Source: Ructibacterium sp. (GTDB taxonomy: Bacteria > Bacillota > Clostridia > Monoglobales > Monoglobaceae). From it: a DNA stretch of 64,000 nucleotides. Shown piece by piece: positions 1 through 64,000 of the stretch. Within the stretch, counting starts at the first letter, position 1. Every line of letters begins with the position of its first letter. Both the position numbers and the translations under genes were made by a program. Location: contig JAZNCG010000029.1 in NCBI GenBank assembly GCA_045587405.1, forward strand, positions 677-64,676, read 5' to 3'. The notes under the pieces were generated by a model that saw nothing but the letters and a program-made list of their open reading frames with translations, made no database searches and had not been told where the DNA came from.

Positions 1-16
1 CCGGGATAAGGTACTG

Positions 17-976
17 ATGTTGATAGACCCGGAAGCGAGGGCTAAAGCTGAATCCCAAAAGCTCTTCAGATACAGGTACACCCGTTTCATGGAACTCAAG
101 GACAATGCCGGCACAAAGAGGGTATATGCCTTTACACTCCGCAAGCTCGAAGCTTTTGACCCGAAGCTCTCGATACGCAAGTTCGAGGACATCACAAAGG
201 ATTACCTGCAAGACTTCGAGGCGTTCTGTGCGAAGACCGAAAAGAAGAACAGCCGGAACATCCACCTGCGAAACATCAGGACTGTCTTCAATGATGCCAT
301 AGATTCAAACATAACCTCATCATATCCATTCAGGAAATACTCCCTGAAGCCTGAACCGACAAAGAAGAAAGCTCTGACGGCTGAACAGCTCCGCAAGCTC
401 GCCAACTACGAATGTGAGCCATATCAGGAGCAGTACCGTGACATATTCCTGTTGATGTTCATGCTCAGGGGTATCAATGCTGGTGATTTGTTCCTCGCAA
501 AAGACCGGGACATCTTCGAGGGGCGTTTCGATTACAGGAGAAACAAGGTCGGCACTCTCTTCTCTGTAAAGCTTGAGCCTGAAGCAATCGAAATCATCAG
601 GAAATACAAAGGGAAAGAATGGCTGCTGAATCCGCTTGACACATATTCCGCATACCTCGACTATCTGCACCACTTCAATGACGGCCTGAAAGAGATTGGA
701 AGACCTCTCGGCAAGAAAGGAAAGGTACTCGGCAAAGGGATATTTCCTGAACTCAGCTCGAATTGGGCGAGACATACATGGGCCACAATAGCATCAAAGA
801 TTGATATTCCAAAGGATGTCATCAGCCGGAGCCTCGGACATGGTACCGGGCTGGCAGTTACGGATATTTACATAGATTTTGACAACTCGAAGGTGGATGA
901 TGCCAACAGAAAGGTGATTGACTATGTTCTCTATGGTAAGGATTACCGAGTAAATCAGGCGAGTAACGCCAAGTGA
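17..976 (+). CDS. int: Tyrosine recombinase / phage integrase (probably 5'-truncated by the window)
   Basis: SAM-like N-terminal part, catalytic R (LRGIN), ARHTWAT, LGH and Y (VTDIY) motifs. Confidence 0.93.
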   Translation: MLIDPEARAKAESQKLFRYRYTRFMELKDNAGTKRVYAFTLRKLEAFDPKLSIRKFEDITKDYLQDFEAFCAKTEKKNSRNIHLRNIRTVFNDAIDSNITSSYPFRKYSLKPEPTKKKALTAEQLRKLANYECEPYQEQYRDIFLLMFMLRGINAGDLFLAKDRDIFEGRFDYRRNKVGTLFSVKLEPEAIEIIRKYKGKEWLLNPLDTYSAYLDYLHHFNDGLKEIGRPLGKKGKVLGKGIFPELSSNWARHTWATIASKIDIPKDVISRSLGHGTGLAVTDIYIDFDNSKVDDANRKVIDYVLYGKDYRVNQASNAK

Positions 977-1008
977 ATTTATTTATATATAAATTAAGTT
1001 GAGGATTA

Positions 1009-1040
1009 TTTGTTTATTTATAGATAAATAACTACATTTG
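1009..1040 (+). promoter_or_regulatory. Bacteroidetes housekeeping promoter for ORF 1067-1276
   Basis: TTTG (1009-1012), 20-nt spacer, TACATTTG (1033-1040) matches the -33/-7 consensus. Confidence 0.7.
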
Positions 1041-1066
1041 TAATGCTGATATAGTTCTATGATAGT

Positions 1067-1276
1067 ATGACAACACGCACGATTTACGAGGTTGATGGCT
1101 ACCTTGACGAGTTCGCTGAACCTGAAGAGAGAGTGACCAGACCAACCGAAAAGCAGGCTCTGACCGCTGCCAAGAAGATGACACAGAAATACGCCTATGT
1201 CGAAGTTTCAGCCCAGCAGATAACCGAAGATGGCGACTACATCGAGGGCAAAGTGATTCAAGCCTACCGCAGTTAA
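1067..1276 (+). CDS. Small hypothetical protein (accessory/early gene)
   Basis: 69-aa ORF behind a consensus promoter, followed by a GGGGCGA/TCGCCCC hairpin. Confidence 0.7.
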   Translation: MTTRTIYEVDGYLDEFAEPEERVTRPTEKQALTAAKKMTQKYAYVEVSAQQITEDGDYIEGKVIQAYRS

Positions 1277-1348
1277 AAAGGTTAAGGGGCGAGACCTCCA
1301 AAATGAAAGTTCGCCCCAAAGTTTCACCCATTGAAACCCGATTGCCTT

Positions 1349-1426
1349 ATGTATCGCAAGAGCATTTGGAAGATTTGGAGATTCCGCATTGAGTTCTCTG
1401 TGACACTCAATTTCAGACTTCTCTAA
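1349..1426 (+). CDS. 25-aa basic/hydrophobic peptide MYRKSIWKIWRFRIEFSVTLNFRLL (possible type I toxin)
   Basis: Manual translation; flanked by hairpins, with an antisense promoter downstream. Confidence 0.4.
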   Translation: MYRKSIWKIWRFRIEFSVTLNFRLL

Positions 1427-1569
1427 ATCTCAGGGGTAAGGGCTGGCACTCTTACCCCGTCGGGTTTTGATAATGCAAAGATATGAATAAATCCCAATTC
1501 TCCAACACTTCAAATCAGGCAGAACCGAGGGAGTAGGATTCTGCCGAATTTCTCACTCGCTGTACATTT

Positions 1570-1640
1570 TTGCACAAAATCCCCGTTTTCTGGAACAAAA
1601 TCCGCTTTTCGTGGAACAAAAATGTACAATCTTGGAACAA
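1570..1640 (+). repeat. TGGAACAA motif repeated with 21-bp period
   Basis: TGGAACAA at 1591, 1612 and 1633; TTGCACAA at 1570. Confidence 0.65.
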
Positions 1641-1662
1641 TCCACCTGCAAATTAGAACACA

Positions 1663-2175
1663 TCAGATAAACCTCCGCACGATGGTAAAGATGGTCTTCC
1701 TATATTTCAGAGCCAGCAGCAGGAGCATAGCCCAAAAACCCATCATCTGCGTTTCCTGCCACCATGTGAGGTCTCTCGGCACTTCCACCTCTACCGGGTA
1801 AGGCTTCGGCACTTCCACCTCCCTATCACGATAAACAATGCTGTCCTTGCTGTGGACAGGAGTTTTGGTCGGTACCGGCACATCTCCAGCTTTGTTGCTC
1901 AAGGTATGGTGCAATGTTCCCGTGCTATCTATGCTTGCATCACTCACGGCAAAATCAGTCTCAAGATGTGAAGTCGATTCCTTTGTCTTGTTGCTGACAT
2001 CCTGTTTCGGCACAGGTACCTTGAGGGTGTCATGAATGAAGACAGTTTCAACTCTGGTCACAATCTTCACACTATCCCTGACTGACGGAGAAGCCGGAGG
2101 GAGATTCTTTGCTGCCCCACATGAGAGGAGCAGAAAGGACATCAGGATAAATATGAGCTTTCTCATGGCCATCAT
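1663..2175 (-). CDS. Lipoprotein with C-terminal TM helix; probable unimolecular spanin
   Basis: Lipobox LLSC, Pro/beta-rich middle, C-terminal hydrophobic helix, downstream of endolysin. Confidence 0.7.
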   Translation of the reverse strand: MMAMRKLIFILMSFLLLSCGAAKNLPPASPSVRDSVKIVTRVETVFIHDTLKVPVPKQDVSNKTKESTSHLETDFAVSDASIDSTGTLHHTLSNKAGDVPVPTKTPVHSKDSIVYRDREVEVPKPYPVEVEVPRDLTWWQETQMMGFWAMLLLLALKYRKTIFTIVRRFI

Positions 2176-2178
2176 ATA

Positions 2179-2772
2179 TTAGAGCTTCAGTCCGTCAGCT
2201 GTCGGCTCTACAGTCGCACCTGTTCCGGGGTCTTTGCTGGATGGATAGGGATTAGGAGTACCGAGCCTCTTCAGGTCCATGCCGAGCCACATCACGGCTT
2301 CCTGAAGCTTTGTTACCGCAAGGCTGCGTTCCCTGCTTGCCGGAAGAGCCTTGACCTGCTGAATGTGCTGGTCGATGTCCTTTCTGAGCTGTTTGTCTGC
2401 AACGACCTCATCTTCATGAGACATCGCTTCCTGCTGGCCATCTGCTTCTATAATCTCACAGACAGGGCAGCCGTTCTCTTCGTGACCGATACAACGGAAT
2501 TTTCCGTCTTCGGTTTCAAATTCTTCACCGACCTTCAGCTCCGGGTACTCAAAAACATGTTCCGCAAGTCCCAGCATTATAAGGCGGTCTGCCAAGTTGC
2601 TGCGATACACCACCATGCCGGAATACTGACAGTGCATTGCTGACAGCATCTTTTCTGACAGTTCAGCTCTCTTCTCTTCCATTTCGGGGGCATTAAGGAA
2701 ATGCTCCAACTTCGTTGTTCTCTCGTTGAGTTCCTTGAACTCTTCAATCATTCTTTTCTGATATTTTTCCAT
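2179..2772 (-). CDS. Two-domain hypothetical protein: crAss001_48-like N-terminus plus Acb2/Tad1-like helical hairpin
   Basis: N-terminal EKYQKRMIEEFKELNER..KL; C-terminal SRERSLAVTKLQEAVMWL. Confidence 0.5.
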   Translation of the reverse strand: MEKYQKRMIEEFKELNERTTKLEHFLNAPEMEEKRAELSEKMLSAMHCQYSGMVVYRSNLADRLIMLGLAEHVFEYPELKVGEEFETEDGKFRCIGHEENGCPVCEIIEADGQQEAMSHEDEVVADKQLRKDIDQHIQQVKALPASRERSLAVTKLQEAVMWLGMDLKRLGTPNPYPSSKDPGTGATVEPTADGLKL

Positions 2773-2794
2773 AATAAATCTTGGTTTTAAGTTG

Positions 2795-3301
2795 TTAATC
2801 CTGTTGAAATGTAAAGCTGTTTGCTCTTCTCATCCAGCCCTTGCGGTACTTCGGATGCGCTTTGCCTGTGTCAAACAGCTTCTTGTAATAAGCTATCCTC
2901 GCTTCCTTGATGCTGTCAAAGACAAACTTTGCATCATCACGGTCAAGAGCTGCGAAAGTCTGCTTGCCGACAATACCGTCAGCCTTCAGACCGAATCGCT
3001 TCTGAATGTTCCTAATGGCATTGTAGCCTGAATGAACATGCCAATCTACCATTATCTCAGCCACTGACTGATTGCGAATCCTGTCACCCTGACATCTGTT
3101 CCAGAACTTCTTCATGATGAAAGTCCATTCACCGTCAGTGATGTTCCGCAGGTCTTCCTTGGTCTTGTGCTGCCCGAAATAATGTCGGTATGTACTGAGG
3201 GTCACTCCCATATTGGTAGCCCCTCCGGGGTCGTCCGGGTCATCGACCCACCCACCCTCATAATCCTTGAGAGTGGGCTTGTAAAGGTCAAATCGTGCCA
3301 T
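2795..3301 (-). CDS. Endolysin, glycoside hydrolase family 108 with peptidoglycan-binding domain
   Basis: EGG..DDPDDPGGATNMGVT motif; ADGIVG binding motif; GWMRR end. Confidence 0.92.
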   Translation of the reverse strand: MARFDLYKPTLKDYEGGWVDDPDDPGGATNMGVTLSTYRHYFGQHKTKEDLRNITDGEWTFIMKKFWNRCQGDRIRNQSVAEIMVDWHVHSGYNAIRNIQKRFGLKADGIVGKQTFAALDRDDAKFVFDSIKEARIAYYKKLFDTGKAHPKYRKGWMRRANSFTFQQD

Positions 3302-3920
3302 AAGTCTTCAGTTCAGGAAGTATGTGCTGAATGTAGTCGGCTGCCTCACAGAGATGTTTTCGGAGTTCGACAGGCTGAAGCTCGCCATCATGAGTATATT
3401 CAACGAAGATGTTACCTATCCACTTGTGGTCGTAGTCTGACAGCTTCTTGATGACGGCCATCCGGCTCCCGTTGGTTGTCAGGATTGCTCTTGCTTTGGT
3501 ATCTTTGACCTCGGTCTCGATGTCCTTATAGAAAAGAAAATCCCGTGTCGCCAACTCAGAAGCAAACGAAGCCACCTCTGACATCGGCATGTTCTGAATC
3601 ACGGGCGACATCGGTGAAACTCCGTCACCCTTTACCTCCATGCTGATTGACAGGTATTCGTTTGTCGTCAGAGGATGAGGTTGAACGATATACACCCGTT
3701 CCGCTCCCAAATCCTCAAGAAGATGCCACAGCTTGCCGTATATCTTCGCCCTGCACTCACTACTCTTATGAGCTTTCTGAGCTATCTTCCGCTTGTGGTC
3801 CTCGATTTCCAGCTTTGTCTTCTCGTCCTTGCTCTTCTGATTGTAGTTAAACCAGCCAAGCATAATAGCCTGAACGAGACCGAAAAAGCCACACACTATA
3901 ACTGCTATATGCTCCCCCAT
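3288..3920 (-). CDS. Putative holin: one N-terminal TM plus a large soluble domain
   Basis: Hydrophobic N-terminus; overlaps the endolysin start. Confidence 0.55.
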   Translation of the reverse strand: MGEHIAVIVCGFFGLVQAIMLGWFNYNQKSKDEKTKLEIEDHKRKIAQKAHKSSECRAKIYGKLWHLLEDLGAERVYIVQPHPLTTNEYLSISMEVKGDGVSPMSPVIQNMPMSEVASFASELATRDFLFYKDIETEVKDTKARAILTTNGSRMAVIKKLSDYDHKWIGNIFVEYTHDGELQPVELRKHLCEAADYIQHILPELKTYGTI

Positions 3921-3931
3921 ATTCGTTCCTC

Positions 3932-4300
3932 CTATTCAGTTACAGGTGCATAGGCTGCATCGACAGCTTCCTCGACAGCCTTCCTCTCTTTCAGGAAGTC
4001 CACATAGGCATCAATGGCAGCTGTCGCTTTCTCGCCCGTGAAAATACCCTCCTTTGCGGAGTTGTAGTCGTTCATGAGCTTCTGCTCAACCCCATTGCCC
4101 CAGAGTGCGTTGATTACCGCCTCAGTTGTCGTTTTAGGGCTTCCGTTCTCCACCCACACCTCATAGTATTCGTATGACTTCTCTTCCTCTCCCTCCGGAT
4201 TCTTGCGAGTGACCTCCTCAAAATCCCAGCGGAAGATATGCACTCCCGTCTTATGCTGCTCTAAGATGGGAAGCATGATGTTGCTGTTTGATTTGTTCAT
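3932..4300 (-). CDS. Hypothetical phage protein (possible tail-fibre chaperone)
   Basis: 122-aa ORF overlapping the RT 3' end by 50 nt. Confidence 0.6.
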   Translation of the reverse strand: MNKSNSNIMLPILEQHKTGVHIFRWDFEEVTRKNPEGEEEKSYEYYEVWVENGSPKTTTEAVINALWGNGVEQKLMNDYNSAKEGIFTGEKATAAIDAYVDFLKERKAVEEAVDAAYAPVTE

Positions 4301-5306
4301 AAATCTTCGGTCTTAAAATTTTACATGTTAAACGGTCTGAATCACTGTATTTAGCCCAGCCGAGCCATGATGCAATCCGCATCTTGTATTGCCTGTCATC
4401 AAGGTCTGTCCGATGCTTCAGCTTCGCACAAGCCTTGCAGAAATTCTTCTTGATTCCCTTGCGGATTCTTGTTTCACAGTGGTAGAATACAAAGCCCACG
4501 AAGTCAAGACCTCTACCGCTCTTGTCTCTGTGATTCTCCGCAATCCTGAACACCTGCCAATTACCTTTCATCTCAAGCTTCAGCTCGTTACGCAGGTACT
4601 CGGCACATTCCACCTGCAACTGATGACATTCCTCCTTTGTCCGTGCGAATATCACGATGTCATCCGCATACCTGAAGTAATGCTTGACCTTTTTCCCCTC
4701 CTTCAGCCAATGGTCGAAATAGGTGAGGTAGAGGTTTGCGAAATACTGTGACAGATAGTTTCCGATTGGAATACCATCTGCGCTGTCGATAATCTCATCA
4801 AGCAGCCACAGCAGTTCCGGGTCCTTAATCTTTCTGCGGATTATCATCTTCAATATCTCATGGTCTATTGACGGATAGAACTTGCGGATGTCGAACTTCA
4901 GACACCACCTCGTAGCCTCTCGGTCACGGATAATCTTCTGAACATTCTTTCGACAGCCACCTATGCCCCTGCCGTCAATGCAGGAGTATGAATCAGATGT
5001 GAACACCTTCATCCAAATAGGTTTCAGGACATTCATTATTGCGTGATGTACTATCCTGTCAGGATAATACGGGAGCCTGTAGATAAGTCTTTCTTTCGGC
5101 TCGAAGATTGTGAATACATCATAATCCGATGTCTTAAATGTGTGATTCTTCAGAGCTTCATGCAAATTCAGGATATTAGCTTCCCTATCCCTATCATGAT
5201 GCCTTACGCCATAGGTCTTCAGCTTGCCCTTACGGGCGTTCATGTCCGCAAGCTGCAAGTTCTCTACAGATATAATCTGCTGGTATAGATTTCCTATGCG
5301 TTTCAT
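4251..5306 (-). CDS. DGR reverse transcriptase
   Basis: YFRYADD catalytic motif, GIPIGNYLSQ DGR signature, adjacent TR/VR pair. Confidence 0.97.
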   Translation of the reverse strand: MKRIGNLYQQIISVENLQLADMNARKGKLKTYGVRHHDRDREANILNLHEALKNHTFKTSDYDVFTIFEPKERLIYRLPYYPDRIVHHAIMNVLKPIWMKVFTSDSYSCIDGRGIGGCRKNVQKIIRDREATRWCLKFDIRKFYPSIDHEILKMIIRRKIKDPELLWLLDEIIDSADGIPIGNYLSQYFANLYLTYFDHWLKEGKKVKHYFRYADDIVIFARTKEECHQLQVECAEYLRNELKLEMKGNWQVFRIAENHRDKSGRGLDFVGFVFYHCETRIRKGIKKNFCKACAKLKHRTDLDDRQYKMRIASWLGWAKYSDSDRLTCKILRPKIYEQIKQQHHASHLRAA

Positions 5307-5410
5307 TGTTTGCTTTTCTTAGTCGGAGTCTTCGGTTTCCCTACCAACACCTTTCTGAACAACTATTTTTCACCAAGAGGTGAGGCCCTTGTCTGTGTTT
5401 GTAATTTTCT

Positions 5411-5527
5411 AAAGCTAAGCTGAGAGCCGATGTTCGCATTCGTATTCGAGGGAGCGTTATTCGAGTTCGAGTAAGCGAGACCGGCATTCGCCCTGTTATT
5501 CGCATTACCGCCAAACAAAACAGCCCT
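5411..5527 (-). ncRNA. DGR template repeat (TR)
   Basis: Intergenic, 117 nt, 10 AAY codons in the target frame; differs from 5981-6097 only at TR adenines. Confidence 0.96.
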
Positions 5528-5551
5528 CAGACAAGCAGCCTTTTTTATCCT

Positions 5552-5905
5552 TTACTCGAAGTAATATCTGTTTCCCTGTCTTCTCAGAGTGACCCTGCGA
5601 GGAAACTTGTTCAGCTCTTTAATCTTCTTCAGGACATACAGAATGTCCGCACTGCCTGTAAAGACCTTTCGGGCTGATGATTCAGGGTCATTCAGATTAT
5701 CCTTGATTTTGAATATCGTCCGTCCCGTCTTACCTTCCGCCTTGCTGAATTTGGTCGGCACATCCTCGATGAAGTCAATCACCCAGAAAGTCATATTTAC
5801 CAATTCGCTCTGCTTTTTCTCGGAGCAGTTGAAATACCGGCTGTTCTCATCTCTTGGGATATTCAAGAAATCGAGGGAGCCATCATCTTCTCTAACATTT
5901 TCCAT
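5552..5905 (-). CDS. DGR accessory-position protein (not obviously Avd)
   Basis: Lies between target gene and TR; 117 aa with a beta-rich pattern. Confidence 0.7.
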   Translation of the reverse strand: MENVREDDGSLDFLNIPRDENSRYFNCSEKKQSELVNMTFWVIDFIEDVPTKFSKAEGKTGRTIFKIKDNLNDPESSARKVFTGSADILYVLKKIKELNKFPRRVTLRRQGNRYYFE

Positions 5906-5943
5906 GTTTCAAATTCGTTTGCTGTTAATAGTGGATTTCGTGA

Positions 5944-5960
5944 GGGGGCATAAAGCCCCC
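5944..5960 (-). promoter_or_regulatory. Hairpin downstream of VR1 (DGR target-recognition stem-loop)
   Basis: GGGGGC-tttat-GCCCCC, 20 nt 3' of the VR. Confidence 0.7.
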
Positions 5961-5971
5961 GTGAGTTCGGA

Positions 5972-7315
5972 TTACGGAATAAAGCAAAGCCGAGAGCCGA
6001 AGTACGCAATCGTATTCGAGGGAGCGTAATGCGAGTGCGAGTAAGCGAGACCGGCACCCGCCCCGCCATTCGCATTACCGCCAAACAAAACAGCCCTTAT
6101 GCCTGTGTTTGCTACATAGTGGTAATCTGACCAATAGGAAGTAGAGCCTGCACCAACTTCAGAAGCCATTATCTCACCCTTGCTGCCAAAGATGAGTTTC
6201 TTTACATAGCCCTCAGTACCTGCCTCTTTACCGATGTTAGCCCAGCCGGATATCGAAGTGTCGCCAGCTGCAAACTTGGCAGGGTCATCGGTGGTGTACA
6301 CCGTTCTGTCTGTCACACTTGCTGCATCTACTCTGATACCATCAAGGAACTTCCAGATGTGACCGAAAGGCAACTCAATACCCCTGTACCGGTTGACATG
6401 CACAAGGCTGTCGGATGTTACGAGGGTTACGCCATTGTTCACATATTCAGATGCAGATACATTGACCTCACCTGAATCATCACCGAGGGCGTTGCTGGTA
6501 CCTGTTATTACGAATGGATAATATCCGTTGAAAGCTTCCCAATTCGATACATTGGTAACGCCTGTGCCGAGACCTCCCTGACGGAATCCGTTTGCATCTC
6601 TTGAGGTGTTCACTGCTGCCTGAGAGTTGCGGTTTGCATACTCAATCATGTAGAGCCAGAAGATAACCTTGTACTGCTCGTAAGGCAGGATATTCCACTT
6701 CGTATTGGCTGTATTTCTCTTTCTCGCAGCTGTACGGAACGCAGTCATAGAGGTTGCAGTGGTCGGCTTCACTCCAGCGATAGAACAGAGTTTTCCGTTA
6801 GCATCCCTGTACGCCTCATAAGCTCCCACATAGAATCTTGGGATGTAATGTGCGCCCTCGAAATAATCAAGAGAAACAAGGGCATTTCTGTTGCGGATGT
6901 CTCCCGAATAAGCTTGGTCCGGGAATCTCCACCATGCACCCGGAATCTCCACCATGACCTGTCCCTTTGCACCTGAAAGGTCGTGGTCTTCCCATCCTCC
7001 TGAAAGGTACTCCACAACATTTCCGTCATCATCGAGAAGACATCCACGCATGAGAGATTGCACCGGCAGGGTCTGGTGCATCTTGGCGTTTCCGACACGC
7101 AAGAGTGCAACCTGACCAGCTGTGAAAGCCGGATTTGTCACGGTACCTGTAAACCACTGCACACCGTAACACTTATCTGCTCCTTTGAACATCGCAGAAG
7201 CATCAAAGGCTGAAGGCTCGCCCGTTGTAGGGTCGAACAATACCAATGCCTTTCCTGTCAAAGCATCTTCTGAAGATGCCACAGTCAAATCTTTTACATC
7301 AAATTCTGTTGCCAT
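5972..7315 (-). CDS. DGR target 1: tail-tip receptor-binding protein with C-terminal C-type-lectin-like fold
   Basis: Ends RAVLFGG...FGSRLCFIP, containing VR1; follows the large tail protein. Confidence 0.88.
   Translation of the reverse strand: MATEFDVKDLTVASSEDALTGKALVLFDPTTGEPSAFDASAMFKGADKCYGVQWFTGTVTNPAFTAGQVALLRVGNAKMHQTLPVQSLMRGCLLDDDGNVVEYLSGGWEDHDLSGAKGQVMVEIPGAWWRFPDQAYSGDIRNRNALVSLDYFEGAHYIPRFYVGAYEAYRDANGKLCSIAGVKPTTATSMTAFRTAARKRNTANTKWNILPYEQYKVIFWLYMIEYANRNSQAAVNTSRDANGFRQGGLGTGVTNVSNWEAFNGYYPFVITGTSNALGDDSGEVNVSASEYVNNGVTLVTSDSLVHVNRYRGIELPFGHIWKFLDGIRVDAASVTDRTVYTTDDPAKFAAGDTSISGWANIGKEAGTEGYVKKLIFGSKGEIMASEVGAGSTSYWSDYHYVANTGIRAVLFGGNANGGAGAGLAYSHSHYAPSNTIAYFGSRLCFIP
5981..6097 (-). 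repeat. DGR variable repeat VR1
   Basis: 13 mismatches to TR over 117 nt, all at TR adenines. Confidence 0.96.
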
Positions 7316-7333
7316 ATTATTATGTATTAAGGA

Positions 7334-10300
7334 TTATTCATTATTTGATAACACCATGACTGAAACTTCTGGTTTAACTACATTGCCATCTTCCTGAATG
7401 TCTTCTTCGGTAGAACTCTTAACCATTGCGTAAGATGCAGCTGCTGCTGCCTGTTGTGTCGGGCTAATCCAATCCGATGTACTTATAATTTGGAACAAGA
7501 AACCTCCGGCATTCCAAGAATCATCATCTGCAATCACTACATCGAAATAGGTCAAAGTCTTCCCTTGCTCTGTACTATATTCATTACCTTTTCCACAAAG
7601 GCAAGCATATAGATTGTTTGGTGCAGATGTAATAGCTCCACCTGAAACAGTAATGAGCTGAGGAGTAAGCATTACATGAAAATTCGACACATCTGAGAAA
7701 TACATCGGGAGGTAAATCCTATATTTTCCGGTACTATCAAGTATCTTGATAGTCCAATTCTCAGAAAGGCCTGTCGTCATCAGTTCAGCTGACCACAGTT
7801 TTTCAAGATAAGGTGACTGCGGAACAAATATCCCCTGAAACAAAACATTCAATGGCATACCATAATATCCTACGGTCAGCACATTCTGACGATTAAGAAC
7901 AATCCAGCCGTAGAAAACTTTTTCTGTGCCATATCCCAAGAGAACAATGCACTCACGGGAAATCATCAACTGACTATGTTGTCTGCCGTTTTCATAGAAA
8001 TACTTTCCACTTGGGGCTTTCAAGAAAGTTCTACCATAAGCTATCGTGCCTCCCCACTTGTAGTTTGCAAGCCTGATTACACGACCTGAGTTTTCTGGGC
8101 CCCATGAAAAATCATCTGAGCTGATTTCATATCCGTCTTTATTGGATTCCGATGTAGAACTTGAAGCGGTAGTTTTCGGCAGCACTACATTGTCATGTTT
8201 AACAGAATCTGCTTCATTCCCATCGAAAACATTGACAGGCTTGCACTCTAAAGCAACCGCAGATTGTGAGCCTGTAGATGTCTCATACACAGCTTGTCCG
8301 TTAAAAGGTTCTTCAACAGCAGTATAACAGTATGAAACAACTCCCGAATCTGAATAGTTCGCCCACGCATAACGGCCATTCATGTCGCCTGCCGGATAAC
8401 GATGATACACCTTGCCATTACCACTATGTTTAATGTCATAAGAACGCCACAAAACAAACGGAGAGCAGAGTGAGCCTTTGACCTTCACATCATTAAATTC
8501 CCCTTCATTAAAGACACCTTGCTCAGCCTGTATTCTTCCATCTTCAAGAATCTGAGCTTTTCCGTCTTTAGTGAACATCCGTTTAGTAATGAGATTCTCT
8601 GTATCAATCAGGTTTGTTCTTATGTGACCATTCTCAATTATCGTATTCCCATTTTCCTCCGCTTCCTTAACCATTTCGGCATAGTCTGCATATCCGATTT
8701 TACGAGCTATTTCATCAAGGGCCACGACATTGGCATTTTCAGCTTTCTTGGAAGCATAGTATTTCTGCGAGTTGTCAATCAGGATAGTCTGAGCATCATA
8801 GTAGGCAGCAAAGAGCCTTGCGAGCTTTTCACGGTCAAATCCATCCGTTGAACCGACATTATAAAGTTCATTCTCATCAAGGAAGTCACGCAGATTGTAG
8901 TATGCAGCTCTGAAGCTGTCCATACCCCTGTAATTGAAAGTAAGGGATTTGCCATTAAAGGTCAATTTCTTACCGTTGAATGTCAGGGTTACTGCTTCAC
9001 CAACAGTGTAGCCGGATGCTGCGATGATGTCAATAGTGGTCTGGTATGAGCCTGTAGAGCCTATCTTATCGAAGCAAGGATAACCGTTTATCTTCTCCCA
9101 TTCTGTCCTGATGTAAGACTTCTCAGCTTCATCAAGAACATGGTCATTGTTCATTCTCTCGATAGCTTCCCTTGTACTCTGAATCTGCTCTTGCAGGTTG
9201 GTCACAGTCTCCTTGTATGCCCCCTCAAGGAACTCTTCGAGAGCTTTGTCATCGGTGTACTTCACTTTCTTGACCCAATGAGACTTGTTGTAAGAGCCTG
9301 AATCCTTGGTAGAGACCATCAAGTCGCCCACAGAAGCCTCGGACGGCATATCTGAAGAAGATGTATCATTCCCGATTATCCACATGTCATTTTCATGATA
9401 TGAGGTAGGCTTGTTCACGAACAGAGAAGCTTTACCGTCTATCTGGTCAAACAACTCATTCGGGATATTCTTCTGCACCCACTTGTATGTATTATCTACA
9501 AACTGCCACCAAGCTGTTTTCATCGAGGCTATTCCGCTGATGGCCGTGCGGGATGTATTCAGCCACATATCGCCCACATGGGCTTTCTTAACCTCGGTAG
9601 TCAACCACTCGGAAGCTGGGTCTGATGACTGAACGAAAGACATAGCTTTGCCGTCAATCTGACTTCTCAAGGTTTTCACGGTGTCAGCATATTCTCCTGT
9701 GATGAAGGTCTGCAATGCACTATCATCGGTATAGCGGACAAACTTCTTCCAATGAGCTGCGGAATAGGTTTCGCTTGTTGCTGTAGCTATGAGTATGTCG
9801 CCCGGCACGCAATCAGCAGGCACATCACCGGCTGTCAAGCCCTCTTCCATTATCCACATATCCCTTGCCTTGTAGTTCTTAGGCTTGCTCACATAGATAG
9901 AGTTCTTTCCGTCAATCTCATCGAAGATAGCCTTTGGCACAGGGGATTGCTCCCAATAGTATTTTGTACCGTCATACCTGTATATCGCAGTTGCTCCAGC
10001 TTCAACGCCTGAAATATCACTATCTGAAGAGTTCCACCACATGTCGGACACATGCTTTGCCTTGACCTCATCTGTGGTCCAGCTTGCAGCAGGGTCAGTC
10101 TTCTGTACATAAGTCTCCGCCTTTTCATCCAAGGAAGCCTTGAGACCTGCAATTTCTTCAGCATAATCGCCCTGAATGAACTGATTGAGAGTGTCCTTTG
10201 CACTCATGTCGGCATAGTAATACTGAGCATTTTCAAGAAGCTTTTCCTGTGCATCGTAATATGCCGTGAAGAGGGAGGACATCTTCAGACGGTCATATCC

Positions 10301-13300
10301 CTCTGTCATGCTGCTGTCATACAGCCTCATATCTGCAAGGTACTGACGGAGGTTGAGATATGTCACCTTGAAATCCTCAATGCCGAGATGGTTGAACTCC
10401 AGCTTTTTGCCGTTGAATACGAGGGCCTTTCCATTGAAAGTAAGCAACACATCCTGTCCTGATTTATATCCGGCTTTCTCCACCATCTCAAGTGTTGAAA
10501 TATATGAGCCGGTAGAGCCTACAGTCACAAGAGACGGGATGCCGTTGATATTCTCCCACAAAGTTCTGATGTAGGATTTCTCTGTAGAATCCAGCACCTT
10601 GTCATTGTTCATGCCATCAAGGATTTGGCTTGTGTTCTGTGCGTGAGCCTGAAGGTCAGAAATGGCGTTCTCGATGCTATCCATGTCAAGCTCGGAAGCA
10701 TCATTCAGGACAGGCACTCGCTGGCTGTCTATCACGACATCACCCTCCTTGAGCCTGAAATCCACATATTCGGTATTCTTGCCGACAGCAACTGCACCGT
10801 TATAGGCAGTCTCAACACCGTCCGAAAGCTGATATGTCAGGGCCTTTGCAGAAGATTCCACAGCTGGCTCATTACCCACAACCTTGAAAGCCTTACAGGT
10901 TACAGATTCAGGTACCAGACCACCTTTCCAAGTCCTCTTGACAACCGTTACGGATGGCTCTATGAAATATATCACAGCAGCTGCACCGTCCACGCCTTCA
11001 GCTTTCACGCCCGTATCTCTGTCACCTATCCACCAATTACCATTAGCTCCGACTTCAGGAGTGAGACCATCATCTCCATTCTTGCCATCTGTACCTTCAG
11101 CCTTTATTCCTGTATTCTCTCCTGCGATGTACCAATAGCCGTCAGCTTTGATTTCAGGAGTATTGCCGGATGCTCCCGTATCACCCTTGGCACCTGTCTT
11201 TCCGGCTCTGACCTTTGATATGGTCATGGTGATAATAAGTGTAGGGCAATCCGCTTTTGATGCTGTAACCTCTACCGTAGCATTGTCAGCTGTCAGCGAT
11301 GTGAGTGAGACTATTCCGCTATTATAGGAAGCATCACAGCCGACACATTTCAGTGTGACAGTCCAGCCACTCTGCAAAGTCGCACCGTAGAATATCTGCA
11401 CCTGAGTATATGGCAGTGTTCCGACAACATTTCCGTCCACATCGCAAGCCACAGAGCAATTCTGATTTGTCAGCAGAATTGTATATGGAGTGCGATTCTT
11501 AACCTCAGTCTCCAGCTCTTCATATTCTTCAAAATCTTTCAGACCTGTCGAGCCTTTGCCAATAGTCACCTTACCGTTGACTTCCACGCCATTCTTTCCG
11601 AAGCGAATGTACTCTGCCCCGTCAGCTGTTGACATATTGAAATAGCCTGTAACGAGGTCAAAATAATTGATGCCATCCTGAGAAACCACCCTGTCGGTGG
11701 TAACTCTTCCCGGAAGAATCTCGGTATATCCGAACATCTGAGCGAATGACCGGGTATTCTCATATTCGCTGTTGAGAAGTCCAACAAGAAGATGATAATA
11801 TCCTGTCACCTCATCCATTCCGATGGCCGTTTCCGACAGCATGAACGAGCCGGATTCGTTTGTCTTGCTTACCTTGGCATAGACATAGTATTTCTTGCTT
11901 GCATCTGCGAGCTGGCCACTCTTAAACTGCGGTATATCCCAGAACTTATATTCTGAAGCTTTATGTTGAGACGACAGCCCACTGATGCCGATAGTCATGT
12001 GCTGGAGAATGGCTGCACCGCCCGTAAGTCCTCCCGAAATCCTCAGCACTTTTGTTGTACCGTCAAATGAAATGGTGAAGTTACCGTCAGCGACAGGAGC
12101 AGTCTTGTTTGTCACGAAGCGGAACTGAAGACTTTCATCACCAGCGATGAGCTGCATAGTCTCAACAGACACAGGATTTATCGCAGATGAGTAGTTTGTC
12201 AGAGCTGATTCAAGCATCTCAGCTGTCTCTTTCAGGTCACGCCATCTTCTCTTCGAGAACTGCACAGCTTCGGCATGTCTCTTCTCCCTGACGACCTCTT
12301 CAGCTTTGTATTCGTTCAATTCCGTCACGATTGAAGATGAGACCGAGGAATTTGACAGGGTCAGTTCCGGGTAATGAGGCTTGTTCAGGTATGTCTTTAT
12401 GCCGATAATCCTGATTTTCTCAGGTGTGGTAAGAAACTGCGTATCAGAAAAAGAGACCAGACCGCCCAGAATGAGCTTGGGAGAAACGACATTCCACCTC
12501 TCTGCTGCCCACTTGCCGTCAAGCACGCCATCAAAAGTAAATCTCGCATCTTCATTCTCATACATATATCTGACAGCTTCCTTGAACATATCCCATGAAG
12601 CTCCCGTCTTGCTGTCGTTGTCACAGATGTACGCAGGTGGCAGAGTGCATCCGAAGATGATGTACTCATCTCCAGCTTGAGCCTTGAAGGTCTCGTTTGG
12701 CATTATCTGACCGTCAATCTCCTGCGGAACAATCTTGAATGTCCTTGTATCGTGGTCATAGCCGTTCTCATCTATGTCAAATTCCCTTCCGGCAAGCATA
12801 CCCGTCTGAAACTGCACGGTCATCATCTCACCTGTAATCTGACAGTCGTTGTAATTGAGAGCAAGAGGAATAGAAGAATCCCTGAAGTCGTAGAAGTTCT
12901 TATCGGCATCTACAGCGACCCACTCTGACACCTTTCCAACCCTTTTCGGATAGGATTGCGTAGTATCAAAGCTGTCTTCAGGTGCGAGTTCTGACTGCAC
13001 TTTGTCGTTTCTCCTGATGCTTAATCCCTCTGCATCTGTAACATATTGACGGCTGTTCGCTATGCTGAAATTCGCTTCGCCCTCGAAGTGCTGGCCATCA
13101 TAACGGATGGTCTGATTCTTTGGCAGAAGCAGGGTCTTGTTTCCATAGGTCGAATAGTCGATATTCCTTTCACCACCCTGCACAAACAGGATGTCAAAGG
13201 CGAGAGAATTATCATAGTTCGACCTGCCGAGACCGGGAAGAAATCCGTTGCCCTTGCCGTATGACAACTCCAATGGGTCGGTACTGTTGAACTGCACCTT

Positions 13301-13807
13301 TCCGAGGTGTATCTCCTTTCCCCTGATGTACCATTCTGTCTCGAATGTCTCTGCAAGTGTATCAAGGACTTCATCGAGATAATTGTGATTGAAAGAAATC
13401 ATCTTCTCTGAAGCTGTGATGCAGTTGCCCACAGTCCATCCGGCATTTCTCTTGTTGATGTTATCCACAATCATCTTGAGGTACTCTTGAGGCTTTGCCA
13501 TCATATCGAACTTGAGACGGCCATCTACGGTGTTCCTGAACTTGTACAGCCCCAGCCTGCCACCGTCCGATTGCATCGTGATAGTGTAGGCATATTTGCG
13601 AGTTCCGTTCTTGACAAAGTTCTCCGGCTTCAAGAGATAGTATGTAGTACCCTCAAAGGTACAGTAAGCACCTACAGGAATATCAAGGAATCCCGGATAT
13701 TCAAAGGTAAGTTCGAGAGTGTCGATGCTCTTGACCGCCACATTTACATAGGCGTTGTCATCAGGCTGAATCTCTATGGATGTGTCGTTGTAGTAAATCT
13801 TTATCAT
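7334..13807 (-). CDS. Large tail/baseplate-fibre (host specificity) protein
   Basis: 2157 aa after the distal tail gene; collagen-like G-x-x stretch, GNWWIG repeats, internal duplications. Confidence 0.85.
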   Translation of the reverse strand: MIKIYYNDTSIEIQPDDNAYVNVAVKSIDTLELTFEYPGFLDIPVGAYCTFEGTTYYLLKPENFVKNGTRKYAYTITMQSDGGRLGLYKFRNTVDGRLKFDMMAKPQEYLKMIVDNINKRNAGWTVGNCITASEKMISFNHNYLDEVLDTLAETFETEWYIRGKEIHLGKVQFNSTDPLELSYGKGNGFLPGLGRSNYDNSLAFDILFVQGGERNIDYSTYGNKTLLLPKNQTIRYDGQHFEGEANFSIANSRQYVTDAEGLSIRRNDKVQSELAPEDSFDTTQSYPKRVGKVSEWVAVDADKNFYDFRDSSIPLALNYNDCQITGEMMTVQFQTGMLAGREFDIDENGYDHDTRTFKIVPQEIDGQIMPNETFKAQAGDEYIIFGCTLPPAYICDNDSKTGASWDMFKEAVRYMYENEDARFTFDGVLDGKWAAERWNVVSPKLILGGLVSFSDTQFLTTPEKIRIIGIKTYLNKPHYPELTLSNSSVSSSIVTELNEYKAEEVVREKRHAEAVQFSKRRWRDLKETAEMLESALTNYSSAINPVSVETMQLIAGDESLQFRFVTNKTAPVADGNFTISFDGTTKVLRISGGLTGGAAILQHMTIGISGLSSQHKASEYKFWDIPQFKSGQLADASKKYYVYAKVSKTNESGSFMLSETAIGMDEVTGYYHLLVGLLNSEYENTRSFAQMFGYTEILPGRVTTDRVVSQDGINYFDLVTGYFNMSTADGAEYIRFGKNGVEVNGKVTIGKGSTGLKDFEEYEELETEVKNRTPYTILLTNQNCSVACDVDGNVVGTLPYTQVQIFYGATLQSGWTVTLKCVGCDASYNSGIVSLTSLTADNATVEVTASKADCPTLIITMTISKVRAGKTGAKGDTGASGNTPEIKADGYWYIAGENTGIKAEGTDGKNGDDGLTPEVGANGNWWIGDRDTGVKAEGVDGAAAVIYFIEPSVTVVKRTWKGGLVPESVTCKAFKVVGNEPAVESSAKALTYQLSDGVETAYNGAVAVGKNTEYVDFRLKEGDVVIDSQRVPVLNDASELDMDSIENAISDLQAHAQNTSQILDGMNNDKVLDSTEKSYIRTLWENINGIPSLVTVGSTGSYISTLEMVEKAGYKSGQDVLLTFNGKALVFNGKKLEFNHLGIEDFKVTYLNLRQYLADMRLYDSSMTEGYDRLKMSSLFTAYYDAQEKLLENAQYYYADMSAKDTLNQFIQGDYAEEIAGLKASLDEKAETYVQKTDPAASWTTDEVKAKHVSDMWWNSSDSDISGVEAGATAIYRYDGTKYYWEQSPVPKAIFDEIDGKNSIYVSKPKNYKARDMWIMEEGLTAGDVPADCVPGDILIATATSETYSAAHWKKFVRYTDDSALQTFITGEYADTVKTLRSQIDGKAMSFVQSSDPASEWLTTEVKKAHVGDMWLNTSRTAISGIASMKTAWWQFVDNTYKWVQKNIPNELFDQIDGKASLFVNKPTSYHENDMWIIGNDTSSSDMPSEASVGDLMVSTKDSGSYNKSHWVKKVKYTDDKALEEFLEGAYKETVTNLQEQIQSTREAIERMNNDHVLDEAEKSYIRTEWEKINGYPCFDKIGSTGSYQTTIDIIAASGYTVGEAVTLTFNGKKLTFNGKSLTFNYRGMDSFRAAYYNLRDFLDENELYNVGSTDGFDREKLARLFAAYYDAQTILIDNSQKYYASKKAENANVVALDEIARKIGYADYAEMVKEAEENGNTIIENGHIRTNLIDTENLITKRMFTKDGKAQILEDGRIQAEQGVFNEGEFNDVKVKGSLCSPFVLWRSYDIKHSGNGKVYHRYPAGDMNGRYAWANYSDSGVVSYCYTAVEEPFNGQAVYETSTGSQSAVALECKPVNVFDGNEADSVKHDNVVLPKTTASSSTSESNKDGYEISSDDFSWGPENSGRVIRLANYKWGGTIAYGRTFLKAPSGKYFYENGRQHSQLMISRECIVLLGYGTEKVFYGWIVLNRQNVLTVGYYGMPLNVLFQGIFVPQSPYLEKLWSAELMTTGLSENWTIKILDSTGKYRIYLPMYFSDVSNFHVMLTPQLITVSGGAITSAPNNLYACLCGKGNEYSTEQGKTLTYFDVVIADDDSWNAGGFLFQIISTSDWISPTQQAAAAASYAMVKSSTEEDIQEDGNVVKPEVSVMVLSNNE

Positions 13808-13810
13808 GTC

Positions 13811-14740
13811 TTACTCTCCTTCGTATAGGCAGATATTGAGTTTGAATTGGCACCAGATGGAATTGTCGGGTAACTTTGCGAACTCTTCCACATTTTGGCT
13901 CTTGTAGTAGAATTTGTGCTGTTTACCGTTGTAAGTCAGAATCCTGCCTGACGGCTGGACCAGCTTACTCAAGAAGTTCAGGTATTTTTCCCAGAACAAA
14001 GGAGGACAGCTCGCCCTTATCAAGATAGGAATTGAAACATCCTTTTTGTCAAGTTTCACAACACCTGAATCATATTGCTGTCCTTGAACATGAGCTGAAG
14101 AAATCTTCAGATTCTCCTTGATTACAGGCTGGCTCTCAAGAGCGACTTTCGCACCTTCAAGTGGCATCGCTCCATAGAGGGCAATGTCATCTCCGTCAAG
14201 CAACATCCCCAAGCTGCGGACATTTACGACAGAATTAGCACCGAGACCATCGTCAAAGTCTGTGAATATCAACAGGGATTCATTGAAAATAAGCTGTCTG
14301 CCGTTGAATGTCAGATAAACATTTTCACCCTTATAGCTCACGAACTGCGAAAGGAAGTTACCGTCAAATGAGACATTCATCGTCATTGTCGCAAGTGTTC
14401 CGACATATTTCAGATTCGTGATGCTGTTGAACCTGATTATCGCTGTAACACCTATCTCCTTGAAATAGAACTCATGGTAAACTTCTCTATTCAGAAACTC
14501 GCAGAACGCATCAAATCCCACAGGATACCGCTGACAGGAAATAAGGATGCTGAAGTTATCTTTGGCTGCAAGCACCGGATTAAGCAGGTCAGGCTCCACA
14601 CCGTTTTCCTCTGGCCAATCAACACATTTGACCTCTTTCAGTGCCGGGTACTGCACAAGATGTTTATAACCTCCCAAGCCTATTCTGATTCCGTAAGCCT
14701 TGAAGACATCCACGCCATCTATGTAAAGTCTATCTGTCAT
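13811..14740 (-). CDS. Distal tail-like protein
   Basis: Directly after tape measure; DWPEENGVEPDL motif. Confidence 0.65.
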   Translation of the reverse strand: MTDRLYIDGVDVFKAYGIRIGLGGYKHLVQYPALKEVKCVDWPEENGVEPDLLNPVLAAKDNFSILISCQRYPVGFDAFCEFLNREVYHEFYFKEIGVTAIIRFNSITNLKYVGTLATMTMNVSFDGNFLSQFVSYKGENVYLTFNGRQLIFNESLLIFTDFDDGLGANSVVNVRSLGMLLDGDDIALYGAMPLEGAKVALESQPVIKENLKISSAHVQGQQYDSGVVKLDKKDVSIPILIRASCPPLFWEKYLNFLSKLVQPSGRILTYNGKQHKFYYKSQNVEEFAKLPDNSIWCQFKLNICLYEGE

Positions 14741-17700
14741 TATCGTTTGATTGTTACACCGTTCTTGTTGATTGAGCTGAGTTCACTCTTCACAGCGGAC
14801 AAATCCGCTCTCATGGCAGCCGTTTCAGAAGCTATCGAGGTGGTATCTTCATGGATTCCCTGCACTTCTCTGAGGATGCTTGCTGTATTGCTGATGAGTG
14901 CCATGTGCTGGGCTTTCATGGATTTCACGCCCTCATTTATCTCGAATGTATGACCCTGCATGGTGGTCAGTCTTGCGTTCTGATAGTCCACACTATCCTG
15001 ACTTGCGGTGATTCCGGATTTTATCGCTCCCCGTCTATCATCGTCAGGTTCTTCCTCTTCAATGTTTGTTGCCGTGACACCTAAGCTCTGAATAACGCCA
15101 TTTGCAGCATCACCTAACTGCTCCGCCTGTTTTACAAGCTGGTCATAATATGCTGTCGCTCCCTGCACATCACCGGCTTTGAGATATTCAAACATCTGGG
15201 CCTGAGCTTCATCATTGAACACCTGCGTCATCAGCATGTTCTTGAGCATATCTTTGGCAAAGGATTTTGCAAAGTCATTGGAGATTTCAGACAGGTCAGT
15301 GATAGCCGAACCTGTTTCATCGAATGATTCGAGCCACTTATCCGCAATGAGTTCCGCACTATTACCCATCATTCCCTCAAGATAGCCTTGCATCTCTTCA
15401 AGGGTAGCATAATAGGCTTCCCAACTCTCCAGAAGATTATTCACAAGATTATCCTGCTCATCAGACAGACCCTCACCATAAGCTTGATACCATGCTTCGA
15501 GTTTATCTGTATCAAGCATACCTTCTTCATCCATGAAATCCTGAAGAGAAGCGATATTGAGATTGTCGTTGCCTGTTCCCCAGAACTTCTGCCAACCGCT
15601 TCGCATGTCGGACACAAGAGCCATGTCACCCGTGTTGTAGAGTTCCTTGACCTTATCACGGTATTTCTTGGAGAAAGTCGCCCAACCTGAAGACTGCTGG
15701 GTAAAGTCAAATTGGTCTTTGAAATCCCATCCTGTCCCTTTCTCCATTTCCTTTTTAAGGGATGTTATCTGTTCTTCAGCAAGTTTTACATTCTCCTGAA
15801 ATTCACCCCACTTGTCAATATCAAAGATATTGCTGTGACTGTCTCTCCTTTCCTGAGCATTGATTTCCTCCAGAGCAAAAGCATATTCACGGGCAGCCTG
15901 TGCAGCAGCTTCATTTGCAGCCTTATTCTCTTCTATGGCTGATGTAAAGAACTGAACAACCTGAATAGCAGCTGACACGATTGCAAGGATTGCACTTGCT
16001 TTCTCAGCTGCACTTGCAGCTTTCCCGATGGCCGTGATACCATTTGCCACCCCAATAGCTGCTGTTGCTATCGAGCCTATGCCGGACAACATCTGTCCTG
16101 CCATCCCCGGAATAATGTCACCGAGTTCAGAGAACTTATCGGCTGATTCGCTTAGTACACCGTTCAGGTCAGCCCAGCTCACAGTGGATTCCTTGACACC
16201 GTTATCGACTTTCAGAGTCTTGAGCTGCTCTTTGAGTTTTGCGACTTCTGCTCTCGCCCTCGTCAGTTCATCGGATTCAACGCCTGAAAGGTCAAGTTTC
16301 TGCAATTCAGCTTCTGCTTCAGCGAGCATCACCTCCAGCTGTTTTACGGTCTTATCGGCAAGAGACCCAATGAATATCTGAAACTCCGCATCGCTTTCCA
16401 TATATTGAACGGCAAGGGCATCTTTAGCTTCTTCAGCTTTCTTGATGGCTAAATCGACATTCTCCTGAGAGAAATCGCCCTTGAATGAGCCGTCACTATT
16501 CTTCATCAGGGCAAGTTCAGCATTGAGTTCATCGTCAATCTGCTTCTTCGCCTGAGCATAAGTCCTGTATTTATCGAGAAGTTCGGACAAAAGTTCTTCC
16601 TCTGCCTTGACCCTCTCGTTCTGTGCTGCCTTATATTCGCCACTCGTAGCAACATTCAGAAGAATCATCTGAGGGTTGTTCTCTTCATCAAAGACAAATC
16701 CCTCATCGCTTCCATTATGGGTAGCTTTATATTGTTCTCGCTGCTGGTTTTCAATCTCTCTCTTCTGGTCCTCATAGTTGCGTTTGATTTCCTGTTTGCG
16801 TTTCTCATAGTTGGCACGAATCTGAGCCATGCTCTTCTCCATACCCTCATCCATAGCTTCAATCTCGGAATCCGAAATCTCCGCATTGGTATCTTCCATC
16901 AGCCGGGACATCTCACGGGCAAAATCCTGCTGCCACTTGAGATATTTGTCATTGGCAGTCTTGACTTTCTCATCCTTTTTGTCCGTCTTGCCGTATTCTT
17001 TACCGGAAAGATTCTTATATTTCTTCTCAAGTTCATCAAGTTCCTTTCTCTTGCTTTCGAGGTCCTTGATTTCAGTATCTGTCAGACCTGAAGATGCTGC
17101 CTTTGATTCCAAGGCTTTTATCGCAGCTTTCGCTTCAGTAATCTGCTTTGTCACCTCCTGTAAGGTAGTGACCTGCTCTTCCTCAGCCTGTTTTCCAGCA
17201 TCGCTGACTTTCTTCATGGAGCCGGAATACCCAGATGCAAAATCCTCAAAGGCTTTCTCTGCGAACTGCAAATCGCCCTGAGCTTCCTTGAAATCCCAAA
17301 TGTGACTATAGAGCTTGCCCAGCGTGCGAGAGGACATGCTGTCACCGCCATATTTCTTGTAAGTCTCAAGGAACTTATTGTAGATTTCCTGCGGATTCTG
17401 GAATTTGGCGAACTTGCTCATATACCTCTGCATCTCGGAGGTAAAAGCACCTTGCTGCTTCTGTGAAAGACCGCTGTCAGCAAGAATACCTGTCCTGAAG
17501 AATCCCCACAGGTCAGCTTCCTCGTTGTTATAGGCGGTCTGCTTTTCCCCGACCATCTGTTCTTTGAGCTGGGCGAGGTACTTCGCTTCGATGCTGGCCG
17601 TCAGGCTGTCATAAGCAGAAGACAAATCCTTGACAGAAGCTGTCTCGGCAATCATGTTATCAAGATAATCCCCATATCGGGCATTGATAGTCTGAATAGC

Positions 17701-18987
17701 CTTTGCTTTCTCTTCTTTCGAGGATTTTTCATTTTTGGCTACCTTCATCAGCTCGTCAAGCTGATTCTTTTCAGCCTCTATCTGGGTTTCTGCTTCTCCA
17801 GCTGTGCGGATAGCTTCTTTCTGCTTCTTATTGAATGAAGCGAGAGCTGCAATGAGACCGACAACAGCGGAAGCGATTGCAATGAAGATGTTCGCTTTCA
17901 TCGCAGTATTAAGAGCCACCTGCTGAGCTGTGGTCTTTGCTATTGTCCTACCGAAAGCTTGCTGAACTGCCGTCATCAGTCCAAGCTCCTTGCGGTACAT
18001 CATCACAAGCTGGATATTCTCTTTCAGCTTGCTCATCTTCTCAATCGCATACACAGCGAGCATCGCTGCTTTATATGCTCCGTAAGTGGCAATCAGCCCC
18101 ATGATAGCCTTGCCGATAGCTTCGTAGTGGTCGAGCATCCATGAAGCTGCTTCGATACCCTTTGAAGCTGTGTCCTCAATCCTTGAGCCGAGGTCATTGA
18201 GCATCATGTCAAAACTATCCGAAAGGTTAGATAACTGACCGGCAAGGGTCTTTGACTGCTCTTGCATGAGGTTGTAGAACTTTCCTCCCTCGTCAGTCAT
18301 GCTCCACAGGGCTTTCTTGATGTCCTCGAAGCCGACCTTACCCTCTGAACACATGCCGAGGATTTCATCTTTCGCCACTCCGAACTGCTTCGCCAGCTCT
18401 TCAGCGATTGGAATACCTCGACCCATGAACTGATACATATCCTTTGACAGCACCTTACCCTGTGTCATTGTGGTACCGAAGAGATATGCCATGTCGCCTA
18501 AAGGAATGTTCAATGCTGCTGCAATGTTTCCAAGACGGATTATTGTCTCGTTCACCTCTTCAGCAGCGACACCATAGGCAAGCAAAGACTTGGCACCTGA
18601 AGCCACATCCATGAGTTCAAACGGAGTGGTAGCAGCGGTCTTGACCATCTGACCCATGAGGGCATTTGTCTTTTCCTCGCTCTTCAGCATTGTGTTGAAA
18701 GCGATTTCAAGCTTCTGCATCTCACCCCTTATCTGGATTGACTTATTGAGGAATCCGGCTGCCTCACGAAACGCAAAAGCACCGGCAATGACCTTTCCGA
18801 TGTTGCCGATGGATTTCTCAATCTTGCCGGATTCGTTCTGTATGATACGGCTCATGGCAGTCATGCTCTGACCTCCACGATGTGCTTCAGTGGAAACACC
18901 TCTCATCTTATTCTTGAGGTCTTCATAAGCTTTCTGAGCTTGCTTTGTGTCCGCTGTTGCAACGGATTTCATTCTACCTTTTGCCAT
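14740..18987 (-). CDS. Tape measure protein
   Basis: 1415 aa, Ala-rich and helical; tape-measure N-terminal motifs (TPFEL, GIPIAEELAK, GQLSNL.D). Confidence 0.93.
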   Translation of the reverse strand: MAKGRMKSVATADTKQAQKAYEDLKNKMRGVSTEAHRGGQSMTAMSRIIQNESGKIEKSIGNIGKVIAGAFAFREAAGFLNKSIQIRGEMQKLEIAFNTMLKSEEKTNALMGQMVKTAATTPFELMDVASGAKSLLAYGVAAEEVNETIIRLGNIAAALNIPLGDMAYLFGTTMTQGKVLSKDMYQFMGRGIPIAEELAKQFGVAKDEILGMCSEGKVGFEDIKKALWSMTDEGGKFYNLMQEQSKTLAGQLSNLSDSFDMMLNDLGSRIEDTASKGIEAASWMLDHYEAIGKAIMGLIATYGAYKAAMLAVYAIEKMSKLKENIQLVMMYRKELGLMTAVQQAFGRTIAKTTAQQVALNTAMKANIFIAIASAVVGLIAALASFNKKQKEAIRTAGEAETQIEAEKNQLDELMKVAKNEKSSKEEKAKAIQTINARYGDYLDNMIAETASVKDLSSAYDSLTASIEAKYLAQLKEQMVGEKQTAYNNEEADLWGFFRTGILADSGLSQKQQGAFTSEMQRYMSKFAKFQNPQEIYNKFLETYKKYGGDSMSSRTLGKLYSHIWDFKEAQGDLQFAEKAFEDFASGYSGSMKKVSDAGKQAEEEQVTTLQEVTKQITEAKAAIKALESKAASSGLTDTEIKDLESKRKELDELEKKYKNLSGKEYGKTDKKDEKVKTANDKYLKWQQDFAREMSRLMEDTNAEISDSEIEAMDEGMEKSMAQIRANYEKRKQEIKRNYEDQKREIENQQREQYKATHNGSDEGFVFDEENNPQMILLNVATSGEYKAAQNERVKAEEELLSELLDKYRTYAQAKKQIDDELNAELALMKNSDGSFKGDFSQENVDLAIKKAEEAKDALAVQYMESDAEFQIFIGSLADKTVKQLEVMLAEAEAELQKLDLSGVESDELTRARAEVAKLKEQLKTLKVDNGVKESTVSWADLNGVLSESADKFSELGDIIPGMAGQMLSGIGSIATAAIGVANGITAIGKAASAAEKASAILAIVSAAIQVVQFFTSAIEENKAANEAAAQAAREYAFALEEINAQERRDSHSNIFDIDKWGEFQENVKLAEEQITSLKKEMEKGTGWDFKDQFDFTQQSSGWATFSKKYRDKVKELYNTGDMALVSDMRSGWQKFWGTGNDNLNIASLQDFMDEEGMLDTDKLEAWYQAYGEGLSDEQDNLVNNLLESWEAYYATLEEMQGYLEGMMGNSAELIADKWLESFDETGSAITDLSEISNDFAKSFAKDMLKNMLMTQVFNDEAQAQMFEYLKAGDVQGATAYYDQLVKQAEQLGDAANGVIQSLGVTATNIEEEEPDDDRRGAIKSGITASQDSVDYQNARLTTMQGHTFEINEGVKSMKAQHMALISNTASILREVQGIHEDTTSIASETAAMRADLSAVKSELSSINKNGVTIKR

Positions 18988-18989
18988 AT

Positions 18990-19268
18990 CTATTTGAACA
19001 TTGCTAAGATGATTTCATTATTTGCTGGGTCGTTGGCATCAATTACCTTCTTCCCATTCTGTGTGTTGGAGTTCTTTGACTTATAGCTTGGGAGTGTCGC
19101 TCCGTACAGGATTATATTTGCGTAGCTGACCTCATACACAGCATAGTCGAATGTAACTCCGAAAGCCTTGACAAAGCTGGCTACTACTGCCCAGGGGCTG
19201 TCGTTTTTGTCACTTTCGTCGGCTTTGTCACCTGAATCCCTTCGAGGAAAGTGATAACTGCGAAAAAA
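18990..19268 (-). CDS. -1 frameshift extension of the tail assembly chaperone (gpGT-like)
   Basis: T_TTT_TTC slippery site at 19262-19268; -1 frame open to a TAG just before the TMP ATG (..NDSPWAVVASF..SYANIILYGATLPSY..). Confidence 0.75.
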   Translation of the reverse strand, partial: FFRSYHFPRRDSGDKADESDKNDSPWAVVASFVKAFGVTFDYAVYEVSYANIILYGATLPSYKSKNSNTQNGKKVIDANDPANNEIILAMFK

Positions 19269-19642
19269 TCCTGTGCGCCCATTGCATTGACCATTGTTAC
19301 AAAACCATCATTTATATCTTCGAGGGTGCAGTGGTCAAGGATTTCACGCATCAGGCGTGTCTTCTGGAAGTTCCCGAACAAGGATTTGAGCTTCTTCGCC
19401 CCAAGAATGAAGATGGCCAGTACCTCAGCAATGAAAACGGCATCTTTAGAATCCCTCAAAGTATCTTCCACGAATGTATCTTCTGAGGTGTTCAGCTTCT
19501 TGCCGGAGGCTATGGCTTCCGACACAAGTACCAGAGTTCCGAATGTCGGACGAGGGGCATTATATGAGTTACGACCAATCTTTATCGGAATTGGTCGCTG
19601 TGTCAAAGTCTCTGAGACCTTTGTTTCTGTCTTTTTGCTCAT
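19184..19642 (-). CDS. Tail assembly chaperone (gpG-like)
   Basis: Between major tail and TMP; contains the slippery site. Confidence 0.8.
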   Translation of the reverse strand: MSKKTETKVSETLTQRPIPIKIGRNSYNAPRPTFGTLVLVSEAIASGKKLNTSEDTFVEDTLRDSKDAVFIAEVLAIFILGAKKLKSLFGNFQKTRLMREILDHCTLEDINDGFVTMVNAMGAQDFFAVITFLEGIQVTKPTKVTKTTAPGQ

Positions 19643-19660
19643 AAGGTCATGTCATTTAAT

Positions 19661-19735
19661 TGGTTGCCATCTCAGGAATCGAACCCGACACACCCGAAAG
19701 ACTGACTGAGAACGGATGCTGCACCAAGCATGGCA
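19661..19735 (-). ncRNA. tRNA-like element with degenerate D and anticodon arms
   Basis: Acceptor TGCCAT/ATGGCA, T-arm TCGGG-TTCGATT-CCTGA, encoded ACCA end. Confidence 0.55.
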
Positions 19736-19790
19736 TTGTGCCGTCATTTGACCCTGACGGCTGGGGCGTTGAGAAATTTAACGAGGTTAA

Positions 19791-20303
19791 TTACTCGAAA
19801 TCCTTTCCGGAGCCTGTGATGGTATAGCCATCTGTATCGTCACCTGTAACAGTGAGGACACCTCTCTTGACCATCTTACTGCCGTCAGCCGGTTCAAGAG
19901 CAGTAAAGTGGAACTCGTCCACGATACCCTCCTTTGAATTGAAAGTGGAATCAAGGACACTTACTGAAGACCTGTCTATAACGACACCCATTGCAGCTCT
20001 GTTTTTTGGAACAATAGCAAGAGAGAACTCACTATCTACAACACCATTGATATGGGTGATGTTAGAATTTTTACTCTCTGCTACACGAAGCTGGTACTTT
20101 GCGAGGTAGCTGTTAGCAAGCTGCATTGCAGCTTCAAGCTTTCCTCCCTCTGTTTTAGCTTCCAGCTTCTCGCCCTCCGAAGGCTCAACTGTGGTCGATT
20201 GGTCCACAGGTTTCGGCTCTTTCTTGTAGGTGGTATCTCCTGCCTTTTTCACATAGGCATCGCACTCACCCCATGCGAGAACTATTGATGTGTTTTCAGC
20301 CAT
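19791..20303 (-). CDS. Major tail tube protein
   Basis: Position and size; LAWG..EGEKLEAKTEGG pattern. Confidence 0.75.
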   Translation of the reverse strand: MAENTSIVLAWGECDAYVKKAGDTTYKKEPKPVDQSTTVEPSEGEKLEAKTEGGKLEAAMQLANSYLAKYQLRVAESKNSNITHINGVVDSEFSLAIVPKNRAAMGVVIDRSSVSVLDSTFNSKEGIVDEFHFTALEPADGSKMVKRGVLTVTGDDTDGYTITGSGKDFE

Positions 20304-20314
20304 AGTATTGATAT

Positions 20315-20713
20315 TTATTCGTTAATAATCCTGAGTTTGAGTTGATTACTGATGCAATGAAAATTGACATCATTAACTTTCTGACATTCCTGCTCGTCCA
20401 TGTTCAGGATATAGTTGTCTTTGACGATAGTCTCGAAGAAATCAAAACAAAGTCTGCCCAGCTCACGGAGCCTGACTGTGTTCTCGATATAGTCATCCTC
20501 CCTCTTGATGTCGGGAACATACAGGTTCACATTTACGGAGAAGCTCTGAATTTCAGATGCTGAACGGGCGACAACGGAAATCACGACATCCTCAAGTTGC
20601 GAGTTTACAGGGCGAGGTACTTTATAAACCTTGCCGGTCACTCTTTTCGGGATGTCTGAAGCTTTGATGAGCTTATAAATCAAATCCTTGATTTCTATGT
20701 CTGTGTACTTCAT
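20315..20713 (-). CDS. Tail terminator/completion protein
   Basis: Synteny; VNVNLYVPD motif. Confidence 0.6.
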   Translation of the reverse strand: MKYTDIEIKDLIYKLIKASDIPKRVTGKVYKVPRPVNSQLEDVVISVVARSASEIQSFSVNVNLYVPDIKREDDYIENTVRLRELGRLCFDFFETIVKDNYILNMDEQECQKVNDVNFHCISNQLKLRIINE

Positions 20714-20720
20714 TTCAGTT

Positions 20721-21146
20721 TCAGAGTTTTGCTATTTTTTCTTCAAGCATTATTGTCGCTGATGCAAGGACATCCTGATTCAGGACAGATTCGACATAAA
20801 CTGCGTAATCAACGCCAGCAACGACTATGAGAACAATGTCATCGGGATATTGGCTTGCAAGTTCCTTTGCGAATCTCTGACCTTCAGAGCTGCCGTCCTG
20901 ACCGCTCTTCACGACTTCAAATCCGCCCATGTGAACTATCTCGCCATTCTGGACAACACAGAAGCCTATAGATGAACAGAGGTTGCCCGTCCTGCTCCTG
21001 TATTCCCATTTCCCCCTCGCTATCTTGTATGCTTCAAGTCCCAGATTCCTGAACTCTTCCACAATGGAATCGAGCCAATCATCATAGCACTCATCTACAT
21101 AGTCAAGAAGCTCATCGAGACCTTCAACAGAAATCCCCGTCTTCAT
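20721..21146 (-). CDS. Neck/tail completion protein (HK97 gp10-like)
   Basis: RTGNLCSSIG and VAGVDYAVYVE motifs. Confidence 0.7.
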   Translation of the reverse strand: MKTGISVEGLDELLDYVDECYDDWLDSIVEEFRNLGLEAYKIARGKWEYRSRTGNLCSSIGFCVVQNGEIVHMGGFEVVKSGQDGSSEGQRFAKELASQYPDDIVLIVVAGVDYAVYVESVLNQDVLASATIMLEEKIAKL

Positions 21147-21472
21147 ACATAAATCGTTTCATGAAGCTGGGACCTGTGAAATCCTTTCACCTCGAACTCT
21201 CTGCCGACCTGACTGCCGTTCTCATCATAGAGCTTGATTCTATCACCGAAACGGATTGTACGGCTGGTGTCGATGTCGAGATAAATGGTGTAGGAATAGA
21301 CATAGTTAGTTCCGTCCGGCAAAGGCAGCACCCTTGCCTGTCCGTTAGGCTCATATCGACATGGAACGGTGACCACATCCGAATCCTGAGAAGCGGAGTA
21401 CTCGCCCGTTTCTTCATTGAATTGAGCTACGGACTTGGTAAGTGTGAGCTTATGGGGTCTGAATCTAATCAT
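21143..21472 (-). CDS. Head closure/stopper protein
   Basis: Synteny; beta-rich, 109 aa. Confidence 0.55.
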   Translation of the reverse strand: MIRFRPHKLTLTKSVAQFNEETGEYSASQDSDVVTVPCRYEPNGQARVLPLPDGTNYVYSYTIYLDIDTSRTIRFGDRIKLYDENGSQVGREFEVKGFHRSQLHETIYV

Positions 21473-21483
21473 GTCTGAAAATC

Positions 21484-21801
21484 CTACAGGAATGTTACTT
21501 TAGGTCTCTTGGTCAGTTCGTCCTTTATTCCGAGTTCCTTACATTGATGCCTGTAGTAATCCGTGATGGCTTCCCTCTGAGCTTTGGATATGCTCATAGA
21601 GCCTTCAGAGATTGACTGTGGCATAATCAGGAGCTTCGGGATTGATTTGACGACTGCCCTGTTCACCGTGTCGAAATTGGATGATGTGACTTCATCGGAG
21701 GCTGTCAGATTATGCTTCAGAGTTACCTCCAAAACAAAAGCTTCTGACAACCTCACACCGAAGTCCTCAAACTGTCCTTTTATGTAGTCCGAAACAGTCA
21801 T
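21484..21801 (-). CDS. Head-tail adaptor protein
   Basis: Follows capsid gene; SISEGSMSIS motif. Confidence 0.65.
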   Translation of the reverse strand: MTVSDYIKGQFEDFGVRLSEAFVLEVTLKHNLTASDEVTSSNFDTVNRAVVKSIPKLLIMPQSISEGSMSISKAQREAITDYYRHQCKELGIKDELTKRPKVTFL

Positions 21802-21806
21802 GATGA

Positions 21807-22901
21807 TTAACCAGCGAAAGATGAAAGGTCGATGAGACCCATTCTGTTAGAACGGTTAACATCCACAATCCAATCGCATCCGTACTCTACGAAACGACCC
21901 TCTTTGGTGCGCTCTGTGGCGATAAAGAGACCGTTTTCCTGCTCCGTATAAGCCTTTGAAGCAATCTTGTCAGAAAGCTCGTAAGGTCTGTGGTAGCGGA
22001 GATGTCCTATCTTCGCATTAGGAAGAAGGGCAATCTTTCCGTCAGGAACGGCATTGATTGCGTTCTGGTCCTGCATGTTGATATAGACATCCTTGAGACG
22101 AATCTGGAAAGGAATCTGAAGAGATGTGAACACCTGATTTACCACATCTGGTGAAATAAGGCTCTGGCTGGCACCGACTTCCACACTCGCAACCTTCGTG
22201 ATGAAGTTATCCTTGAACTCCTTACATCCTGCGATGTAGTTCATATAGGTTGTACGGTTCATCTCCATGATTGTAGCATCAGAGCCAGCCTGACGGAGTG
22301 TCGGCACAGCTTTGATGAGGTAAGAGATGAAAGTGTCCTTTACATCCGCTGTAGGAACAAAGAGGTTCTTATTCTTCTTGAACGGAAGCTGAATAGTGTT
22401 GATTTTCACACCATTTTCATCTGCCTTGCTGCGGACTTCTGCCTTACCGGTGAACTTGAGGTCGTTGAGCATCAAGTCCATTCTCTTGTGAGGTGCAAGG
22501 GCACACTGACGGAAATCGTCAACAAGGAAGTTGATAACATCCTCCATAGCCTGCTGGTTGCCAAGCAGGTTGAGGGTATCGACAAGCTCCTGAAGTCTTG
22601 CAAGACGGTCATTGTCCATCTGGTAAGCTTCTCCGAGGTAGCCGACCTCGCCCTGTCCCTTTGACATTGCGTGGCGTTTCCTGATAGGCTTGTTCGCATT
22701 CTTGTCGATGAATGAACCGACTACGACAGCCGTCTGATTACCGATGTAAGTCTTGAATGTTCCGTCAGGATTTGTCCTCATAGGGTCGAGGTAGTCCATC
22801 CAGTCGATGCGGTCTGCTTCTGCGAGAGTTACCATCGCCCTGTTAATCACCACATTCAGAAATGCGGGATTTGAAAGAATTGAATCTATTGTATAAGTCA
22901 T
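21807..22901 (-). CDS. Major capsid protein
   Basis: 364 aa, after scaffold and decoration genes. Confidence 0.8.
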   Translation of the reverse strand: MTYTIDSILSNPAFLNVVINRAMVTLAEADRIDWMDYLDPMRTNPDGTFKTYIGNQTAVVVGSFIDKNANKPIRKRHAMSKGQGEVGYLGEAYQMDNDRLARLQELVDTLNLLGNQQAMEDVINFLVDDFRQCALAPHKRMDLMLNDLKFTGKAEVRSKADENGVKINTIQLPFKKNKNLFVPTADVKDTFISYLIKAVPTLRQAGSDATIMEMNRTTYMNYIAGCKEFKDNFITKVASVEVGASQSLISPDVVNQVFTSLQIPFQIRLKDVYINMQDQNAINAVPDGKIALLPNAKIGHLRYHRPYELSDKIASKAYTEQENGLFIATERTKEGRFVEYGCDWIVDVNRSNRMGLIDLSSFAG

Positions 22902-22915
22902 AGCTCACTCCTTTT

Positions 22916-23488
22916 TTACACGAACATGAAACGGGATGTGAGAGAAGTCTTGTCGGCTTCTGTCACAGGGATATAAAGTTCTTTCTCCTGAATCTCGTAT
23001 GCACGGTAAAGGGCTGTGACGGTTGCACCGGTCTCAACCTTTGTGCGAGCATAGTTCAGGGCATTAGCGGTCTTCACCACCTTGCCAGCTGCATCTGATT
23101 CGTAGAGAATTGCTCCGAGGGCAATATCTGCTGTGGTCGCTGTAACAGTCAGGACATCGTATGCCTCGTTTGAGGTATCGACCTTGCTGACGGTCACGAT
23201 ATTGCTTTCTGAAACTGCATAGGTGCCAGCCTTTGCAAAGCTGTTCTTCTGCACCTTGATGGATGTCGCTCCTTCCGCTGCTGCTTCAACCACCTTCAGA
23301 CGATTGACCAGAGAAGCCTTGCGGTTTGCAAAGTCAATGTGAAGAGGGGCAAGCACAGGAAGATGAGAGCCAGCCGGAAGCCCTGCTGTCTCAAGATTGA
23401 AACCACCCTGAGAACGATAGCCGGAATCAACCGCATAAAGCTCCTTCTCGACATCAAAGTTGTCTTCGTAAACTACACCTGTTGCCAT
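22916..23488 (-). CDS. Head decoration protein
   Basis: Between scaffold and capsid; beta-rich. Confidence 0.6.
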   Translation of the reverse strand: MATGVVYEDNFDVEKELYAVDSGYRSQGGFNLETAGLPAGSHLPVLAPLHIDFANRKASLVNRLKVVEAAAEGATSIKVQKNSFAKAGTYAVSESNIVTVSKVDTSNEAYDVLTVTATTADIALGAILYESDAAGKVVKTANALNYARTKVETGATVTALYRAYEIQEKELYIPVTEADKTSLTSRFMFV

Positions 23489-23511
23489 AATTGCTTTGAT
23501 TGGTTAGGATT

Positions 23512-24186
23512 TTACTTTTTCCGCATCTGCTCTGTTGTCTCCTGTGCGGATTTCAGGAGCGGGTCTTCGGTTTCATCGCCACCGTCACCCCCAACATCCG
23601 GCTTGTGACTGCCTGAATGATTCTGGTTAGCCACAGCCTGCTCGTCATCTTTATAGGACTGCTCCACTGTCTCAGCAAAAGCCTTGACCTCGTCCTCATC
23701 CTTGAATGACCTGCCGTTGATGATTGGTGAATAGAAAGACTTGCGTACACCCTTTTCTTCGAGGATTGCTGTGAGAGTGTTCTGGAATCCCGACTGCTTT
23801 GTAGCTTCATCACTTTCGTTGAATCGCTTCATGATGGCTTCATTCTGCTCACGGAGTTCCTTTGCCCACTCAGGCTCTTCCTCATTTGTTTTGTTCTCAG
23901 GTTGCTTGTTTTGAGGTGCGCCCCCTGTAATCTTTTCTCCGTCTTTCAGACCATGCTTTGTCTCATAATCTGCAACCGCCCTTGCGCTTGCAGTGATTAC
24001 AGCTTGGTTTGCCCTGAAATCCGAATAGGATTCTACCACCTGCTGAACTGTGACTGCTTCAACAGCAGCTGCCACATCTTCAGCCTTTGCCGTATCCTTG
24101 GCGAGTTTCCTTGCCATAGGCTCCAACATTTTTGCATCTACCCCAGCAAACTTCTGTTGTAGTGCTTCGAGGAATGTTCTGAACAT
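23512..24186 (-). CDS. Capsid scaffolding protein
   Basis: Acidic coiled coil with EEPEWAK motif; minus-strand TATTTTTG -7 box at 24227-24234. Confidence 0.7.
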   Translation of the reverse strand: MFRTFLEALQQKFAGVDAKMLEPMARKLAKDTAKAEDVAAAVEAVTVQQVVESYSDFRANQAVITASARAVADYETKHGLKDGEKITGGAPQNKQPENKTNEEEPEWAKELREQNEAIMKRFNESDEATKQSGFQNTLTAILEEKGVRKSFYSPIINGRSFKDEDEVKAFAETVEQSYKDDEQAVANQNHSGSHKPDVGGDGGDETEDPLLKSAQETTEQMRKK

Positions 24187-24395
24187 ATCTGATATTGTTA
24201 TTGATTAGTCACTTCTGTGATTGTGGCAAAAATACAAGGATGAAATCCTTTGGATTTGGCTTTACATGATTGGTTGGTGAATGTGTGACAGATATTCACG
24301 GATTTGTCTGAAAAAGAGATGACCGCACCTCGATAGAGACACGGCCATCAACAACAAACAAAAGAAAATGAAATGCCCGATGATTGCGGACTTTT

Positions 24396-25910
24396 CTATT
24401 TTTCAGGGTTTTCAGCTGGCTTCTCAGCCGGATTATTCTGATTGGCAACAGGATTCTTCGCCTGCTGTTCCTTTTCAATCTGGGCTATCTCTTCTTCTAC
24501 TTGGTCAGTCATGCCGATGAAGATGATACCGCTCTTCTGTGACATGAATCCAGCTTCCTTTGCCTTTGTCGCATCTTCGATTCTCTCTCTGAGATTGTCG
24601 ATAGTGAACGGATTTATCTTCACGGTCAGCTCTATAGATTCAGAAGCTGATTTCAAAGCAGGGCAGATGGAGCCTGTCGCTGCCACAAGGAAATTGTATC
24701 TTCTCTGAAAGAACTCGCCCAGAACTTCTCCGTGATTATCCACTGCAAGGTGTGTAGCCATGAACATGTATTTGAAAGAGACACCTGATGCGACCTGTCC
24801 GATGTTCTTCATGTTCTCGAAAGTGATTCTCGGAGTGTCCGTCATTCCATAGATGTTCTCGAACAGGGTGGTAATCTCCAGCTTTATAGCTTCAGGGGTC
24901 TGGTCCCATGTGAGGTAGTAAGCATCTGCATCATCCTCGACCTTAATCATCCTGCGCCTTTCATCCTGACTGCCACGACCAGCTTCGCCCGACAGTTCAC
25001 CCTTGAGGATGAGGTAAGGGAAGAAATGATAGTCGATGCAGTCAGCATAATCCGAAAGTGTCATCTCCAGCTTCCGTCTCATGGACCTGATATTGTGGCA
25101 AAGGCTTCTGTCACGATAGCCATAGATGCACGGGAGTTTCGGGAGCTTGTGTGCAAAGCTCTTTTCAGGAACTAAAGTCCACACACCATCTGCCTGCTTC
25201 CACACAAAGACATCCGTAGCTGTGACGGTCTGGAAATAGGTGACGGTCTTTCTACCTGTCAGTGTGTATTCGGTCTTGGTGTACTGACGGCTCTGTGCCA
25301 CATAGTCACCGGATTCATCAAAGAAAGGGTACAGAGTATCGCCCCTGAAAGGCGACCATATAACGCACCGCAGCTTGCTCTCCGGCTTGGTGTTTCCGAA
25401 AAGGCTCTTGAGCTTCGCTGCCACTTTCGCCCAGAATCCTGTGTCCTGCTTCTTGTACCAATACTCCACGACCTCCTGCTCCGCAAACCATGAACGGGCA
25501 ATCTTCTTGTTCTGATAGCGGATTTTATTGTCTCTGTTGATTGTCTGAATGACAGAGTACAGGTCATCTTCTTTGCTGTTGTTCGCCTTGTAGTCAAGAG
25601 TGAGGTCTTTGCCTACTGTGAAAGCAGTGTGAATGTTGACAATCTCCTGCTCGATAGGCAGGGCGATTCTGTTCACATCTTCCTCCTGATATACGGCTGG
25701 CTTGATAATCTTGCCATTCTCGGCCACCACAGACTCAGAGATGAGTACACGCCTTTTCTTACGGATTGCAGGATTCATAACCTCATGTTTGTCCGGGTCC
25801 CACTCGCTGCGGAGTTCCTTGACATTCGGCAGAGGTGTCGTTCTGTGTTTCTTGAGCAGCTGGATTTTTATGTTGATGTCTTCAACTGCAAGGATTTCTT
25901 CAAGTGTCAT
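24396..25910 (-). CDS. Portal protein (SPP1-like)
   Basis: 504 aa after TerL; YLTW and SGVSFKY motifs. Confidence 0.88.
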   Translation of the reverse strand: MTLEEILAVEDINIKIQLLKKHRTTPLPNVKELRSEWDPDKHEVMNPAIRKKRRVLISESVVAENGKIIKPAVYQEEDVNRIALPIEQEIVNIHTAFTVGKDLTLDYKANNSKEDDLYSVIQTINRDNKIRYQNKKIARSWFAEQEVVEYWYKKQDTGFWAKVAAKLKSLFGNTKPESKLRCVIWSPFRGDTLYPFFDESGDYVAQSRQYTKTEYTLTGRKTVTYFQTVTATDVFVWKQADGVWTLVPEKSFAHKLPKLPCIYGYRDRSLCHNIRSMRRKLEMTLSDYADCIDYHFFPYLILKGELSGEAGRGSQDERRRMIKVEDDADAYYLTWDQTPEAIKLEITTLFENIYGMTDTPRITFENMKNIGQVASGVSFKYMFMATHLAVDNHGEVLGEFFQRRYNFLVAATGSICPALKSASESIELTVKINPFTIDNLRERIEDATKAKEAGFMSQKSGIIFIGMTDQVEEEIAQIEKEQQAKNPVANQNNPAEKPAENPEK

Positions 25911-25933
25911 ATCTGTAACTGTTTTATTGATGA

Positions 25934-27118
25934 TTATCTGAATGTTCCTGATGGTACTCCTGTTTTCTTCGAGTGCTTACCCATAAGCTCTTCAAGGCAG
26001 ACATAGCGAACACCGTCAAGAATGTGGTTGAAGTCATCTACAGGCTCATTCAGCCACTTTCCTGTGCTGTCCTGCTGATAGGTATAGTTCTTCAGCTCCT
26101 TGATTGCGTTCACTGAACGGGATGTCACATAGATTTTCTGACAGCTCTTCATGAAGTCAATACCAGCGACCACAGACCCAGCGAATTTCTTGACCGGCTT
26201 GATTTTCAGACCTCCATCTTTCAACTCCTTCACCATGCGAGGGTCGGCTGATTCACTGATGATTTTGTAAGGTGACAGCATCTTCTTTCCGGCTTTGATG
26301 ATGTCTCTTGTCGTCATCTCGGTCTGATAGAACTTCTCATCTATGTACAGGCAGTTTTTATAAAATCCTACTTCAGCAGCAGCTGTCGGGTCATGAGTAA
26401 ATCCGAAGTCAAGACAATTCCATCTCTTTGTAACCCAAGGAGGGATGTCGCCCTCGATAATCTCCCAATTCGAGAAAATCTGCCCCTCGATTGTCGCCCT
26501 CAAGCCGAGACCATAAATCTTCCATTTCCTGATGTCAACAGTACCGTTGGCATAGTTCTCTTCTGTCGGCTCATAAGACAGGATTTTCCGTCTTGAGTTG
26601 TCAGGGATGAAAGGATTATCCAGCATCGTAGAGTGGTCATAATAGCAGTCTGTACGGGTGCAGACTGAATCATAAATCCAATGCTCTTCAGCTGACGGGT
26701 TATAGTCGAGAATACTGAAACGGGATGTTCGCTGCTCCATCTGGTCGAAGTCATCTTTTGATGCTTCCATAGCCTCGTTTATCCAGATTATGTCAGCTGT
26801 GAGACCGTGCAGCTTCTGAGTGTCGTCAAGTCCTATGAACTCGAATACTGTTGAAGCCAGCCGGATAGTCTTTACGGTCTTGTTTATCTTGCAGAACGGC
26901 AGCAGCCCCAAGTTCAGAAGAATCAGGTTGAAGTCGTTCCAGATTGTCGAAGCAATCCATGTTCCTTTCTTACGGGCAATGACAACACGGGTCGGCAAGG
27001 TCGGATTCGAGAGAGCATAGCTGATGAAGAACTGAATAATCGAATATGTCTTTGAACTTCGGGAGCCTCCCTCAAAGACAAAGACACGGTATGACCCCTG
27101 CTGTAAGGCAGACATCAA
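25934..27118 (-). CDS. terL: Terminase large subunit (PBSX/SPP1-type)
   Basis: Walker A GGSRSSKT, Walker B WINEA, nuclease DFGF..DP and NHILDGVRY. Confidence 0.93.
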   Translation of the reverse strand: MMSALQQGSYRVFVFEGGSRSSKTYSIIQFFISYALSNPTLPTRVVIARKKGTWIASTIWNDFNLILLNLGLLPFCKINKTVKTIRLASTVFEFIGLDDTQKLHGLTADIIWINEAMEASKDDFDQMEQRTSRFSILDYNPSAEEHWIYDSVCTRTDCYYDHSTMLDNPFIPDNSRRKILSYEPTEENYANGTVDIRKWKIYGLGLRATIEGQIFSNWEIIEGDIPPWVTKRWNCLDFGFTHDPTAAAEVGFYKNCLYIDEKFYQTEMTTRDIIKAGKKMLSPYKIISESADPRMVKELKDGGLKIKPVKKFAGSVVAGIDFMKSCQKIYVTSRSVNAIKELKNYTYQQDSTGKWLNEPVDDFNHILDGVRYVCLEELMGKHSKKTGVPSGTFR

Positions 27119-27155
27119 TCTCGCCAGAATAGGCGTTCCGTTTATGGTCAGTTCG

Positions 27156-27773
27156 TTATTGGCTCGGCTTCTTGAATTTCTCCTGTAACTCCAAGTCGGA
27201 TTTCTGATTGTAGGTTATTCGCAGATTGACAACTGACGGAAGCTCCTTCGCCTTTGCTTCAGCTGCTTCAGCTTCAGCCTGCTTGTGACGGAGGATATTT
27301 TCACGCCATTCATCATCATGGTTGTAAAGCATTGTGGCAAGTGCCTGCATGTTCGGGGCAAGCTCCATCTCCTGAGTGGATATAAGCTCATCATCTGTCA
27401 ATGTGCCGTCCTGTAGCCGGATTCTCTGCTTTGTTGTGGTCTTTACAGTTCGCTGTCCCAGAGCCATCTGAAAGTAAGTGGAACGGGCCATCTGCATGAG
27501 GGTGCTTCGCCCGTGCGCTAAGGCTTGACATAACTGTTTGCTTCGGTCAGTCGGCTCTCCATTCTTTTTTTTCTCATTCTTGAATCGGCTAAAAGTCTCA
27601 GGCGTAAGACTTTCCCCATATTTTTTTTGCAATTCATAAGCAATCGAAGAATCTGAATATCCCATAGAAGCAAGCTCCTGAACGACTTGATAAAATTCAG
27701 GATTATCGTAATCAAATTTGGGCGGTCTGCCTACCTTTGACTGCTTTTTCTCTTTTTTTTGTTTGCTTCCCAT
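27156..27773 (-). CDS. terS: Terminase small subunit
   Basis: GRPPKFD N-terminus, HTH, immediately upstream of TerL. Confidence 0.7.
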   Translation of the reverse strand: MGSKQKKEKKQSKVGRPPKFDYDNPEFYQVVQELASMGYSDSSIAYELQKKYGESLTPETFSRFKNEKKKNGEPTDRSKQLCQALAHGRSTLMQMARSTYFQMALGQRTVKTTTKQRIRLQDGTLTDDELISTQEMELAPNMQALATMLYNHDDEWRENILRHKQAEAEAAEAKAKELPSVVNLRITYNQKSDLELQEKFKKPSQ

Positions 27774-27903
27774 AGAAATAAATCGGCATTACAGCCTATC
27801 TGACGAGTGATTTATATAAATATATAATTATATATATTATTTATGATAATAGACTTTGGGATATATAATATTCAACTCTTGTGTATGCGTGCGTGTGGGT
27901 CGC

Positions 27904-28650
27904 TTATTCGATGAGTTCGATTCGTTCCGCAAAGACATCTCCGTTTATGAACTTATCTGTCGGCTCATATCCAAACCTTGACATAAATTCCATCTTCGCT
28001 TCTCTTGAGGTAAATGACAGGGTTATGAAGCTGTCCGCTTCCGCTGCTTTCTCTTCGGCTTTCTCCCTTATCTGAGCCTTTGCCTGTTTCACGGCTTCTT
28101 TCTTCTGTTCGTTCAGTTCTTCCACAGGTCTCTGCATTTCCTCAATGTCCTGCTTCATCACATCCACCTTCGGGACATCTATCTTCACGCCAAAGACAGC
28201 AAGGTCAAGATTCGAGAAGCCGGCTCGCTTGGGGTCTATCTGATTCAGCAGCACCTTGACTTTTGGCTCGTTCCATTTTCCCTGAGCCGATGGGTTGTTC
28301 ATGAAGAAGTTGATTTCTATCTCCGTCTTCTGGTCAACATCTATAAGCTCGACCTTGACAGGGTAATCATTCTCAGGATAGTGCGCCATGTCATCGAGAA
28401 GGGCTATCTTCTGATGTCCTGACACGATTGTATATCCCGTCTGCTTGTTCACGATTATACCACCGAGAAGACCGAAATCTTTCAAGCCTCTCTTCAGGGT
28501 CTTTTTCGCATTTTCATCTATCTCACGGGGATTGTAGTCTGCCGGATGAATCTCTGAACGCATCAAGGTCACTGTCTCTGATGCTGTCAATATGAATTGC
28601 AGCCATTCAGGTATTCCACCTGCTTCAGCTGCCTGTGATTTCTTTGCCAT
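27904..28650 (-). CDS. ParB/Srx-like N-terminal domain protein
   Basis: HPADYNPR, IIVN..TG..IVSGHQ motifs. Confidence 0.85.
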   Translation of the reverse strand: MAKKSQAAEAGGIPEWLQFILTASETVTLMRSEIHPADYNPREIDENAKKTLKRGLKDFGLLGGIIVNKQTGYTIVSGHQKIALLDDMAHYPENDYPVKVELIDVDQKTEIEINFFMNNPSAQGKWNEPKVKVLLNQIDPKRAGFSNLDLAVFGVKIDVPKVDVMKQDIEEMQRPVEELNEQKKEAVKQAKAQIREKAEEKAAEADSFITLSFTSREAKMEFMSRFGYEPTDKFINGDVFAERIELIE

Positions 28651-28720
28651 ATATTTCTATTATTCTTGATTCTATGTTTAATCCTTAATAAACTCTGGAG
28701 ATATAATAATATATATTATA

Positions 28721-29410
28721 TTACTCTTCCCCTCGGTGTTCAGCTTTGTAGAGTATTATTTCAGCCTGTGGAAAGGCTTCGAGAATCTTCTTGAGGTCTT
28801 CCGGGTAATGCTGACGGAGGTACAGGAAACATTCTTCACTGAATGTCAGGCCCTGCGACTTCTGCCGTGTGGAGTACCGGACAGGCTCCGGCAATCTGTT
28901 CTGCTTCAGATACGCCAGCACCTCATTGTTGCCCCACCTTGACAACGGATATACATTCTTCGTCTTGGGGTGAATCGCCTGAAGCTCGTACTCTTTGCCC
29001 TTCAGCATTATGCCCCTGTTCATGTTGTCAGACTGCTTCATTCCGTACAGGCAGTAATCTATGCCGAACTTCAGACGGCAATTCTCTGCCACATCGCTGA
29101 ACTTCATCAGTTTCACATCCGGCTGGGGCTGACAGTACAGACCTGTTTTCAGGGTATAGGTGAGATTCCAATGTGGCACTTCATGAAACTCCACATTCGG
29201 ATATCTCAGCTTGGAATACTCTATGTACTTGTTGATGTGTTCCAGACCTTTCACAAAGTACATATACACACAAACCACTCTCCTGAAGTGCGGAGCAACA
29301 AGGTCGAGAAGAGCGATGCTGTCCTTGCCTGCACTATAGAAGAGAATGACTGAATCCGTCTTCTGACGGACCCAGTCAAGGACTGCTTGGGTATGTTCCC
29401 TGTTTGTCAT
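28721..29410 (-). CDS. PAPS-reductase-like (PP-loop) protein
   Basis: YSAGKDS PP-loop, GMKQSD..R and YPLSRW motifs. Confidence 0.85.
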   Translation of the reverse strand: MTNREHTQAVLDWVRQKTDSVILFYSAGKDSIALLDLVAPHFRRVVCVYMYFVKGLEHINKYIEYSKLRYPNVEFHEVPHWNLTYTLKTGLYCQPQPDVKLMKFSDVAENCRLKFGIDYCLYGMKQSDNMNRGIMLKGKEYELQAIHPKTKNVYPLSRWGNNEVLAYLKQNRLPEPVRYSTRQKSQGLTFSEECFLYLRQHYPEDLKKILEAFPQAEIILYKAEHRGEE

Positions 29411-29413
29411 GGC

Positions 29414-29572
29414 TTAACCTGCTGCCAAACCAAGACCACTACGGAGGTCACGATACACCGTTCTGCGAGATACATATCTTCCACCATGCGAGAGCGCACC
29501 GCCTGAAGATGTACTCAGTCCACGCCTACCACCTCGGTAGCCGGATGTCGAATAGGTACTTCTGTTTCCCAT
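29414..29572 (-). CDS. 52-aa Gly/Arg/Ser-rich basic peptide
   Basis: Manual translation MGNRSTYSTSGYRGGRRGLSTSSGGALSHGGRYVSRRTVYRDLRSGLGLAAG; fills the gap between operon genes. Confidence 0.7.
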   Translation of the reverse strand: MGNRSTYSTSGYRGGRRGLSTSSGGALSHGGRYVSRRTVYRDLRSGLGLAAG

Positions 29573-29592
29573 AACGCACTGAATTAAAAAGG

Positions 29593-30000
29593 TTAAACAT
29601 TGGAATCTATGATTGCACCCAGCTTGTAGTCAATCTGAGCGGAAACATATTCTTTGCCCTTGTACTTGTACACCCTTGCATAGGTGTTCCCCTTGTCGTC
29701 CTCTTCTGTGAGGATGAAGATTTCAGCCTCCTTGACAGCCACGACAACCTCCGGGCTGCCGGACTTATCTGCCGTCTTCAGACGGAGTGCATCATATTTG
29801 AGAGGTCTGACATCTATCTCAACCTCATCAGGAACTTCATCATAGGTCTTGTACACCTTTGAAGGGTCGGATTTGTCGAAATACTCGATGTACTTCTGAG
29901 ATGTCTGTGGGCGGATTTCTCTTGTAATGGTGGTCTTCTCGCCCGATACCACCTCGGCAAGCTGCTCTGGCTTCACCGTCAAAGTCAAAATTTCTTTCAT
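29593..30000 (-). CDS. ASCH-domain protein
   Basis: LTLTV...SGEKTTITREIRP motif. Confidence 0.7.
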   Translation of the reverse strand: MKEILTLTVKPEQLAEVVSGEKTTITREIRPQTSQKYIEYFDKSDPSKVYKTYDEVPDEVEIDVRPLKYDALRLKTADKSGSPEVVVAVKEAEIFILTEEDDKGNTYARVYKYKGKEYVSAQIDYKLGAIIDSNV

Positions 30001-30027
30001 TTCTTTTGCTGTTTATGGTGTAAGTTG

Positions 30028-30101
30028 TTGCAGGGGCAGGCATCGAACCTGCGACCTCAGCCAAAGCCACGGCTGCGAGCTGCCAACTGCTCTACCCTGC
30101 G
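30028..30101 (-). ncRNA. Initiator-tRNA-like element with aberrant anticodon loop
   Basis: Cloverleaf: CGCAGGG acceptor with C1:A72, D-arm GAGC/GCTC, stem CAGCC/GGCTG around 8-nt GTGGCTTT, T-arm GCAGG-TTCGATG-CCTGC. Confidence 0.7.
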
Positions 30102-30110
30102 GTGTAGGTG

Positions 30111-30118
30111 CAAAAGTA
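30111..30118 (-). promoter_or_regulatory. -7 box of the putative late-operon promoter
   Basis: TACTTTTG fits TAnnTTTG, about 10 nt before the tRNA-like element. Confidence 0.6.
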
Positions 30119-30280
30119 TCGACAAAGGGCAGGGCTTCAGGTCTTTGACCTGACCTTATTCGTGAATAACGCCCGTATATTCACCGATTAAAGCCGAACA
30201 GGGGCAAGACAAAAAGAAGATAGGGCAAAGCCTGTAAGACCTTGCCCCGCCCGAATGGGTGCGCCCGATTGGGCTGTGTG

Positions 30281-30796
30281 TCAGATGAAATTCAGATTTG
30301 AGTAGAAGCAATCGCTATAGCGAACATAATTGCCGAACATCTTTATATTACCCTTGTCTGTTATAAATGCGAATCGTGACCCACCGATAACGCCCGAAAC
30401 TGCCTTTTTGAATTTGCCCGAATTGATACCGCTGCACTCTATCTCAGGCAGAAGAACATTTCTGAAAGCCGTTTCGCTGTCTGTCATGTCACCGTCAGGC
30501 ACAAGCGACAAAACGCCATTATGAGCGAAAGAAACGCCCGTGTTTTCATCTCTGAACGGGTGACAGTTCGCAAGCCTTATGCTGCCATGCGTGGCAAATC
30601 TGAAATGAATCACTGCCGGCACCTCTGATTTTGCCACACTTTGAAGCTCTTTATAAAACCGCTTAAAGCTCATTGACTTGAAGACCTTGCCAGGCACTGC
30701 GAAGCCGAAGCCGTCTGGGTTTCTCTTTGCACATCTTGAAATGATTTCGTAAGGGGGCAACTGTGCCCCCTGTGGCTTTACTATGATTATACACAT
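30281..30796 (-). CDS. Class II glutamine amidotransferase
   Basis: N-terminal Cys (MC), NPDGFG, HFRFATHG, HPF, AHNG, TDSE motifs. Confidence 0.92.
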   Translation of the reverse strand: MCIIIVKPQGAQLPPYEIISRCAKRNPDGFGFAVPGKVFKSMSFKRFYKELQSVAKSEVPAVIHFRFATHGSIRLANCHPFRDENTGVSFAHNGVLSLVPDGDMTDSETAFRNVLLPEIECSGINSGKFKKAVSGVIGGSRFAFITDKGNIKMFGNYVRYSDCFYSNLNFI

Positions 30797-30816
30797 AACT
30801 GATATATATTTAATTA

Positions 30817-31737
30817 TTAAAACACCTCAAAGACCTCTTTTCTACCCTTGTAGAATGATTTCAGACGGTTTGTCAAAAAAGGCAATTCGTCTATTGTCGT
30901 TGCTGTCAAAGGCTCTTCACTGCTCAGGCTGTACTGTAAGAAGCAACTCAGAAACTCAACCCAATTTCTAATTTTCTCGAAATTTGTCGTACCGTTGTGC
31001 TGTCTGAACTCTATCGTTTTATGAGTGTTGTACGCCATTGCATTGACCTTGAAATATCTGTCATTATCAAAGCCATAGAGCTGTATCTCTCGAATCGTAT
31101 CACAGTCGCCCCCTCTCAGCCTTTCTGCGACCTGTGCCATGCCTTTGCAGTATGTGTTATTTCGCCTGCTGTTTGGCATGAAGCTGTCGATTATTGGCTC
31201 TATAGCTGCATAGTTCATGATAATGCGCTGATACTGCTTTACAGTGAACTTTGAAGCCCCGAAATGAACATGAAGACCGCAAGACCTGTTAACCTGTGCC
31301 CCTGCTTCATTTATAACCTCGCAAACAGTCTTCAGGCTGTCAAGGTTTCGCAAGATTGGCGAAACTACCTCACAGCTGTTCGAGCCTGTAATCGAGCTGT
31401 CTGAACCGAGTTTGTAAGATGTCTTGCTGTCGTGATGATTGTAGCCTGATATATGAGCCTGAAGACCTCTTCTTTCAATCGCTGCCCTGACCGCCTCTCT
31501 GTCGATGTTGAAACATTCGATTTCAACGCCTATAGTAAAACGCCTTGCCCCTCTTGGGGTTGCAGATGTTAAGGCTGCCCCCCCCTGTGACATGAGCTGC
31601 ACACCTCTAACCTGATTGTAGAAAGTGTTAGCTTCATAGACTGTACATTTCAATTCGTTGCAAAGCCTGTGAATCTTGCTTGCCTTTGTACCTCTGTCAA
31701 GAACTATCGCCTTAACCTCGTCAAAAAATGTAGCCAT
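30817..31737 (-). CDS. Amidoligase (COOH-NH2 ligase, Amidoligase_2 family)
   Basis: GVEIEC, D.SI, EVVSP, SCGLHVH, TIEFRQH motifs. Confidence 0.9.
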   Translation of the reverse strand: MATFFDEVKAIVLDRGTKASKIHRLCNELKCTVYEANTFYNQVRGVQLMSQGGAALTSATPRGARRFTIGVEIECFNIDREAVRAAIERRGLQAHISGYNHHDSKTSYKLGSDSSITGSNSCEVVSPILRNLDSLKTVCEVINEAGAQVNRSCGLHVHFGASKFTVKQYQRIIMNYAAIEPIIDSFMPNSRRNNTYCKGMAQVAERLRGGDCDTIREIQLYGFDNDRYFKVNAMAYNTHKTIEFRQHNGTTNFEKIRNWVEFLSCFLQYSLSSEEPLTATTIDELPFLTNRLKSFYKGRKEVFEVF

Positions 31738-31750
31738 ATCTTTGTTTTGT

Positions 31751-32068
31751 TTAGTTGTTAAACTCTCTGCAATTCGCTATTGTCTGAGGCTTGAAATACA
31801 TGTCTCTTTCAACTTTGAGACAGCCCCAAACTCTAAGGCTTTCAAGCTGTGAAAGGGTGAAATAGCCATATTCTTTTTCACCTGCATTGTCAATCACCCC
31901 AAAAAATTCATAGTCGTTTGTGCCTATCTTGTTAGCTTCAAGCACATACCATGTGTAATTTGCAAGAAAGAACTTGCAGATGATTGTAGCTTCTTTCTTT
32001 TTGCCATCTTGTGAATAGATAGGGTACTTTGCTAATCTGTTAGCGATTTCTTTTGTAATGAGTTTCAT
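31751..32068 (-). CDS. DUF2958-like protein
   Basis: KFF..TWYVLE, EYGYFTLSQLE, VERDMYF motifs. Confidence 0.75.
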   Translation of the reverse strand: MKLITKEIANRLAKYPIYSQDGKKKEATIICKFFLANYTWYVLEANKIGTNDYEFFGVIDNAGEKEYGYFTLSQLESLRVWGCLKVERDMYFKPQTIANCREFNN

Positions 32069-32115
32069 AATGCTGTACTTTATTATTATTTATATATATC
32101 TTCATTTTGTTTCTG

Positions 32116-32223
32116 CAAATGTAGATATAAATAAATTAACATGCAAGTATTTTTCAAAAATAATTTATACAAATCTTAATTTTATAGAAAAATTTGCATT
32201 TATAAATAAAGTGCGTATATTTG
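32116..32223. promoter_or_regulatory. Divergent promoters (amidoligase operon / HTH gene)
   Basis: Minus-strand TACATTTG at 32116-32123; plus-strand TTTG 32193-32196, 19 nt, TATATTTG 32216-32223. Confidence 0.7.
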
Positions 32224-32249
32224 CACAACTTTTATAATAATTTAGATTT

Positions 32250-32534
32250 ATGAACATTTTAGAGACAGTAAAACAGATTTGCAGGGTCAGGGGCATGTCT
32301 CTTGCTGATGTCGCCTTGAAAATGGGTGTACCTGCTTCTTCTTTATCTCAGATATTGAGAGGCAACCCCACACTTTCAAAACTCAACGACATAGCCAACG
32401 CCCTAAATGTGCCGGTAGCTGAACTGCTCGCAGAAGGCAGCACCAGAGCGCAGGTAGAGTGTCCGCACTGTGGCAAGACATTCCCACTCGACATCAAGGC
32501 AGCCAAGGAGGTGCCGGCAGATGGAGAAGCCTAA
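32250..32534 (+). CDS. XRE-family HTH regulator with C-terminal CPHCG zinc knuckle
   Basis: GNPTLSKL..IANALNV and CPHCGK motifs. Confidence 0.88.
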   Translation: MNILETVKQICRVRGMSLADVALKMGVPASSLSQILRGNPTLSKLNDIANALNVPVAELLAEGSTRAQVECPHCGKTFPLDIKAAKEVPADGEA

Positions 32535-32946
32535 CAGACAAAACACTCTGTATCTCCCAATCAAGCAGGTCTTCTTTGATGAGATTGTAGCTGGTACCAA
32601 GAAAGTGGAATACCGGGAAATCAAAGAGGGTGTGACAGCGAACAAATACCTGATTAAGGATGATATGACCGGGTATAAGCTCAACCCTGAAAATGTCGAT
32701 GACCCTGAAGGTACCTATTTCATTGACGACTACAACGACGGCAAGTTCCCTTTCCTGCCGAGACAGTACAAATACCTGAACTTGGCTGTAGGCTATGCCA
32801 AAGAGAGAGACACGGCCATCGTAGAAGTGACGGGCTTTTCATTCACGCCCCACATGATAAGAAACGACAAACATGGCAATCCGTGCTATGCGTTCTGGAC
32901 CATCAACATTCATCTGGGGCAGGTCGTCACAGTTCACCGCAAGTAA
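32521..32946 (+). CDS. ASCH-domain protein
   Basis: LYLPIKQVFFDEIVAGTKKVEYREIK; start set at MEKPN. Confidence 0.8.
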   Translation: MEKPNRQNTLYLPIKQVFFDEIVAGTKKVEYREIKEGVTANKYLIKDDMTGYKLNPENVDDPEGTYFIDDYNDGKFPFLPRQYKYLNLAVGYAKERDTAIVEVTGFSFTPHMIRNDKHGNPCYAFWTINIHLGQVVTVHRK

Positions 32947-32955
32947 GACAGACAC

Positions 32956-32998
32956 AGAAAAAAGCCGAGCAGCATCAGAGCTGTTCGGCTTCTTTCAT
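32956..32998. terminator. Bidirectional intrinsic terminator
   Basis: AAGCCGAGCAGC / GCTGTTCGGCTT stem with A/T flanks, between convergent genes. Confidence 0.7.
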
Positions 32999-33011
32999 CA
33001 TGTCGCGCCTG

Positions 33012-33440
33012 TTACAGGTCAGAGAGATATGCGTCTATCTTCTCAAGGGCAAGATTGCACTCGTTTCTGAACTCAGGATATGTCTCATACCAAGACACGG
33101 AGGTAGAACGCATCTTGTACAGGGCGGTACTCGCACTTATTCCGAGAGCTGTGGCGATGGAGCTGCGAAGTTCCTTGTTGATTCTACCTCCAAGAAGAGA
33201 AGCTGGAGAGTACAGATACAACACTATGAACAGGAACTGCTTGTTATTGCTGGTACCGTCAGCCTTGAAGCCGGATTCAGCAGCGATTTCAACATATCTG
33301 TCGTGAATAGCCACAATGAGCGACAGGTCTTTCATCTTTGGAGCAAAGACCTGTGCGAACTGCACATTTGCTTCAGCTGCCCTGATACAGGCATCTTTCA
33401 ATTCCTTGACGGTGTTGATAAATGGCACTAACTTGTTCAT
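33012..33440 (-). CDS. Hypothetical phage protein (possible late transcription regulator)
   Basis: Last gene of the early/middle operon; helical. Confidence 0.55.
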   Translation of the reverse strand: MNKLVPFINTVKELKDACIRAAEANVQFAQVFAPKMKDLSLIVAIHDRYVEIAAESGFKADGTSNNKQFLFIVLYLYSPASLLGGRINKELRSSIATALGISASTALYKMRSTSVSWYETYPEFRNECNLALEKIDAYLSDL

Positions 33441-33451
33441 ATCTTCAGGAT

Positions 33452-33976
33452 TTATCTTCGTTTATTGATTCTTGTCGGTATCTTCGCATGGTCCCATGCC
33501 AGCAGAGCAGCATCCCTCTTTTCCTGATTGGTCTGTTTCGTCCAGCCCGTCAGCTCGACAAACTCTTCATGAGTTATCTTCCCGTCCTTGCCTTTCCACA
33601 GATTGAAGCCGTGAAACTGAAGCGACAGAGGTCTCTTCTCAACGACCTCGATTCCCCAATGACGGCACATTTCAATAATCTTCTTTCCGGTCTCATGATT
33701 AGCCCCCACATCCTTTGCTATCTTCTCCCCTCGATTGCCATAATATCCGTGATAGTTGCTCTTGAGATTCAGCCATCCGGCTTCCACCACAACACACAGA
33801 GATTTCTTCGCAACCCTTTCCGCATAGTCTCGATGGTACATCAGGAACTCCAGCAGTTCAGGGAAAGTCAATGTCTGAAGAGACATGAACTTGAGCAGTG
33901 TCGTATCAAGAAGTGCGACACCGCTCTTTTCCCTGTCAGGGTCAATGCCGATAATGATGTCAGCTCTGTTCTTCAT
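33452..33976 (-). CDS. RuvC-like Holliday junction resolvase
   Basis: IIGIDPD..KSGVA, VVEAGW and RDAALLA RNase H-fold motifs. Confidence 0.72.
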   Translation of the reverse strand: MKNRADIIIGIDPDREKSGVALLDTTLLKFMSLQTLTFPELLEFLMYHRDYAERVAKKSLCVVVEAGWLNLKSNYHGYYGNRGEKIAKDVGANHETGKKIIEMCRHWGIEVVEKRPLSLQFHGFNLWKGKDGKITHEEFVELTGWTKQTNQEKRDAALLAWDHAKIPTRINKRR

Positions 33977-34330
33977 CGCTTTCGCCCCTGATTGATGTGT
34001 AGATTCCAATGCACAACCACTCAAATTCAAGCTCACGGCTGTGCATGTTGATGTTGATAGACGGAATCAGGCTCCAGAACTTGAAGTCTATATCCACATT
34101 GGTAGTAATTGTTAATCTCTTTCTATTCATAGCAGTTTTAATTATGGCGAAATCGCCTGTTTAACATCAGAACAATGTCGGGTTACATTCCCCGGCAGAA
34201 TACCGGGCAAGCATGGTGTCTAACTCCTGTTCAAGAGCCTTTGCCTGCTTCAGGGCTTCCTTTGACCTCGTCTTGAAATACAACCGCTGAGCATCACGCA
34301 CCTGCATAGCCTTTTTGATTATTGCATCTT

Positions 34331-35200
34331 TCATAATTCAATTCCAAAATAATTCTCAAGATATTTCTTGGTATCTAAATCGTTAAAGAACATACCCCCC
34401 CCCATTTTTATTTTATAATCCTCATAGCTGTCACAGAACAGATTGTGAAAAACAATGTTATAAGCATTGCCAAATTTCTTGTGTGATTCAGCATTGGGAT
34501 GAGTATCTAACCATTTCTGAGCTGACTTAATCAGCCTCTTCAGCAGCTTCGGGTACTTCAGATAATCTTTCACTCCATTATCAGACTGCAAAGGACAGCC
34601 GAGACAGCCCAAACGCCTTTCTACATGGAAGTTTCCCTGTTCATCATAATACAGAGGGTGACAGGTGATTCCCCGTTCCTTGACAAACCTCTCCACATCA
34701 CTGTCCGTCCAATCCAAAATAGGAAGATAGAGCTTGACCCTTTCACTCTTCGAGTACACCCTGCAAATCTCCGGCTCGCTATATCGTTTCGCTCTCTTGG
34801 TACTTTCCGACCTCCGGATTCCTTGTACAGCTCTGTCAAGCACCTTGTATTCCTTGAGGTGAGAGCAGCATGTCCTCGCTCTGCGTGTCGGACAGCCTGA
34901 CATTTCCACGACTTCAAAGAACTTCATTTTTGGTGGCAAGATTTCAACTCCCTTGCTTCTGACATGGCGAATTGTACCCGGTGGGTCAATAGTGGTATTC
35001 TTGTAGATTGCCCGGAATGGAATACCGGCCATCTTTGCCAGCTCAAGAATGACATCAGAATCCTTTCCACCCGAATATGATATTTCTATCGGACCATCTT
35101 GAGGAATGTTTTTAAGCAGCCGGATTGCCCGTGCTTTCTTTTTCTCATATTTGGCAAGTTCATCTTCCTCGACTTGCATGAAATCGTCTGTTTCTTTCAT
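34331..35200 (-). CDS. PAPS-reductase family protein with Fe-S cysteines
   Basis: SGGKDS, TCC..LKE, GIRRSES..R, RLGCLGCP motifs. Confidence 0.88.
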   Translation of the reverse strand: MKETDDFMQVEEDELAKYEKKKARAIRLLKNIPQDGPIEISYSGGKDSDVILELAKMAGIPFRAIYKNTTIDPPGTIRHVRSKGVEILPPKMKFFEVVEMSGCPTRRARTCCSHLKEYKVLDRAVQGIRRSESTKRAKRYSEPEICRVYSKSERVKLYLPILDWTDSDVERFVKERGITCHPLYYDEQGNFHVERRLGCLGCPLQSDNGVKDYLKYPKLLKRLIKSAQKWLDTHPNAESHKKFGNAYNIVFHNLFCDSYEDYKIKMGGGMFFNDLDTKKYLENYFGIEL

Positions 35201-35289
35201 TTTCTTGACCTCCTTTTCCTTGGTTTACGCATCTGAGCAGTTAATCTCCGAGCCTCCGGGAATATAGTGACCGCAGTCCATACATCGTT

Positions 35290-35595
35290 TTATTTCTTGC
35301 ATAGTATCTCTCCTTCTCGTTTTAATTGCACACACGCCAGATACAGGGCATCTATCAGTTCTTTAGAACGCCATTTCCTCGATTCTCCCGACTTGAAAGC
35401 ACTGTATATGACGACCCATTCAATAAGTTCAGTTCTAATGACAGGACATATCAGGAAGTCTATCAAGTCGCCTATGGAGTAGTCGCCCGGATATGCTATC
35501 CATGCTCCACCATTCGGGATATACACATCGGCAGGCTCCGGAAAGCCCAGCCTCTTGAGATGTGCAGTCTGATTATGGTCTGTAAATTTCTTCAT
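35290..35595 (-). CDS. Hypothetical protein
   Basis: MKKFTDHNQ ORF overlapping the upstream gene's stop. Confidence 0.55.
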   Translation of the reverse strand: MKKFTDHNQTAHLKRLGFPEPADVYIPNGGAWIAYPGDYSIGDLIDFLICPVIRTELIEWVVIYSAFKSGESRKWRSKELIDALYLACVQLKREGEILCKK

Positions 35596-35956
35596 CTTTG
35601 TTTCTCTCATAATGTTCACATCCCTCGGACACTCTCGGCATGGCAACCCATCCATCATTACACAAGGCATCCTGCCAACCCTCCCACATGTGCTTACTAT
35701 TGTAAAGCAGTTCACCTGAATGTCCGCATTTATGTTTATCAAAATACTTTTCTGCATCGGCTGAATATGGGTATTCACCACATACGACAGCTTTATGCTG
35801 TTCGATTTCATCCTGATAGTGACGGCACGAATAGCACAGACAGATGTTGCAAGGATTCTTCTTGCAGCTCTTTTCATGAGCTATCATAGCTGGCTTCGTT
35901 TTGCTGACCTTTCCGCAGAACTCACATTCAAATGTTGGTTTATCGTAAATTTTCAT
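35573..35956 (-). CDS. Cys-rich zinc-finger-like hypothetical protein
   Basis: CEFCGK...HEKSC and further Cys pairs. Confidence 0.65.
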   Translation of the reverse strand: MKIYDKPTFECEFCGKVSKTKPAMIAHEKSCKKNPCNICLCYSCRHYQDEIEQHKAVVCGEYPYSADAEKYFDKHKCGHSGELLYNSKHMWEGWQDALCNDGWVAMPRVSEGCEHYERNKDEEIYRP

Positions 35957-36402
35957 CTTCTACCTTTTTGAAAGTTCGCTTGATTCCCCTTTTCGCCCAA
36001 GAGTGACACTCCAGCTGTATCTTCGTGCCATCGCATAGAGGATATTGACCTGCACTTTTCGGAGGGCGTGCCCTGAAGATATCGCAATCCCTACAGCTCC
36101 AATCTTCAGGGTTTTCTTCACGCACCTCTTCATATTTGATTCCGTTGAGTTCAATCATCGCTGTGGTACTTGCTGACTTCATGGCCATAGTTGAATTCCG
36201 TGTTTTCCGAATCAAGCTCTACCCGGTATTTGCGAAGCTGCTCCCATTGAGTTTGAAGCCATGTAGGGTCAAATAGAGGTTCATCATCTTCAAAGTAAAG
36301 CCACAGAGGGTTACTGAATGCTTCTTTGATTTTGGATTGTACCACCGAAAGAAAGACCAGAAGAGCAAGCAGTAGAATTATTATCATTGCTATCACTATC
36401 AT
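35940..36402 (-). CDS. Two small overlapping hypothetical ORFs (35940-36215 Cys-containing; 36151-36402 with N-terminal TM)
   Basis: ORF track and operon packing. Confidence 0.45.
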
Positions 36403-36782
36403 ACCTCACCCTCCTGTATTCTTTCACCCAGCTCTATGATGAACACATCATTAGACCCTGCGCCCCATTCCTTTTTACCTTTTCCAAATCTGATATTCTT
36501 GATTCTGAAGGTCATTGTCCGCTTGGTGTAGCCATAGCGGAACTTGACCGCATCGAACTTCTTGAACTTGCCGGGCTTGCTTGCCCCATAGGTGCAGAAG
36601 CATTGTCGGCACTTTGGGAAGATGTCATCAGCACATCCGTTTTTATCATTCCTGAAACATTCCATCAGGCGTTTTCTCCAGAATGGCTTATCTTCCCTGT
36701 ATTCCTCCAGCTTCTCGCCCCTTTCTATCATATCATACCACTTAGCTATCAGTGGCAGATGCAGGATTCTCATTTTCTCCAT
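36399..36782 (-). CDS. ASCH-domain protein
   Basis: LHLPLIAKWYDMIERGEKLEEYRE motif. Confidence 0.85.
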   Translation of the reverse strand: MEKMRILHLPLIAKWYDMIERGEKLEEYREDKPFWRKRLMECFRNDKNGCADDIFPKCRQCFCTYGASKPGKFKKFDAVKFRYGYTKRTMTFRIKNIRFGKGKKEWGAGSNDVFIIELGERIQEGEV

Positions 36783-36783
36783 A

Positions 36784-37119
36784 TCAAATATCTTTTTTTA
36801 ACCACACTTGGCTCGATTCCGCTTCAAAGCCCATTCTCTTATACCACTCTCTAACCCAATCGTCATGGTCACTTCGGAGAGATATTGAATTACAGCCCCA
36901 ATCTTTTGCACACTCAAAACACCAATTAAGAATGGATGTTGCACCACCTTGTTTTCTTATGCTTTCGTGAACATACAGGTCAGATATAACGGCTTCTTGC
37001 GGAGTATCGTTATAGAAGCTCAATCTACAAGAAACACGGCCATCATCAGAGAATACGAAAAGAACTTTGTAATCATCCCAAATTTGAGGGACGGAATTGA
37101 AATTGAATTTAGATTTCAT
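36784..37119 (-). CDS. GNAT-family acetyltransferase
   Basis: LYVHESIRKQGGAT acetyl-CoA motif and WYKRMGF. Confidence 0.85.
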   Translation of the reverse strand: MKSKFNFNSVPQIWDDYKVLFVFSDDGRVSCRLSFYNDTPQEAVISDLYVHESIRKQGGATSILNWCFECAKDWGCNSISLRSDHDDWVREWYKRMGFEAESSQVWLKKDI

Positions 37120-37801
37120 ACTTTACATTCCTTGCTTTATGTTCCTTTGATGCGTAGTGCTTTTGCCAACAAGAAGCGCATATCAGCTTACCTTCCCTCA
37201 CAAAGCCTTGTTCTCTTGGGTTAAAATGTTTGCCACATATAGGGCAAATCACTTGATTATATCTTTTCGCCATATCTATCCCTCCAACGGTTCAAACATT
37301 TTCAAAATATCAATACAGACATCTCGCTTGCCCAAATAAAATGGTTGGCGAAAGGAATCTCGATTTTCTTTATGATGCTGTGCCAACTTGTGATAGTGGT
37401 CTCGACATTCCTCAAGTTCTTTTTTGCTGATGGAGATATAGTCTCCATCAATCTTGTAATCTTGCAGTACCATTATCAGTCCTCCTTATATTTTGTCTCG
37501 AATTATCTTGCAGTAAGTTCCCTTTTCTGCGAAACATTTGCATTGATTTCTGTTGTAGTACCAGCATGTCAGGCACAGATTAAACTTTGCCATAGTCATT
37601 CCCTCCAATGTTTAACAATGAACTTCATTCTCTTGCGATAGCTCCTTATCTTGCGAAGCTCTGTTCCAACCCAAAGCAAATGTATCTTCAGCATCACTGT
37701 CCTATACTTCTGCATGGTTTCGCACAGATTGGCGACCTCTTTTGATAATGATTCCATACATATTTCTTTGCTAAAAATCAGACATGTTTTCTGCTCAAAA
37801 A

Positions 37802-38065
37802 TCAAAAGAAGTTATCCGGTGTCACATATCCGTATTCCTCCATTTCTTCCAGAGCATATCGCAACGGAAGCTCCATATTGCCATACACAAAACACAGGTA
37901 ATATGTGAAAGGCTCTTCAGCTGGGCACAGTTTGAGTTTCGGTTTGTCTCCCTCAAAGCGATGCCAGCACATCTTACTTTCAATCTCGGACATCTTACTT
38001 TGCAGCTCCTGCAAGTGGCTATCAGCCTCGGCTATCAAAGCCCTGAATTTGTTCATCTTTGCCAT
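37802..38065 (-). CDS. Hypothetical protein
   Basis: 87 aa, coupled to neighbours. Confidence 0.55.
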   Translation of the reverse strand: MAKMNKFRALIAEADSHLQELQSKMSEIESKMCWHRFEGDKPKLKLCPAEEPFTYYLCFVYGNMELPLRYALEEMEEYGYVTPDNFF

Positions 38066-38562
38066 TATTCTTTCCTTTTGAATCGTGCAATATCTTTATC
38101 CTCGAACATCCCGTGAGAGGGGAGCTTTCGCAAGGTCGTGAAGACCTTTGCAAAAGCTTTGTTATCCTTCACGGTCCTGTCAACATAGAGCATGAGCAGA
38201 CGGACAATCTCATTTGCATCATCGTTGAAGCCGTCATAGGCTTCAGGATTGCCGTCCGGATTATCCTCATCTCTTCCGATGCCCCATGTCGCATTTGCAA
38301 TCTGTGGGTCAATTCGGTTGTAGAAGTGGAATGAAGCAGCCTTGACAGCCTTGCAATAGTCATTCAGACCTGTCAAAAGCTCATTTTCTCCGGCTATCAG
38401 TCCATGTTTCCTAAACTCAGACTTTACTCTCCGATGTACATTCTCGACAATCGACTGACAGGCTGAAGCCACTATATACATCAGCTTCATTTCCTGCGGA
38501 ATGGTCGTCCTGTCGATGTCATCATGAATCGCCTTTCTCGTTTTTGCATCAACCGCTGCCAT
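38065..38562 (-). CDS. Hypothetical phage protein
   Basis: 165 aa, operon context. Confidence 0.65.
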   Translation of the reverse strand: MAAVDAKTRKAIHDDIDRTTIPQEMKLMYIVASACQSIVENVHRRVKSEFRKHGLIAGENELLTGLNDYCKAVKAASFHFYNRIDPQIANATWGIGRDEDNPDGNPEAYDGFNDDANEIVRLLMLYVDRTVKDNKAFAKVFTTLRKLPSHGMFEDKDIARFKRKE

Positions 38563-38568
38563 ACCGCA

Positions 38569-39180
38569 CTACTTTCTAATCAGGAGAAAATCAAGGAAAA
38601 TGTCAGCGAACTGCTTCGCTGCGTAGATGGCGAGGTCTCGTGTCTTAAAGCAAAGCCGAGAGCCGAAGGACGCAGGCGTACGCGAGGGAGCGTAAAGCGA
38701 GAGCGAGAAAGCGAGAACGGCAGGAAGACCATAGAGAGACATATCGACATCTGTTGGTACTTCATCGGAACACAATTCACCTTTTGTCGGCTTATGGTCA
38801 TATAGATAATACCAGACATAATAGACCGTAGTCTTGCAGTCTTGCGGATTCTCCCAGCCCTCATTAAGTGCTGCACAGATAATACGGCAGGCGAGGTAAG
38901 AAACTATGTCACAGGATTCTTTGTCGCTGATGGTACCTTCTTTCGTCATCATGTCACGGATAGCTATGTACTGCTTCACAAGCACATGATTATAGCCGAG
39001 GGCATTTAGGGCATCGTTGAAAGTCTTGATGCGTTCCGTCACGGGAACCTGAAGATTGGACTTGCCGAACATCTCTTCGAGAAGATTCTTGATGTAAGGA
39101 GTAACCTCATCATGGTTACTATGATAAGCTTGTCTTGCCTGTGCAAGGGCTGTTGCTGGGTTAAATGAGTTCTTTTCCAT
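38569..39180 (-). CDS. DGR target 2 (remote): non-structural phage protein with a near-C-terminal variable region
   Basis: ERIKTF..ALNEGW..GSRLCFKT family pattern; contains VR2. Confidence 0.85.
   Translation of the reverse strand: MEKNSFNPATALAQARQAYHSNHDEVTPYIKNLLEEMFGKSNLQVPVTERIKTFNDALNALGYNHVLVKQYIAIRDMMTKEGTISDKESCDIVSYLACRIICAALNEGWENPQDCKTTVYYVWYYLYDHKPTKGELCSDEVPTDVDMSLYGLPAVLAFSLSLYAPSRTPASFGSRLCFKTRDLAIYAAKQFADIFLDFLLIRK
38647..38716 (-). repeat. DGR variable repeat VR2
   Basis: 70 nt aligned without gaps to TR 5411-5480; 15 mismatches, all at TR adenines. Confidence 0.92.
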
Positions 39181-39202
39181 GTTGTTTTGTTGTTAGTAGT
39201 GA

Positions 39203-40322
39203 TTATTTGAACATTACTGTTATTCCATACCTATCTCTTTCTATTTCCACCCACTCTATTTCAACACCATAGTCATCTTTGACCGATTCCAATGCTGCTA
39301 TTAACATCTCGCTATCAATAGCTGAAATTCCATATCTTGGGGAATTGAGGTCATAGTCAAAAGATACAGATGTAGAGCCATGAGACCAGCCGAGAACATA
39401 GCCGTCTATTATCTCCTGCAACAAGCCTTTCACTGTATTCTGTTTCAGTTTATAAGCCCAAATCTTCTTGGCTATTGCCACCTTGATTCTAAAGATTATC
39501 TTTCTCATAAATAACTATACCTCCTTTCTTTCCTCGACCTTGAACACGGTCCAGATGAATGTCATCGGCTCAACAGCACATTGATAACCGGGAACAAATT
39601 CCCTCGTTTTGAAATAGTCCAAAAGTTTCTGCACGGTCTCTTCCCGTGTGAACTCAGCTTTATGGATATGGAACACTCCACCGTGTTCTCTCGACTGCTC
39701 TGAGCTGTCGATATTGAAGAGCTGCCTGAGTTCACTGATGGCCGTCTCTCTTGTGATTTCCTTTTTCTTTGATTGCGTTTTACTCATATTGTCAGAATAA
39801 TGTTTGGCTGTCGTAGATGTCCTTGTATTCGGATATTTGAGACAGCAGTTTCTTGCATTTGGCTATCAGGGCATCTGTACTCTCGACCTTTTCGCCATCG
39901 TCAGGCTCGTACCCTCCGTGATATTTCCTGATTCTTTCCATCTCCCGTTTCACATATTGCTCAACGATGCAAAGCTCATTGAAGACTGCTTCCTTTTCGG
40001 AGCCAAAGCTCTCTTTGTGCTTGAGAGAGACACCGCTGCCACCGCCCGAATGATTGACATTGTAATAGTGAGCTGCTATCCATTTCCCGTCAAGATTTAT
40101 GGCGGTCTTTATTTCCGCACACCAGCCGGACTTTCCAAACTCTATTTTGTTTGGATTCAGGCATATATCATTGATATTAAACTGAAAGCCATGAAGCTCT
40201 ACGACAGGTTCTCTTGAGCTATCGTTGGGATGTTCTTTGAGCCAAGCCCACCACTCTTCACGGGTAAATGTGCGTCCGAGTGCCAATGATGTAAAAAATA
40301 CTTCCTTGCTCATGGCCATCAT
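39203..40322 (-). CDS. Three hypothetical proteins (39203-39508, 39515-39787, 39792-40322)
   Basis: Tightly packed co-directional ORFs. Confidence 0.6.
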
Positions 40323-41251
40323 TCTTCAGCATCGAACAGTGATTCATCTTCACCCTCATTCTCTACCTGCACATCTTCCGGAACTTCGGCAGTTTCTTCC
40401 GCTTCTTCAGTATTTCTCTTGGTACGATAGGCTTCCGTATATTCCTTGCCGATAACTGCGGAACATTTCACCTTTGTGGCTGATGTGATATTGACCTGAA
40501 GGTCATCTTGAAGCATAGCGACTTCCAAAGCTGTCAGCTCTTTTTCCTTTGCTTCTTTCTTGAGCTGTTCACGGACATATTTCTCTATCTGAGTTTTGGC
40601 ATCATCCACATCCTTTGCATAAATCAGGAATCTGTAATCATCCTGTCTGTCTTCGTTGTAGATGACAGTAGTCTCAACGGAATAGAACGAATAAACGGCT
40701 TTCTTTTCCTCTTCGACCTCATCTTCAGGCTTCTCAACTCCATTGGCATCTTCCACCAGCTTTACGGTATCATCATCGAAGATAAAGATGTGATTCTTGA
40801 ACTCCTTTGCAGATGTGATTGAGAACACATGGTCATAGCGAAGCTCCACATAGTCCTCGACAATAGCCAACGCCTGAAAGATGTTCTGAGCCAACAGGAG
40901 AAACTTATGCTTCTTCAGGAGCTGTACGGTAACGCACCAAGGCTGAACGCCCCAGCCGGAGCCGAACTTTCCAAGTCTCTTCTGGTCTGAGACTTTAATC
41001 TCTGACAGGTCGCCAATCTGAAGGTGAAAGTTTATCACGGCCATCTGGTCCTCTTCGAGGTATGTTCCTCTTTGCAGGACTATCTCTGTCCGTTCAATCT
41101 CGATGACTTCGCCCGTATCTTTGTCGAGGAACTTTTCAGGCCACTTGCGGTAGAGGTTTTCAACGAGATATTTTCCTATCATCTGTTCCGGGTCAGTGGT
41201 AACGATGATGTTCTCATTCAGTTTTGTCTGAACTTTCTTTGCAGTTTCCAT
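40319..41251 (-). CDS. Acidic hypothetical phage protein
   Basis: 310 aa; DKDTGEVIEIER motif. Confidence 0.65.
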   Translation of the reverse strand: METAKKVQTKLNENIIVTTDPEQMIGKYLVENLYRKWPEKFLDKDTGEVIEIERTEIVLQRGTYLEEDQMAVINFHLQIGDLSEIKVSDQKRLGKFGSGWGVQPWCVTVQLLKKHKFLLLAQNIFQALAIVEDYVELRYDHVFSITSAKEFKNHIFIFDDDTVKLVEDANGVEKPEDEVEEEKKAVYSFYSVETTVIYNEDRQDDYRFLIYAKDVDDAKTQIEKYVREQLKKEAKEKELTALEVAMLQDDLQVNITSATKVKCSAVIGKEYTEAYRTKRNTEEAEETAEVPEDVQVENEGEDESLFDAEE

Positions 41252-41262
41252 GTGTCTATGAT

Positions 41263-43833
41263 TTAGTTATCCAATAATTCCAAGTCGATGACCTCTTCTT
41301 CAGCTTCGTAAGCCATGAAGTCGAACAGGGTAGGTGAGGTCGCTTCCATTTCCGCTTCCCTGAGATATTCAAGCCCGTCTTTCCAATAGTCTGCGTTCAG
41401 CTCTGTTGACAGACCTTTTCGCCCCATCTTTATAGCACAATACGGCACCGTCTGTATTCCTCCGAATGGGTCAAAGACCAAATCGCCTTTGTTCGAGTAC
41501 CGCTCTATCAGCCTTTCCACGATGTCAAGCTGGAGAGGACAGACATGCATCTGTAGGCACTTCTGCGACTGCCTTGAGTTGAGTGTCCGCATCCTTGTGA
41601 CATCATCCCAGATGTAAGGGCTTCGGCTTGACGGGTCAACGGCCATGAATGTCTTCGGCAGCTTGTCGTATGCTTCAAGTTCCTCGGCAAACGCCACATG
41701 GTCCTCGAAGTTGTAGAGGTGTTCTGCCGTGAACTTCCTGAAATATCTCCGGATGCCTCCTATATCCATGCTCTTGACATCGTTCATGGAGAGAAGCCTG
41801 TTACCGCTCGACTTCCAATCTGCGTGAGCATCAATCTGCCATCTTGCAAGGCTGTATTCCTCCTTTGCCTTGGTCACAGGCACATCGGCATAAGCCCTTG
41901 AGGTGTCTGTCGGAAGCTTGCGGAACAGCAGCACATATTCAGGACAGCCAACCCCCATCTTCGAGCCGTCTTTCCTCATTTCGGAGTAACCGAGCCTGTA
42001 GGTCTGATTGTTTTCCCTGACTACATCCGTGTCGATGGTGATGCGACCCATGTATCTGAAGCCGTGTCTGATGTAGTGGAACACGCACATGTCGCTGAAA
42101 GGGTCAATCGTAGGCATACCGTCACCTGTGGCATTTCCGAAAAGCACTCTATCCTTGACATGAACGCAGCACAATCTGCCCGGCTTGAGTATTCGCATGA
42201 GTTCAGGTGTCAGGTAGTCCATCTGCTTGAAAAATTCATCGTTGTCGGAGTTGAAGCCGAAATCGTTGTAGCTGGCAGTGTACTCATAGTGATTGCTGAA
42301 AGGCACGGAGGTCACAATCAGGTCAACGGAGTTGGCAGTCATCTGCATACACTCAAGCACATTGTCGTTGTTGATTGCGTAGTATGTTTCCCCCTTTGCT
42401 TCCTGTCTGAGCGAGAACATGTAACGCATGAGCTTCTGTTTCACATCGAGACCGAAAAGACCGTTTTTCCTGATGATGTCTGCCATCTTCTCCACCATCT
42501 TGTTGTGCTGCTCCCACTTCGCCATGAACGACTTGAAGATTTCAGCTTCGCTCTCTGCATAAACGAGGTACAGGTCAACGGGGTACTTCTGCATGAAGCG
42601 GTGGATTCGTGCGATAGCCTGAAACTTATCGTTGAATCTGTAGTCAATGAACATTATCGCCTTGTGGCAGTGATATTGGAAGTTCAGACCTTCACCGAGC
42701 ATCTCCGGCTTCGCTGCAAGATACTTGAGCTTTCCGTCCTTGAAGTCCATGATGTTCTGGTCGGCTTCCTCTTCATCCTGTGAGCCATATACAGCCTTGC
42801 AGCCCGGTATCGCCTTACAGAGTGCCTGTCTCTCATCTTCGAGGTCATGCCAAAGGAGGAAATGGTCATCTTTGTTCTCAGGTCTGTTGATAATCTCTAC
42901 CACACGGGCAATCTTATTGCTCATGCTGTCACGCCTTTCCCTCGCAGCCTGATTCAGACCGAGGGCAGCTTCACGGAACATCTTGCCCTGCCCGTCCTTA
43001 TCGGTACCGGCTGTCGAATGGTCAACACTTACGATTTCCTCATGCACTCGCAGTTCAGGAAGCTGGTAGCCTACATCGGGATAGCCGAGGTCAGAGGGCT
43101 TTGTGAGGAACAACGCCCATGTTGCGACCCATAGCCAGAACTCATTTTCCTTGTTGGGATATAGTGTCAGGTTGTTAGCCTTTGTGCTGTCTCTCTTGAA
43201 GAATCTTGTCAGAGCCTGCCCCGTGTCCATGATGCCGAGATAGCCGGAATAGTGGATAAGTTCTTTGAGCTTGTTAGGTGACGGGGTAGCTGTCGCCACA
43301 AAGCGGTACTTCACTTTCGAGAACAGGGGAAGAAACTCCTGAAATGTCTTCGTGCCGTAACTTCTGAGGACGGAAGCTTCGTCAAGTGATGTCGCTGTAA
43401 AATAGTCGGGGTCAATTCTCACGCCATCCTCGCCATCTCGCACCCTCTCGTAGTTGGTTATCATGATTGGGGTCGGGCAAGCCCTGACCTCTTCCATGTT
43501 ACGCACATAGGTCACATTCATGCCGAGGTGCTGTTCAGCCTGTGTAAGGAACTCCACGACAACCCTTTTAGGGCAGACGATGAGACCGTAGCCACCCTCA
43601 CGGGCGATGATTACTCTGAGGATTTCGAGCTGGGTCACTGTCTTCTGCATACCGAAGCTGCTGAAGATTGCCCTGCAACCACCGAGGACAGCCCACTTCA
43701 CCGTGTCACGGACATGTGGGAAGAGTGTCGGGGAAAGTTCGCTGTCGCTGACCTCGAAGCCTGTCTGAGAGCTGACGGCCATCTTGTTCTGCAAGAACTC
43801 ACGATATGGGATTTGTGTCTTATTCTGTGTCAT
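41263..43833 (-). CDS. SNF2-like helicase fused to an N4-C/N6-A DNA methyltransferase
   Basis: GMQKT, LDEAS, ATATP, GLNFQ helicase motifs; TSVPF and FDPFGG MTase motifs. Confidence 0.88.
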   Translation of the reverse strand: MTQNKTQIPYREFLQNKMAVSSQTGFEVSDSELSPTLFPHVRDTVKWAVLGGCRAIFSSFGMQKTVTQLEILRVIIAREGGYGLIVCPKRVVVEFLTQAEQHLGMNVTYVRNMEEVRACPTPIMITNYERVRDGEDGVRIDPDYFTATSLDEASVLRSYGTKTFQEFLPLFSKVKYRFVATATPSPNKLKELIHYSGYLGIMDTGQALTRFFKRDSTKANNLTLYPNKENEFWLWVATWALFLTKPSDLGYPDVGYQLPELRVHEEIVSVDHSTAGTDKDGQGKMFREAALGLNQAARERRDSMSNKIARVVEIINRPENKDDHFLLWHDLEDERQALCKAIPGCKAVYGSQDEEEADQNIMDFKDGKLKYLAAKPEMLGEGLNFQYHCHKAIMFIDYRFNDKFQAIARIHRFMQKYPVDLYLVYAESEAEIFKSFMAKWEQHNKMVEKMADIIRKNGLFGLDVKQKLMRYMFSLRQEAKGETYYAINNDNVLECMQMTANSVDLIVTSVPFSNHYEYTASYNDFGFNSDNDEFFKQMDYLTPELMRILKPGRLCCVHVKDRVLFGNATGDGMPTIDPFSDMCVFHYIRHGFRYMGRITIDTDVVRENNQTYRLGYSEMRKDGSKMGVGCPEYVLLFRKLPTDTSRAYADVPVTKAKEEYSLARWQIDAHADWKSSGNRLLSMNDVKSMDIGGIRRYFRKFTAEHLYNFEDHVAFAEELEAYDKLPKTFMAVDPSSRSPYIWDDVTRMRTLNSRQSQKCLQMHVCPLQLDIVERLIERYSNKGDLVFDPFGGIQTVPYCAIKMGRKGLSTELNADYWKDGLEYLREAEMEATSPTLFDFMAYEAEEEVIDLELLDN

Positions 43834-43854
43834 TTTCTGTCTGTTGTTTACTGA

Positions 43855-44325
43855 TTAAAATGCTGCATCATCTGCCGGGAGGTCTTCGCCCGGAGCCAGC
43901 CCTGCCGACTGACCTGTAGCCGGTCTCTGCTGATTCTGCTGGAGCTGTCTCGCCCCCTCAAGATTCTGACTGACCTGCTGCCTTTCCTGAGACCTGCTGC
44001 CTAACATCTGTAGGTTGGTGATTACGATTTCCGTGACATATCTCTTTTCGCCCTCTCTTGTGATGTAGTCTCTTGTGCGAAGTCTTCCCTCCACAGCTAT
44101 CTGACTGCCTTTGCGGACATATTTCTCGACCACTGTCGCATGTGGGCCGAAAGCCACAAGATTATGCCATTCCGTCTGCTCTTTCCATTCTCCTGAGCTG
44201 TCCTTGTACTGATTTGTCGTGGCAAGGCTTACCTGTGCTGCCTTTCTGCCTTGTCCGATGTCGCTGACCTGCGGGTCCCGACCTACATTTCCGAGTAGGG
44301 TCACATGATTTATGCTTGCTGCCAT
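43855..44325 (-). CDS. ssb: Single-stranded DNA-binding protein
   Basis: NHVTLLGNVGRDP, TEWH, KGSQIAVEGRLRTR, acidic tail. Confidence 0.95.
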   Translation of the reverse strand: MAASINHVTLLGNVGRDPQVSDIGQGRKAAQVSLATTNQYKDSSGEWKEQTEWHNLVAFGPHATVVEKYVRKGSQIAVEGRLRTRDYITREGEKRYVTEIVITNLQMLGSRSQERQQVSQNLEGARQLQQNQQRPATGQSAGLAPGEDLPADDAAF

Positions 44326-44618
44326 TGTTGTTCCTGTTGTTGATTACTGATTTCTTCTGTCGTTTCTGCATCTTCTGTCTGCGAGGTGTCTTCAGGCTCG
44401 ACAATCTCGAAATAGAAGTCATTGAGTGTTCTTCCTATCTTGAGCCGTCCCGATTCTTCGAGTTTTCGGGCTGTTTTAAGCAGTTTTTCGCCACTTTCGC
44501 CCCTCAGCCTATCCCTTACCTCCCTGAGCAGAGAAAAAGTCGGAAATCGCCTGTTTCTGATGTTTTCTTCTCGCATGGCGGTCACGACCTCCAGCATCTT
44601 TGTCTCTTCCTGTGTCAT
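44310..44618 (-). CDS. Small winged-helix-like hypothetical protein
   Basis: GRLKIGRTLND motif; follows rep gene. Confidence 0.55.
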   Translation of the reverse strand: MTQEETKMLEVVTAMREENIRNRRFPTFSLLREVRDRLRGESGEKLLKTARKLEESGRLKIGRTLNDFYFEIVEPEDTSQTEDAETTEEISNQQQEQQWQQA

Positions 44619-45592
44619 TTCTTCAGCGGTGTTTTAGAAAATTCGATTTTATAGCCGGGGAAGACATCATCAAGAAACTTCTGACCTTCCGGGTCTTCCT
44701 CGAAGTATTGCCTTATGTGCTTGTGGCAGTAGAAGACAGCCATCGGCACCTCTTGAATGAGCTTGAAGTCGTTGCGAGTGTCGAGGATGGCATATTCAAG
44801 CTCCGGATGTTCAGCCTGCACCTTGCCCCAGAGCAACCGCCACACATTCAGCATGAAATCAGGCAGACGACCTTTCCTGCATCTTTCATTCGCAGCCCAC
44901 TCTTCAGCGAGTGCCTTTCTCTCTGACGGAGTGGCAAACACGGTCTTTGTCGTTGTCGCTCTCCAGCTGTGCCTTTCGTTGTGCCGGATGAACTTCTGCA
45001 CCTCAGCTCTCGGATTGAACACATTAGCCCAGAAGAAAACCCTGTAGAAGTCGTTGCGTTCTGCCTGTTGCTCTTCCTTTGACAGAAGACTGAAGCTGAA
45101 GCCCTCGTGCGTGTGCGTGCGATTGTTATTTATACTTACAGTGTTGTTATTGTTGTTAATAGATATTCTATCATTATCCAACTTCTTAACTTCTTCTGCT
45201 ATTGCGTTTGTTGACCGTTTGTTAGTCGTTTGTTGGTCGTTTGTTACTTGATTGTTAGCTGTTTGTTGGTCTATACTTCCTATAGCTTGGTAACTTTCAT
45301 AATTACAAATAGTTACGAGGGTATATTTGTTTGTTGATTGTCTGTTGATTATTTGTGAGTTTTCGAGCTTTTCAAGGCAGGTGCGGATATTTTGAGCTGT
45401 TAGACCCGTCTTTTTTGAGAGTTCTGCAACTGTGGTAGCGAGCTGACCTCTTTGCAGCACAATGCCCTTCCACTTCCTGTCCTCGATGCTTGCGGACAGA
45501 AGCAGATGAATGAAGAGGTGTACCATCTTGGAATCAGTGTACCACTCCCATTCAAGGAACTTCCTGTGCAGTTTTATCCAGCCCACTACCAT
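44615..45592 (-). CDS. Phage replication initiator (replisome organizer)
   Basis: GWIKLHRK N-terminus, RGQ..T..ELS wHTH, TLVTICNY; internal iterons. Confidence 0.85.
   Translation of the reverse strand: MVVGWIKLHRKFLEWEWYTDSKMVHLFIHLLLSASIEDRKWKGIVLQRGQLATTVAELSKKTGLTAQNIRTCLEKLENSQIINRQSTNKYTLVTICNYESYQAIGSIDQQTANNQVTNDQQTTNKRSTNAIAEEVKKLDNDRISINNNNNTVSINNNRTHTHEGFSFSLLSKEEQQAERNDFYRVFFWANVFNPRAEVQKFIRHNERHSWRATTTKTVFATPSERKALAEEWAANERCRKGRLPDFMLNVWRLLWGKVQAEHPELEYAILDTRNDFKLIQEVPMAVFYCHKHIRQYFEEDPEGQKFLDDVFPGYKIEFSKTPLKK
45206..45271 (+). repeat. Six 11-bp tandem repeats (G[T/A]TTGTTnnnn); putative origin iterons
   Basis: GTTTGTTGACC, GTTTGTTAGTC, GTTTGTTGGTC, GTTTGTTACTT, GATTGTTAGCT, GTTTGTTGGTC. 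Confidence 0.75.
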
Positions 45593-45595
45593 AGC

Positions 45596-46006
45596 CTACT
45601 CCTCGCTTTCAAAGCCCTCCCATTTCAGACCGTTAATCATGCAGAGGTGGCGCATATACACCTCGTCAGGGTGAACATGGCGAGGGTTTCCACCCTCAAT
45701 CATCAGAGTGTGTCTGCCGTCAATGTTCAGTGTACTTACATGATATTCCCCGTTGATAACAAAGGCAGGGAAAACAAGCCTTTCGGTATGTGTCACGGCA
45801 TCAGATACCGCGATAAGGGTCACGCCCTCTTCCGGGAACTGAGCTGTCAGCTGGTCTCTATATTCAGGTTTAACCCTGTTATCTATCCAAGATTTGACAT
45901 TTCTTATGATGTCAAACTTACGACAGAAAGAAATACCGGTCTTTATAGGCTTGGAAAGCTTATAAAAACGCATTGTTGAGGTCTTATGTGTCAGTCTTGC
46001 TTTCAT
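45596..46006 (-). CDS. Hypothetical protein
   Basis: 136 aa, operon context. Confidence 0.55.
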   Translation of the reverse strand: MKARLTHKTSTMRFYKLSKPIKTGISFCRKFDIIRNVKSWIDNRVKPEYRDQLTAQFPEEGVTLIAVSDAVTHTERLVFPAFVINGEYHVSTLNIDGRHTLMIEGGNPRHVHPDEVYMRHLCMINGLKWEGFESEE

Positions 46007-46172
46007 TTCTGTATCGGTTGTTTCTTTTCGAGTTTCTTGACCAGCAACAAGGCACGACGACGGAGGTTGTATAAAGCCGTCTCGCTCATGTTGCTTCCCT
46101 TTTCAGGGTTAGCGAAGATGCTCAGCATCTCAATCGCTTCGTCTCTGTGCCTGTTGCTGATTTCGTACATGA

Positions 46173-47123
46173 TTATTTCTTTGTTTTGAGTAGGAATCTT
46201 CTCTGACCTGGAGCTGTCTTCATATAAGACTTGACCAGCTCTGGGTGGTCGGCTGCGTACTTGGCTGCATCGAACTTGCTCGAATCTTTACTCGACTTCC
46301 ATGTGGCGAGGGTCATACCCCTGTATGTAAGTGATTCCGCATCGCCCATGAATAGCTTCAGCTTCTCAGTCAGTTCATCCACAAGCTCGCCTGCCTTGCT
46401 TTCCGCATCTTTCGCTTCCAACAGCTTCACCACAAGGTCAGAGATGTCTTCTGTCGCTTCAAGGCTCTTTCCTGCTGCCGAGCGAGGGGAACGGAGCATG
46501 ATGTCTTCCACACTCGCACTTTCAGGCTCAGCATCACCGATGATGTAGTCAGTCCAGAACCTGTCGCACTCTTCCAGCATGAAAGCAAAGAAGTCAGGGT
46601 CAAAATCATAATTCTGATAGCCGAACTCTCTGCCCTGCGTGAGCCATGCAAGTGCGCCCTGATTCATTTCCGCTGTGCCGAGCTGGTACTGAAGCTGACA
46701 GAACCATGACTGCGGTATGCTGTCGGCATCTATCGACATCTGAGTTGTCTTGCACTCCAAAATGCCCTTGTTGTCGTTGCTGTGAGCCATGTTCGGGAGC
46801 CAGAATGTGCGGTCAGGAGAAACACGGAGATAGTCACGGCTGTCGTTCACTATCAGGAAGTCTTCAGCCGACCTCTTGATGATTTCCACGCCCGTCTCGT
46901 CAGCATAGAAGCACGCCACTGCATTTTCGAGGTAGTGACCTGCCCTCATGAAGAAGTTCTCTTCCTTTGGACCGTCAAGACCCTTCTTTCTACGCCAAAG
47001 CTGGTAAGGCGTTTCGTATGGGTTTACGCCCATGATGGTAGCGACTTCGGAAGAGCCGATACCGCCCTCTCGACCTTTCAGCCACTCGCTGCGGTCTTTG
47101 CATCTGATTACATGAATACTCAT
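46173..47123 (-). CDS. YqaJ-like viral recombinase exonuclease
   Basis: W..GR..GIGSSE, SPD, LECKT, CQLQYQL motifs. Confidence 0.92.
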   Translation of the reverse strand: MSIHVIRCKDRSEWLKGREGGIGSSEVATIMGVNPYETPYQLWRRKKGLDGPKEENFFMRAGHYLENAVACFYADETGVEIIKRSAEDFLIVNDSRDYLRVSPDRTFWLPNMAHSNDNKGILECKTTQMSIDADSIPQSWFCQLQYQLGTAEMNQGALAWLTQGREFGYQNYDFDPDFFAFMLEECDRFWTDYIIGDAEPESASVEDIMLRSPRSAAGKSLEATEDISDLVVKLLEAKDAESKAGELVDELTEKLKLFMGDAESLTYRGMTLATWKSSKDSSKFDAAKYAADHPELVKSYMKTAPGQRRFLLKTKK

Positions 47124-47380
47124 CGCCTGTTGAATTTATGGTGGAGATATGCTGCTTCTATAGCTTCTGCGAAATGGTCATTTGACTTCATCATAGTGGC
47201 GATGGAAGTAGCTAAATTGTTGGTAGTGCCACCGATACAACCGCCTATCATTCCTGCCCCATTCATACCACCTGTCTCAGTAGCAAGAATCACTATGGCA
47301 GTCTTTGTCTTATCTTCAGCTGCGAAAGATGCAGCTTCATTCACGATAGAGTGAATCTGATTGTTCAATTCTTTATCCAT
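47120..47380 (-). CDS. Hypothetical protein
   Basis: 86 aa between recombination genes. Confidence 0.55.
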   Translation of the reverse strand: MDKELNNQIHSIVNEAASFAAEDKTKTAIVILATETGGMNGAGMIGGCIGGTTNNLATSIATMMKSNDHFAEAIEAAYLHHKFNRR

Positions 47381-47407
47381 TTTCTTTTGTTTGTTGAGGG
47401 TTAATGA

Positions 47408-48331
47408 TTACATGTCAGCCGGAAACATTTCGCCTGTTTCCATGTCCACATTGGCAGGTGGGAGGTCATCATCGGAAGCCTGAGCCTGTGCGCCAGCCAT
47501 AGCTGCTGCGACCCTTTCCTTGGTCTTATCAGACTTGTCCTTGACCTGCTTCGCCATGCTTTCCTGCTTAGCCGGAATGGTGAAGGTCTCTTCTATCGTT
47601 GTCTGGCCGTCACGCAGGGAGTTCCACAGGCTGAGGAGGTTGACCACATGTTCAGCCGTCATATCTTCAACGGTCTCGACATTGATATGCTTGCAGAGCA
47701 TTTCCTTTGTCACGCCCACAAGGGCATAGGTCTTCAGCATGTTCGCCCTGCGCTGCTCAAGGTTGTTCGCAACCTGACCGATAGCCTTTTCCTTGATGCG
47801 CTTGTAAACAGGCTTGAAGATGGCAGGGGGTACGACTGCGAGAATGGCGTTACGCCTTGCGATAGCGGAAGCTGCATTGGTAGTGACATTCACCATGTCG
47901 TCAGAGAAACGATAGCCCTTGGAACTTGTCACCTTGCGCTGTACCGGCACGACCTGTGAGACATTGGTTTCAAGGTCGTGGCAAGCACCCTGAACTGTGA
48001 TGAACTTGCCGTCATCTGCTATGAGCATGGCAGCTATACGGAGGTTGCCCCATGATGATGCGATGATTTCAGCGAGACGGATAGACGGACCCTCGATGAT
48101 GGTCGGGCCGTCCTTGCCCTGTCTTTCGAGACGATAGAAGCAGCTTTCAGCCGTCTCTGTGTCTGCGGTGGCAAACATCTCGACCCTCATGAGGACTTTT
48201 GTAATCTGCTCAGGAGTGGAGTGCATCGGGTAGCTCTTGGCTGTCTTCACCTGAATGTCAATGTCAGCCCTGTTCATAGCTTCGAGGCTTTCTGCTGACT
48301 TGATGATGATTGGATTGTTGTTGTTTTCCAT
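47408..48331 (-). CDS. Probable single-strand annealing/recombination protein
   Basis: Upstream of YqaJ exonuclease; GPSIRLAE motif; acidic DMETGEMF tail. Confidence 0.6.
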   Translation of the reverse strand: MENNNNPIIIKSAESLEAMNRADIDIQVKTAKSYPMHSTPEQITKVLMRVEMFATADTETAESCFYRLERQGKDGPTIIEGPSIRLAEIIASSWGNLRIAAMLIADDGKFITVQGACHDLETNVSQVVPVQRKVTSSKGYRFSDDMVNVTTNAASAIARRNAILAVVPPAIFKPVYKRIKEKAIGQVANNLEQRRANMLKTYALVGVTKEMLCKHINVETVEDMTAEHVVNLLSLWNSLRDGQTTIEETFTIPAKQESMAKQVKDKSDKTKERVAAAMAGAQAQASDDDLPPANVDMETGEMFPADM

Positions 48332-48353
48332 TGTGATATTGTTTTATGAATGT

Positions 48354-48557
48354 TTACATGTTACTGACCGAGGAAAAGAGGCGTTTTATCTCGCTGCCGG
48401 AATAGACCTTGCGCCCGTCAGCCCTGACAGCGGAATCTATCTGCCCGTTTCTCTCATGCTTGTAGAGGGTGTTTCTGCATATCTTCAGCACCTCGCATGT
48501 CTTCATCACAGGGAAGAGGTCAGTATCGTTCACCTGTGGCATTGTGGTCGTCATCAT
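48354..48557 (-). CDS. Excisionase-like MerR-type HTH protein
   Basis: TCEVLKICRNTLYKH..G.I...RKVYSGSEI. Confidence 0.7.
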   Translation of the reverse strand: MMTTTMPQVNDTDLFPVMKTCEVLKICRNTLYKHERNGQIDSAVRADGRKVYSGSEIKRLFSSVSNM

Positions 48558-48808
48558 GGTCTCGCCCCTCCACCGCTCACGATTATTTCAGGCTTACGCC
48601 CGTTAGGTACATAAATACCCCTCTTAATCAGGATGCCTTTCACACCCATGAGGGTCAGACCGCTATCGTCTGCAATCTTCTGAATGAGCCGGTTTACAGC
48701 CACATCAGGATGCTGCGAATACATTTCAAGGAACTGCTCACAGATGCGGTCTTGGCGTTCATCTGTCGCCCTCTGTGCCGGAGTTCTCAAATCAATGTCT
48801 TTTTTCAT
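48554..48808 (-). CDS. Small HTH-like hypothetical protein
   Basis: IADDSGLTLMGVKGIL helix-turn-helix pattern. Confidence 0.55.
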   Translation of the reverse strand: MKKDIDLRTPAQRATDERQDRICEQFLEMYSQHPDVAVNRLIQKIADDSGLTLMGVKGILIKRGIYVPNGRKPEIIVSGGGARP

Positions 48809-48837
48809 ATTCTATATGGTTTTTATGATGATTCTGT

Positions 48838-48880
48838 GAAAAGGGGGGCAGGTGCTGCCCGTACATCTGCACCCCTCGTC
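48838..48880 (-). terminator. Intrinsic terminator inside the early operon
   Basis: GGGGTGCAGATG / CACCTGCCCCCC stem followed by TTTT on the minus strand. Confidence 0.55.
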
Positions 48881-48940
48881 AAACAACATTATTCACTATT
48901 TTGGTTTATGAAATCGGTATATATTGTCGGGCATCTTTTG

Positions 48941-49906
48941 TCAGCCGTCCAGCTGCTTCAGAAGATTCTTCAGACCTCTGCCGTCCCGAATGGTCTTGCC
49001 GGTAGCCCAGCCACTGTAAGGAAAGAACTTCACCGTCTTGCCCTTGTGGGTGAACTCTATTCGGGTGCCGTCTCTGTAGGTTATCTCATAGCCTCTGCCC
49101 TCAAGCTGTGCGACTGCATAGGCTATGCGTTCAGGCTCAAGCCGTGCCTGTCTCTCGGTGTCAAGTCGTGCCATATCTACATATATCTTTCTTCTCGCTC
49201 TCGTTCTGCCCTCTCTTCACAGGCATCGAGATATGCGTTATAATCCTCGTCCGCATCATAGTCCGGGTCTCTCTCAGGGTCTGCCGGGTGCATGTAAAAA
49301 TCTCGTTTCGGGTGCCAGCTCATAGCTCTCTGATATTATGGGTTTGTCTTCGGGGTTTTGTGCAGCGGTCTGGTACTGTGACCGCTGCCGTTCTCTCATT
49401 GCCCTGTAGCCCTCTTTCAGGCTCTCGAACTCTTCAGGCGTTAGTCTCATTCTTTTCAGATAGTTCGGGGTGCAGCCTTTCAAATAAGTCGCTGACCGCT
49501 ATAGCTGTCGGCAAGACTGCGACCATGTAAATGATATTGAAAAGGTACTGTACGCCCTGAGACTGACCGAAAACGGTCACCATGCTGTCTGTCACTGTGA
49601 TGTAGCCACATGCCAAGACTGCGACAAGGGCGAGGGCGTTGATGATTGCCTGCTGTCTGTGATTGCGTTTCATTGCCTGATATTTTAGAGGTTTACCGTT
49701 TCGCCTGTGGCAACTGTCGCCACTATTGCGATGTCGTGAAAATTGGGGCGTTTTGGGTCAAATTTCATGAGGTACAGGGTGCAGCCTGTCTCTATGCTCT
49801 TCTTTTGCATCGCTGCTGTCGCCTCTGCCTGTGACATGCCGTCAACAACTGCGACCCGTTCTCTCTGGGCTGCTGAATTGAGCTTCACGAACTGATATGT
49901 AGCCAT
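48941..49906 (-). CDS. Cluster of small early hypothetical ORFs (48941-49174, 49434-49673 membrane, 49685-49906)
   Basis: ORF track, co-directional. Confidence 0.55.
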
Positions 49907-49918
49907 GATTTCAGGGGT

Positions 49919-50239
49919 TTAGAGGGGTAAGACATTTGCAACCTTGAAGCATCTGAACTCTTGCCTTTCAGTGTCAAAATAGACCTGCACTGTAGGGTTT
50001 TTCAGTCGCCTGTCATTGCCCTCTATTGCCGGCATGAGTTCGCTCTTGAGTGTGCCGTATGCTTCTCTGATTGAGCCGTCAACTTTCTGATAATAGAATT
50101 TGACTATACCTTTGAGCATCTGCTTCTTTAACTTGAAGACCTGCCAAGCCTGTTTGAGAGCTTCAGAAAGCTCGAAGCCGTTTCGCTTGACGAACTGCCA
50201 AGCCATTTGCATGATAGTGCGTAAATCAGTCTTTTTCAT
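49919..50239 (-). CDS. SH3-like beta-barrel (WYL_2/DUF2693-like) protein
   Basis: VKFYYQKVDGSIREAYGTL and YFDTERQEFRCFK. Confidence 0.8.
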   Translation of the reverse strand: MKKTDLRTIMQMAWQFVKRNGFELSEALKQAWQVFKLKKQMLKGIVKFYYQKVDGSIREAYGTLKSELMPAIEGNDRRLKNPTVQVYFDTERQEFRCFKVANVLPL

Positions 50240-50260
50240 GTCGTCAGTCTTTAGAGGGGT

Positions 50261-50701
50261 TTAGATTGTTTCAAGTGAGTTTCTGAGGTCTGCGAGGGCT
50301 TTAGCTATCTTCTTTGCATTGCGAAGCACCTTTTGACCTGTTTCGCTTTCATAAGCCTGTTTTGATTCTTTTATAGAAGAATGTGAGAGAGCTTCAAAGC
50401 CCTGTGCCATCACTTCACATCTTTCAAGTTTTGCCATCATTGACTTGTAGTCGCTCTTGATAGCTCTTAAATAGGTTTCGTGTGTCATAGCTGTAGGGGT
50501 TTACTTCTGAAAATACTTTGTCATGTCTTCTACAGTGTAGTAGTCAGGCTCATAGATGCCCTGCTTTTTGTCTTCTACCTCAAGCACATTCTTTATATAA
50601 TCGTGTGCAGCTTCAGGCGTTGAGAACTTCTTTGAGGTGTAGGCTTCAGAATCGCCCTTCTCGACCTCTTCTCTAACGAAAATCATAAATACCTTTTTCA
50701 T
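50261..50701 (-). CDS. Two immediate-early hypothetical ORFs (50261-50488, 50501-50701)
   Basis: First genes after the leftward promoter. Confidence 0.65.
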
Positions 50702-50738
50702 CTTCTTTGTTGTTTGTTGTTGTTTGCTTTTCTTTTGT

Positions 50739-50777
50739 TATCTTTGAAACGAATTTCAAAACGACTTTGCAAAGGTA
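50739..50777. promoter_or_regulatory. Face-to-face lysogeny/lysis switch promoters
   Basis: Plus TATCTTTG at 50739-50746, minus TACCTTTG at 50770-50777. Confidence 0.65.
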
Positions 50778-50851
50778 AACAAAGTTTTCATATCTGCAAA
50801 CTATTTTGTGAAAAAGTTTACATTTTGTTTGCAAAAAAGTTTTTACGACCT

Positions 50852-51268
50852 ATGTACATAAATGTAAGTCAGAGATTTATACAGGTGATAGAACACCTGA
50901 AAGATAGTAAACAGCTCAAGAATCAAGCTGAATTAGTTACCATTTTAGAGGTTTCAAAGGGGTATGTTTCGCAGCTTGTAAACGGAACAAGAGAGCCAAG
51001 CGAGACAGTGGTTAGCAAATTAGTAAACTATTTTCCTGAGATTAACGCCCACTGGCTTTTTACCGGTGAAGGAGACATGCTGAACACTCAGCCGAAAAAT
51101 TCTCAGGTAATTGGGAACAACAGCGGAACAGCGATAAACGGAGACGGGACGGTAGTTCACCCAGCCGGAGACAGCCGGACCATAGAGCGGATGCAGAATC
51201 AGATAGACGAACTTCTCGCACAGAACGGAAAGCTCCTTGTCATCATTGACAGATTGACACAGAAATAA
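50852..51268 (+). CDS. CI-like XRE repressor (no S24 peptidase domain)
   Basis: HTH (ELVTILEVSKGYVSQLVNG) and INAHWLFTGEGDM; divergent from early genes. Confidence 0.85.
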   Translation: MYINVSQRFIQVIEHLKDSKQLKNQAELVTILEVSKGYVSQLVNGTREPSETVVSKLVNYFPEINAHWLFTGEGDMLNTQPKNSQVIGNNSGTAINGDGTVVHPAGDSRTIERMQNQIDELLAQNGKLLVIIDRLTQK

Positions 51269-51481
51269 ACTTCTCAAAGGGAATCTGAGAAGTACGGTCC
51301 CAAAGGGATATAGTGGCAGCAAAGACCGGCTAACGAGAGCGGAACTTATTCTTGAGATAGTTCACGATGTCGTTCAAGAGTACCAACAGCCATGCTCCCA
51401 ACAAAGACAATGACACTGCGATAAGTATTTCTGCAAACATCACCATAACAACACAAAATTAACACATAAATCCTTACAGTT

Positions 51482-51814
51482 ATGTCTTACTACCTCGACA
51501 AAGAAAAAGAAAGGCTCGAAGCTCTGAAGAAAGCTGGTCAGCCACAGGTCTGCAAGAGTGCAAAGGTACTCCGCACTATCGGTATCATTACACTTGTAGT
51601 CGGCTGCATCCTCGCTGTCACACTCTTCGGACTGACCTGCATGACAAACGGCAACCATTACGATTCAGAGTTTAATCCGCTCAGTCTCGCATGGCTCTTC
51701 GGTCTGTCAATGTCTTCAGTCGTGTTCTGGGCGTTTGCAAATTCCCTCGCATCCATAGATGAGAACATTTTCGAGCTTCGCAACCGCAAGCCGGAGGAAA
51801 AGAAGAATGAGTAA
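51482..51814 (+). CDS. Two-TM membrane protein (lysogen-expressed accessory)
   Basis: Two hydrophobic helices, co-oriented with the repressor. Confidence 0.65.
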   Translation: MSYYLDKEKERLEALKKAGQPQVCKSAKVLRTIGIITLVVGCILAVTLFGLTCMTNGNHYDSEFNPLSLAWLFGLSMSSVVFWAFANSLASIDENIFELRNRKPEEKKNE

Positions 51815-52043
51815 GATTTGCACAGCTGCGCTTCTCGCTTGGGAGAAATACATACCTGTAATGACCGAAGCAGAGCTGGAGATGCTGAAGAGCGGATATA
51901 CGGATTGGGATATACTGACTGTCGCAAGGTGGCAGCATCTTCGTGGGGTCAGGAAAATGCTCACAGAGGACAGAATCAAGACATCCATGCAGAAGTCGGC
52001 AAGAGAGGGAGGCGTGCAAATCAAGTGCAAAGAGACAAAATAG
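51807..52043 (+). CDS. Small hypothetical protein
   Basis: ATG overlaps the upstream gene's end. Confidence 0.4.
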   Translation: MSKICTAALLAWEKYIPVMTEAELEMLKSGYTDWDILTVARWQHLRGVRKMLTEDRIKTSMQKSAREGGVQIKCKETK

Positions 52044-52113
52044 GTCAATAATAATCAGGGGAAATCACTGAACAGCAGAGAGTTAGAAAAGCCCTTCAGC
52101 ATCGGTCTTGTTA

Positions 52114-52156
52114 CCTTCTAAGCTGTGGGTCTTGGGTTCGAATCCCAACCGAATCA
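52114..52156 (+). other. attR: 3' half of tRNA-Arg(TCT)
   Basis: CTTCTAA anticodon loop, GCTGT stem, T-arm TTGGG-TTCGAAT-CCCAA, CCGAATCA acceptor; 5' half absent. Confidence 0.88.
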
Positions 52157-52160
52157 CTTT

Positions 52161-52200
52161 AATCGACCTCTCAGATATCTGAGAGGTCGATTTTGTTTGT
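52161..52200 (+). terminator. tRNA terminator (perfect 32-bp palindrome plus T-tract)
   Basis: AATCGACCTCTCAGAT|ATCTGAGAGGTCGATT then TTGTTTGT. Confidence 0.85.
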
Positions 52201-52373
52201 TCTTTCCCCACATTTTCCCCACATTCGCAATTTAGTCCTTGGGAACGTTATGTTTTCATTGCACTTACAATATAACTCTTGCTATTTTGTTACCTACTAG
52301 TTAGTTTAGGGTAAAGAGCAAATGTGGATGCAAATCTTCAACTAATCTCTTTGTATATTGTGACTATATCCTA

Positions 52374-52736
52374 CTATAATACCATATCTACAAAGAGAAA
52401 GAATACCGCAGCAGGAACTAATGTCAAAGCACATATAACAAAGTAGTATATCCACATCAATAAGTCTGCAAGAAGTCCTTTAGACTCCTCAAGCACCACA
52501 CCCCAAAAATCTTTGTAAAGTACCTTTACATAATATCCTATCATAAATAGACATTCTAGCAACATGATTATTGCTGTAGCAGGAGAGATGCTTATCAACG
52601 CTAATATGCTTGCGGTAGCAAGCTGTACAAGGAATATCACCAAAGCACTTTTTAACGGTAGTTTAAAGCATCTAGCAGATGGGAGTTTGAAGCGGGTCAT
52701 ATAACCACAAACATCACCTTGAATTTCAGTCTTCAT
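52374..52736 (-). CDS. Small multi-TM membrane protein
   Basis: About three hydrophobic helices; start at MKTEIQ just after the ATPase stop. Confidence 0.6.
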   Translation of the reverse strand: MKTEIQGDVCGYMTRFKLPSARCFKLPLKSALVIFLVQLATASILALISISPATAIIMLLECLFMIGYYVKVLYKDFWGVVLEESKGLLADLLMWIYYFVICALTLVPAAVFFLFVDMVL

Positions 52737-52741
52737 AAATT

Positions 52742-55501
52742 CTATCGTTTTTTTAATAAATTTCTTATTAGTCTCATTGCATCTCCCAACACAAGCACAG
52801 GAAGAGTAATGAGCATGATCCACAGCCAGTCATTCAACGCCAACGGCGACACATTGAACATTCGACCAGCAAAATTAACTATAAGTATCTGACCTAAAAC
52901 TATCACAAGAGATATCCATAAAAATCCAGAACTGAACGACTCATTGACTGCACTTGGCCTTCTAAAGATATCTATACAATCAATCAAGAAACTTCTGTTT
53001 GTCCTATAGTATTTAGCATTGAACAGATTCCAGAACTGCAGCATGACGAATACAGAGAAGAATATACCCATTTCATATCCACTCAGATGCGCCTTAGTAT
53101 GAGTAAGATCTGCAAAACCGGAGACAAACAACTTTGCGGCATCAACAGTCAATAGATCCTTGACACATGTAATGTCTGTATGCCATAGTAACTGCCATAA
53201 TCCAGCCAAAGCGACAAAAAATATTGTTCCTATACCAATAATCCTATAGAGCATCTGTCTATTGATAATATGACTTTCCGGATTACGTGGCTTATCATTC
53301 AAAACTTTTCTATCTGCCGGTAACGAAGACAGAGCCATTGCCGCAAATGTATCCATGATAAGATTCACCCACAACATCTGAGTCACTGTTAGCGGTGAAT
53401 CCAATCCAATAAACGATCCAAGCAAAACAATCAGGCATGCGCAAAGGTTGATTGTCATCTGGAATATGATGAATCGCTGAATATTCAGATAAAGCGAACG
53501 ACCCCACATGATTGACTTGTTGATGCTCGAAAATGAGTTATCAATAATGGTAATATCACTCGCCTCCTTTGCTCTTGATGTGCCGTCACCCATTGATAGA
53601 CCTACCTGGGCCTTACTCAAGGCAGGTGCATCGTTTGTTCCATCTCCTGTTACAGCAACCACTTCTCCATTTGCCTGGAGTAGTGTAACCAATCGGGCCT
53701 TGTCATCTGGACGAGCACGGGAAATTATCTTGAAACTTGGATTCTTAAGAAGCCCACGAGCCTGGTCGTCAGTAAGTGCAGCGAACTCTGTACCTGTAAT
53801 CGTCACATTCTCTTCACCCTCTGCAATAAGACCAATCTGCTTACCTATCTCAATGGCTGTTCCAGGCGTATCACCTGTAACGATAATCACTCTTACTCCT
53901 GCATTATCCTTACATGTTTGAATAGCCTCCTTTACATCATCCCTGATAGGATCCGCTATACCTACAACTCCTAGGAATACTAAATCAGATGATGCACTCT
54001 CATCAATACTCTGAACTGCAAAGGCAAGAGTTCTCATCGCTTTAGACTGATACACCGCGAGAGTTTTGTGAACACGTTCAGCTGAAACACCTCCAGCAAC
54101 AGAATCGCACATCTCAAGCAAAATCTCCGGAGCACCTTTCACGAAACGAAGTTTAGTTTCATGATTCGGAAGTATTGCGGTTGTCTGCATTGATTTAGAC
54201 TCAGACGAGAATGGTACCTGCTCTACGACAGATGCGATATCTCTATATGATGTATATTCTACACCATTCTTATGCAACCATTTGATAAGTGCAACTTCTG
54301 TTGGATTACCAATTGATGTCAGTTTTCCGTCATGATCTCTGAACACCTCTGCTGTAGAATTTATTGCTATGTTCTGCTGAACATATCTGAATTCATCATC
54401 TCCTCCATATATGTCAGCCTCCATTACCATCATCTTATTCTTGGTAAGAGTTCCTGTCTTATCTGTACAGATTACTGTTGCCGCACCCATAGTTTCACAT
54501 GCGTGAAGCTTTCTCACAAGGTTATTCTCCTTAAGCATCCTCCGCATACTCAATGCGAGACTAACTGTAACGCTCATTGGGAGTCCCTCCGGAACTGCTA
54601 CTACGATAAGAGTAACAGCAATCATCACGGATGCAAGAATAAACTCAGCAATTTCAACAAAGCTGACACCCTCAGCAAAACCACCACTCACGGCATAGAA
54701 TATCAGACGGCCTACTACAATAAGTGATGCTATTACAAAACTTGCAGTAGAAATCCATCTTCCCAACTGCGAAAGTTGCTTATTGAGCGGAGTTTCTTCT
54801 GGCGTTCCTTCTTGAGTTATCGCAACACCTTTACCCTCTTCTGTATCCATACCTATGGCAGAGACACAGTACACTCCGTTTCCTTCTATCACTGTCGATC
54901 CGCGAAGCAGGAAGTTAGACCCATATGTTGCATCCGAATCAAATTCTGACTCTTCGGATGTCTTGTTTGCATAGAGTTCTCCAGTAAAGTTAGACTCATC
55001 GACCCTTAAAGATGTAGACTCAATAAGATATCCGTCTGCAGGGATTTCGTCTCCACTATCCAACTTCACAATATCATCAACTACAACGTCCTGCTTTGGT
55101 ATACTGATCCATCGAGGAGAAGAATTAGCAAGTCGTCTCCTAAGGACCTTAACCGGTCTTGAATCCTTCACTTTATTTAATACCTCAAACTCTTTCTCTG
55201 CTTTAAGCTCAAAGAAAAAACCCACCCCTGTCGCCAGAAGAAGAGCAACAAGCACACCAGACGGTTCAATCAAGATTGACCATCCTTTTGCCATATAGAT
55301 TACCTCATATACAGCTACTAGTACTGAGAAAAAGAATACAATAAGGAGAACGATGATTATCGGATCCTTGAATTTCTCAAGATATAACTTCCATAAAGGT
55401 TCACGCTCTGGCGGAGGAATTATATTCTTACCGATACCCTCCCTTACCTGAACAGAATCTTCAGAAAGACAACTCTTTCTATATGATTTACTTGTAGACA
55501 T
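52742..55501 (-). CDS. Type II (Ca2+-type) P-type ATPase
   Basis: DKTGT phosphorylation site, VPEGL, KGAPE, TGD, GDGTNDAPAL, QMLWVNLIMD. Confidence 0.95.
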   Translation of the reverse strand: MSTSKSYRKSCLSEDSVQVREGIGKNIIPPPEREPLWKLYLEKFKDPIIIVLLIVFFFSVLVAVYEVIYMAKGWSILIEPSGVLVALLLATGVGFFFELKAEKEFEVLNKVKDSRPVKVLRRRLANSSPRWISIPKQDVVVDDIVKLDSGDEIPADGYLIESTSLRVDESNFTGELYANKTSEESEFDSDATYGSNFLLRGSTVIEGNGVYCVSAIGMDTEEGKGVAITQEGTPEETPLNKQLSQLGRWISTASFVIASLIVVGRLIFYAVSGGFAEGVSFVEIAEFILASVMIAVTLIVVAVPEGLPMSVTVSLALSMRRMLKENNLVRKLHACETMGAATVICTDKTGTLTKNKMMVMEADIYGGDDEFRYVQQNIAINSTAEVFRDHDGKLTSIGNPTEVALIKWLHKNGVEYTSYRDIASVVEQVPFSSESKSMQTTAILPNHETKLRFVKGAPEILLEMCDSVAGGVSAERVHKTLAVYQSKAMRTLAFAVQSIDESASSDLVFLGVVGIADPIRDDVKEAIQTCKDNAGVRVIIVTGDTPGTAIEIGKQIGLIAEGEENVTITGTEFAALTDDQARGLLKNPSFKIISRARPDDKARLVTLLQANGEVVAVTGDGTNDAPALSKAQVGLSMGDGTSRAKEASDITIIDNSFSSINKSIMWGRSLYLNIQRFIIFQMTINLCACLIVLLGSFIGLDSPLTVTQMLWVNLIMDTFAAMALSSLPADRKVLNDKPRNPESHIINRQMLYRIIGIGTIFFVALAGLWQLLWHTDITCVKDLLTVDAAKLFVSGFADLTHTKAHLSGYEMGIFFSVFVMLQFWNLFNAKYYRTNRSFLIDCIDIFRRPSAVNESFSSGFLWISLVIVLGQILIVNFAGRMFNVSPLALNDWLWIMLITLPVLVLGDAMRLIRNLLKKR

Positions 55502-55576
55502 TATAGACTTATAGATTTATAAGCAAAAATATTCTATAATGCCATAATTAACACAAAGAATCCAAACGTTTGGTTT

Positions 55577-57034
55577 TTATATGCTAAGAGATTTCCAAAG
55601 TTTACTCTCTTTAATTTGAGTTAATTCAAAGTCCGATTCTTCAATAAAGAAAAGGGATGTATCCACAGGCAAGCAATATGACCTGCTTTGTTTGTCATAG
55701 TTGATACAATAACTTTCCTTACCCTGTAAATGCTTCACTGATACAAATCCGTTATTTATATAATTCTTTAGCGCACTTCGCTGTCTCAATATAGTAGAAA
55801 TATAATTCAGAAATGACGCTTCTGCAGGGTCTTTAGTAGATACGGAACTATATATGTTCAGAAGATTATAAATCAGCTTTGAATGGCCTGTATCATCACG
55901 CAACAACTCAGCTCTTAAGTTGTTTATATCCCAATTCGAAGACGATGTCGTTTCCTTGATTTCCTCTAAGCATTCTATTGCCTTCTCAAAACAGTCTTGA
56001 GACACACCCTTTTTACCATATCGAAGAAGAAGCAGGTATAATGTCTTGGCCTGAGGCGCCGAATCAAACTTTAGTTTTTGATTCTCTATATCCTTCAGGT
56101 AGAAGTCGAATTTCCAGTCAACAAGGACAGAACTTACAGTAGACGTTGCTGAACTTAAATGATCATATAGAAGACGATAATAGCCATCATATGCAAGTGT
56201 GGCATTGGGTGCCTCGATCTGAGTTACAAAATGAGTAATTCTCTTCTTGATTTCAGATGTCACATCAATGCATAGGAAATCAATACTACGCGACAATCTG
56301 CCATCATCGTTAAGTATTTCGCTTTCTTGAATTTTTATAGCCAGGAAAGCATCAAAGTTTACTTGTCCAGGGGACATGCCATATGAAGTGCAAAACGCAT
56401 TAAAGAACGCAACTGACGATGTTTTTGTTAGGGAGGCCTCTATGTCAACATCATCTGCCAACTCATTTGAAGGCAGAATATAACTCATAGACTTCTGAAG
56501 CAGGGTAATATCTATCTTTTGCTTAATCTGCGGGAGATAGAATAGTTGCAGGCCGACATCATTCAAAGCCTTACTTATCAAGAGATTCTCAAACTTATCA
56601 TCTAAGACTTCCCTAGCTGAATTACACTTGGATTTTTCTAGATATACTATCTGTTCTGAAGAGCATTCAGCATCTGTACCACTTACCGAGACGACATTCA
56701 CGCAATCACAAGACTCGCTTGATAGAGCCATTTTTATAGAGCCATACAATAGTTGTTCGCGCTTGTCTACATCCACATCTACCCCTACCATTGCCTCAAG
56801 AGACTCCATTATAGACTCTTTAGTTTCTGAATCTAGGGTTCTAAGGGCACACATAGAGTCTTGAAGAGACATGTAATGAATCATATCTAATTCTTCCTTA
56901 GATACATTCAGTTCTCCCTGGAGAGAATTCAGCAACGCAACCTCATTACCATGAATCTGCTTGTCAGCTTTAGCCAAATCCACAGCAAGTTTAAAGACTG
57001 CACGCTTTTGAATTTGATTTAGAAGCCCCATCAT
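55577..57034 (-). CDS. Protein with TerB-like N-terminal domain and uncharacterised C-terminus
   Basis: DLAKADKQIHGNEVALL and MVGVDVDVDKREQ TerB-type acidic motifs. Confidence 0.6.
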   Translation of the reverse strand: MMGLLNQIQKRAVFKLAVDLAKADKQIHGNEVALLNSLQGELNVSKEELDMIHYMSLQDSMCALRTLDSETKESIMESLEAMVGVDVDVDKREQLLYGSIKMALSSESCDCVNVVSVSGTDAECSSEQIVYLEKSKCNSAREVLDDKFENLLISKALNDVGLQLFYLPQIKQKIDITLLQKSMSYILPSNELADDVDIEASLTKTSSVAFFNAFCTSYGMSPGQVNFDAFLAIKIQESEILNDDGRLSRSIDFLCIDVTSEIKKRITHFVTQIEAPNATLAYDGYYRLLYDHLSSATSTVSSVLVDWKFDFYLKDIENQKLKFDSAPQAKTLYLLLLRYGKKGVSQDCFEKAIECLEEIKETTSSSNWDINNLRAELLRDDTGHSKLIYNLLNIYSSVSTKDPAEASFLNYISTILRQRSALKNYINNGFVSVKHLQGKESYCINYDKQSRSYCLPVDTSLFFIEESDFELTQIKESKLWKSLSI

Positions 57035-57051
57035 ATCTCACACCAAAATCA

Positions 57052-57920
57052 TTAAATTTTCCAAAATGCATATGAGAATCTTGACTCTAATGAATCTTCG
57101 ATATCATCCGACAAATTGGAGAAGAAATCCATTCCTGCTATCTTCTCGATTTCATCAACTGAACAAGAATAGCTTCTTAGAGAGCGAGGGGCTGGTTCAT
57201 TCTTAAAGTAGAATCCAATACTCTCATACTTTTCACCTTGCTTTACTAGCAGAACCTTAAAGAAAGCATCAGGTACAACAACATTTGACTCTCCTATTGT
57301 TCCATACTTGCCGTCTTCTATTATAGAACCGCAAACAATATTTATAGATGTGTAATCATTTGTCAAATCCCTACATTTTTCTTCAAGAATACGCCACCTT
57401 CCACCATTAAGATCCGGATTCTGAGGGCATATATTTGATAGATAACAGGATTCATACATTGCTGACTCACTCCATTTCATATCACCAGCTGGTGCCATAT
57501 GACCTTTATCCCAACCTGAATATTTATAATCCTGAAGTGTTGCCTGATTGCCTTTTACTTCTGGATCCTGAAAAAAACTTTTTCTCTTGGTACCTGACCA
57601 GCCGCCTCGCTACGTGTCAGTTCATATGAAACCCAGTTGGGGATTCTTTTGCTTTCATTATATGAGAGTGTATAGCCTTCTCTTGTTATAATCTGCCCCT
57701 TACTCCCATTAATGATTATCGGCAATCCATACAATGCGCCCTCCAACAATTCGGGAGCTGGTTGTTGATTATAAACATCAGTTTGACTCTGTTCTGTCTC
57801 CGGAGGCGGTTGAATAGGCTGCACCTGCTGCCTGTTACTTATTGAAACATCAATAAATAATCCGAGCAGCAGGGCTTCAATAACAGCCCCAATAGCCAGA
57901 ATCCATTTAGAAGGCGTCAT
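57052..57920 (-). pseudogene. Membrane-anchored DNA/RNA non-specific endonuclease (NucA/EndA-like) split by a frameshift
   Basis: N-terminal TM plus PNWVSYEL in one frame; DKGHMAP, SNICPQ and LNGGRW in the -1 frame; break at the T7 tract 57571-57577. Confidence 0.85.
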
Positions 57921-57926
57921 ATCGTA

Positions 57927-58280
57927 TTACTTTAGAAGCTCTTCTATTGTGCCTATAATCTCATTTATACCACTCTTGACTTGGTCTACGGTTGTCGAAG
58001 CAGTTTTCTTGATCATTATAGCATTTATCTTCGTATTGAGTTCATCAACATGATACCTTTCCTCTGGTGTCATATCCAATGAGAACTGAGTATATTCGGT
58101 TCTCAATAATTCATATGAGCTCTCTGCCATCTGCCATTCCTCAGCAGAGAACGTTGAATGATTCTCAATTATATTAACTGCTATACGCTCGTACCTTTCC
58201 AGATATTTATCTTTCTCGGATTTACAGGCGGTAAACGCTATACAACATACAGCCAGACAAAGAAGGATTACTCTTTTCAT
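57927..58280 (-). CDS. Helical lipoprotein
   Basis: Lipobox FTAC. Confidence 0.75.
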   Translation of the reverse strand: MKRVILLCLAVCCIAFTACKSEKDKYLERYERIAVNIIENHSTFSAEEWQMAESSYELLRTEYTQFSLDMTPEERYHVDELNTKINAIMIKKTASTTVDQVKSGINEIIGTIEELLK

Positions 58281-58283
58281 ACG

Positions 58284-61200
58284 CTATTTCTTTAATAAAC
58301 TTATCTCATCAGTAGACATTCCAACAATCTGTAATAAGGTAATTTTATCATCTGTATTTGTTGCACATAGAGTCGGCTCCTGTTGGAAATTATGCTTACA
58401 CAACTCATTCCACTTAGAACGTTCAGATTCAAGAGAAGCAGACAAGAATAAGAGCTTACAATTAGTATTTCTAGAATCACGGCTTTCAATCACAGATTCT
58501 TTTCTTACAAATGCATCAGACTTCTTATCCATTTGCTGGAGCAATTCATTGACATCAGTGTATCTGCGGTCAACATACGGATAATTTTCCTCACCCACCA
58601 CATGCTTGTAAATAGAAAAGCCCTTCAATCTTGACCATAATGCGTTGATTAATGTCTCTTTAAGAGTATTCTTGAACTTAATTATCTGATCTTCACTTAT
58701 ATTGTACTGATTCTTGAACATTGAAGACAACCTAATCTCCTTAGTTATACTATCTTTCTGTTCTTCAAAGTATGAATCAAGACATGGGTTAGATATCAAT
58801 GACAGGAACGGTTCTCTATTCATTGGCTCAATCTTCACACTTTCCTCTTCTTCAGCACGCCAAACCTTAAGATTACCGACATACGATTTCATACCGTTAT
58901 ACTTAGTATGAAGATTCTTTGACAATTTGGAAAGAGAGTCAATAATCATACCGGCCACATGGGTCTTGATATGTATTATATCTATCTCCCTAGACCTCTT
59001 TGTTATCTCGTCAGTTATTCTGTCTAATCGATGTTTGTAATCCTCATCCAGATCCACTCTCTTATGTTTCCTTTGTTTAGACCACAAAGCGAAGACGAGA
59101 GAGCCTACGACTAACAAACCGTAAACGATATAACTTACAGTACTAAATAACACATCCTCTACTGATTCACTATACGAGCACACTAAAATAAATGTCAACA
59201 GGATAGTTGCAACCACACCCCAGAACACCCATTTTGTAACCTTAGTTTCCTTATCAAAAGCCTCAAGCTGCACAGTACGCTCTTCATGAACACGTCCCTT
59301 TGAAGAATGCAAGTCGCGTGTTTCCATTTCAAGACGCTTAATAGATCCGTCGCAAATAGAATTTCTCGTCGCATTGTTTCCAAGAAGCTGCGTCAAAGTA
59401 TTATATTCAACCGTTTTTGCACTGAATTTGGTACTGAGTGTTGCCAGATTTACCTTTTCTTCCTCTATAAGATTCTTCAATATCGCTGCCTTAATCTGGG
59501 AGTTTGACATATCGAATGATATTGTTGTCTTATTGTCCTTTCCTCCCACCGTGAGTTTATTGTCTGAAATCTGAGTAATAATACAAGCAATATTCATCAA
59601 ACTCGGATCAGCTATGTAAGAATATGGTATATAGCAATATCCTCTATCACCAAATCTTGTTCCCCATGAATTCCTTACAATGAAGATCTTCTCCTCCTCA
59701 CTGTATCCACAGAGAATCATCGCATGATTTCCACTTTCCCCAGCAATCTCTTCAAAGGTTGGTCGAGAAATGAATCCCTCTACTGGTTCGAATGAGTCAT
59801 AAATCTTCAATGATATTGCTACAGGGTATCCCTCAGAAATTGCTGATTTTATATCTTCAAGGGTACCCTTTACATTCAACGCCTTAATTATCTTGTTACT
59901 CTGTGCATCATCATAGGCCTCTTGCGAAGGATTTATATCTAATGTTTCCGAATACGGACAGAAACGTTCATGGCAAACACCCTTATCAGTAATTGAAGAT
60001 ATTACTTCAAAGAGAGAACTTCCTGTATCTTCTTTCTCCTTACTGTTGGCTTTGCGCACATTATAGTAAACAAAGCTCTCACTCAAATCTGGCTCGCTTA
60101 TACTATTCCTTTTAAGGATATATTCGAAAATACCGACAATTGAGAATGCAGAACATGCACCAATTTCACCCTGATCTTTAATCGTAGTAAAGAACGGTCT
60201 CAAATCCACCTTTGTAGGAAGATTTGTCTTTGGAACATAATCCTCAGAACAAGGAATTTCAGTAACATTCGCCTGCAGCTGGTACGTTTTACCCTCAAAA
60301 ACAAAACCTTCACGAGTTAATCTCTTCTGGCTTTCAGTATTATCTTTTATTAAAACCTCTACCCCCTCTAATTCCTCTGACTTATGACGAATGTAATTTG
60401 AAGACTCCCTCATCCTAACCTTGATCGCCTTCACATCATCTATAATCGCACTCGCAGATGCCACTGCTGTCTTTGCTGAACCTGAAAGTGCTGCATATTT
60501 TGCAATAACCTCCTTCTCAGTCTTCTCTGTGTTCTCCGTACCTGCTTCGGCATTTTCAGAGGCAGATTTCGGATACAGTGCAGCCAAATTATTGTTCAAT
60601 TGCACGAACAGATCAAGCACCTCTCTTGCACAGTCATCTATTACAAGCTGGCGTTTATTGAACATATATCCAGTCAAGAGATCATCATCCTCACCTAAAA
60701 GCTGGGCCAACGTTGCCTTCTTCTCTGGCAAGGATAAATTATCATCATCCACAAAAGACTGAAATACATCTGTCAAACGTGCGATCTCCGCTTGCAGTTC
60801 AGGATGTATCTGTGCGATAATCTCATCCTGATGTACACCCCTGTCAAGCCTTTCCTTTACCGACTTATTATAGAATGATGTGAAAACATCTACATTCTCC
60901 TTAAGAATCTTCTGAACGATTTGAGAAACCTTGTTTACGTCCACTTCTTCTTGAAGGACCTTCTCCCTATCAAGAATATTGATATATGCCTTATGCAAGA
61001 GATATTGCACAAAGTAATACTTATCAAAGCTTAGAACAGAGAGGCCTAGTGCATGTATCAATCTATCTTCCGACTCTGCAGCAGGATTAAATAGTTCCTG
61101 GTAATGATTCAAGGAAAGAAGAGTATATTCTCCAATGATTCTCACAAAAGACTCCGGCACAAGATCCAATGCAATTCCTGTAGAGTTACAGTTCTGCAAT

Positions 61201-61799
61201 AGGACTGCATGCGCTATCTGTCTCTGAGTTTTATTGAACTCGATGATTTCATTGATGGTCTTCTTAGTCTGTTGCTGGTACTCATTTACCTTAAGAGGCA
61301 ACAAGTCGACCTCTTTCTCGAACAGATAGGCAAGATCATATGGAAGCAACAAAAGGTCAACATTGTAGTTCTGCGGAATTGAATTTATTGCTCCTAAAAA
61401 CTCCTTGATTATTGACCAACACTTTGCATCATATGTCTGCAAATGAAAACACACATGCAATGATGTAGAATCTCCAGGATTGTTAATCGTCACCTGACGA
61501 TTATACAATTCAGAGAAGAAACTCTTTAGATACTCGCTTCTACTTGCTGCAGGAATTCGATATTTCTCAACAGCCTTTACAGAGTATAAATTATCTATGC
61601 CTGCAACAAACGTGTTGGCATCATCTTGAACAGGTACAGCCTCATAAAAAATCGAATCTGCATCCTGTTTATTATCAAATAATATGGCACGGAAAAAGTC
61701 AGTAGACTTTTCCTTTCCATACTTAATGATATACTCCTGAATATTGCAAAGCACCTGCTCGGCATTGCTGCCGAGCAATATATGCACTGTGTGTCTCAT
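58284..61799 (-). CDS. Multidomain membrane protein with a papain-like (C1) cysteine peptidase
   Basis: VDLR..IKDQGEIGACSAF, HAMILCGY, IVRNSWG triad; coiled coils; two TM helices. Confidence 0.85.
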   Translation of the reverse strand: MRHTVHILLGSNAEQVLCNIQEYIIKYGKEKSTDFFRAILFDNKQDADSIFYEAVPVQDDANTFVAGIDNLYSVKAVEKYRIPAASRSEYLKSFFSELYNRQVTINNPGDSTSLHVCFHLQTYDAKCWSIIKEFLGAINSIPQNYNVDLLLLPYDLAYLFEKEVDLLPLKVNEYQQQTKKTINEIIEFNKTQRQIAHAVLLQNCNSTGIALDLVPESFVRIIGEYTLLSLNHYQELFNPAAESEDRLIHALGLSVLSFDKYYFVQYLLHKAYINILDREKVLQEEVDVNKVSQIVQKILKENVDVFTSFYNKSVKERLDRGVHQDEIIAQIHPELQAEIARLTDVFQSFVDDDNLSLPEKKATLAQLLGEDDDLLTGYMFNKRQLVIDDCAREVLDLFVQLNNNLAALYPKSASENAEAGTENTEKTEKEVIAKYAALSGSAKTAVASASAIIDDVKAIKVRMRESSNYIRHKSEELEGVEVLIKDNTESQKRLTREGFVFEGKTYQLQANVTEIPCSEDYVPKTNLPTKVDLRPFFTTIKDQGEIGACSAFSIVGIFEYILKRNSISEPDLSESFVYYNVRKANSKEKEDTGSSLFEVISSITDKGVCHERFCPYSETLDINPSQEAYDDAQSNKIIKALNVKGTLEDIKSAISEGYPVAISLKIYDSFEPVEGFISRPTFEEIAGESGNHAMILCGYSEEEKIFIVRNSWGTRFGDRGYCYIPYSYIADPSLMNIACIITQISDNKLTVGGKDNKTTISFDMSNSQIKAAILKNLIEEEKVNLATLSTKFSAKTVEYNTLTQLLGNNATRNSICDGSIKRLEMETRDLHSSKGRVHEERTVQLEAFDKETKVTKWVFWGVVATILLTFILVCSYSESVEDVLFSTVSYIVYGLLVVGSLVFALWSKQRKHKRVDLDEDYKHRLDRITDEITKRSREIDIIHIKTHVAGMIIDSLSKLSKNLHTKYNGMKSYVGNLKVWRAEEEESVKIEPMNREPFLSLISNPCLDSYFEEQKDSITKEIRLSSMFKNQYNISEDQIIKFKNTLKETLINALWSRLKGFSIYKHVVGEENYPYVDRRYTDVNELLQQMDKKSDAFVRKESVIESRDSRNTNCKLLFLSASLESERSKWNELCKHNFQQEPTLCATNTDDKITLLQIVGMSTDEISLLKK

Positions 61800-61806
61800 A
61801 GACTTA

Positions 61807-64000
61807 TTATAGATGTTTCTTTACGTAATCGAGCTCCAAAGTTATGAGCTCTCTGATTCTCTCAAATCCCTTTGCCTTTATCTGATCCTTTGTCATATTT
61901 ATCTGAGAATAAGCATTCAGATAATTGGCCTTCACATCAGATATTGTCTTCAAAACTGCCTCCTGGCCTTTTTGAGAAACAAGTGTCTCGATGATATCAG
62001 TAAATTCCTTTAAAATAACTGCTTTGTTTCTTCGGAATTCATCATAAGCCTCGTCTCTATACTTACCAAGATCTACCCAGTTATCATCAAGGGCATCTCC
62101 CAATTCCTGACTCTGGAACTGATATGTACCATTATCATTTCTCACAAGACCAAAGACAAATCCCTTAACCCACATTTCGAGAAGGTCATCATCAGAAGCT
62201 CGCTTAGGCTCGATTGCATATTCTTCCCTAACCATTCTTGTCAACATATTATTGTCAAAATGGCAGCTCACATTACAGTCTTCGTACTCTCTCTTATAAT
62301 CCTGAATTGCTGAGATAGAGTAAGCTGGCACAACACCTACCTGTCTGTAAATAATAATTCTATCATTCACCCCAATATTGGCAAAGTCAACATCTGCTGT
62401 TCCATGAATCTTACCCTTGAAATAATTATCCTTAAAGAGACGGCTTGTCGCCTTATTCGGTACTCCAACATAGAAACTATCTCTAGGATTTTCCTTTGGA
62501 GCATAACCTCTGTAGTTATAACGGAACAATGGCATAGACTTCTTGATAGACAGCTCTACAACATGCTTGAAGTCATCTTCAGACAATTTATCGATTATCT
62601 GATCAATTGTAGTCTCTGCCAAAGACTTTGCAACATGTGTTCTTGAGGTGTATTTAAGAAGCAATTCTTCTATTTCTTCAGATGACAACTCATTGAATCC
62701 ATAGATTTTACCTTCATTGATTAATGTCCTGACAAAATCCGAAATCTGGATATCCTCCTGCTTAACAGACACCTTGGACGCTGCTTCCAGAGCAAGGTCA
62801 ATCTGGAATGTACGAGAGGTCTTTCCTACGCTGTTCTGAAGTTTCGAAAGATCAGAAGTAAACTTTGTATAAAGTCCTTTCAATGCGCTATCAATAGCTT
62901 CAACTCTATCCTCAGCTGTCTTAAGCATTGAAATAATATTGTTAAATACTGTAAGTGCCGATGTTCTGCGGACTATTTCTCTCTGGCAGATCACAAGTTG
63001 TCTTACAGCGTCAGCAACATCTGTTGCTCTGTCTTCAAGCGTAGATGACTTTTTGAAAAATTTACCATCGTACTCCTTGAGATCAGCAACAGCTGTTTCC
63101 ATTGCTGTCTTCAATCTTGGTTCCTTTTCTACAAGTTCCTCCTTCTCCTTCTGCATTTCGCCAATGAAGAGATTTACCTGAGCACGGATACCTTCAATAA
63201 TTTTTGCGGCAGTAGAAACACCACACTCCTTGTTTATATTTGCTACCAAGAGTTCACGAAGTTCCTTCCTAACTCTTGATGTCAAGGTCGTAATCTTAGG
63301 TGACACGAATTCACCTGCCAACTGCTGAGCCGCAATATATTGCTGGATCTCAGGAGTTGGATTAGCATACTCGTTAATAGTGATATCATACTTTGGATTC
63401 TTATCAGCAATGAAATCAATAACGTGGTCATTATTATTGTTTTCACGGATATTCACTTTTTCAGAGTCAATCCAAGAGTTTACAATGACATCAATATCCT
63501 CACATGTATTCTGCAACCTCTCGATGAGACTCTTTGCTGCCTTGATTGAATAGATTTTGCTTATTGATGAGCTCTTATAGAGAATCTCACATACTCCCAT
63601 ACCTGCAGCCCATGCCTTTTTGTTCTCAATATCCATTGAGCCCTCTGCAATATTCTTCTCTAGGTTATCACTCACACTCGCTGATGCAGTGGATAACTCT
63701 CCAGCTGAGGTAACCAGAGCCAGACTTATCATCTCGGTCAATTCATCAATATGAGTATACGAATCATTATTCTCATTCTTATTATCAATGAAAACAACTG
63801 AATTGAATGGTCGCTCTTTTATCTCATAACTATCTCTTATGTACTCCAATTTGACAGGAGTAGACCCAATACCCATATGCATGAGATAGTCAAGATCCTG
63901 GATTGCACCATATGCATTTGGTGCAACTTTGGCCATACCTGAATTAGACATCGATTTGAAAACGTCCGGAAGAACCGCATAGCCTGTTAGTTTGCATCCC
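61807..64000 (-). CDS. Tubulin/FtsZ-like GTPase (Tubulin_2-type) with a long coiled-coil C-terminus; 5' end outside the window
   Basis: Frame open to the window edge: GYAVLPDVF..NAYGAIQDLD..PFNSVVFIDN. Confidence 0.75.
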   Translation of the reverse strand, partial: GCKLTGYAVLPDVFKSMSNSGMAKVAPNAYGAIQDLDYLMHMGIGSTPVKLEYIRDSYEIKERPFNSVVFIDNKNENNDSYTHIDELTEMISLALVTSAGELSTASASVSDNLEKNIAEGSMDIENKKAWAAGMGVCEILYKSSSISKIYSIKAAKSLIERLQNTCEDIDVIVNSWIDSEKVNIRENNNNDHVIDFIADKNPKYDITINEYANPTPEIQQYIAAQQLAGEFVSPKITTLTSRVRKELRELLVANINKECGVSTAAKIIEGIRAQVNLFIGEMQKEKEELVEKEPRLKTAMETAVADLKEYDGKFFKKSSTLEDRATDVADAVRQLVICQREIVRRTSALTVFNNIISMLKTAEDRVEAIDSALKGLYTKFTSDLSKLQNSVGKTSRTFQIDLALEAASKVSVKQEDIQISDFVRTLINEGKIYGFNELSSEEIEELLLKYTSRTHVAKSLAETTIDQIIDKLSEDDFKHVVELSIKKSMPLFRYNYRGYAPKENPRDSFYVGVPNKATSRLFKDNYFKGKIHGTADVDFANIGVNDRIIIYRQVGVVPAYSISAIQDYKREYEDCNVSCHFDNNMLTRMVREEYAIEPKRASDDDLLEMWVKGFVFGLVRNDNGTYQFQSQELGDALDDNWVDLGKYRDEAYDEFRRNKAVILKEFTDIIETLVSQKGQEAVLKTISDVKANYLNAYSQINMTKDQIKAKGFERIRELITLELDYVKKHL

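What the first reader, a model, noticed from the sequence alone, without database searches (positions are those of the whole stretch)
49265..50983. Second large GGA/TCC void covering the genetic switch and immediate-early genes
I found no GGA or TCC between the TCC at 49262-49264 and the GGA at 50984-50986, about 1.7 kb where roughly 40 are expected. The void spans the face-to-face promoters, the first early ORFs and the 5' part of the repressor. Independent recurrence at the genes expressed first after injection supports a link between motif avoidance and pre-replicative transcription, and nominates these small ORFs as anti-defence or take-over genes.
Basis: partly seen in the sequence, partly recalled or inferred. 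Interest (0 to 1): 0.85.

Follow-up and report, generated by a model that had tools for sequence, protein, structure and literature searches.

The report
GGA/TCC-free early operon of a phage
The first 1.5 kb of a gut Bacteroidota prophage's early operon, together with its control region, contains no GGA or TCC on either strand; hundreds of related phages keep the same gap (one lineage bans CCC/GGG instead), which points to an undescribed activity that reads a three-base DNA word.

Summary
No GGA or TCC occurs between 49262 and 50984 (1,722 bp; 38-52 expected). No other trinucleotide behaves this way, and apart from the window's first void the 1.8-Mb assembly has no gap above 469 bp.

The void is kept by selection. 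Gly and Ser contents are normal, and GGA and TCC codons are replaced by synonyms. Recoding the five void genes gives 26.7±4.2 sites against 0 observed. In 37 of 38 dereplicated relatives the largest GGA/TCC gap lies on the same WYL_2 gene, across 36-57% GC and over non-homologous flanking ORFs.

Outside the voids the word is neutral (O/E 0.93). Both orientations are depleted equally, so the target is probably double-stranded DNA.

Every phage with a void belongs to one lineage that carries an ASCH-like/PP-loop/ParB-like cassette ahead of its terminase genes. Four cassette-less Bacteroidota phages, one of them holding a 63%-identical WYL_2 orthologue, have no void. Neither do two Lactobacillus phages with a distant cassette.

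One Prevotellaceae lineage bans CCC/GGG on the same modules, so the word can switch.

My best reading (about 0.4) is a phage-written mark on packaged DNA, with immediate-early operons kept free of it. No modification has been shown.

The scan had already reported this window's first void (e1-5463044) and a similar island in another genome (e1-3409407).

The parts
49265..50983 (.). GGA/TCC-free stretch (void 2), 1,719 bp
   Evidence: 0 sites against 38-52 expected. This is the second-largest gap in the window and in the whole assembly.
50770..50800 (-). Bacteroidota-type promoter match (-33 TTTG, -7 TAnnTTTG) pointing left into the early operon
   Evidence: one of only 6 matches in 64 kb (1.5 expected). 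The first ORF starts at 50701. This is a pattern match only.
50713..50746 (+). Bacteroidota-type promoter match pointing right towards the repressor gene, face to face with the leftward one
   Evidence: TTTGCAAA-type repeats lie between and beside the two matches (sequence). This is a pattern match only.
50853..51268 (+). HTH (Cro/CI-type) repressor candidate. The ORF is open from TTG 50714, with a likely ATG at 50853. Only its first ~130 nt are motif-free.
   Evidence: HTH_3 7.8e-6, Phage_CI_repr 1.3e-3, and phrog_4/phrog_8 repressor/regulator. GGA/TCC returns at 50984 and is dense from 51071.
50501..50701 (-). ORF of 66 aa, first gene of the leftward operon, orphan
   Evidence: no family hit, and no homologue in any of the 13 phage genomes compared.
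50261..50488 (-). ORF of 75 aa, orphan
   Evidence: The only hit is a sub-threshold Abi_C match (E 1.1e-3, below the cut-off).
49919..50239 (-). WYL_2 / DUF2693 SH3-barrel protein (106 aa), the one conserved gene of the void
   Evidence: PF10902 1.7e-23; phrog_1086 1.6e-30; 199 relatives in IMG/VR and 55 phage records.
49685..49906 (-). ORF of 73 aa, orphan
49434..49673 (-). ORF of 79 aa with a hydrophobic core (possibly a membrane protein), orphan
   Evidence: translation.
49177..49323 (-). Acidic 48-aa ORF. The left border of the void (49262) falls inside it, and no terminator lies there.
48941..49174 (-). First downstream gene with normal motif use (phrog_28096). It is followed by phrog_3657, a RecE-like exonuclease, a DnaD-like loader, SSB and a SNF2-methylase.
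50178..50983 (.). CCG/CGG-free stretch nested in the promoter-proximal half of void 2. It shares the right border, CGGA at 50983.
   Evidence: Void 1 has the same feature (31491-32412). Many relatives show a co-located CCG/CGG gap.
29916..32461 (.). First GGA/TCC void, with the same architecture: HTH gene (+) facing a leftward operon (DUF2958, Amidoligase_2, GATase) plus the leader of the late operon
27904..30000 (-). ASCH-like / PP-loop (PAPS-reductase-like) / ParB-like cassette at the head of the late operon. It is the candidate writer of the presumed mark.
   Evidence: PAPS_reduct 5.4e-6 and a weak ParB_N hit; homologues in BS-TP2 are annotated ASCH, PAPS reductase and ParB. PP-loop fold, nearest NcsA/TtuA/LarE.

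Best explanation
Void 2 is the immediate-early transcription unit of a temperate Bacteroidota siphophage: face-to-face promoters followed by the first ~1.5 kb of the leftward operon. Selection keeps it completely free of one three-base DNA word. I think the word is read on double-stranded DNA by a factor that this phage lineage itself encodes. The likeliest candidate is the ASCH-like / PP-loop / ParB-like cassette at the head of the late operon. I propose that it marks packaged DNA at GGA/TCC, by base modification or nicking. After injection the marked DNA would be a poor template. Only the word-free operons would fire at once, and the rest of the genome, including the HTH repressor genes, would become fully readable only after replication makes unmarked copies.

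Shown: the void, its maintenance by synonymous substitution, its recurrence, its restriction to one phage lineage, neutrality of the word elsewhere, and a switch of the word in one sub-lineage.

Inferred: that the factor is phage-borne, that it is the cassette, that it leaves a covalent mark, and that the mark hinders transcription.
For: 1. The void is real and under selection. It holds 0 sites against 38-52 expected. Gly (5.6%) and Ser (6.2%) contents are normal, with GGA replaced by GGC/GGG and TCC by TCA/AGC. Recoding at fixed protein sequence expects 26.7 +/- 4.2 sites.

2. It recurs. In 37 of 38 dereplicated WYL_2 loci the largest GGA/TCC gap lies on WYL_2; the next best word reaches 18 of 38. 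The pooled density falls to about 0-1 per kb around the gene start while control words stay flat. Relatives range from 36 to 57% GC, and the flanking ORFs are not homologous.

3. Both orientations are depleted alike. Across 39 prophage loci the amidoligase gene has 2.9 sense GGA and 3.1 sense TCC per kb, and WYL_2 has 3.7 and 2.7, against about 19-24 and 11-15 per kb in the PAPS, ParB and TerL genes. This fits recognition of double-stranded DNA.

4. The word is neutral elsewhere. At codon junctions outside the voids O/E is 0.93, in the middle of the 0.58-1.30 range for all 32 words. This is not genome-wide restriction avoidance.

5. The void tracks the lineage rather than the host. GGA-type voids occur in phages of Riemerella and of more than ten Bacteroidales genera. 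Cassette-less Bacteroidota phages have none: TCUEAP2 (WYL_2 63% identical), Hankyphage, B40-8 and SJC03. Amidoligase homologues outside this phage group have normal counts. The only non-structural genes shared by all void-bearing phages are the PP-loop gene, the ParB-like gene and WYL_2, plus ASCH-like and HTH genes in most.

6. The word can switch. Two related Prevotellaceae prophages carry CCC/GGG voids on the same amidoligase and WYL_2 modules (0 against 13.6 and 1 against 8.6 expected), with GGA/TCC at expectation there. Their amidoligase relatives at 57-71% identity are mostly GGA-type, and their PP-loop and ParB proteins sit on their own well-supported branch.

7. The depletion upstream of the cassette stops at the start of the PP-loop gene. 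HTH regulator genes are not depleted. Both fit an operon-level, time-of-expression constraint.

8. There is precedent for a ParB-like partner plus a PP-loop or base-exchange enzyme acting on DNA: DndB/DndC, BrxP and DpdB/DpdA (PMC12839542).
Against: No modification, nick or restriction resistance has been shown for any member. The RAP44-like phage paper searched holds no restriction or modification data.

All void-bearing phages share one head module, so any lineage trait could be the cause.

Two Lactobacillus phages with a distant PAPS-reductase/ParB cassette before terS have no 3- or 4-base void.

Several Bacteroidales prophage loci are only weakly depleted although most of their genomes hold a cassette-type PP-loop gene, and 5 of 40 cassette loci show no upstream depletion.

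As far as I recall, the known phage DNA modifications (glucosyl-hmC, Mom, 7-deazaguanine, phosphorothioate) do not block host RNA polymerase, so the proposed harm is unprecedented.

The PP-loop protein is only generically similar to sulfurtransferases (TM about 0.5) and has just two invariant Cys.

The void's left border lies inside an ORF without a terminator, so no transcript end explains it. Recombination and replication genes, which should also be needed before replication, are full of the word.
Confidence: 0.4

Rival explanations
1. A host-encoded factor such as a nickase, a DNA ADP-ribosyltransferase, a glycosylase or a DNA-binding silencer acts on incoming DNA at a 3-base word. The phage keeps its first-expressed, anti-defence-like cassettes free of the word so that they can still be transcribed and neutralise or repair the attack.
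For: The purged modules look like early counter-defence cargo. Amidoligase_2, class-II GATase and DUF2958 are, from memory, typical of the leading regions of conjugative elements, and they sit with hypervariable small ORFs. The purge is absolute, as expected if one hit disables the template. The word differs between lineages (GGA against CCC), as defence specificities do. Neutrality elsewhere fits a saturating, reversible insult.
Against: The same word, GGA/TCC, is used by phages of Riemerella and of more than ten Bacteroidales genera, whereas host defence specificities normally vary between strains. Other phages of Bacteroides and Elizabethkingia show no void. The host-like assembly has normal GGA/TCC density everywhere, so it would need self-protection at about 47,000 sites. 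As far as I know, no restriction system with a 3-bp site is known.
Confidence: 0.2
2. A phage-encoded DNA-binding protein, for example the ParB-like protein, the ASCH-like reader or WYL_2, binds GGA/TCC sites without leaving a covalent mark. It coats, silences or activates most of the genome, while the word-free operons stay outside its control and answer only to their HTH regulators.
For: This rival shares the lineage restriction, the equal depletion of both orientations, the neutrality elsewhere and the word switch with the best explanation. From memory, ParB-family proteins are known to spread along DNA and silence flanking genes (P1 ParB).
Against: As far as I know, a 3-bp word is far shorter than any known ParB loading site. 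Nothing shows that these proteins bind DNA. This rival does not explain the PP-loop enzyme. TCUEAP2 has WYL_2 without a void, so WYL_2 alone is not the factor.
Confidence: 0.15
3. The constraint acts on RNA. Early transcripts must lack GGA (the Shine-Dalgarno core, and a CsrA- or RegB-type target) and UCC (the anti-SD core, and a MazF-mt3-type target) because a ribonuclease or RNA-binding protein acts early in infection.
For: The voids follow operons rather than fixed distances, and the regulator genes on the other strand are mostly spared. From memory, Bacteroidota handle Shine-Dalgarno pairing in an unusual way.
Against: Two independent RNA words that happen to be exact reverse complements would have to be purged to the same degree. 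The switched lineage again bans a reverse-complement pair, CCC and GGG. Promoter and upstream DNA and all three reading frames are purged as well.
Confidence: 0.07
4. The void is a mutational footprint. A cytosine deaminase with an NCC preference (APOBEC3G-like) acting on transcribed, single-stranded DNA has eroded TCC/GGA from the most heavily transcribed region.
For: All the words seen in voids contain CC/GG: TCC, CCC, CCG and perhaps GCC. AAA/TTT is 1.8-2.0-fold enriched in both voids, and AGA codons and Phe are raised.
Against: Replacement is mainly by synonymous codons, including transversions (GGA to GGC, TCC to TCA or AGC), at normal Gly and Ser content. TTC/GAA and TCT/AGA are not enriched. 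The void is absolute with sharp borders. Other phages of the same hosts lack it.
Confidence: 0.05
5. The void is due to chance, local composition, or a module imported from a donor with odd word usage.
For: The void is slightly more AT-rich than the rest of the phage (GC 0.44 against 0.465).
Against: Markov and recoding nulls expect 27-38 sites. The void recurs in 37 of 38 relatives at 36-57% GC. No genome-wide GGA-free donor was seen.
Confidence: 0.01

Closest known systems
Restriction-site avoidance and 'anti-restriction first' strategies (T7 gene 0.3/ocr; ardA in plasmid leading regions)
   Same: A short DNA word is counter-selected in a mobile element, and the genes concerned are the first to be expressed after entry.
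   Different: The word here is 3 bp and asymmetric. It is purged absolutely but only locally (1.7 and 2.5 kb) and is neutral in the rest of the genome (O/E 0.93). No enzyme with this site is known. The same word is used across many host genera.
Short-motif DNA modification by phages (Mom; DpdA/DpdB 7-deazaguanine) and Dnd / BREX type 4 phosphorothioation
   Same: These are element-borne writers with 2-4 base specificity. A ParB-like partner (DpdB, DndB) works with a PP-loop or base-exchange enzyme (DndC, BrxP, DpdA) (PMC12839542). The cassette here pairs a PP-loop enzyme with a ParB-like protein.
   Different: No TGT/DpdA hit was found among the ORFs scanned. DndD and DndE were not sought. No modification has been demonstrated. 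As far as I know, mark-free early islands have not been described in print for those systems.
Earlier scan finding e1-3409407 (VGA/TCB-free first gene of an uncultured phage with a DpdA-type system)
   Same: A ~1-kb early gene is purged of a three-letter word that is common elsewhere in the genome, and it was read as a 'modification-proof' early cassette.
   Different: It concerns another genome, another word and another candidate writer. It is an AI note whose bold reading was later priced at 26/100. I did not test it here.
Face-to-face promoter switches of temperate phages (coliphage 186 pR/pL type; from memory)
   Same: An HTH repressor gene and the lytic early operon are transcribed from closely facing promoters with repeated operator-like words between them.
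   Different: The promoters are of the Bacteroidota type (TTTG / TAnnTTTG) and are known only as pattern matches. No such switch is known to sit in a word-free island.
APOBEC3/AID footprints in viral genomes
   Same: An NCC/TC-type word is depleted in viral DNA, with a link to transcription.
   Different: Here the depletion is absolute and sharply bordered, is achieved by synonymous changes of all kinds, and shows no excess of deamination products.

Membership tests
Classical restriction-site avoidance | The word is under-represented relative to composition and coding constraints | tested here: met
   Locally there are 0 sites against 26.7-52 expected.
Classical restriction-site avoidance | Avoidance extends over the whole genome | tested here: not met
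   Outside the voids codon-junction O/E is 0.93, mid-range among all 32 words.
Classical restriction-site avoidance | The word equals the site of a restriction enzyme of the host | not testable with these tools
   The host is uncertain (the contig has 45% GC in a 37% GC bin), and I know of no enzyme with a 3-bp site.
Dnd-type phosphorothioation module | DndC-type PP-loop sulfurtransferase | tested here: inconclusive
   The second PAPS_reduct protein (34331-35200) hits TIGR03183 DndC at E 1.6e-4, far below the cut-off. The cassette protein hits only CysD/CysH-type models weakly. Its fold is nearest NcsA/TtuA/LarE at TM about 0.5.
Dnd-type phosphorothioation module | DndD (SMC-like ATPase), DndE and a cysteine desulfurase are present | not tested
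   No dedicated search was made. None appeared among the annotated ORFs.
Dpd / phage 7-deazaguanine system | DpdA (TGT-family transglycosylase) | tested here: not met
   No TGT-family hit in the 30 ORFs scanned against Pfam or the 10 scanned against NCBIfam. Not every ORF was scanned.
Dpd / phage 7-deazaguanine system | ParB-like partner (DpdB) | tested here: inconclusive
   The ORF at 27904-28650 gives only a weak ParB_N hit (E 3.8e-3, below the cut-off). Its homologues in RAP44 and BS-TP2 are annotated as ParB-like nuclease.
WYL_2 / DUF2693 (PF10902) | Profile match above the gathering score | tested here: met
   83.1 bits against a cut-off of 26.7, E 1.7e-23; phrog_1086 at 1.6e-30.
Temperate-phage genetic switch | HTH repressor facing an early lytic operon, with promoters between them | tested here: met
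   HTH_3 and Phage_CI_repr hits, two facing TTTG..TAnnTTTG matches, and recombination and replication genes downstream. Function was not tested.
Immediate-early transcription unit | Transcribed first after injection, bounded by a terminator | tested here: inconclusive
   No terminator-like site lies at the left border. RNA-library contigs cover the whole phage evenly. No time-course data are available.

The most novel reading that the evidence does not exclude
A widespread family of gut and avian Bacteroidota phages (RAP44-like) writes a covalent mark on packaged DNA at a three-base word, using a PP-loop enzyme with a ParB-like partner. The specificity can switch between lineages (GGA/TCC to CCC/GGG). 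Mark-free islands act as an epigenetic timer: only the word-free, HTH-controlled operons fire from freshly injected DNA, and everything else waits for replication.
Probability: 0.3. Interest if true: 0.9.

Novelty: new variant of a known kind. Interest (0 to 1): 0.8.

Why it matters
A three-base word purged absolutely from chosen operons, yet neutral in the rest of the genome, conserved across hundreds of phages and many host genera, and swapped for another word in one lineage, is a footprint of a sequence-specific activity that nobody has described.

If the activity is a phage-written DNA mark, it would assign a function to the very common but unexplained 'PAPS reductase + ParB' cassette found next to terminase genes. 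It would add a new chemistry or specificity class to phage DNA modification. It would also reveal a simple way of timing gene expression through the template itself.

If the activity is instead a host factor, it would be the shortest-site DNA-directed defence known.

Either way the footprint gives a purely computational handle. Scanning for word-free islands finds the immediate-early or counter-defence cargo of uncultured Bacteroidota phages, and two cultured systems (Riemerella RAP44-like phages and Bacteroides phage BS-TP2) are available for direct tests.

Tried and rejected
1. RNA evidence for early or lysogenic expression. Three RNA-library runs hold the phage, but only as assembled contigs that cover 32-52 kb almost evenly. 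They say nothing about timing and may contain DNA.

2. CRISPR PAM avoidance. Published RAP44 protospacers at 42519-42548, 42842-42871 and 28468-28497 (PMC5006608, Table 1) lie inside GGA/TCC gaps of RAP44, and no PAM was found there. Rejected for that type II-C system.

3. DarT-type DNA ADP-ribosyltransferase in the hosts. PF14487 was not found in 5 genomes, but the control genomes gave no hit either, so the result is uninformative.

4. A terminator at the left border. None was found.

5. A strand asymmetry. In the pooled profile sense TCC appears to stay low farther from the promoter than sense GGA. The window itself does not show this consistently. Per-gene ratios are alike, and sense GGA is simply the commoner and costlier word to avoid.

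6. A longer true motif. In leaky voids GGAY is tolerated about 3-fold more often than GGAR, and weakly depleted loci lose mainly GGAG and AGGA. In this window, however, every GGA/TCC is absent. Secondary depletion of CCG, CCA, GAT and GATG is only about 2-fold.

7. The nature of the PP-loop enzyme. Sequence search of solved structures finds only the CysD PP-loop, and fold search gives generic PP-loop hits.

8. The WYL_2 search of solved structures gave nothing useful.

9. Literature. Searches on IbrA/IbrB returned only unrelated papers. Searches on PAPS reductase with ParB, and on RAP44 and BS-TP2, found no data on modification.

10. GCC/GGC gaps over an S24 repressor and a DUF4062 gene in relatives. 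These may be compositional given the number of words and loci scanned, and I do not rely on them.

11. Correlating void strength with the presence of the cassette within Bacteroidales. Nearly all genomes have the cassette, so the comparison has no contrast.
Full report
**Observation.** The window has 1,766 GGA/TCC sites, one per 36 bp. None lies between the TCC at 49262 and the GGA at 50984, a gap of 1,722 bp. Only the 2,549-bp gap at 29913-32462 is longer, and the third-longest is 294 bp. No other trinucleotide pair shows anything comparable inside the phage. The window is contig C29 of a 245-contig, 1.8-Mb assembly. In that assembly the next GGA/TCC gap is 469 bp. Expected counts for the void are 47 from window density, 52 from the phage background and 38 from a Markov-1 model of the void itself. 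GC content is 0.44 in the void against 0.465 in the neighbouring phage DNA, so composition does not explain the gap.

**What lies in the void.** Two Bacteroidota-type promoter matches (TTTG, 17-23 nt, TAnnTTTG) face each other at 50713-50746 (+) and 50800-50770 (-). Only six such matches occur in 64 kb, and a third precedes the HTH gene of the first void.
- To the right lies an HTH Cro/CI-type repressor candidate. Its ORF runs 50714-51268, with a likely ATG at 50853. Only its first ~130 nt are word-free, and from 51071 the word is dense.
- To the left run tightly packed small ORFs of 66, 75, 106, 73, 79 and 48 aa. The 106-aa ORF is WYL_2/DUF2693 (PF10902, 1.7e-23). The others match none of the 13 phage genomes compared, not even the closest relative, and have no significant family hits.
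- The left border (49262) falls inside the 48-aa ORF, and no terminator-like site lies there.
- Downstream genes use the word normally: phrog_28096, phrog_3657, a RecE-like exonuclease, a DnaD-like loader, SSB and a SNF2-N6/N4-methylase fusion.
- The first void has the same layout. An HTH gene on the + strand faces a leftward operon of DUF2958, Amidoligase_2 and class-II GATase. That void runs into the leader of the late operon, which starts with ASCH-like, PP-loop (PAPS-reductase-like) and ParB-like genes followed by terS and terL.

**Selection, not mutation or chance.** The void genes have normal Gly (5.6% against 6.2%) and Ser (6.2% against 6.2%) contents. GGA codons are replaced by GGC and GGG, and TCC by TCA and AGC. 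The word is also missing in the two non-codon frames, where about 67 of the 92 expected occurrences would lie. Recoding at fixed protein sequence with the phage's codon usage expects 26.7 ± 4.2 sites in the five void-2 genes (minimum 14 of 500 trials) and 46.7 ± 5.4 in the three void-1 genes, against 0 observed in each. Deamination products (TTC/GAA, TCT/AGA) are not enriched.

**Recurrence.** A search with the WYL_2 protein returned 80 IMG/VR loci.
- In 37 of 38 dereplicated loci the largest GGA/TCC gap of the locus overlaps WYL_2 ± 300 bp. The next best word, CCG/CGG, does so in 18 of 38, and most words in 0-10.
- The pooled density of both GGA and TCC falls to about 0-1 per kb from -300 to +300 of the gene start, while ten control words stay flat.
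- Six whole IMG/VR genomes of relatives (four of them CheckV ≥94% complete), Riemerella phage RAP44 and Bacteroides phage BS-TP2 each have two or three depleted zones. One lies at the WYL_2/HTH module and one upstream of the ASCH/PP-loop genes.
- Anchored on the PP-loop gene, 48 dereplicated loci show a 3-4-fold drop from -3000 to -250 that ends at the gene start. In 24 of 40 loci the upstream-to-downstream ratio is 0.3 or less. The five undepleted loci lack the HTH, amidoligase and WYL_2 markers upstream.
- In 39 Bacteroidales prophage loci from species-representative genomes, most amidoligase genes carry 0-6 sites against 16-28 expected.
- GC content across these relatives ranges from 35 to 58%, and the flanking ORFs are not homologous, so the gap is not simply inherited sequence.

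**DNA or RNA.** Sense GGA and sense TCC are depleted to the same degree. The amidoligase gene has 2.9 and 3.1 per kb and WYL_2 has 3.7 and 2.7, against about 19-24 and 11-15 per kb in the PAPS, ParB and TerL genes. Promoter DNA is purged as well. The switched lineage described below again bans a reverse-complement pair. Recognition of double-stranded DNA is therefore the economical reading. The HTH regulator genes are not depleted overall (18.0 and 9.5 per kb). The constraint follows the operons they face, not the regulators themselves.

**Elsewhere the word is neutral.** After within-gene synonymous shuffling, codon-junction GGA/TCC in 32 genes outside the voids has O/E 0.93, in the middle of the 0.58-1.30 range for all 32 words. 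This differs from classical restriction avoidance.

**Who has a void.** I normalised each genome's largest gap as gap length times site density.

| Group | Phage (normalised largest GGA/TCC gap) |
|---|---|
| Bacteroidota phages with the cassette | this window 71, RAP44 26.8, G004 25.5, G001 21.8, BS-TP2 20.1, G031 18.2, G022 16.7, G017 14.5, G010 12.4 |
| Bacteroidota phages without a PAPS_reduct hit | TCUEAP2 7.8 (WYL_2 63% identical), Hankyphage 8.8, B40-8 10.3, SJC03 segment 6.3, a 25.7-kb faecal contig with two WYL_2+HTH modules 8.9 |
| Lactobacillus phages with a distant cassette before terS | LR1 7.4, JNU_P7 6.6 (no 4-mer void either) |

Amidoligase homologues in Proteobacteria, Actinomycetota, Omnitrophota and Hymenobacter have observed counts equal to expected. 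Two caveats apply. All void-bearing phages share one head and packaging module. The only non-structural genes common to all of them are the PP-loop gene, the ParB-like gene and WYL_2, with ASCH-like and HTH genes in most. The link to the cassette is therefore suggestive but confounded with ancestry. RAP44-type phages have been proposed as a candidate family (PMC10367356).

**The word can switch.** Two related Prevotellaceae prophages (G039 and G040, about 86% nucleotide identity) have GGA/TCC at expectation on these modules (20 against 20.7, and 16 against 14). They lack CCC/GGG instead.
- G039 has 0 sites against a Markov expectation of 13.6 over 1,182 bp covering the amidoligase gene up to the HTH gene.
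- G039 has 1 site against 8.6 expected over 876 bp covering WYL_2. G040 shows the same pattern.
- Amidoligase relatives at 57-71% identity are mostly GGA-type.
- In PP-loop and ParB trees the two phages sit on their own well-supported branch, next to a weakly depleted GGA locus and a strong GGA-type locus.

By contrast, the constancy of GGA/TCC from Riemerella to more than ten Bacteroidales genera argues against strain-variable host defences. It favours a factor inherited with the phage.

**Secondary signals.**
- CCG/CGG is absent from the promoter-proximal 800-900 bp of both voids and is co-purged in many relatives. In L186, for example, GGA is 1 against 44.7 and CCG is 1 against 30.7.
- CCA/TGG (with Trp at 0.5% against 1.4%), GAT codons and GATG are about 2-fold low.
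- In leaky voids GGAY survives about 3-fold better than GGAR.
- All strongly purged words contain CC/GG.

**Mechanism.** I commit, at about 0.4, to a phage-written mark at the word on packaged DNA. The likeliest writer is the late-operon PP-loop enzyme working with the ParB-like protein, with the ASCH-like protein possibly acting as a reader.
- The PP-loop protein has a PP-loop ATP-pyrophosphatase fold nearest the tRNA and cofactor sulfurtransferases NcsA, TtuA and LarE, but only at TM about 0.5.
- DndB/DndC, BrxP and DpdB/DpdA are precedents for such pairings acting on DNA (PMC12839542).
- If the mark hinders use of the template, only word-free operons fire from injected DNA. The marked repressor genes and late genes then wait for unmarked daughter copies. 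That would also explain why the HTH genes themselves are not purged.
- Not shown: any modification, the timing of expression, or any harm of a mark to transcription. Known phage modifications are, as far as I recall, tolerated by host polymerase.

The rivals are a host factor acting on incoming DNA (0.2), a non-covalent phage DNA-binding protein (0.15), an RNA-level constraint (0.07), a deaminase footprint (0.05) and chance (0.01).

The description of the architecture holds. The proposed orthologue test supports a link with cassette-bearing phages. 'Pre-replicative transcription', 'modified DNA' and 'anti-defence ORFs' remain inference.

The scan had already reported the first void of this window with a similar conclusion (e1-5463044), and a comparable word-free early gene in another genome (e1-3409407). 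Beyond those notes, I tested the following here:
- the codon-level evidence for selection;
- the neutrality of the word elsewhere in the genome;
- the negative controls;
- the equal depletion of both orientations;
- the exclusion of a CRISPR PAM effect (PMC5006608, together);
- the CCC/GGG switch.

Noticed in passing
L250-L252 (G039) 20085-21270 and 37994-38873; L253-L255 (G040) 22967-24145 and 34933-35804: Two related Prevotellaceae prophages carry CCC/GGG-free stretches over the same amidoligase/HTH and WYL_2 modules, while GGA/TCC is at expectation there.
   Followed up: yes
window 40319-41251 (-): A 310-aa phage protein (phrog_35807) has a 50-residue segment (aa 21-70) similar to residues 232-281 of a 1,269-aa RNA polymerase beta subunit in the PDB (9n9p_C, E 5e-7). 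It may be a polymerase-derived domain in an early or middle phage protein.
   Followed up: no
window 31491-32412 and 50178-50983: CCG/CGG is also absent from the promoter-proximal 800-900 bp of both voids. The right border of void 2 is a shared CGGA. Many relatives show co-located CCG/CGG gaps (for example L186 1850-3624, L167 2394-3696, L160 6868-7915).
   Followed up: partly
L070 2763-3697; L225 18237-19166; L065 7807-8668: GCC/GGC-free stretches of about 860-930 bp lie over an S24-peptidase CI-type repressor gene and over a DUF4062 gene in relatives. Local GC is low (0.30-0.35) and many words and loci were scanned, so this may be compositional.
   Followed up: partly
window 34331-35200 (-) and 41263-43833 (-): The phage has a second, larger PAPS_reduct-family protein (289 aa, 6e-16) and a fusion of a SNF2 helicase with an N6/N4 DNA methylase (856 aa). 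RAP44 likewise has two PAPS-reductase-like genes, one next to a small methylase gene.
   Followed up: no
window 29916-32461 and 49265-50983 (void genes): GAT (Asp) codons are 4-fold low (8 against 31 expected) while GAC is unchanged. Trp is 0.5% against 1.4%. AGA is the preferred Arg codon (28 against 12.6). GATG/CATC is 2.7-fold low.
   Followed up: partly
window as a whole (contig C29 of the assembly): The 65-kb contig has 45% GC in a 37% GC bin of 245 contigs. A 1.5-kb contig identical to part of void 1 is filed under a sheep-colon 'Clostridia' MAG (L193). The closest relatives are all in Bacteroidales bins, so the binning of this phage is doubtful.
   Followed up: no
L229, L231 (G043:C14:9789-10475, G045:C36:29195-29881): In two Bacteroidaceae genomes the cassette-type PP-loop domain lies in a 527-aa open frame (a possible fusion). 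Their amidoligase modules are only about 2-fold depleted, mainly in GGAG and AGGA.
   Followed up: no
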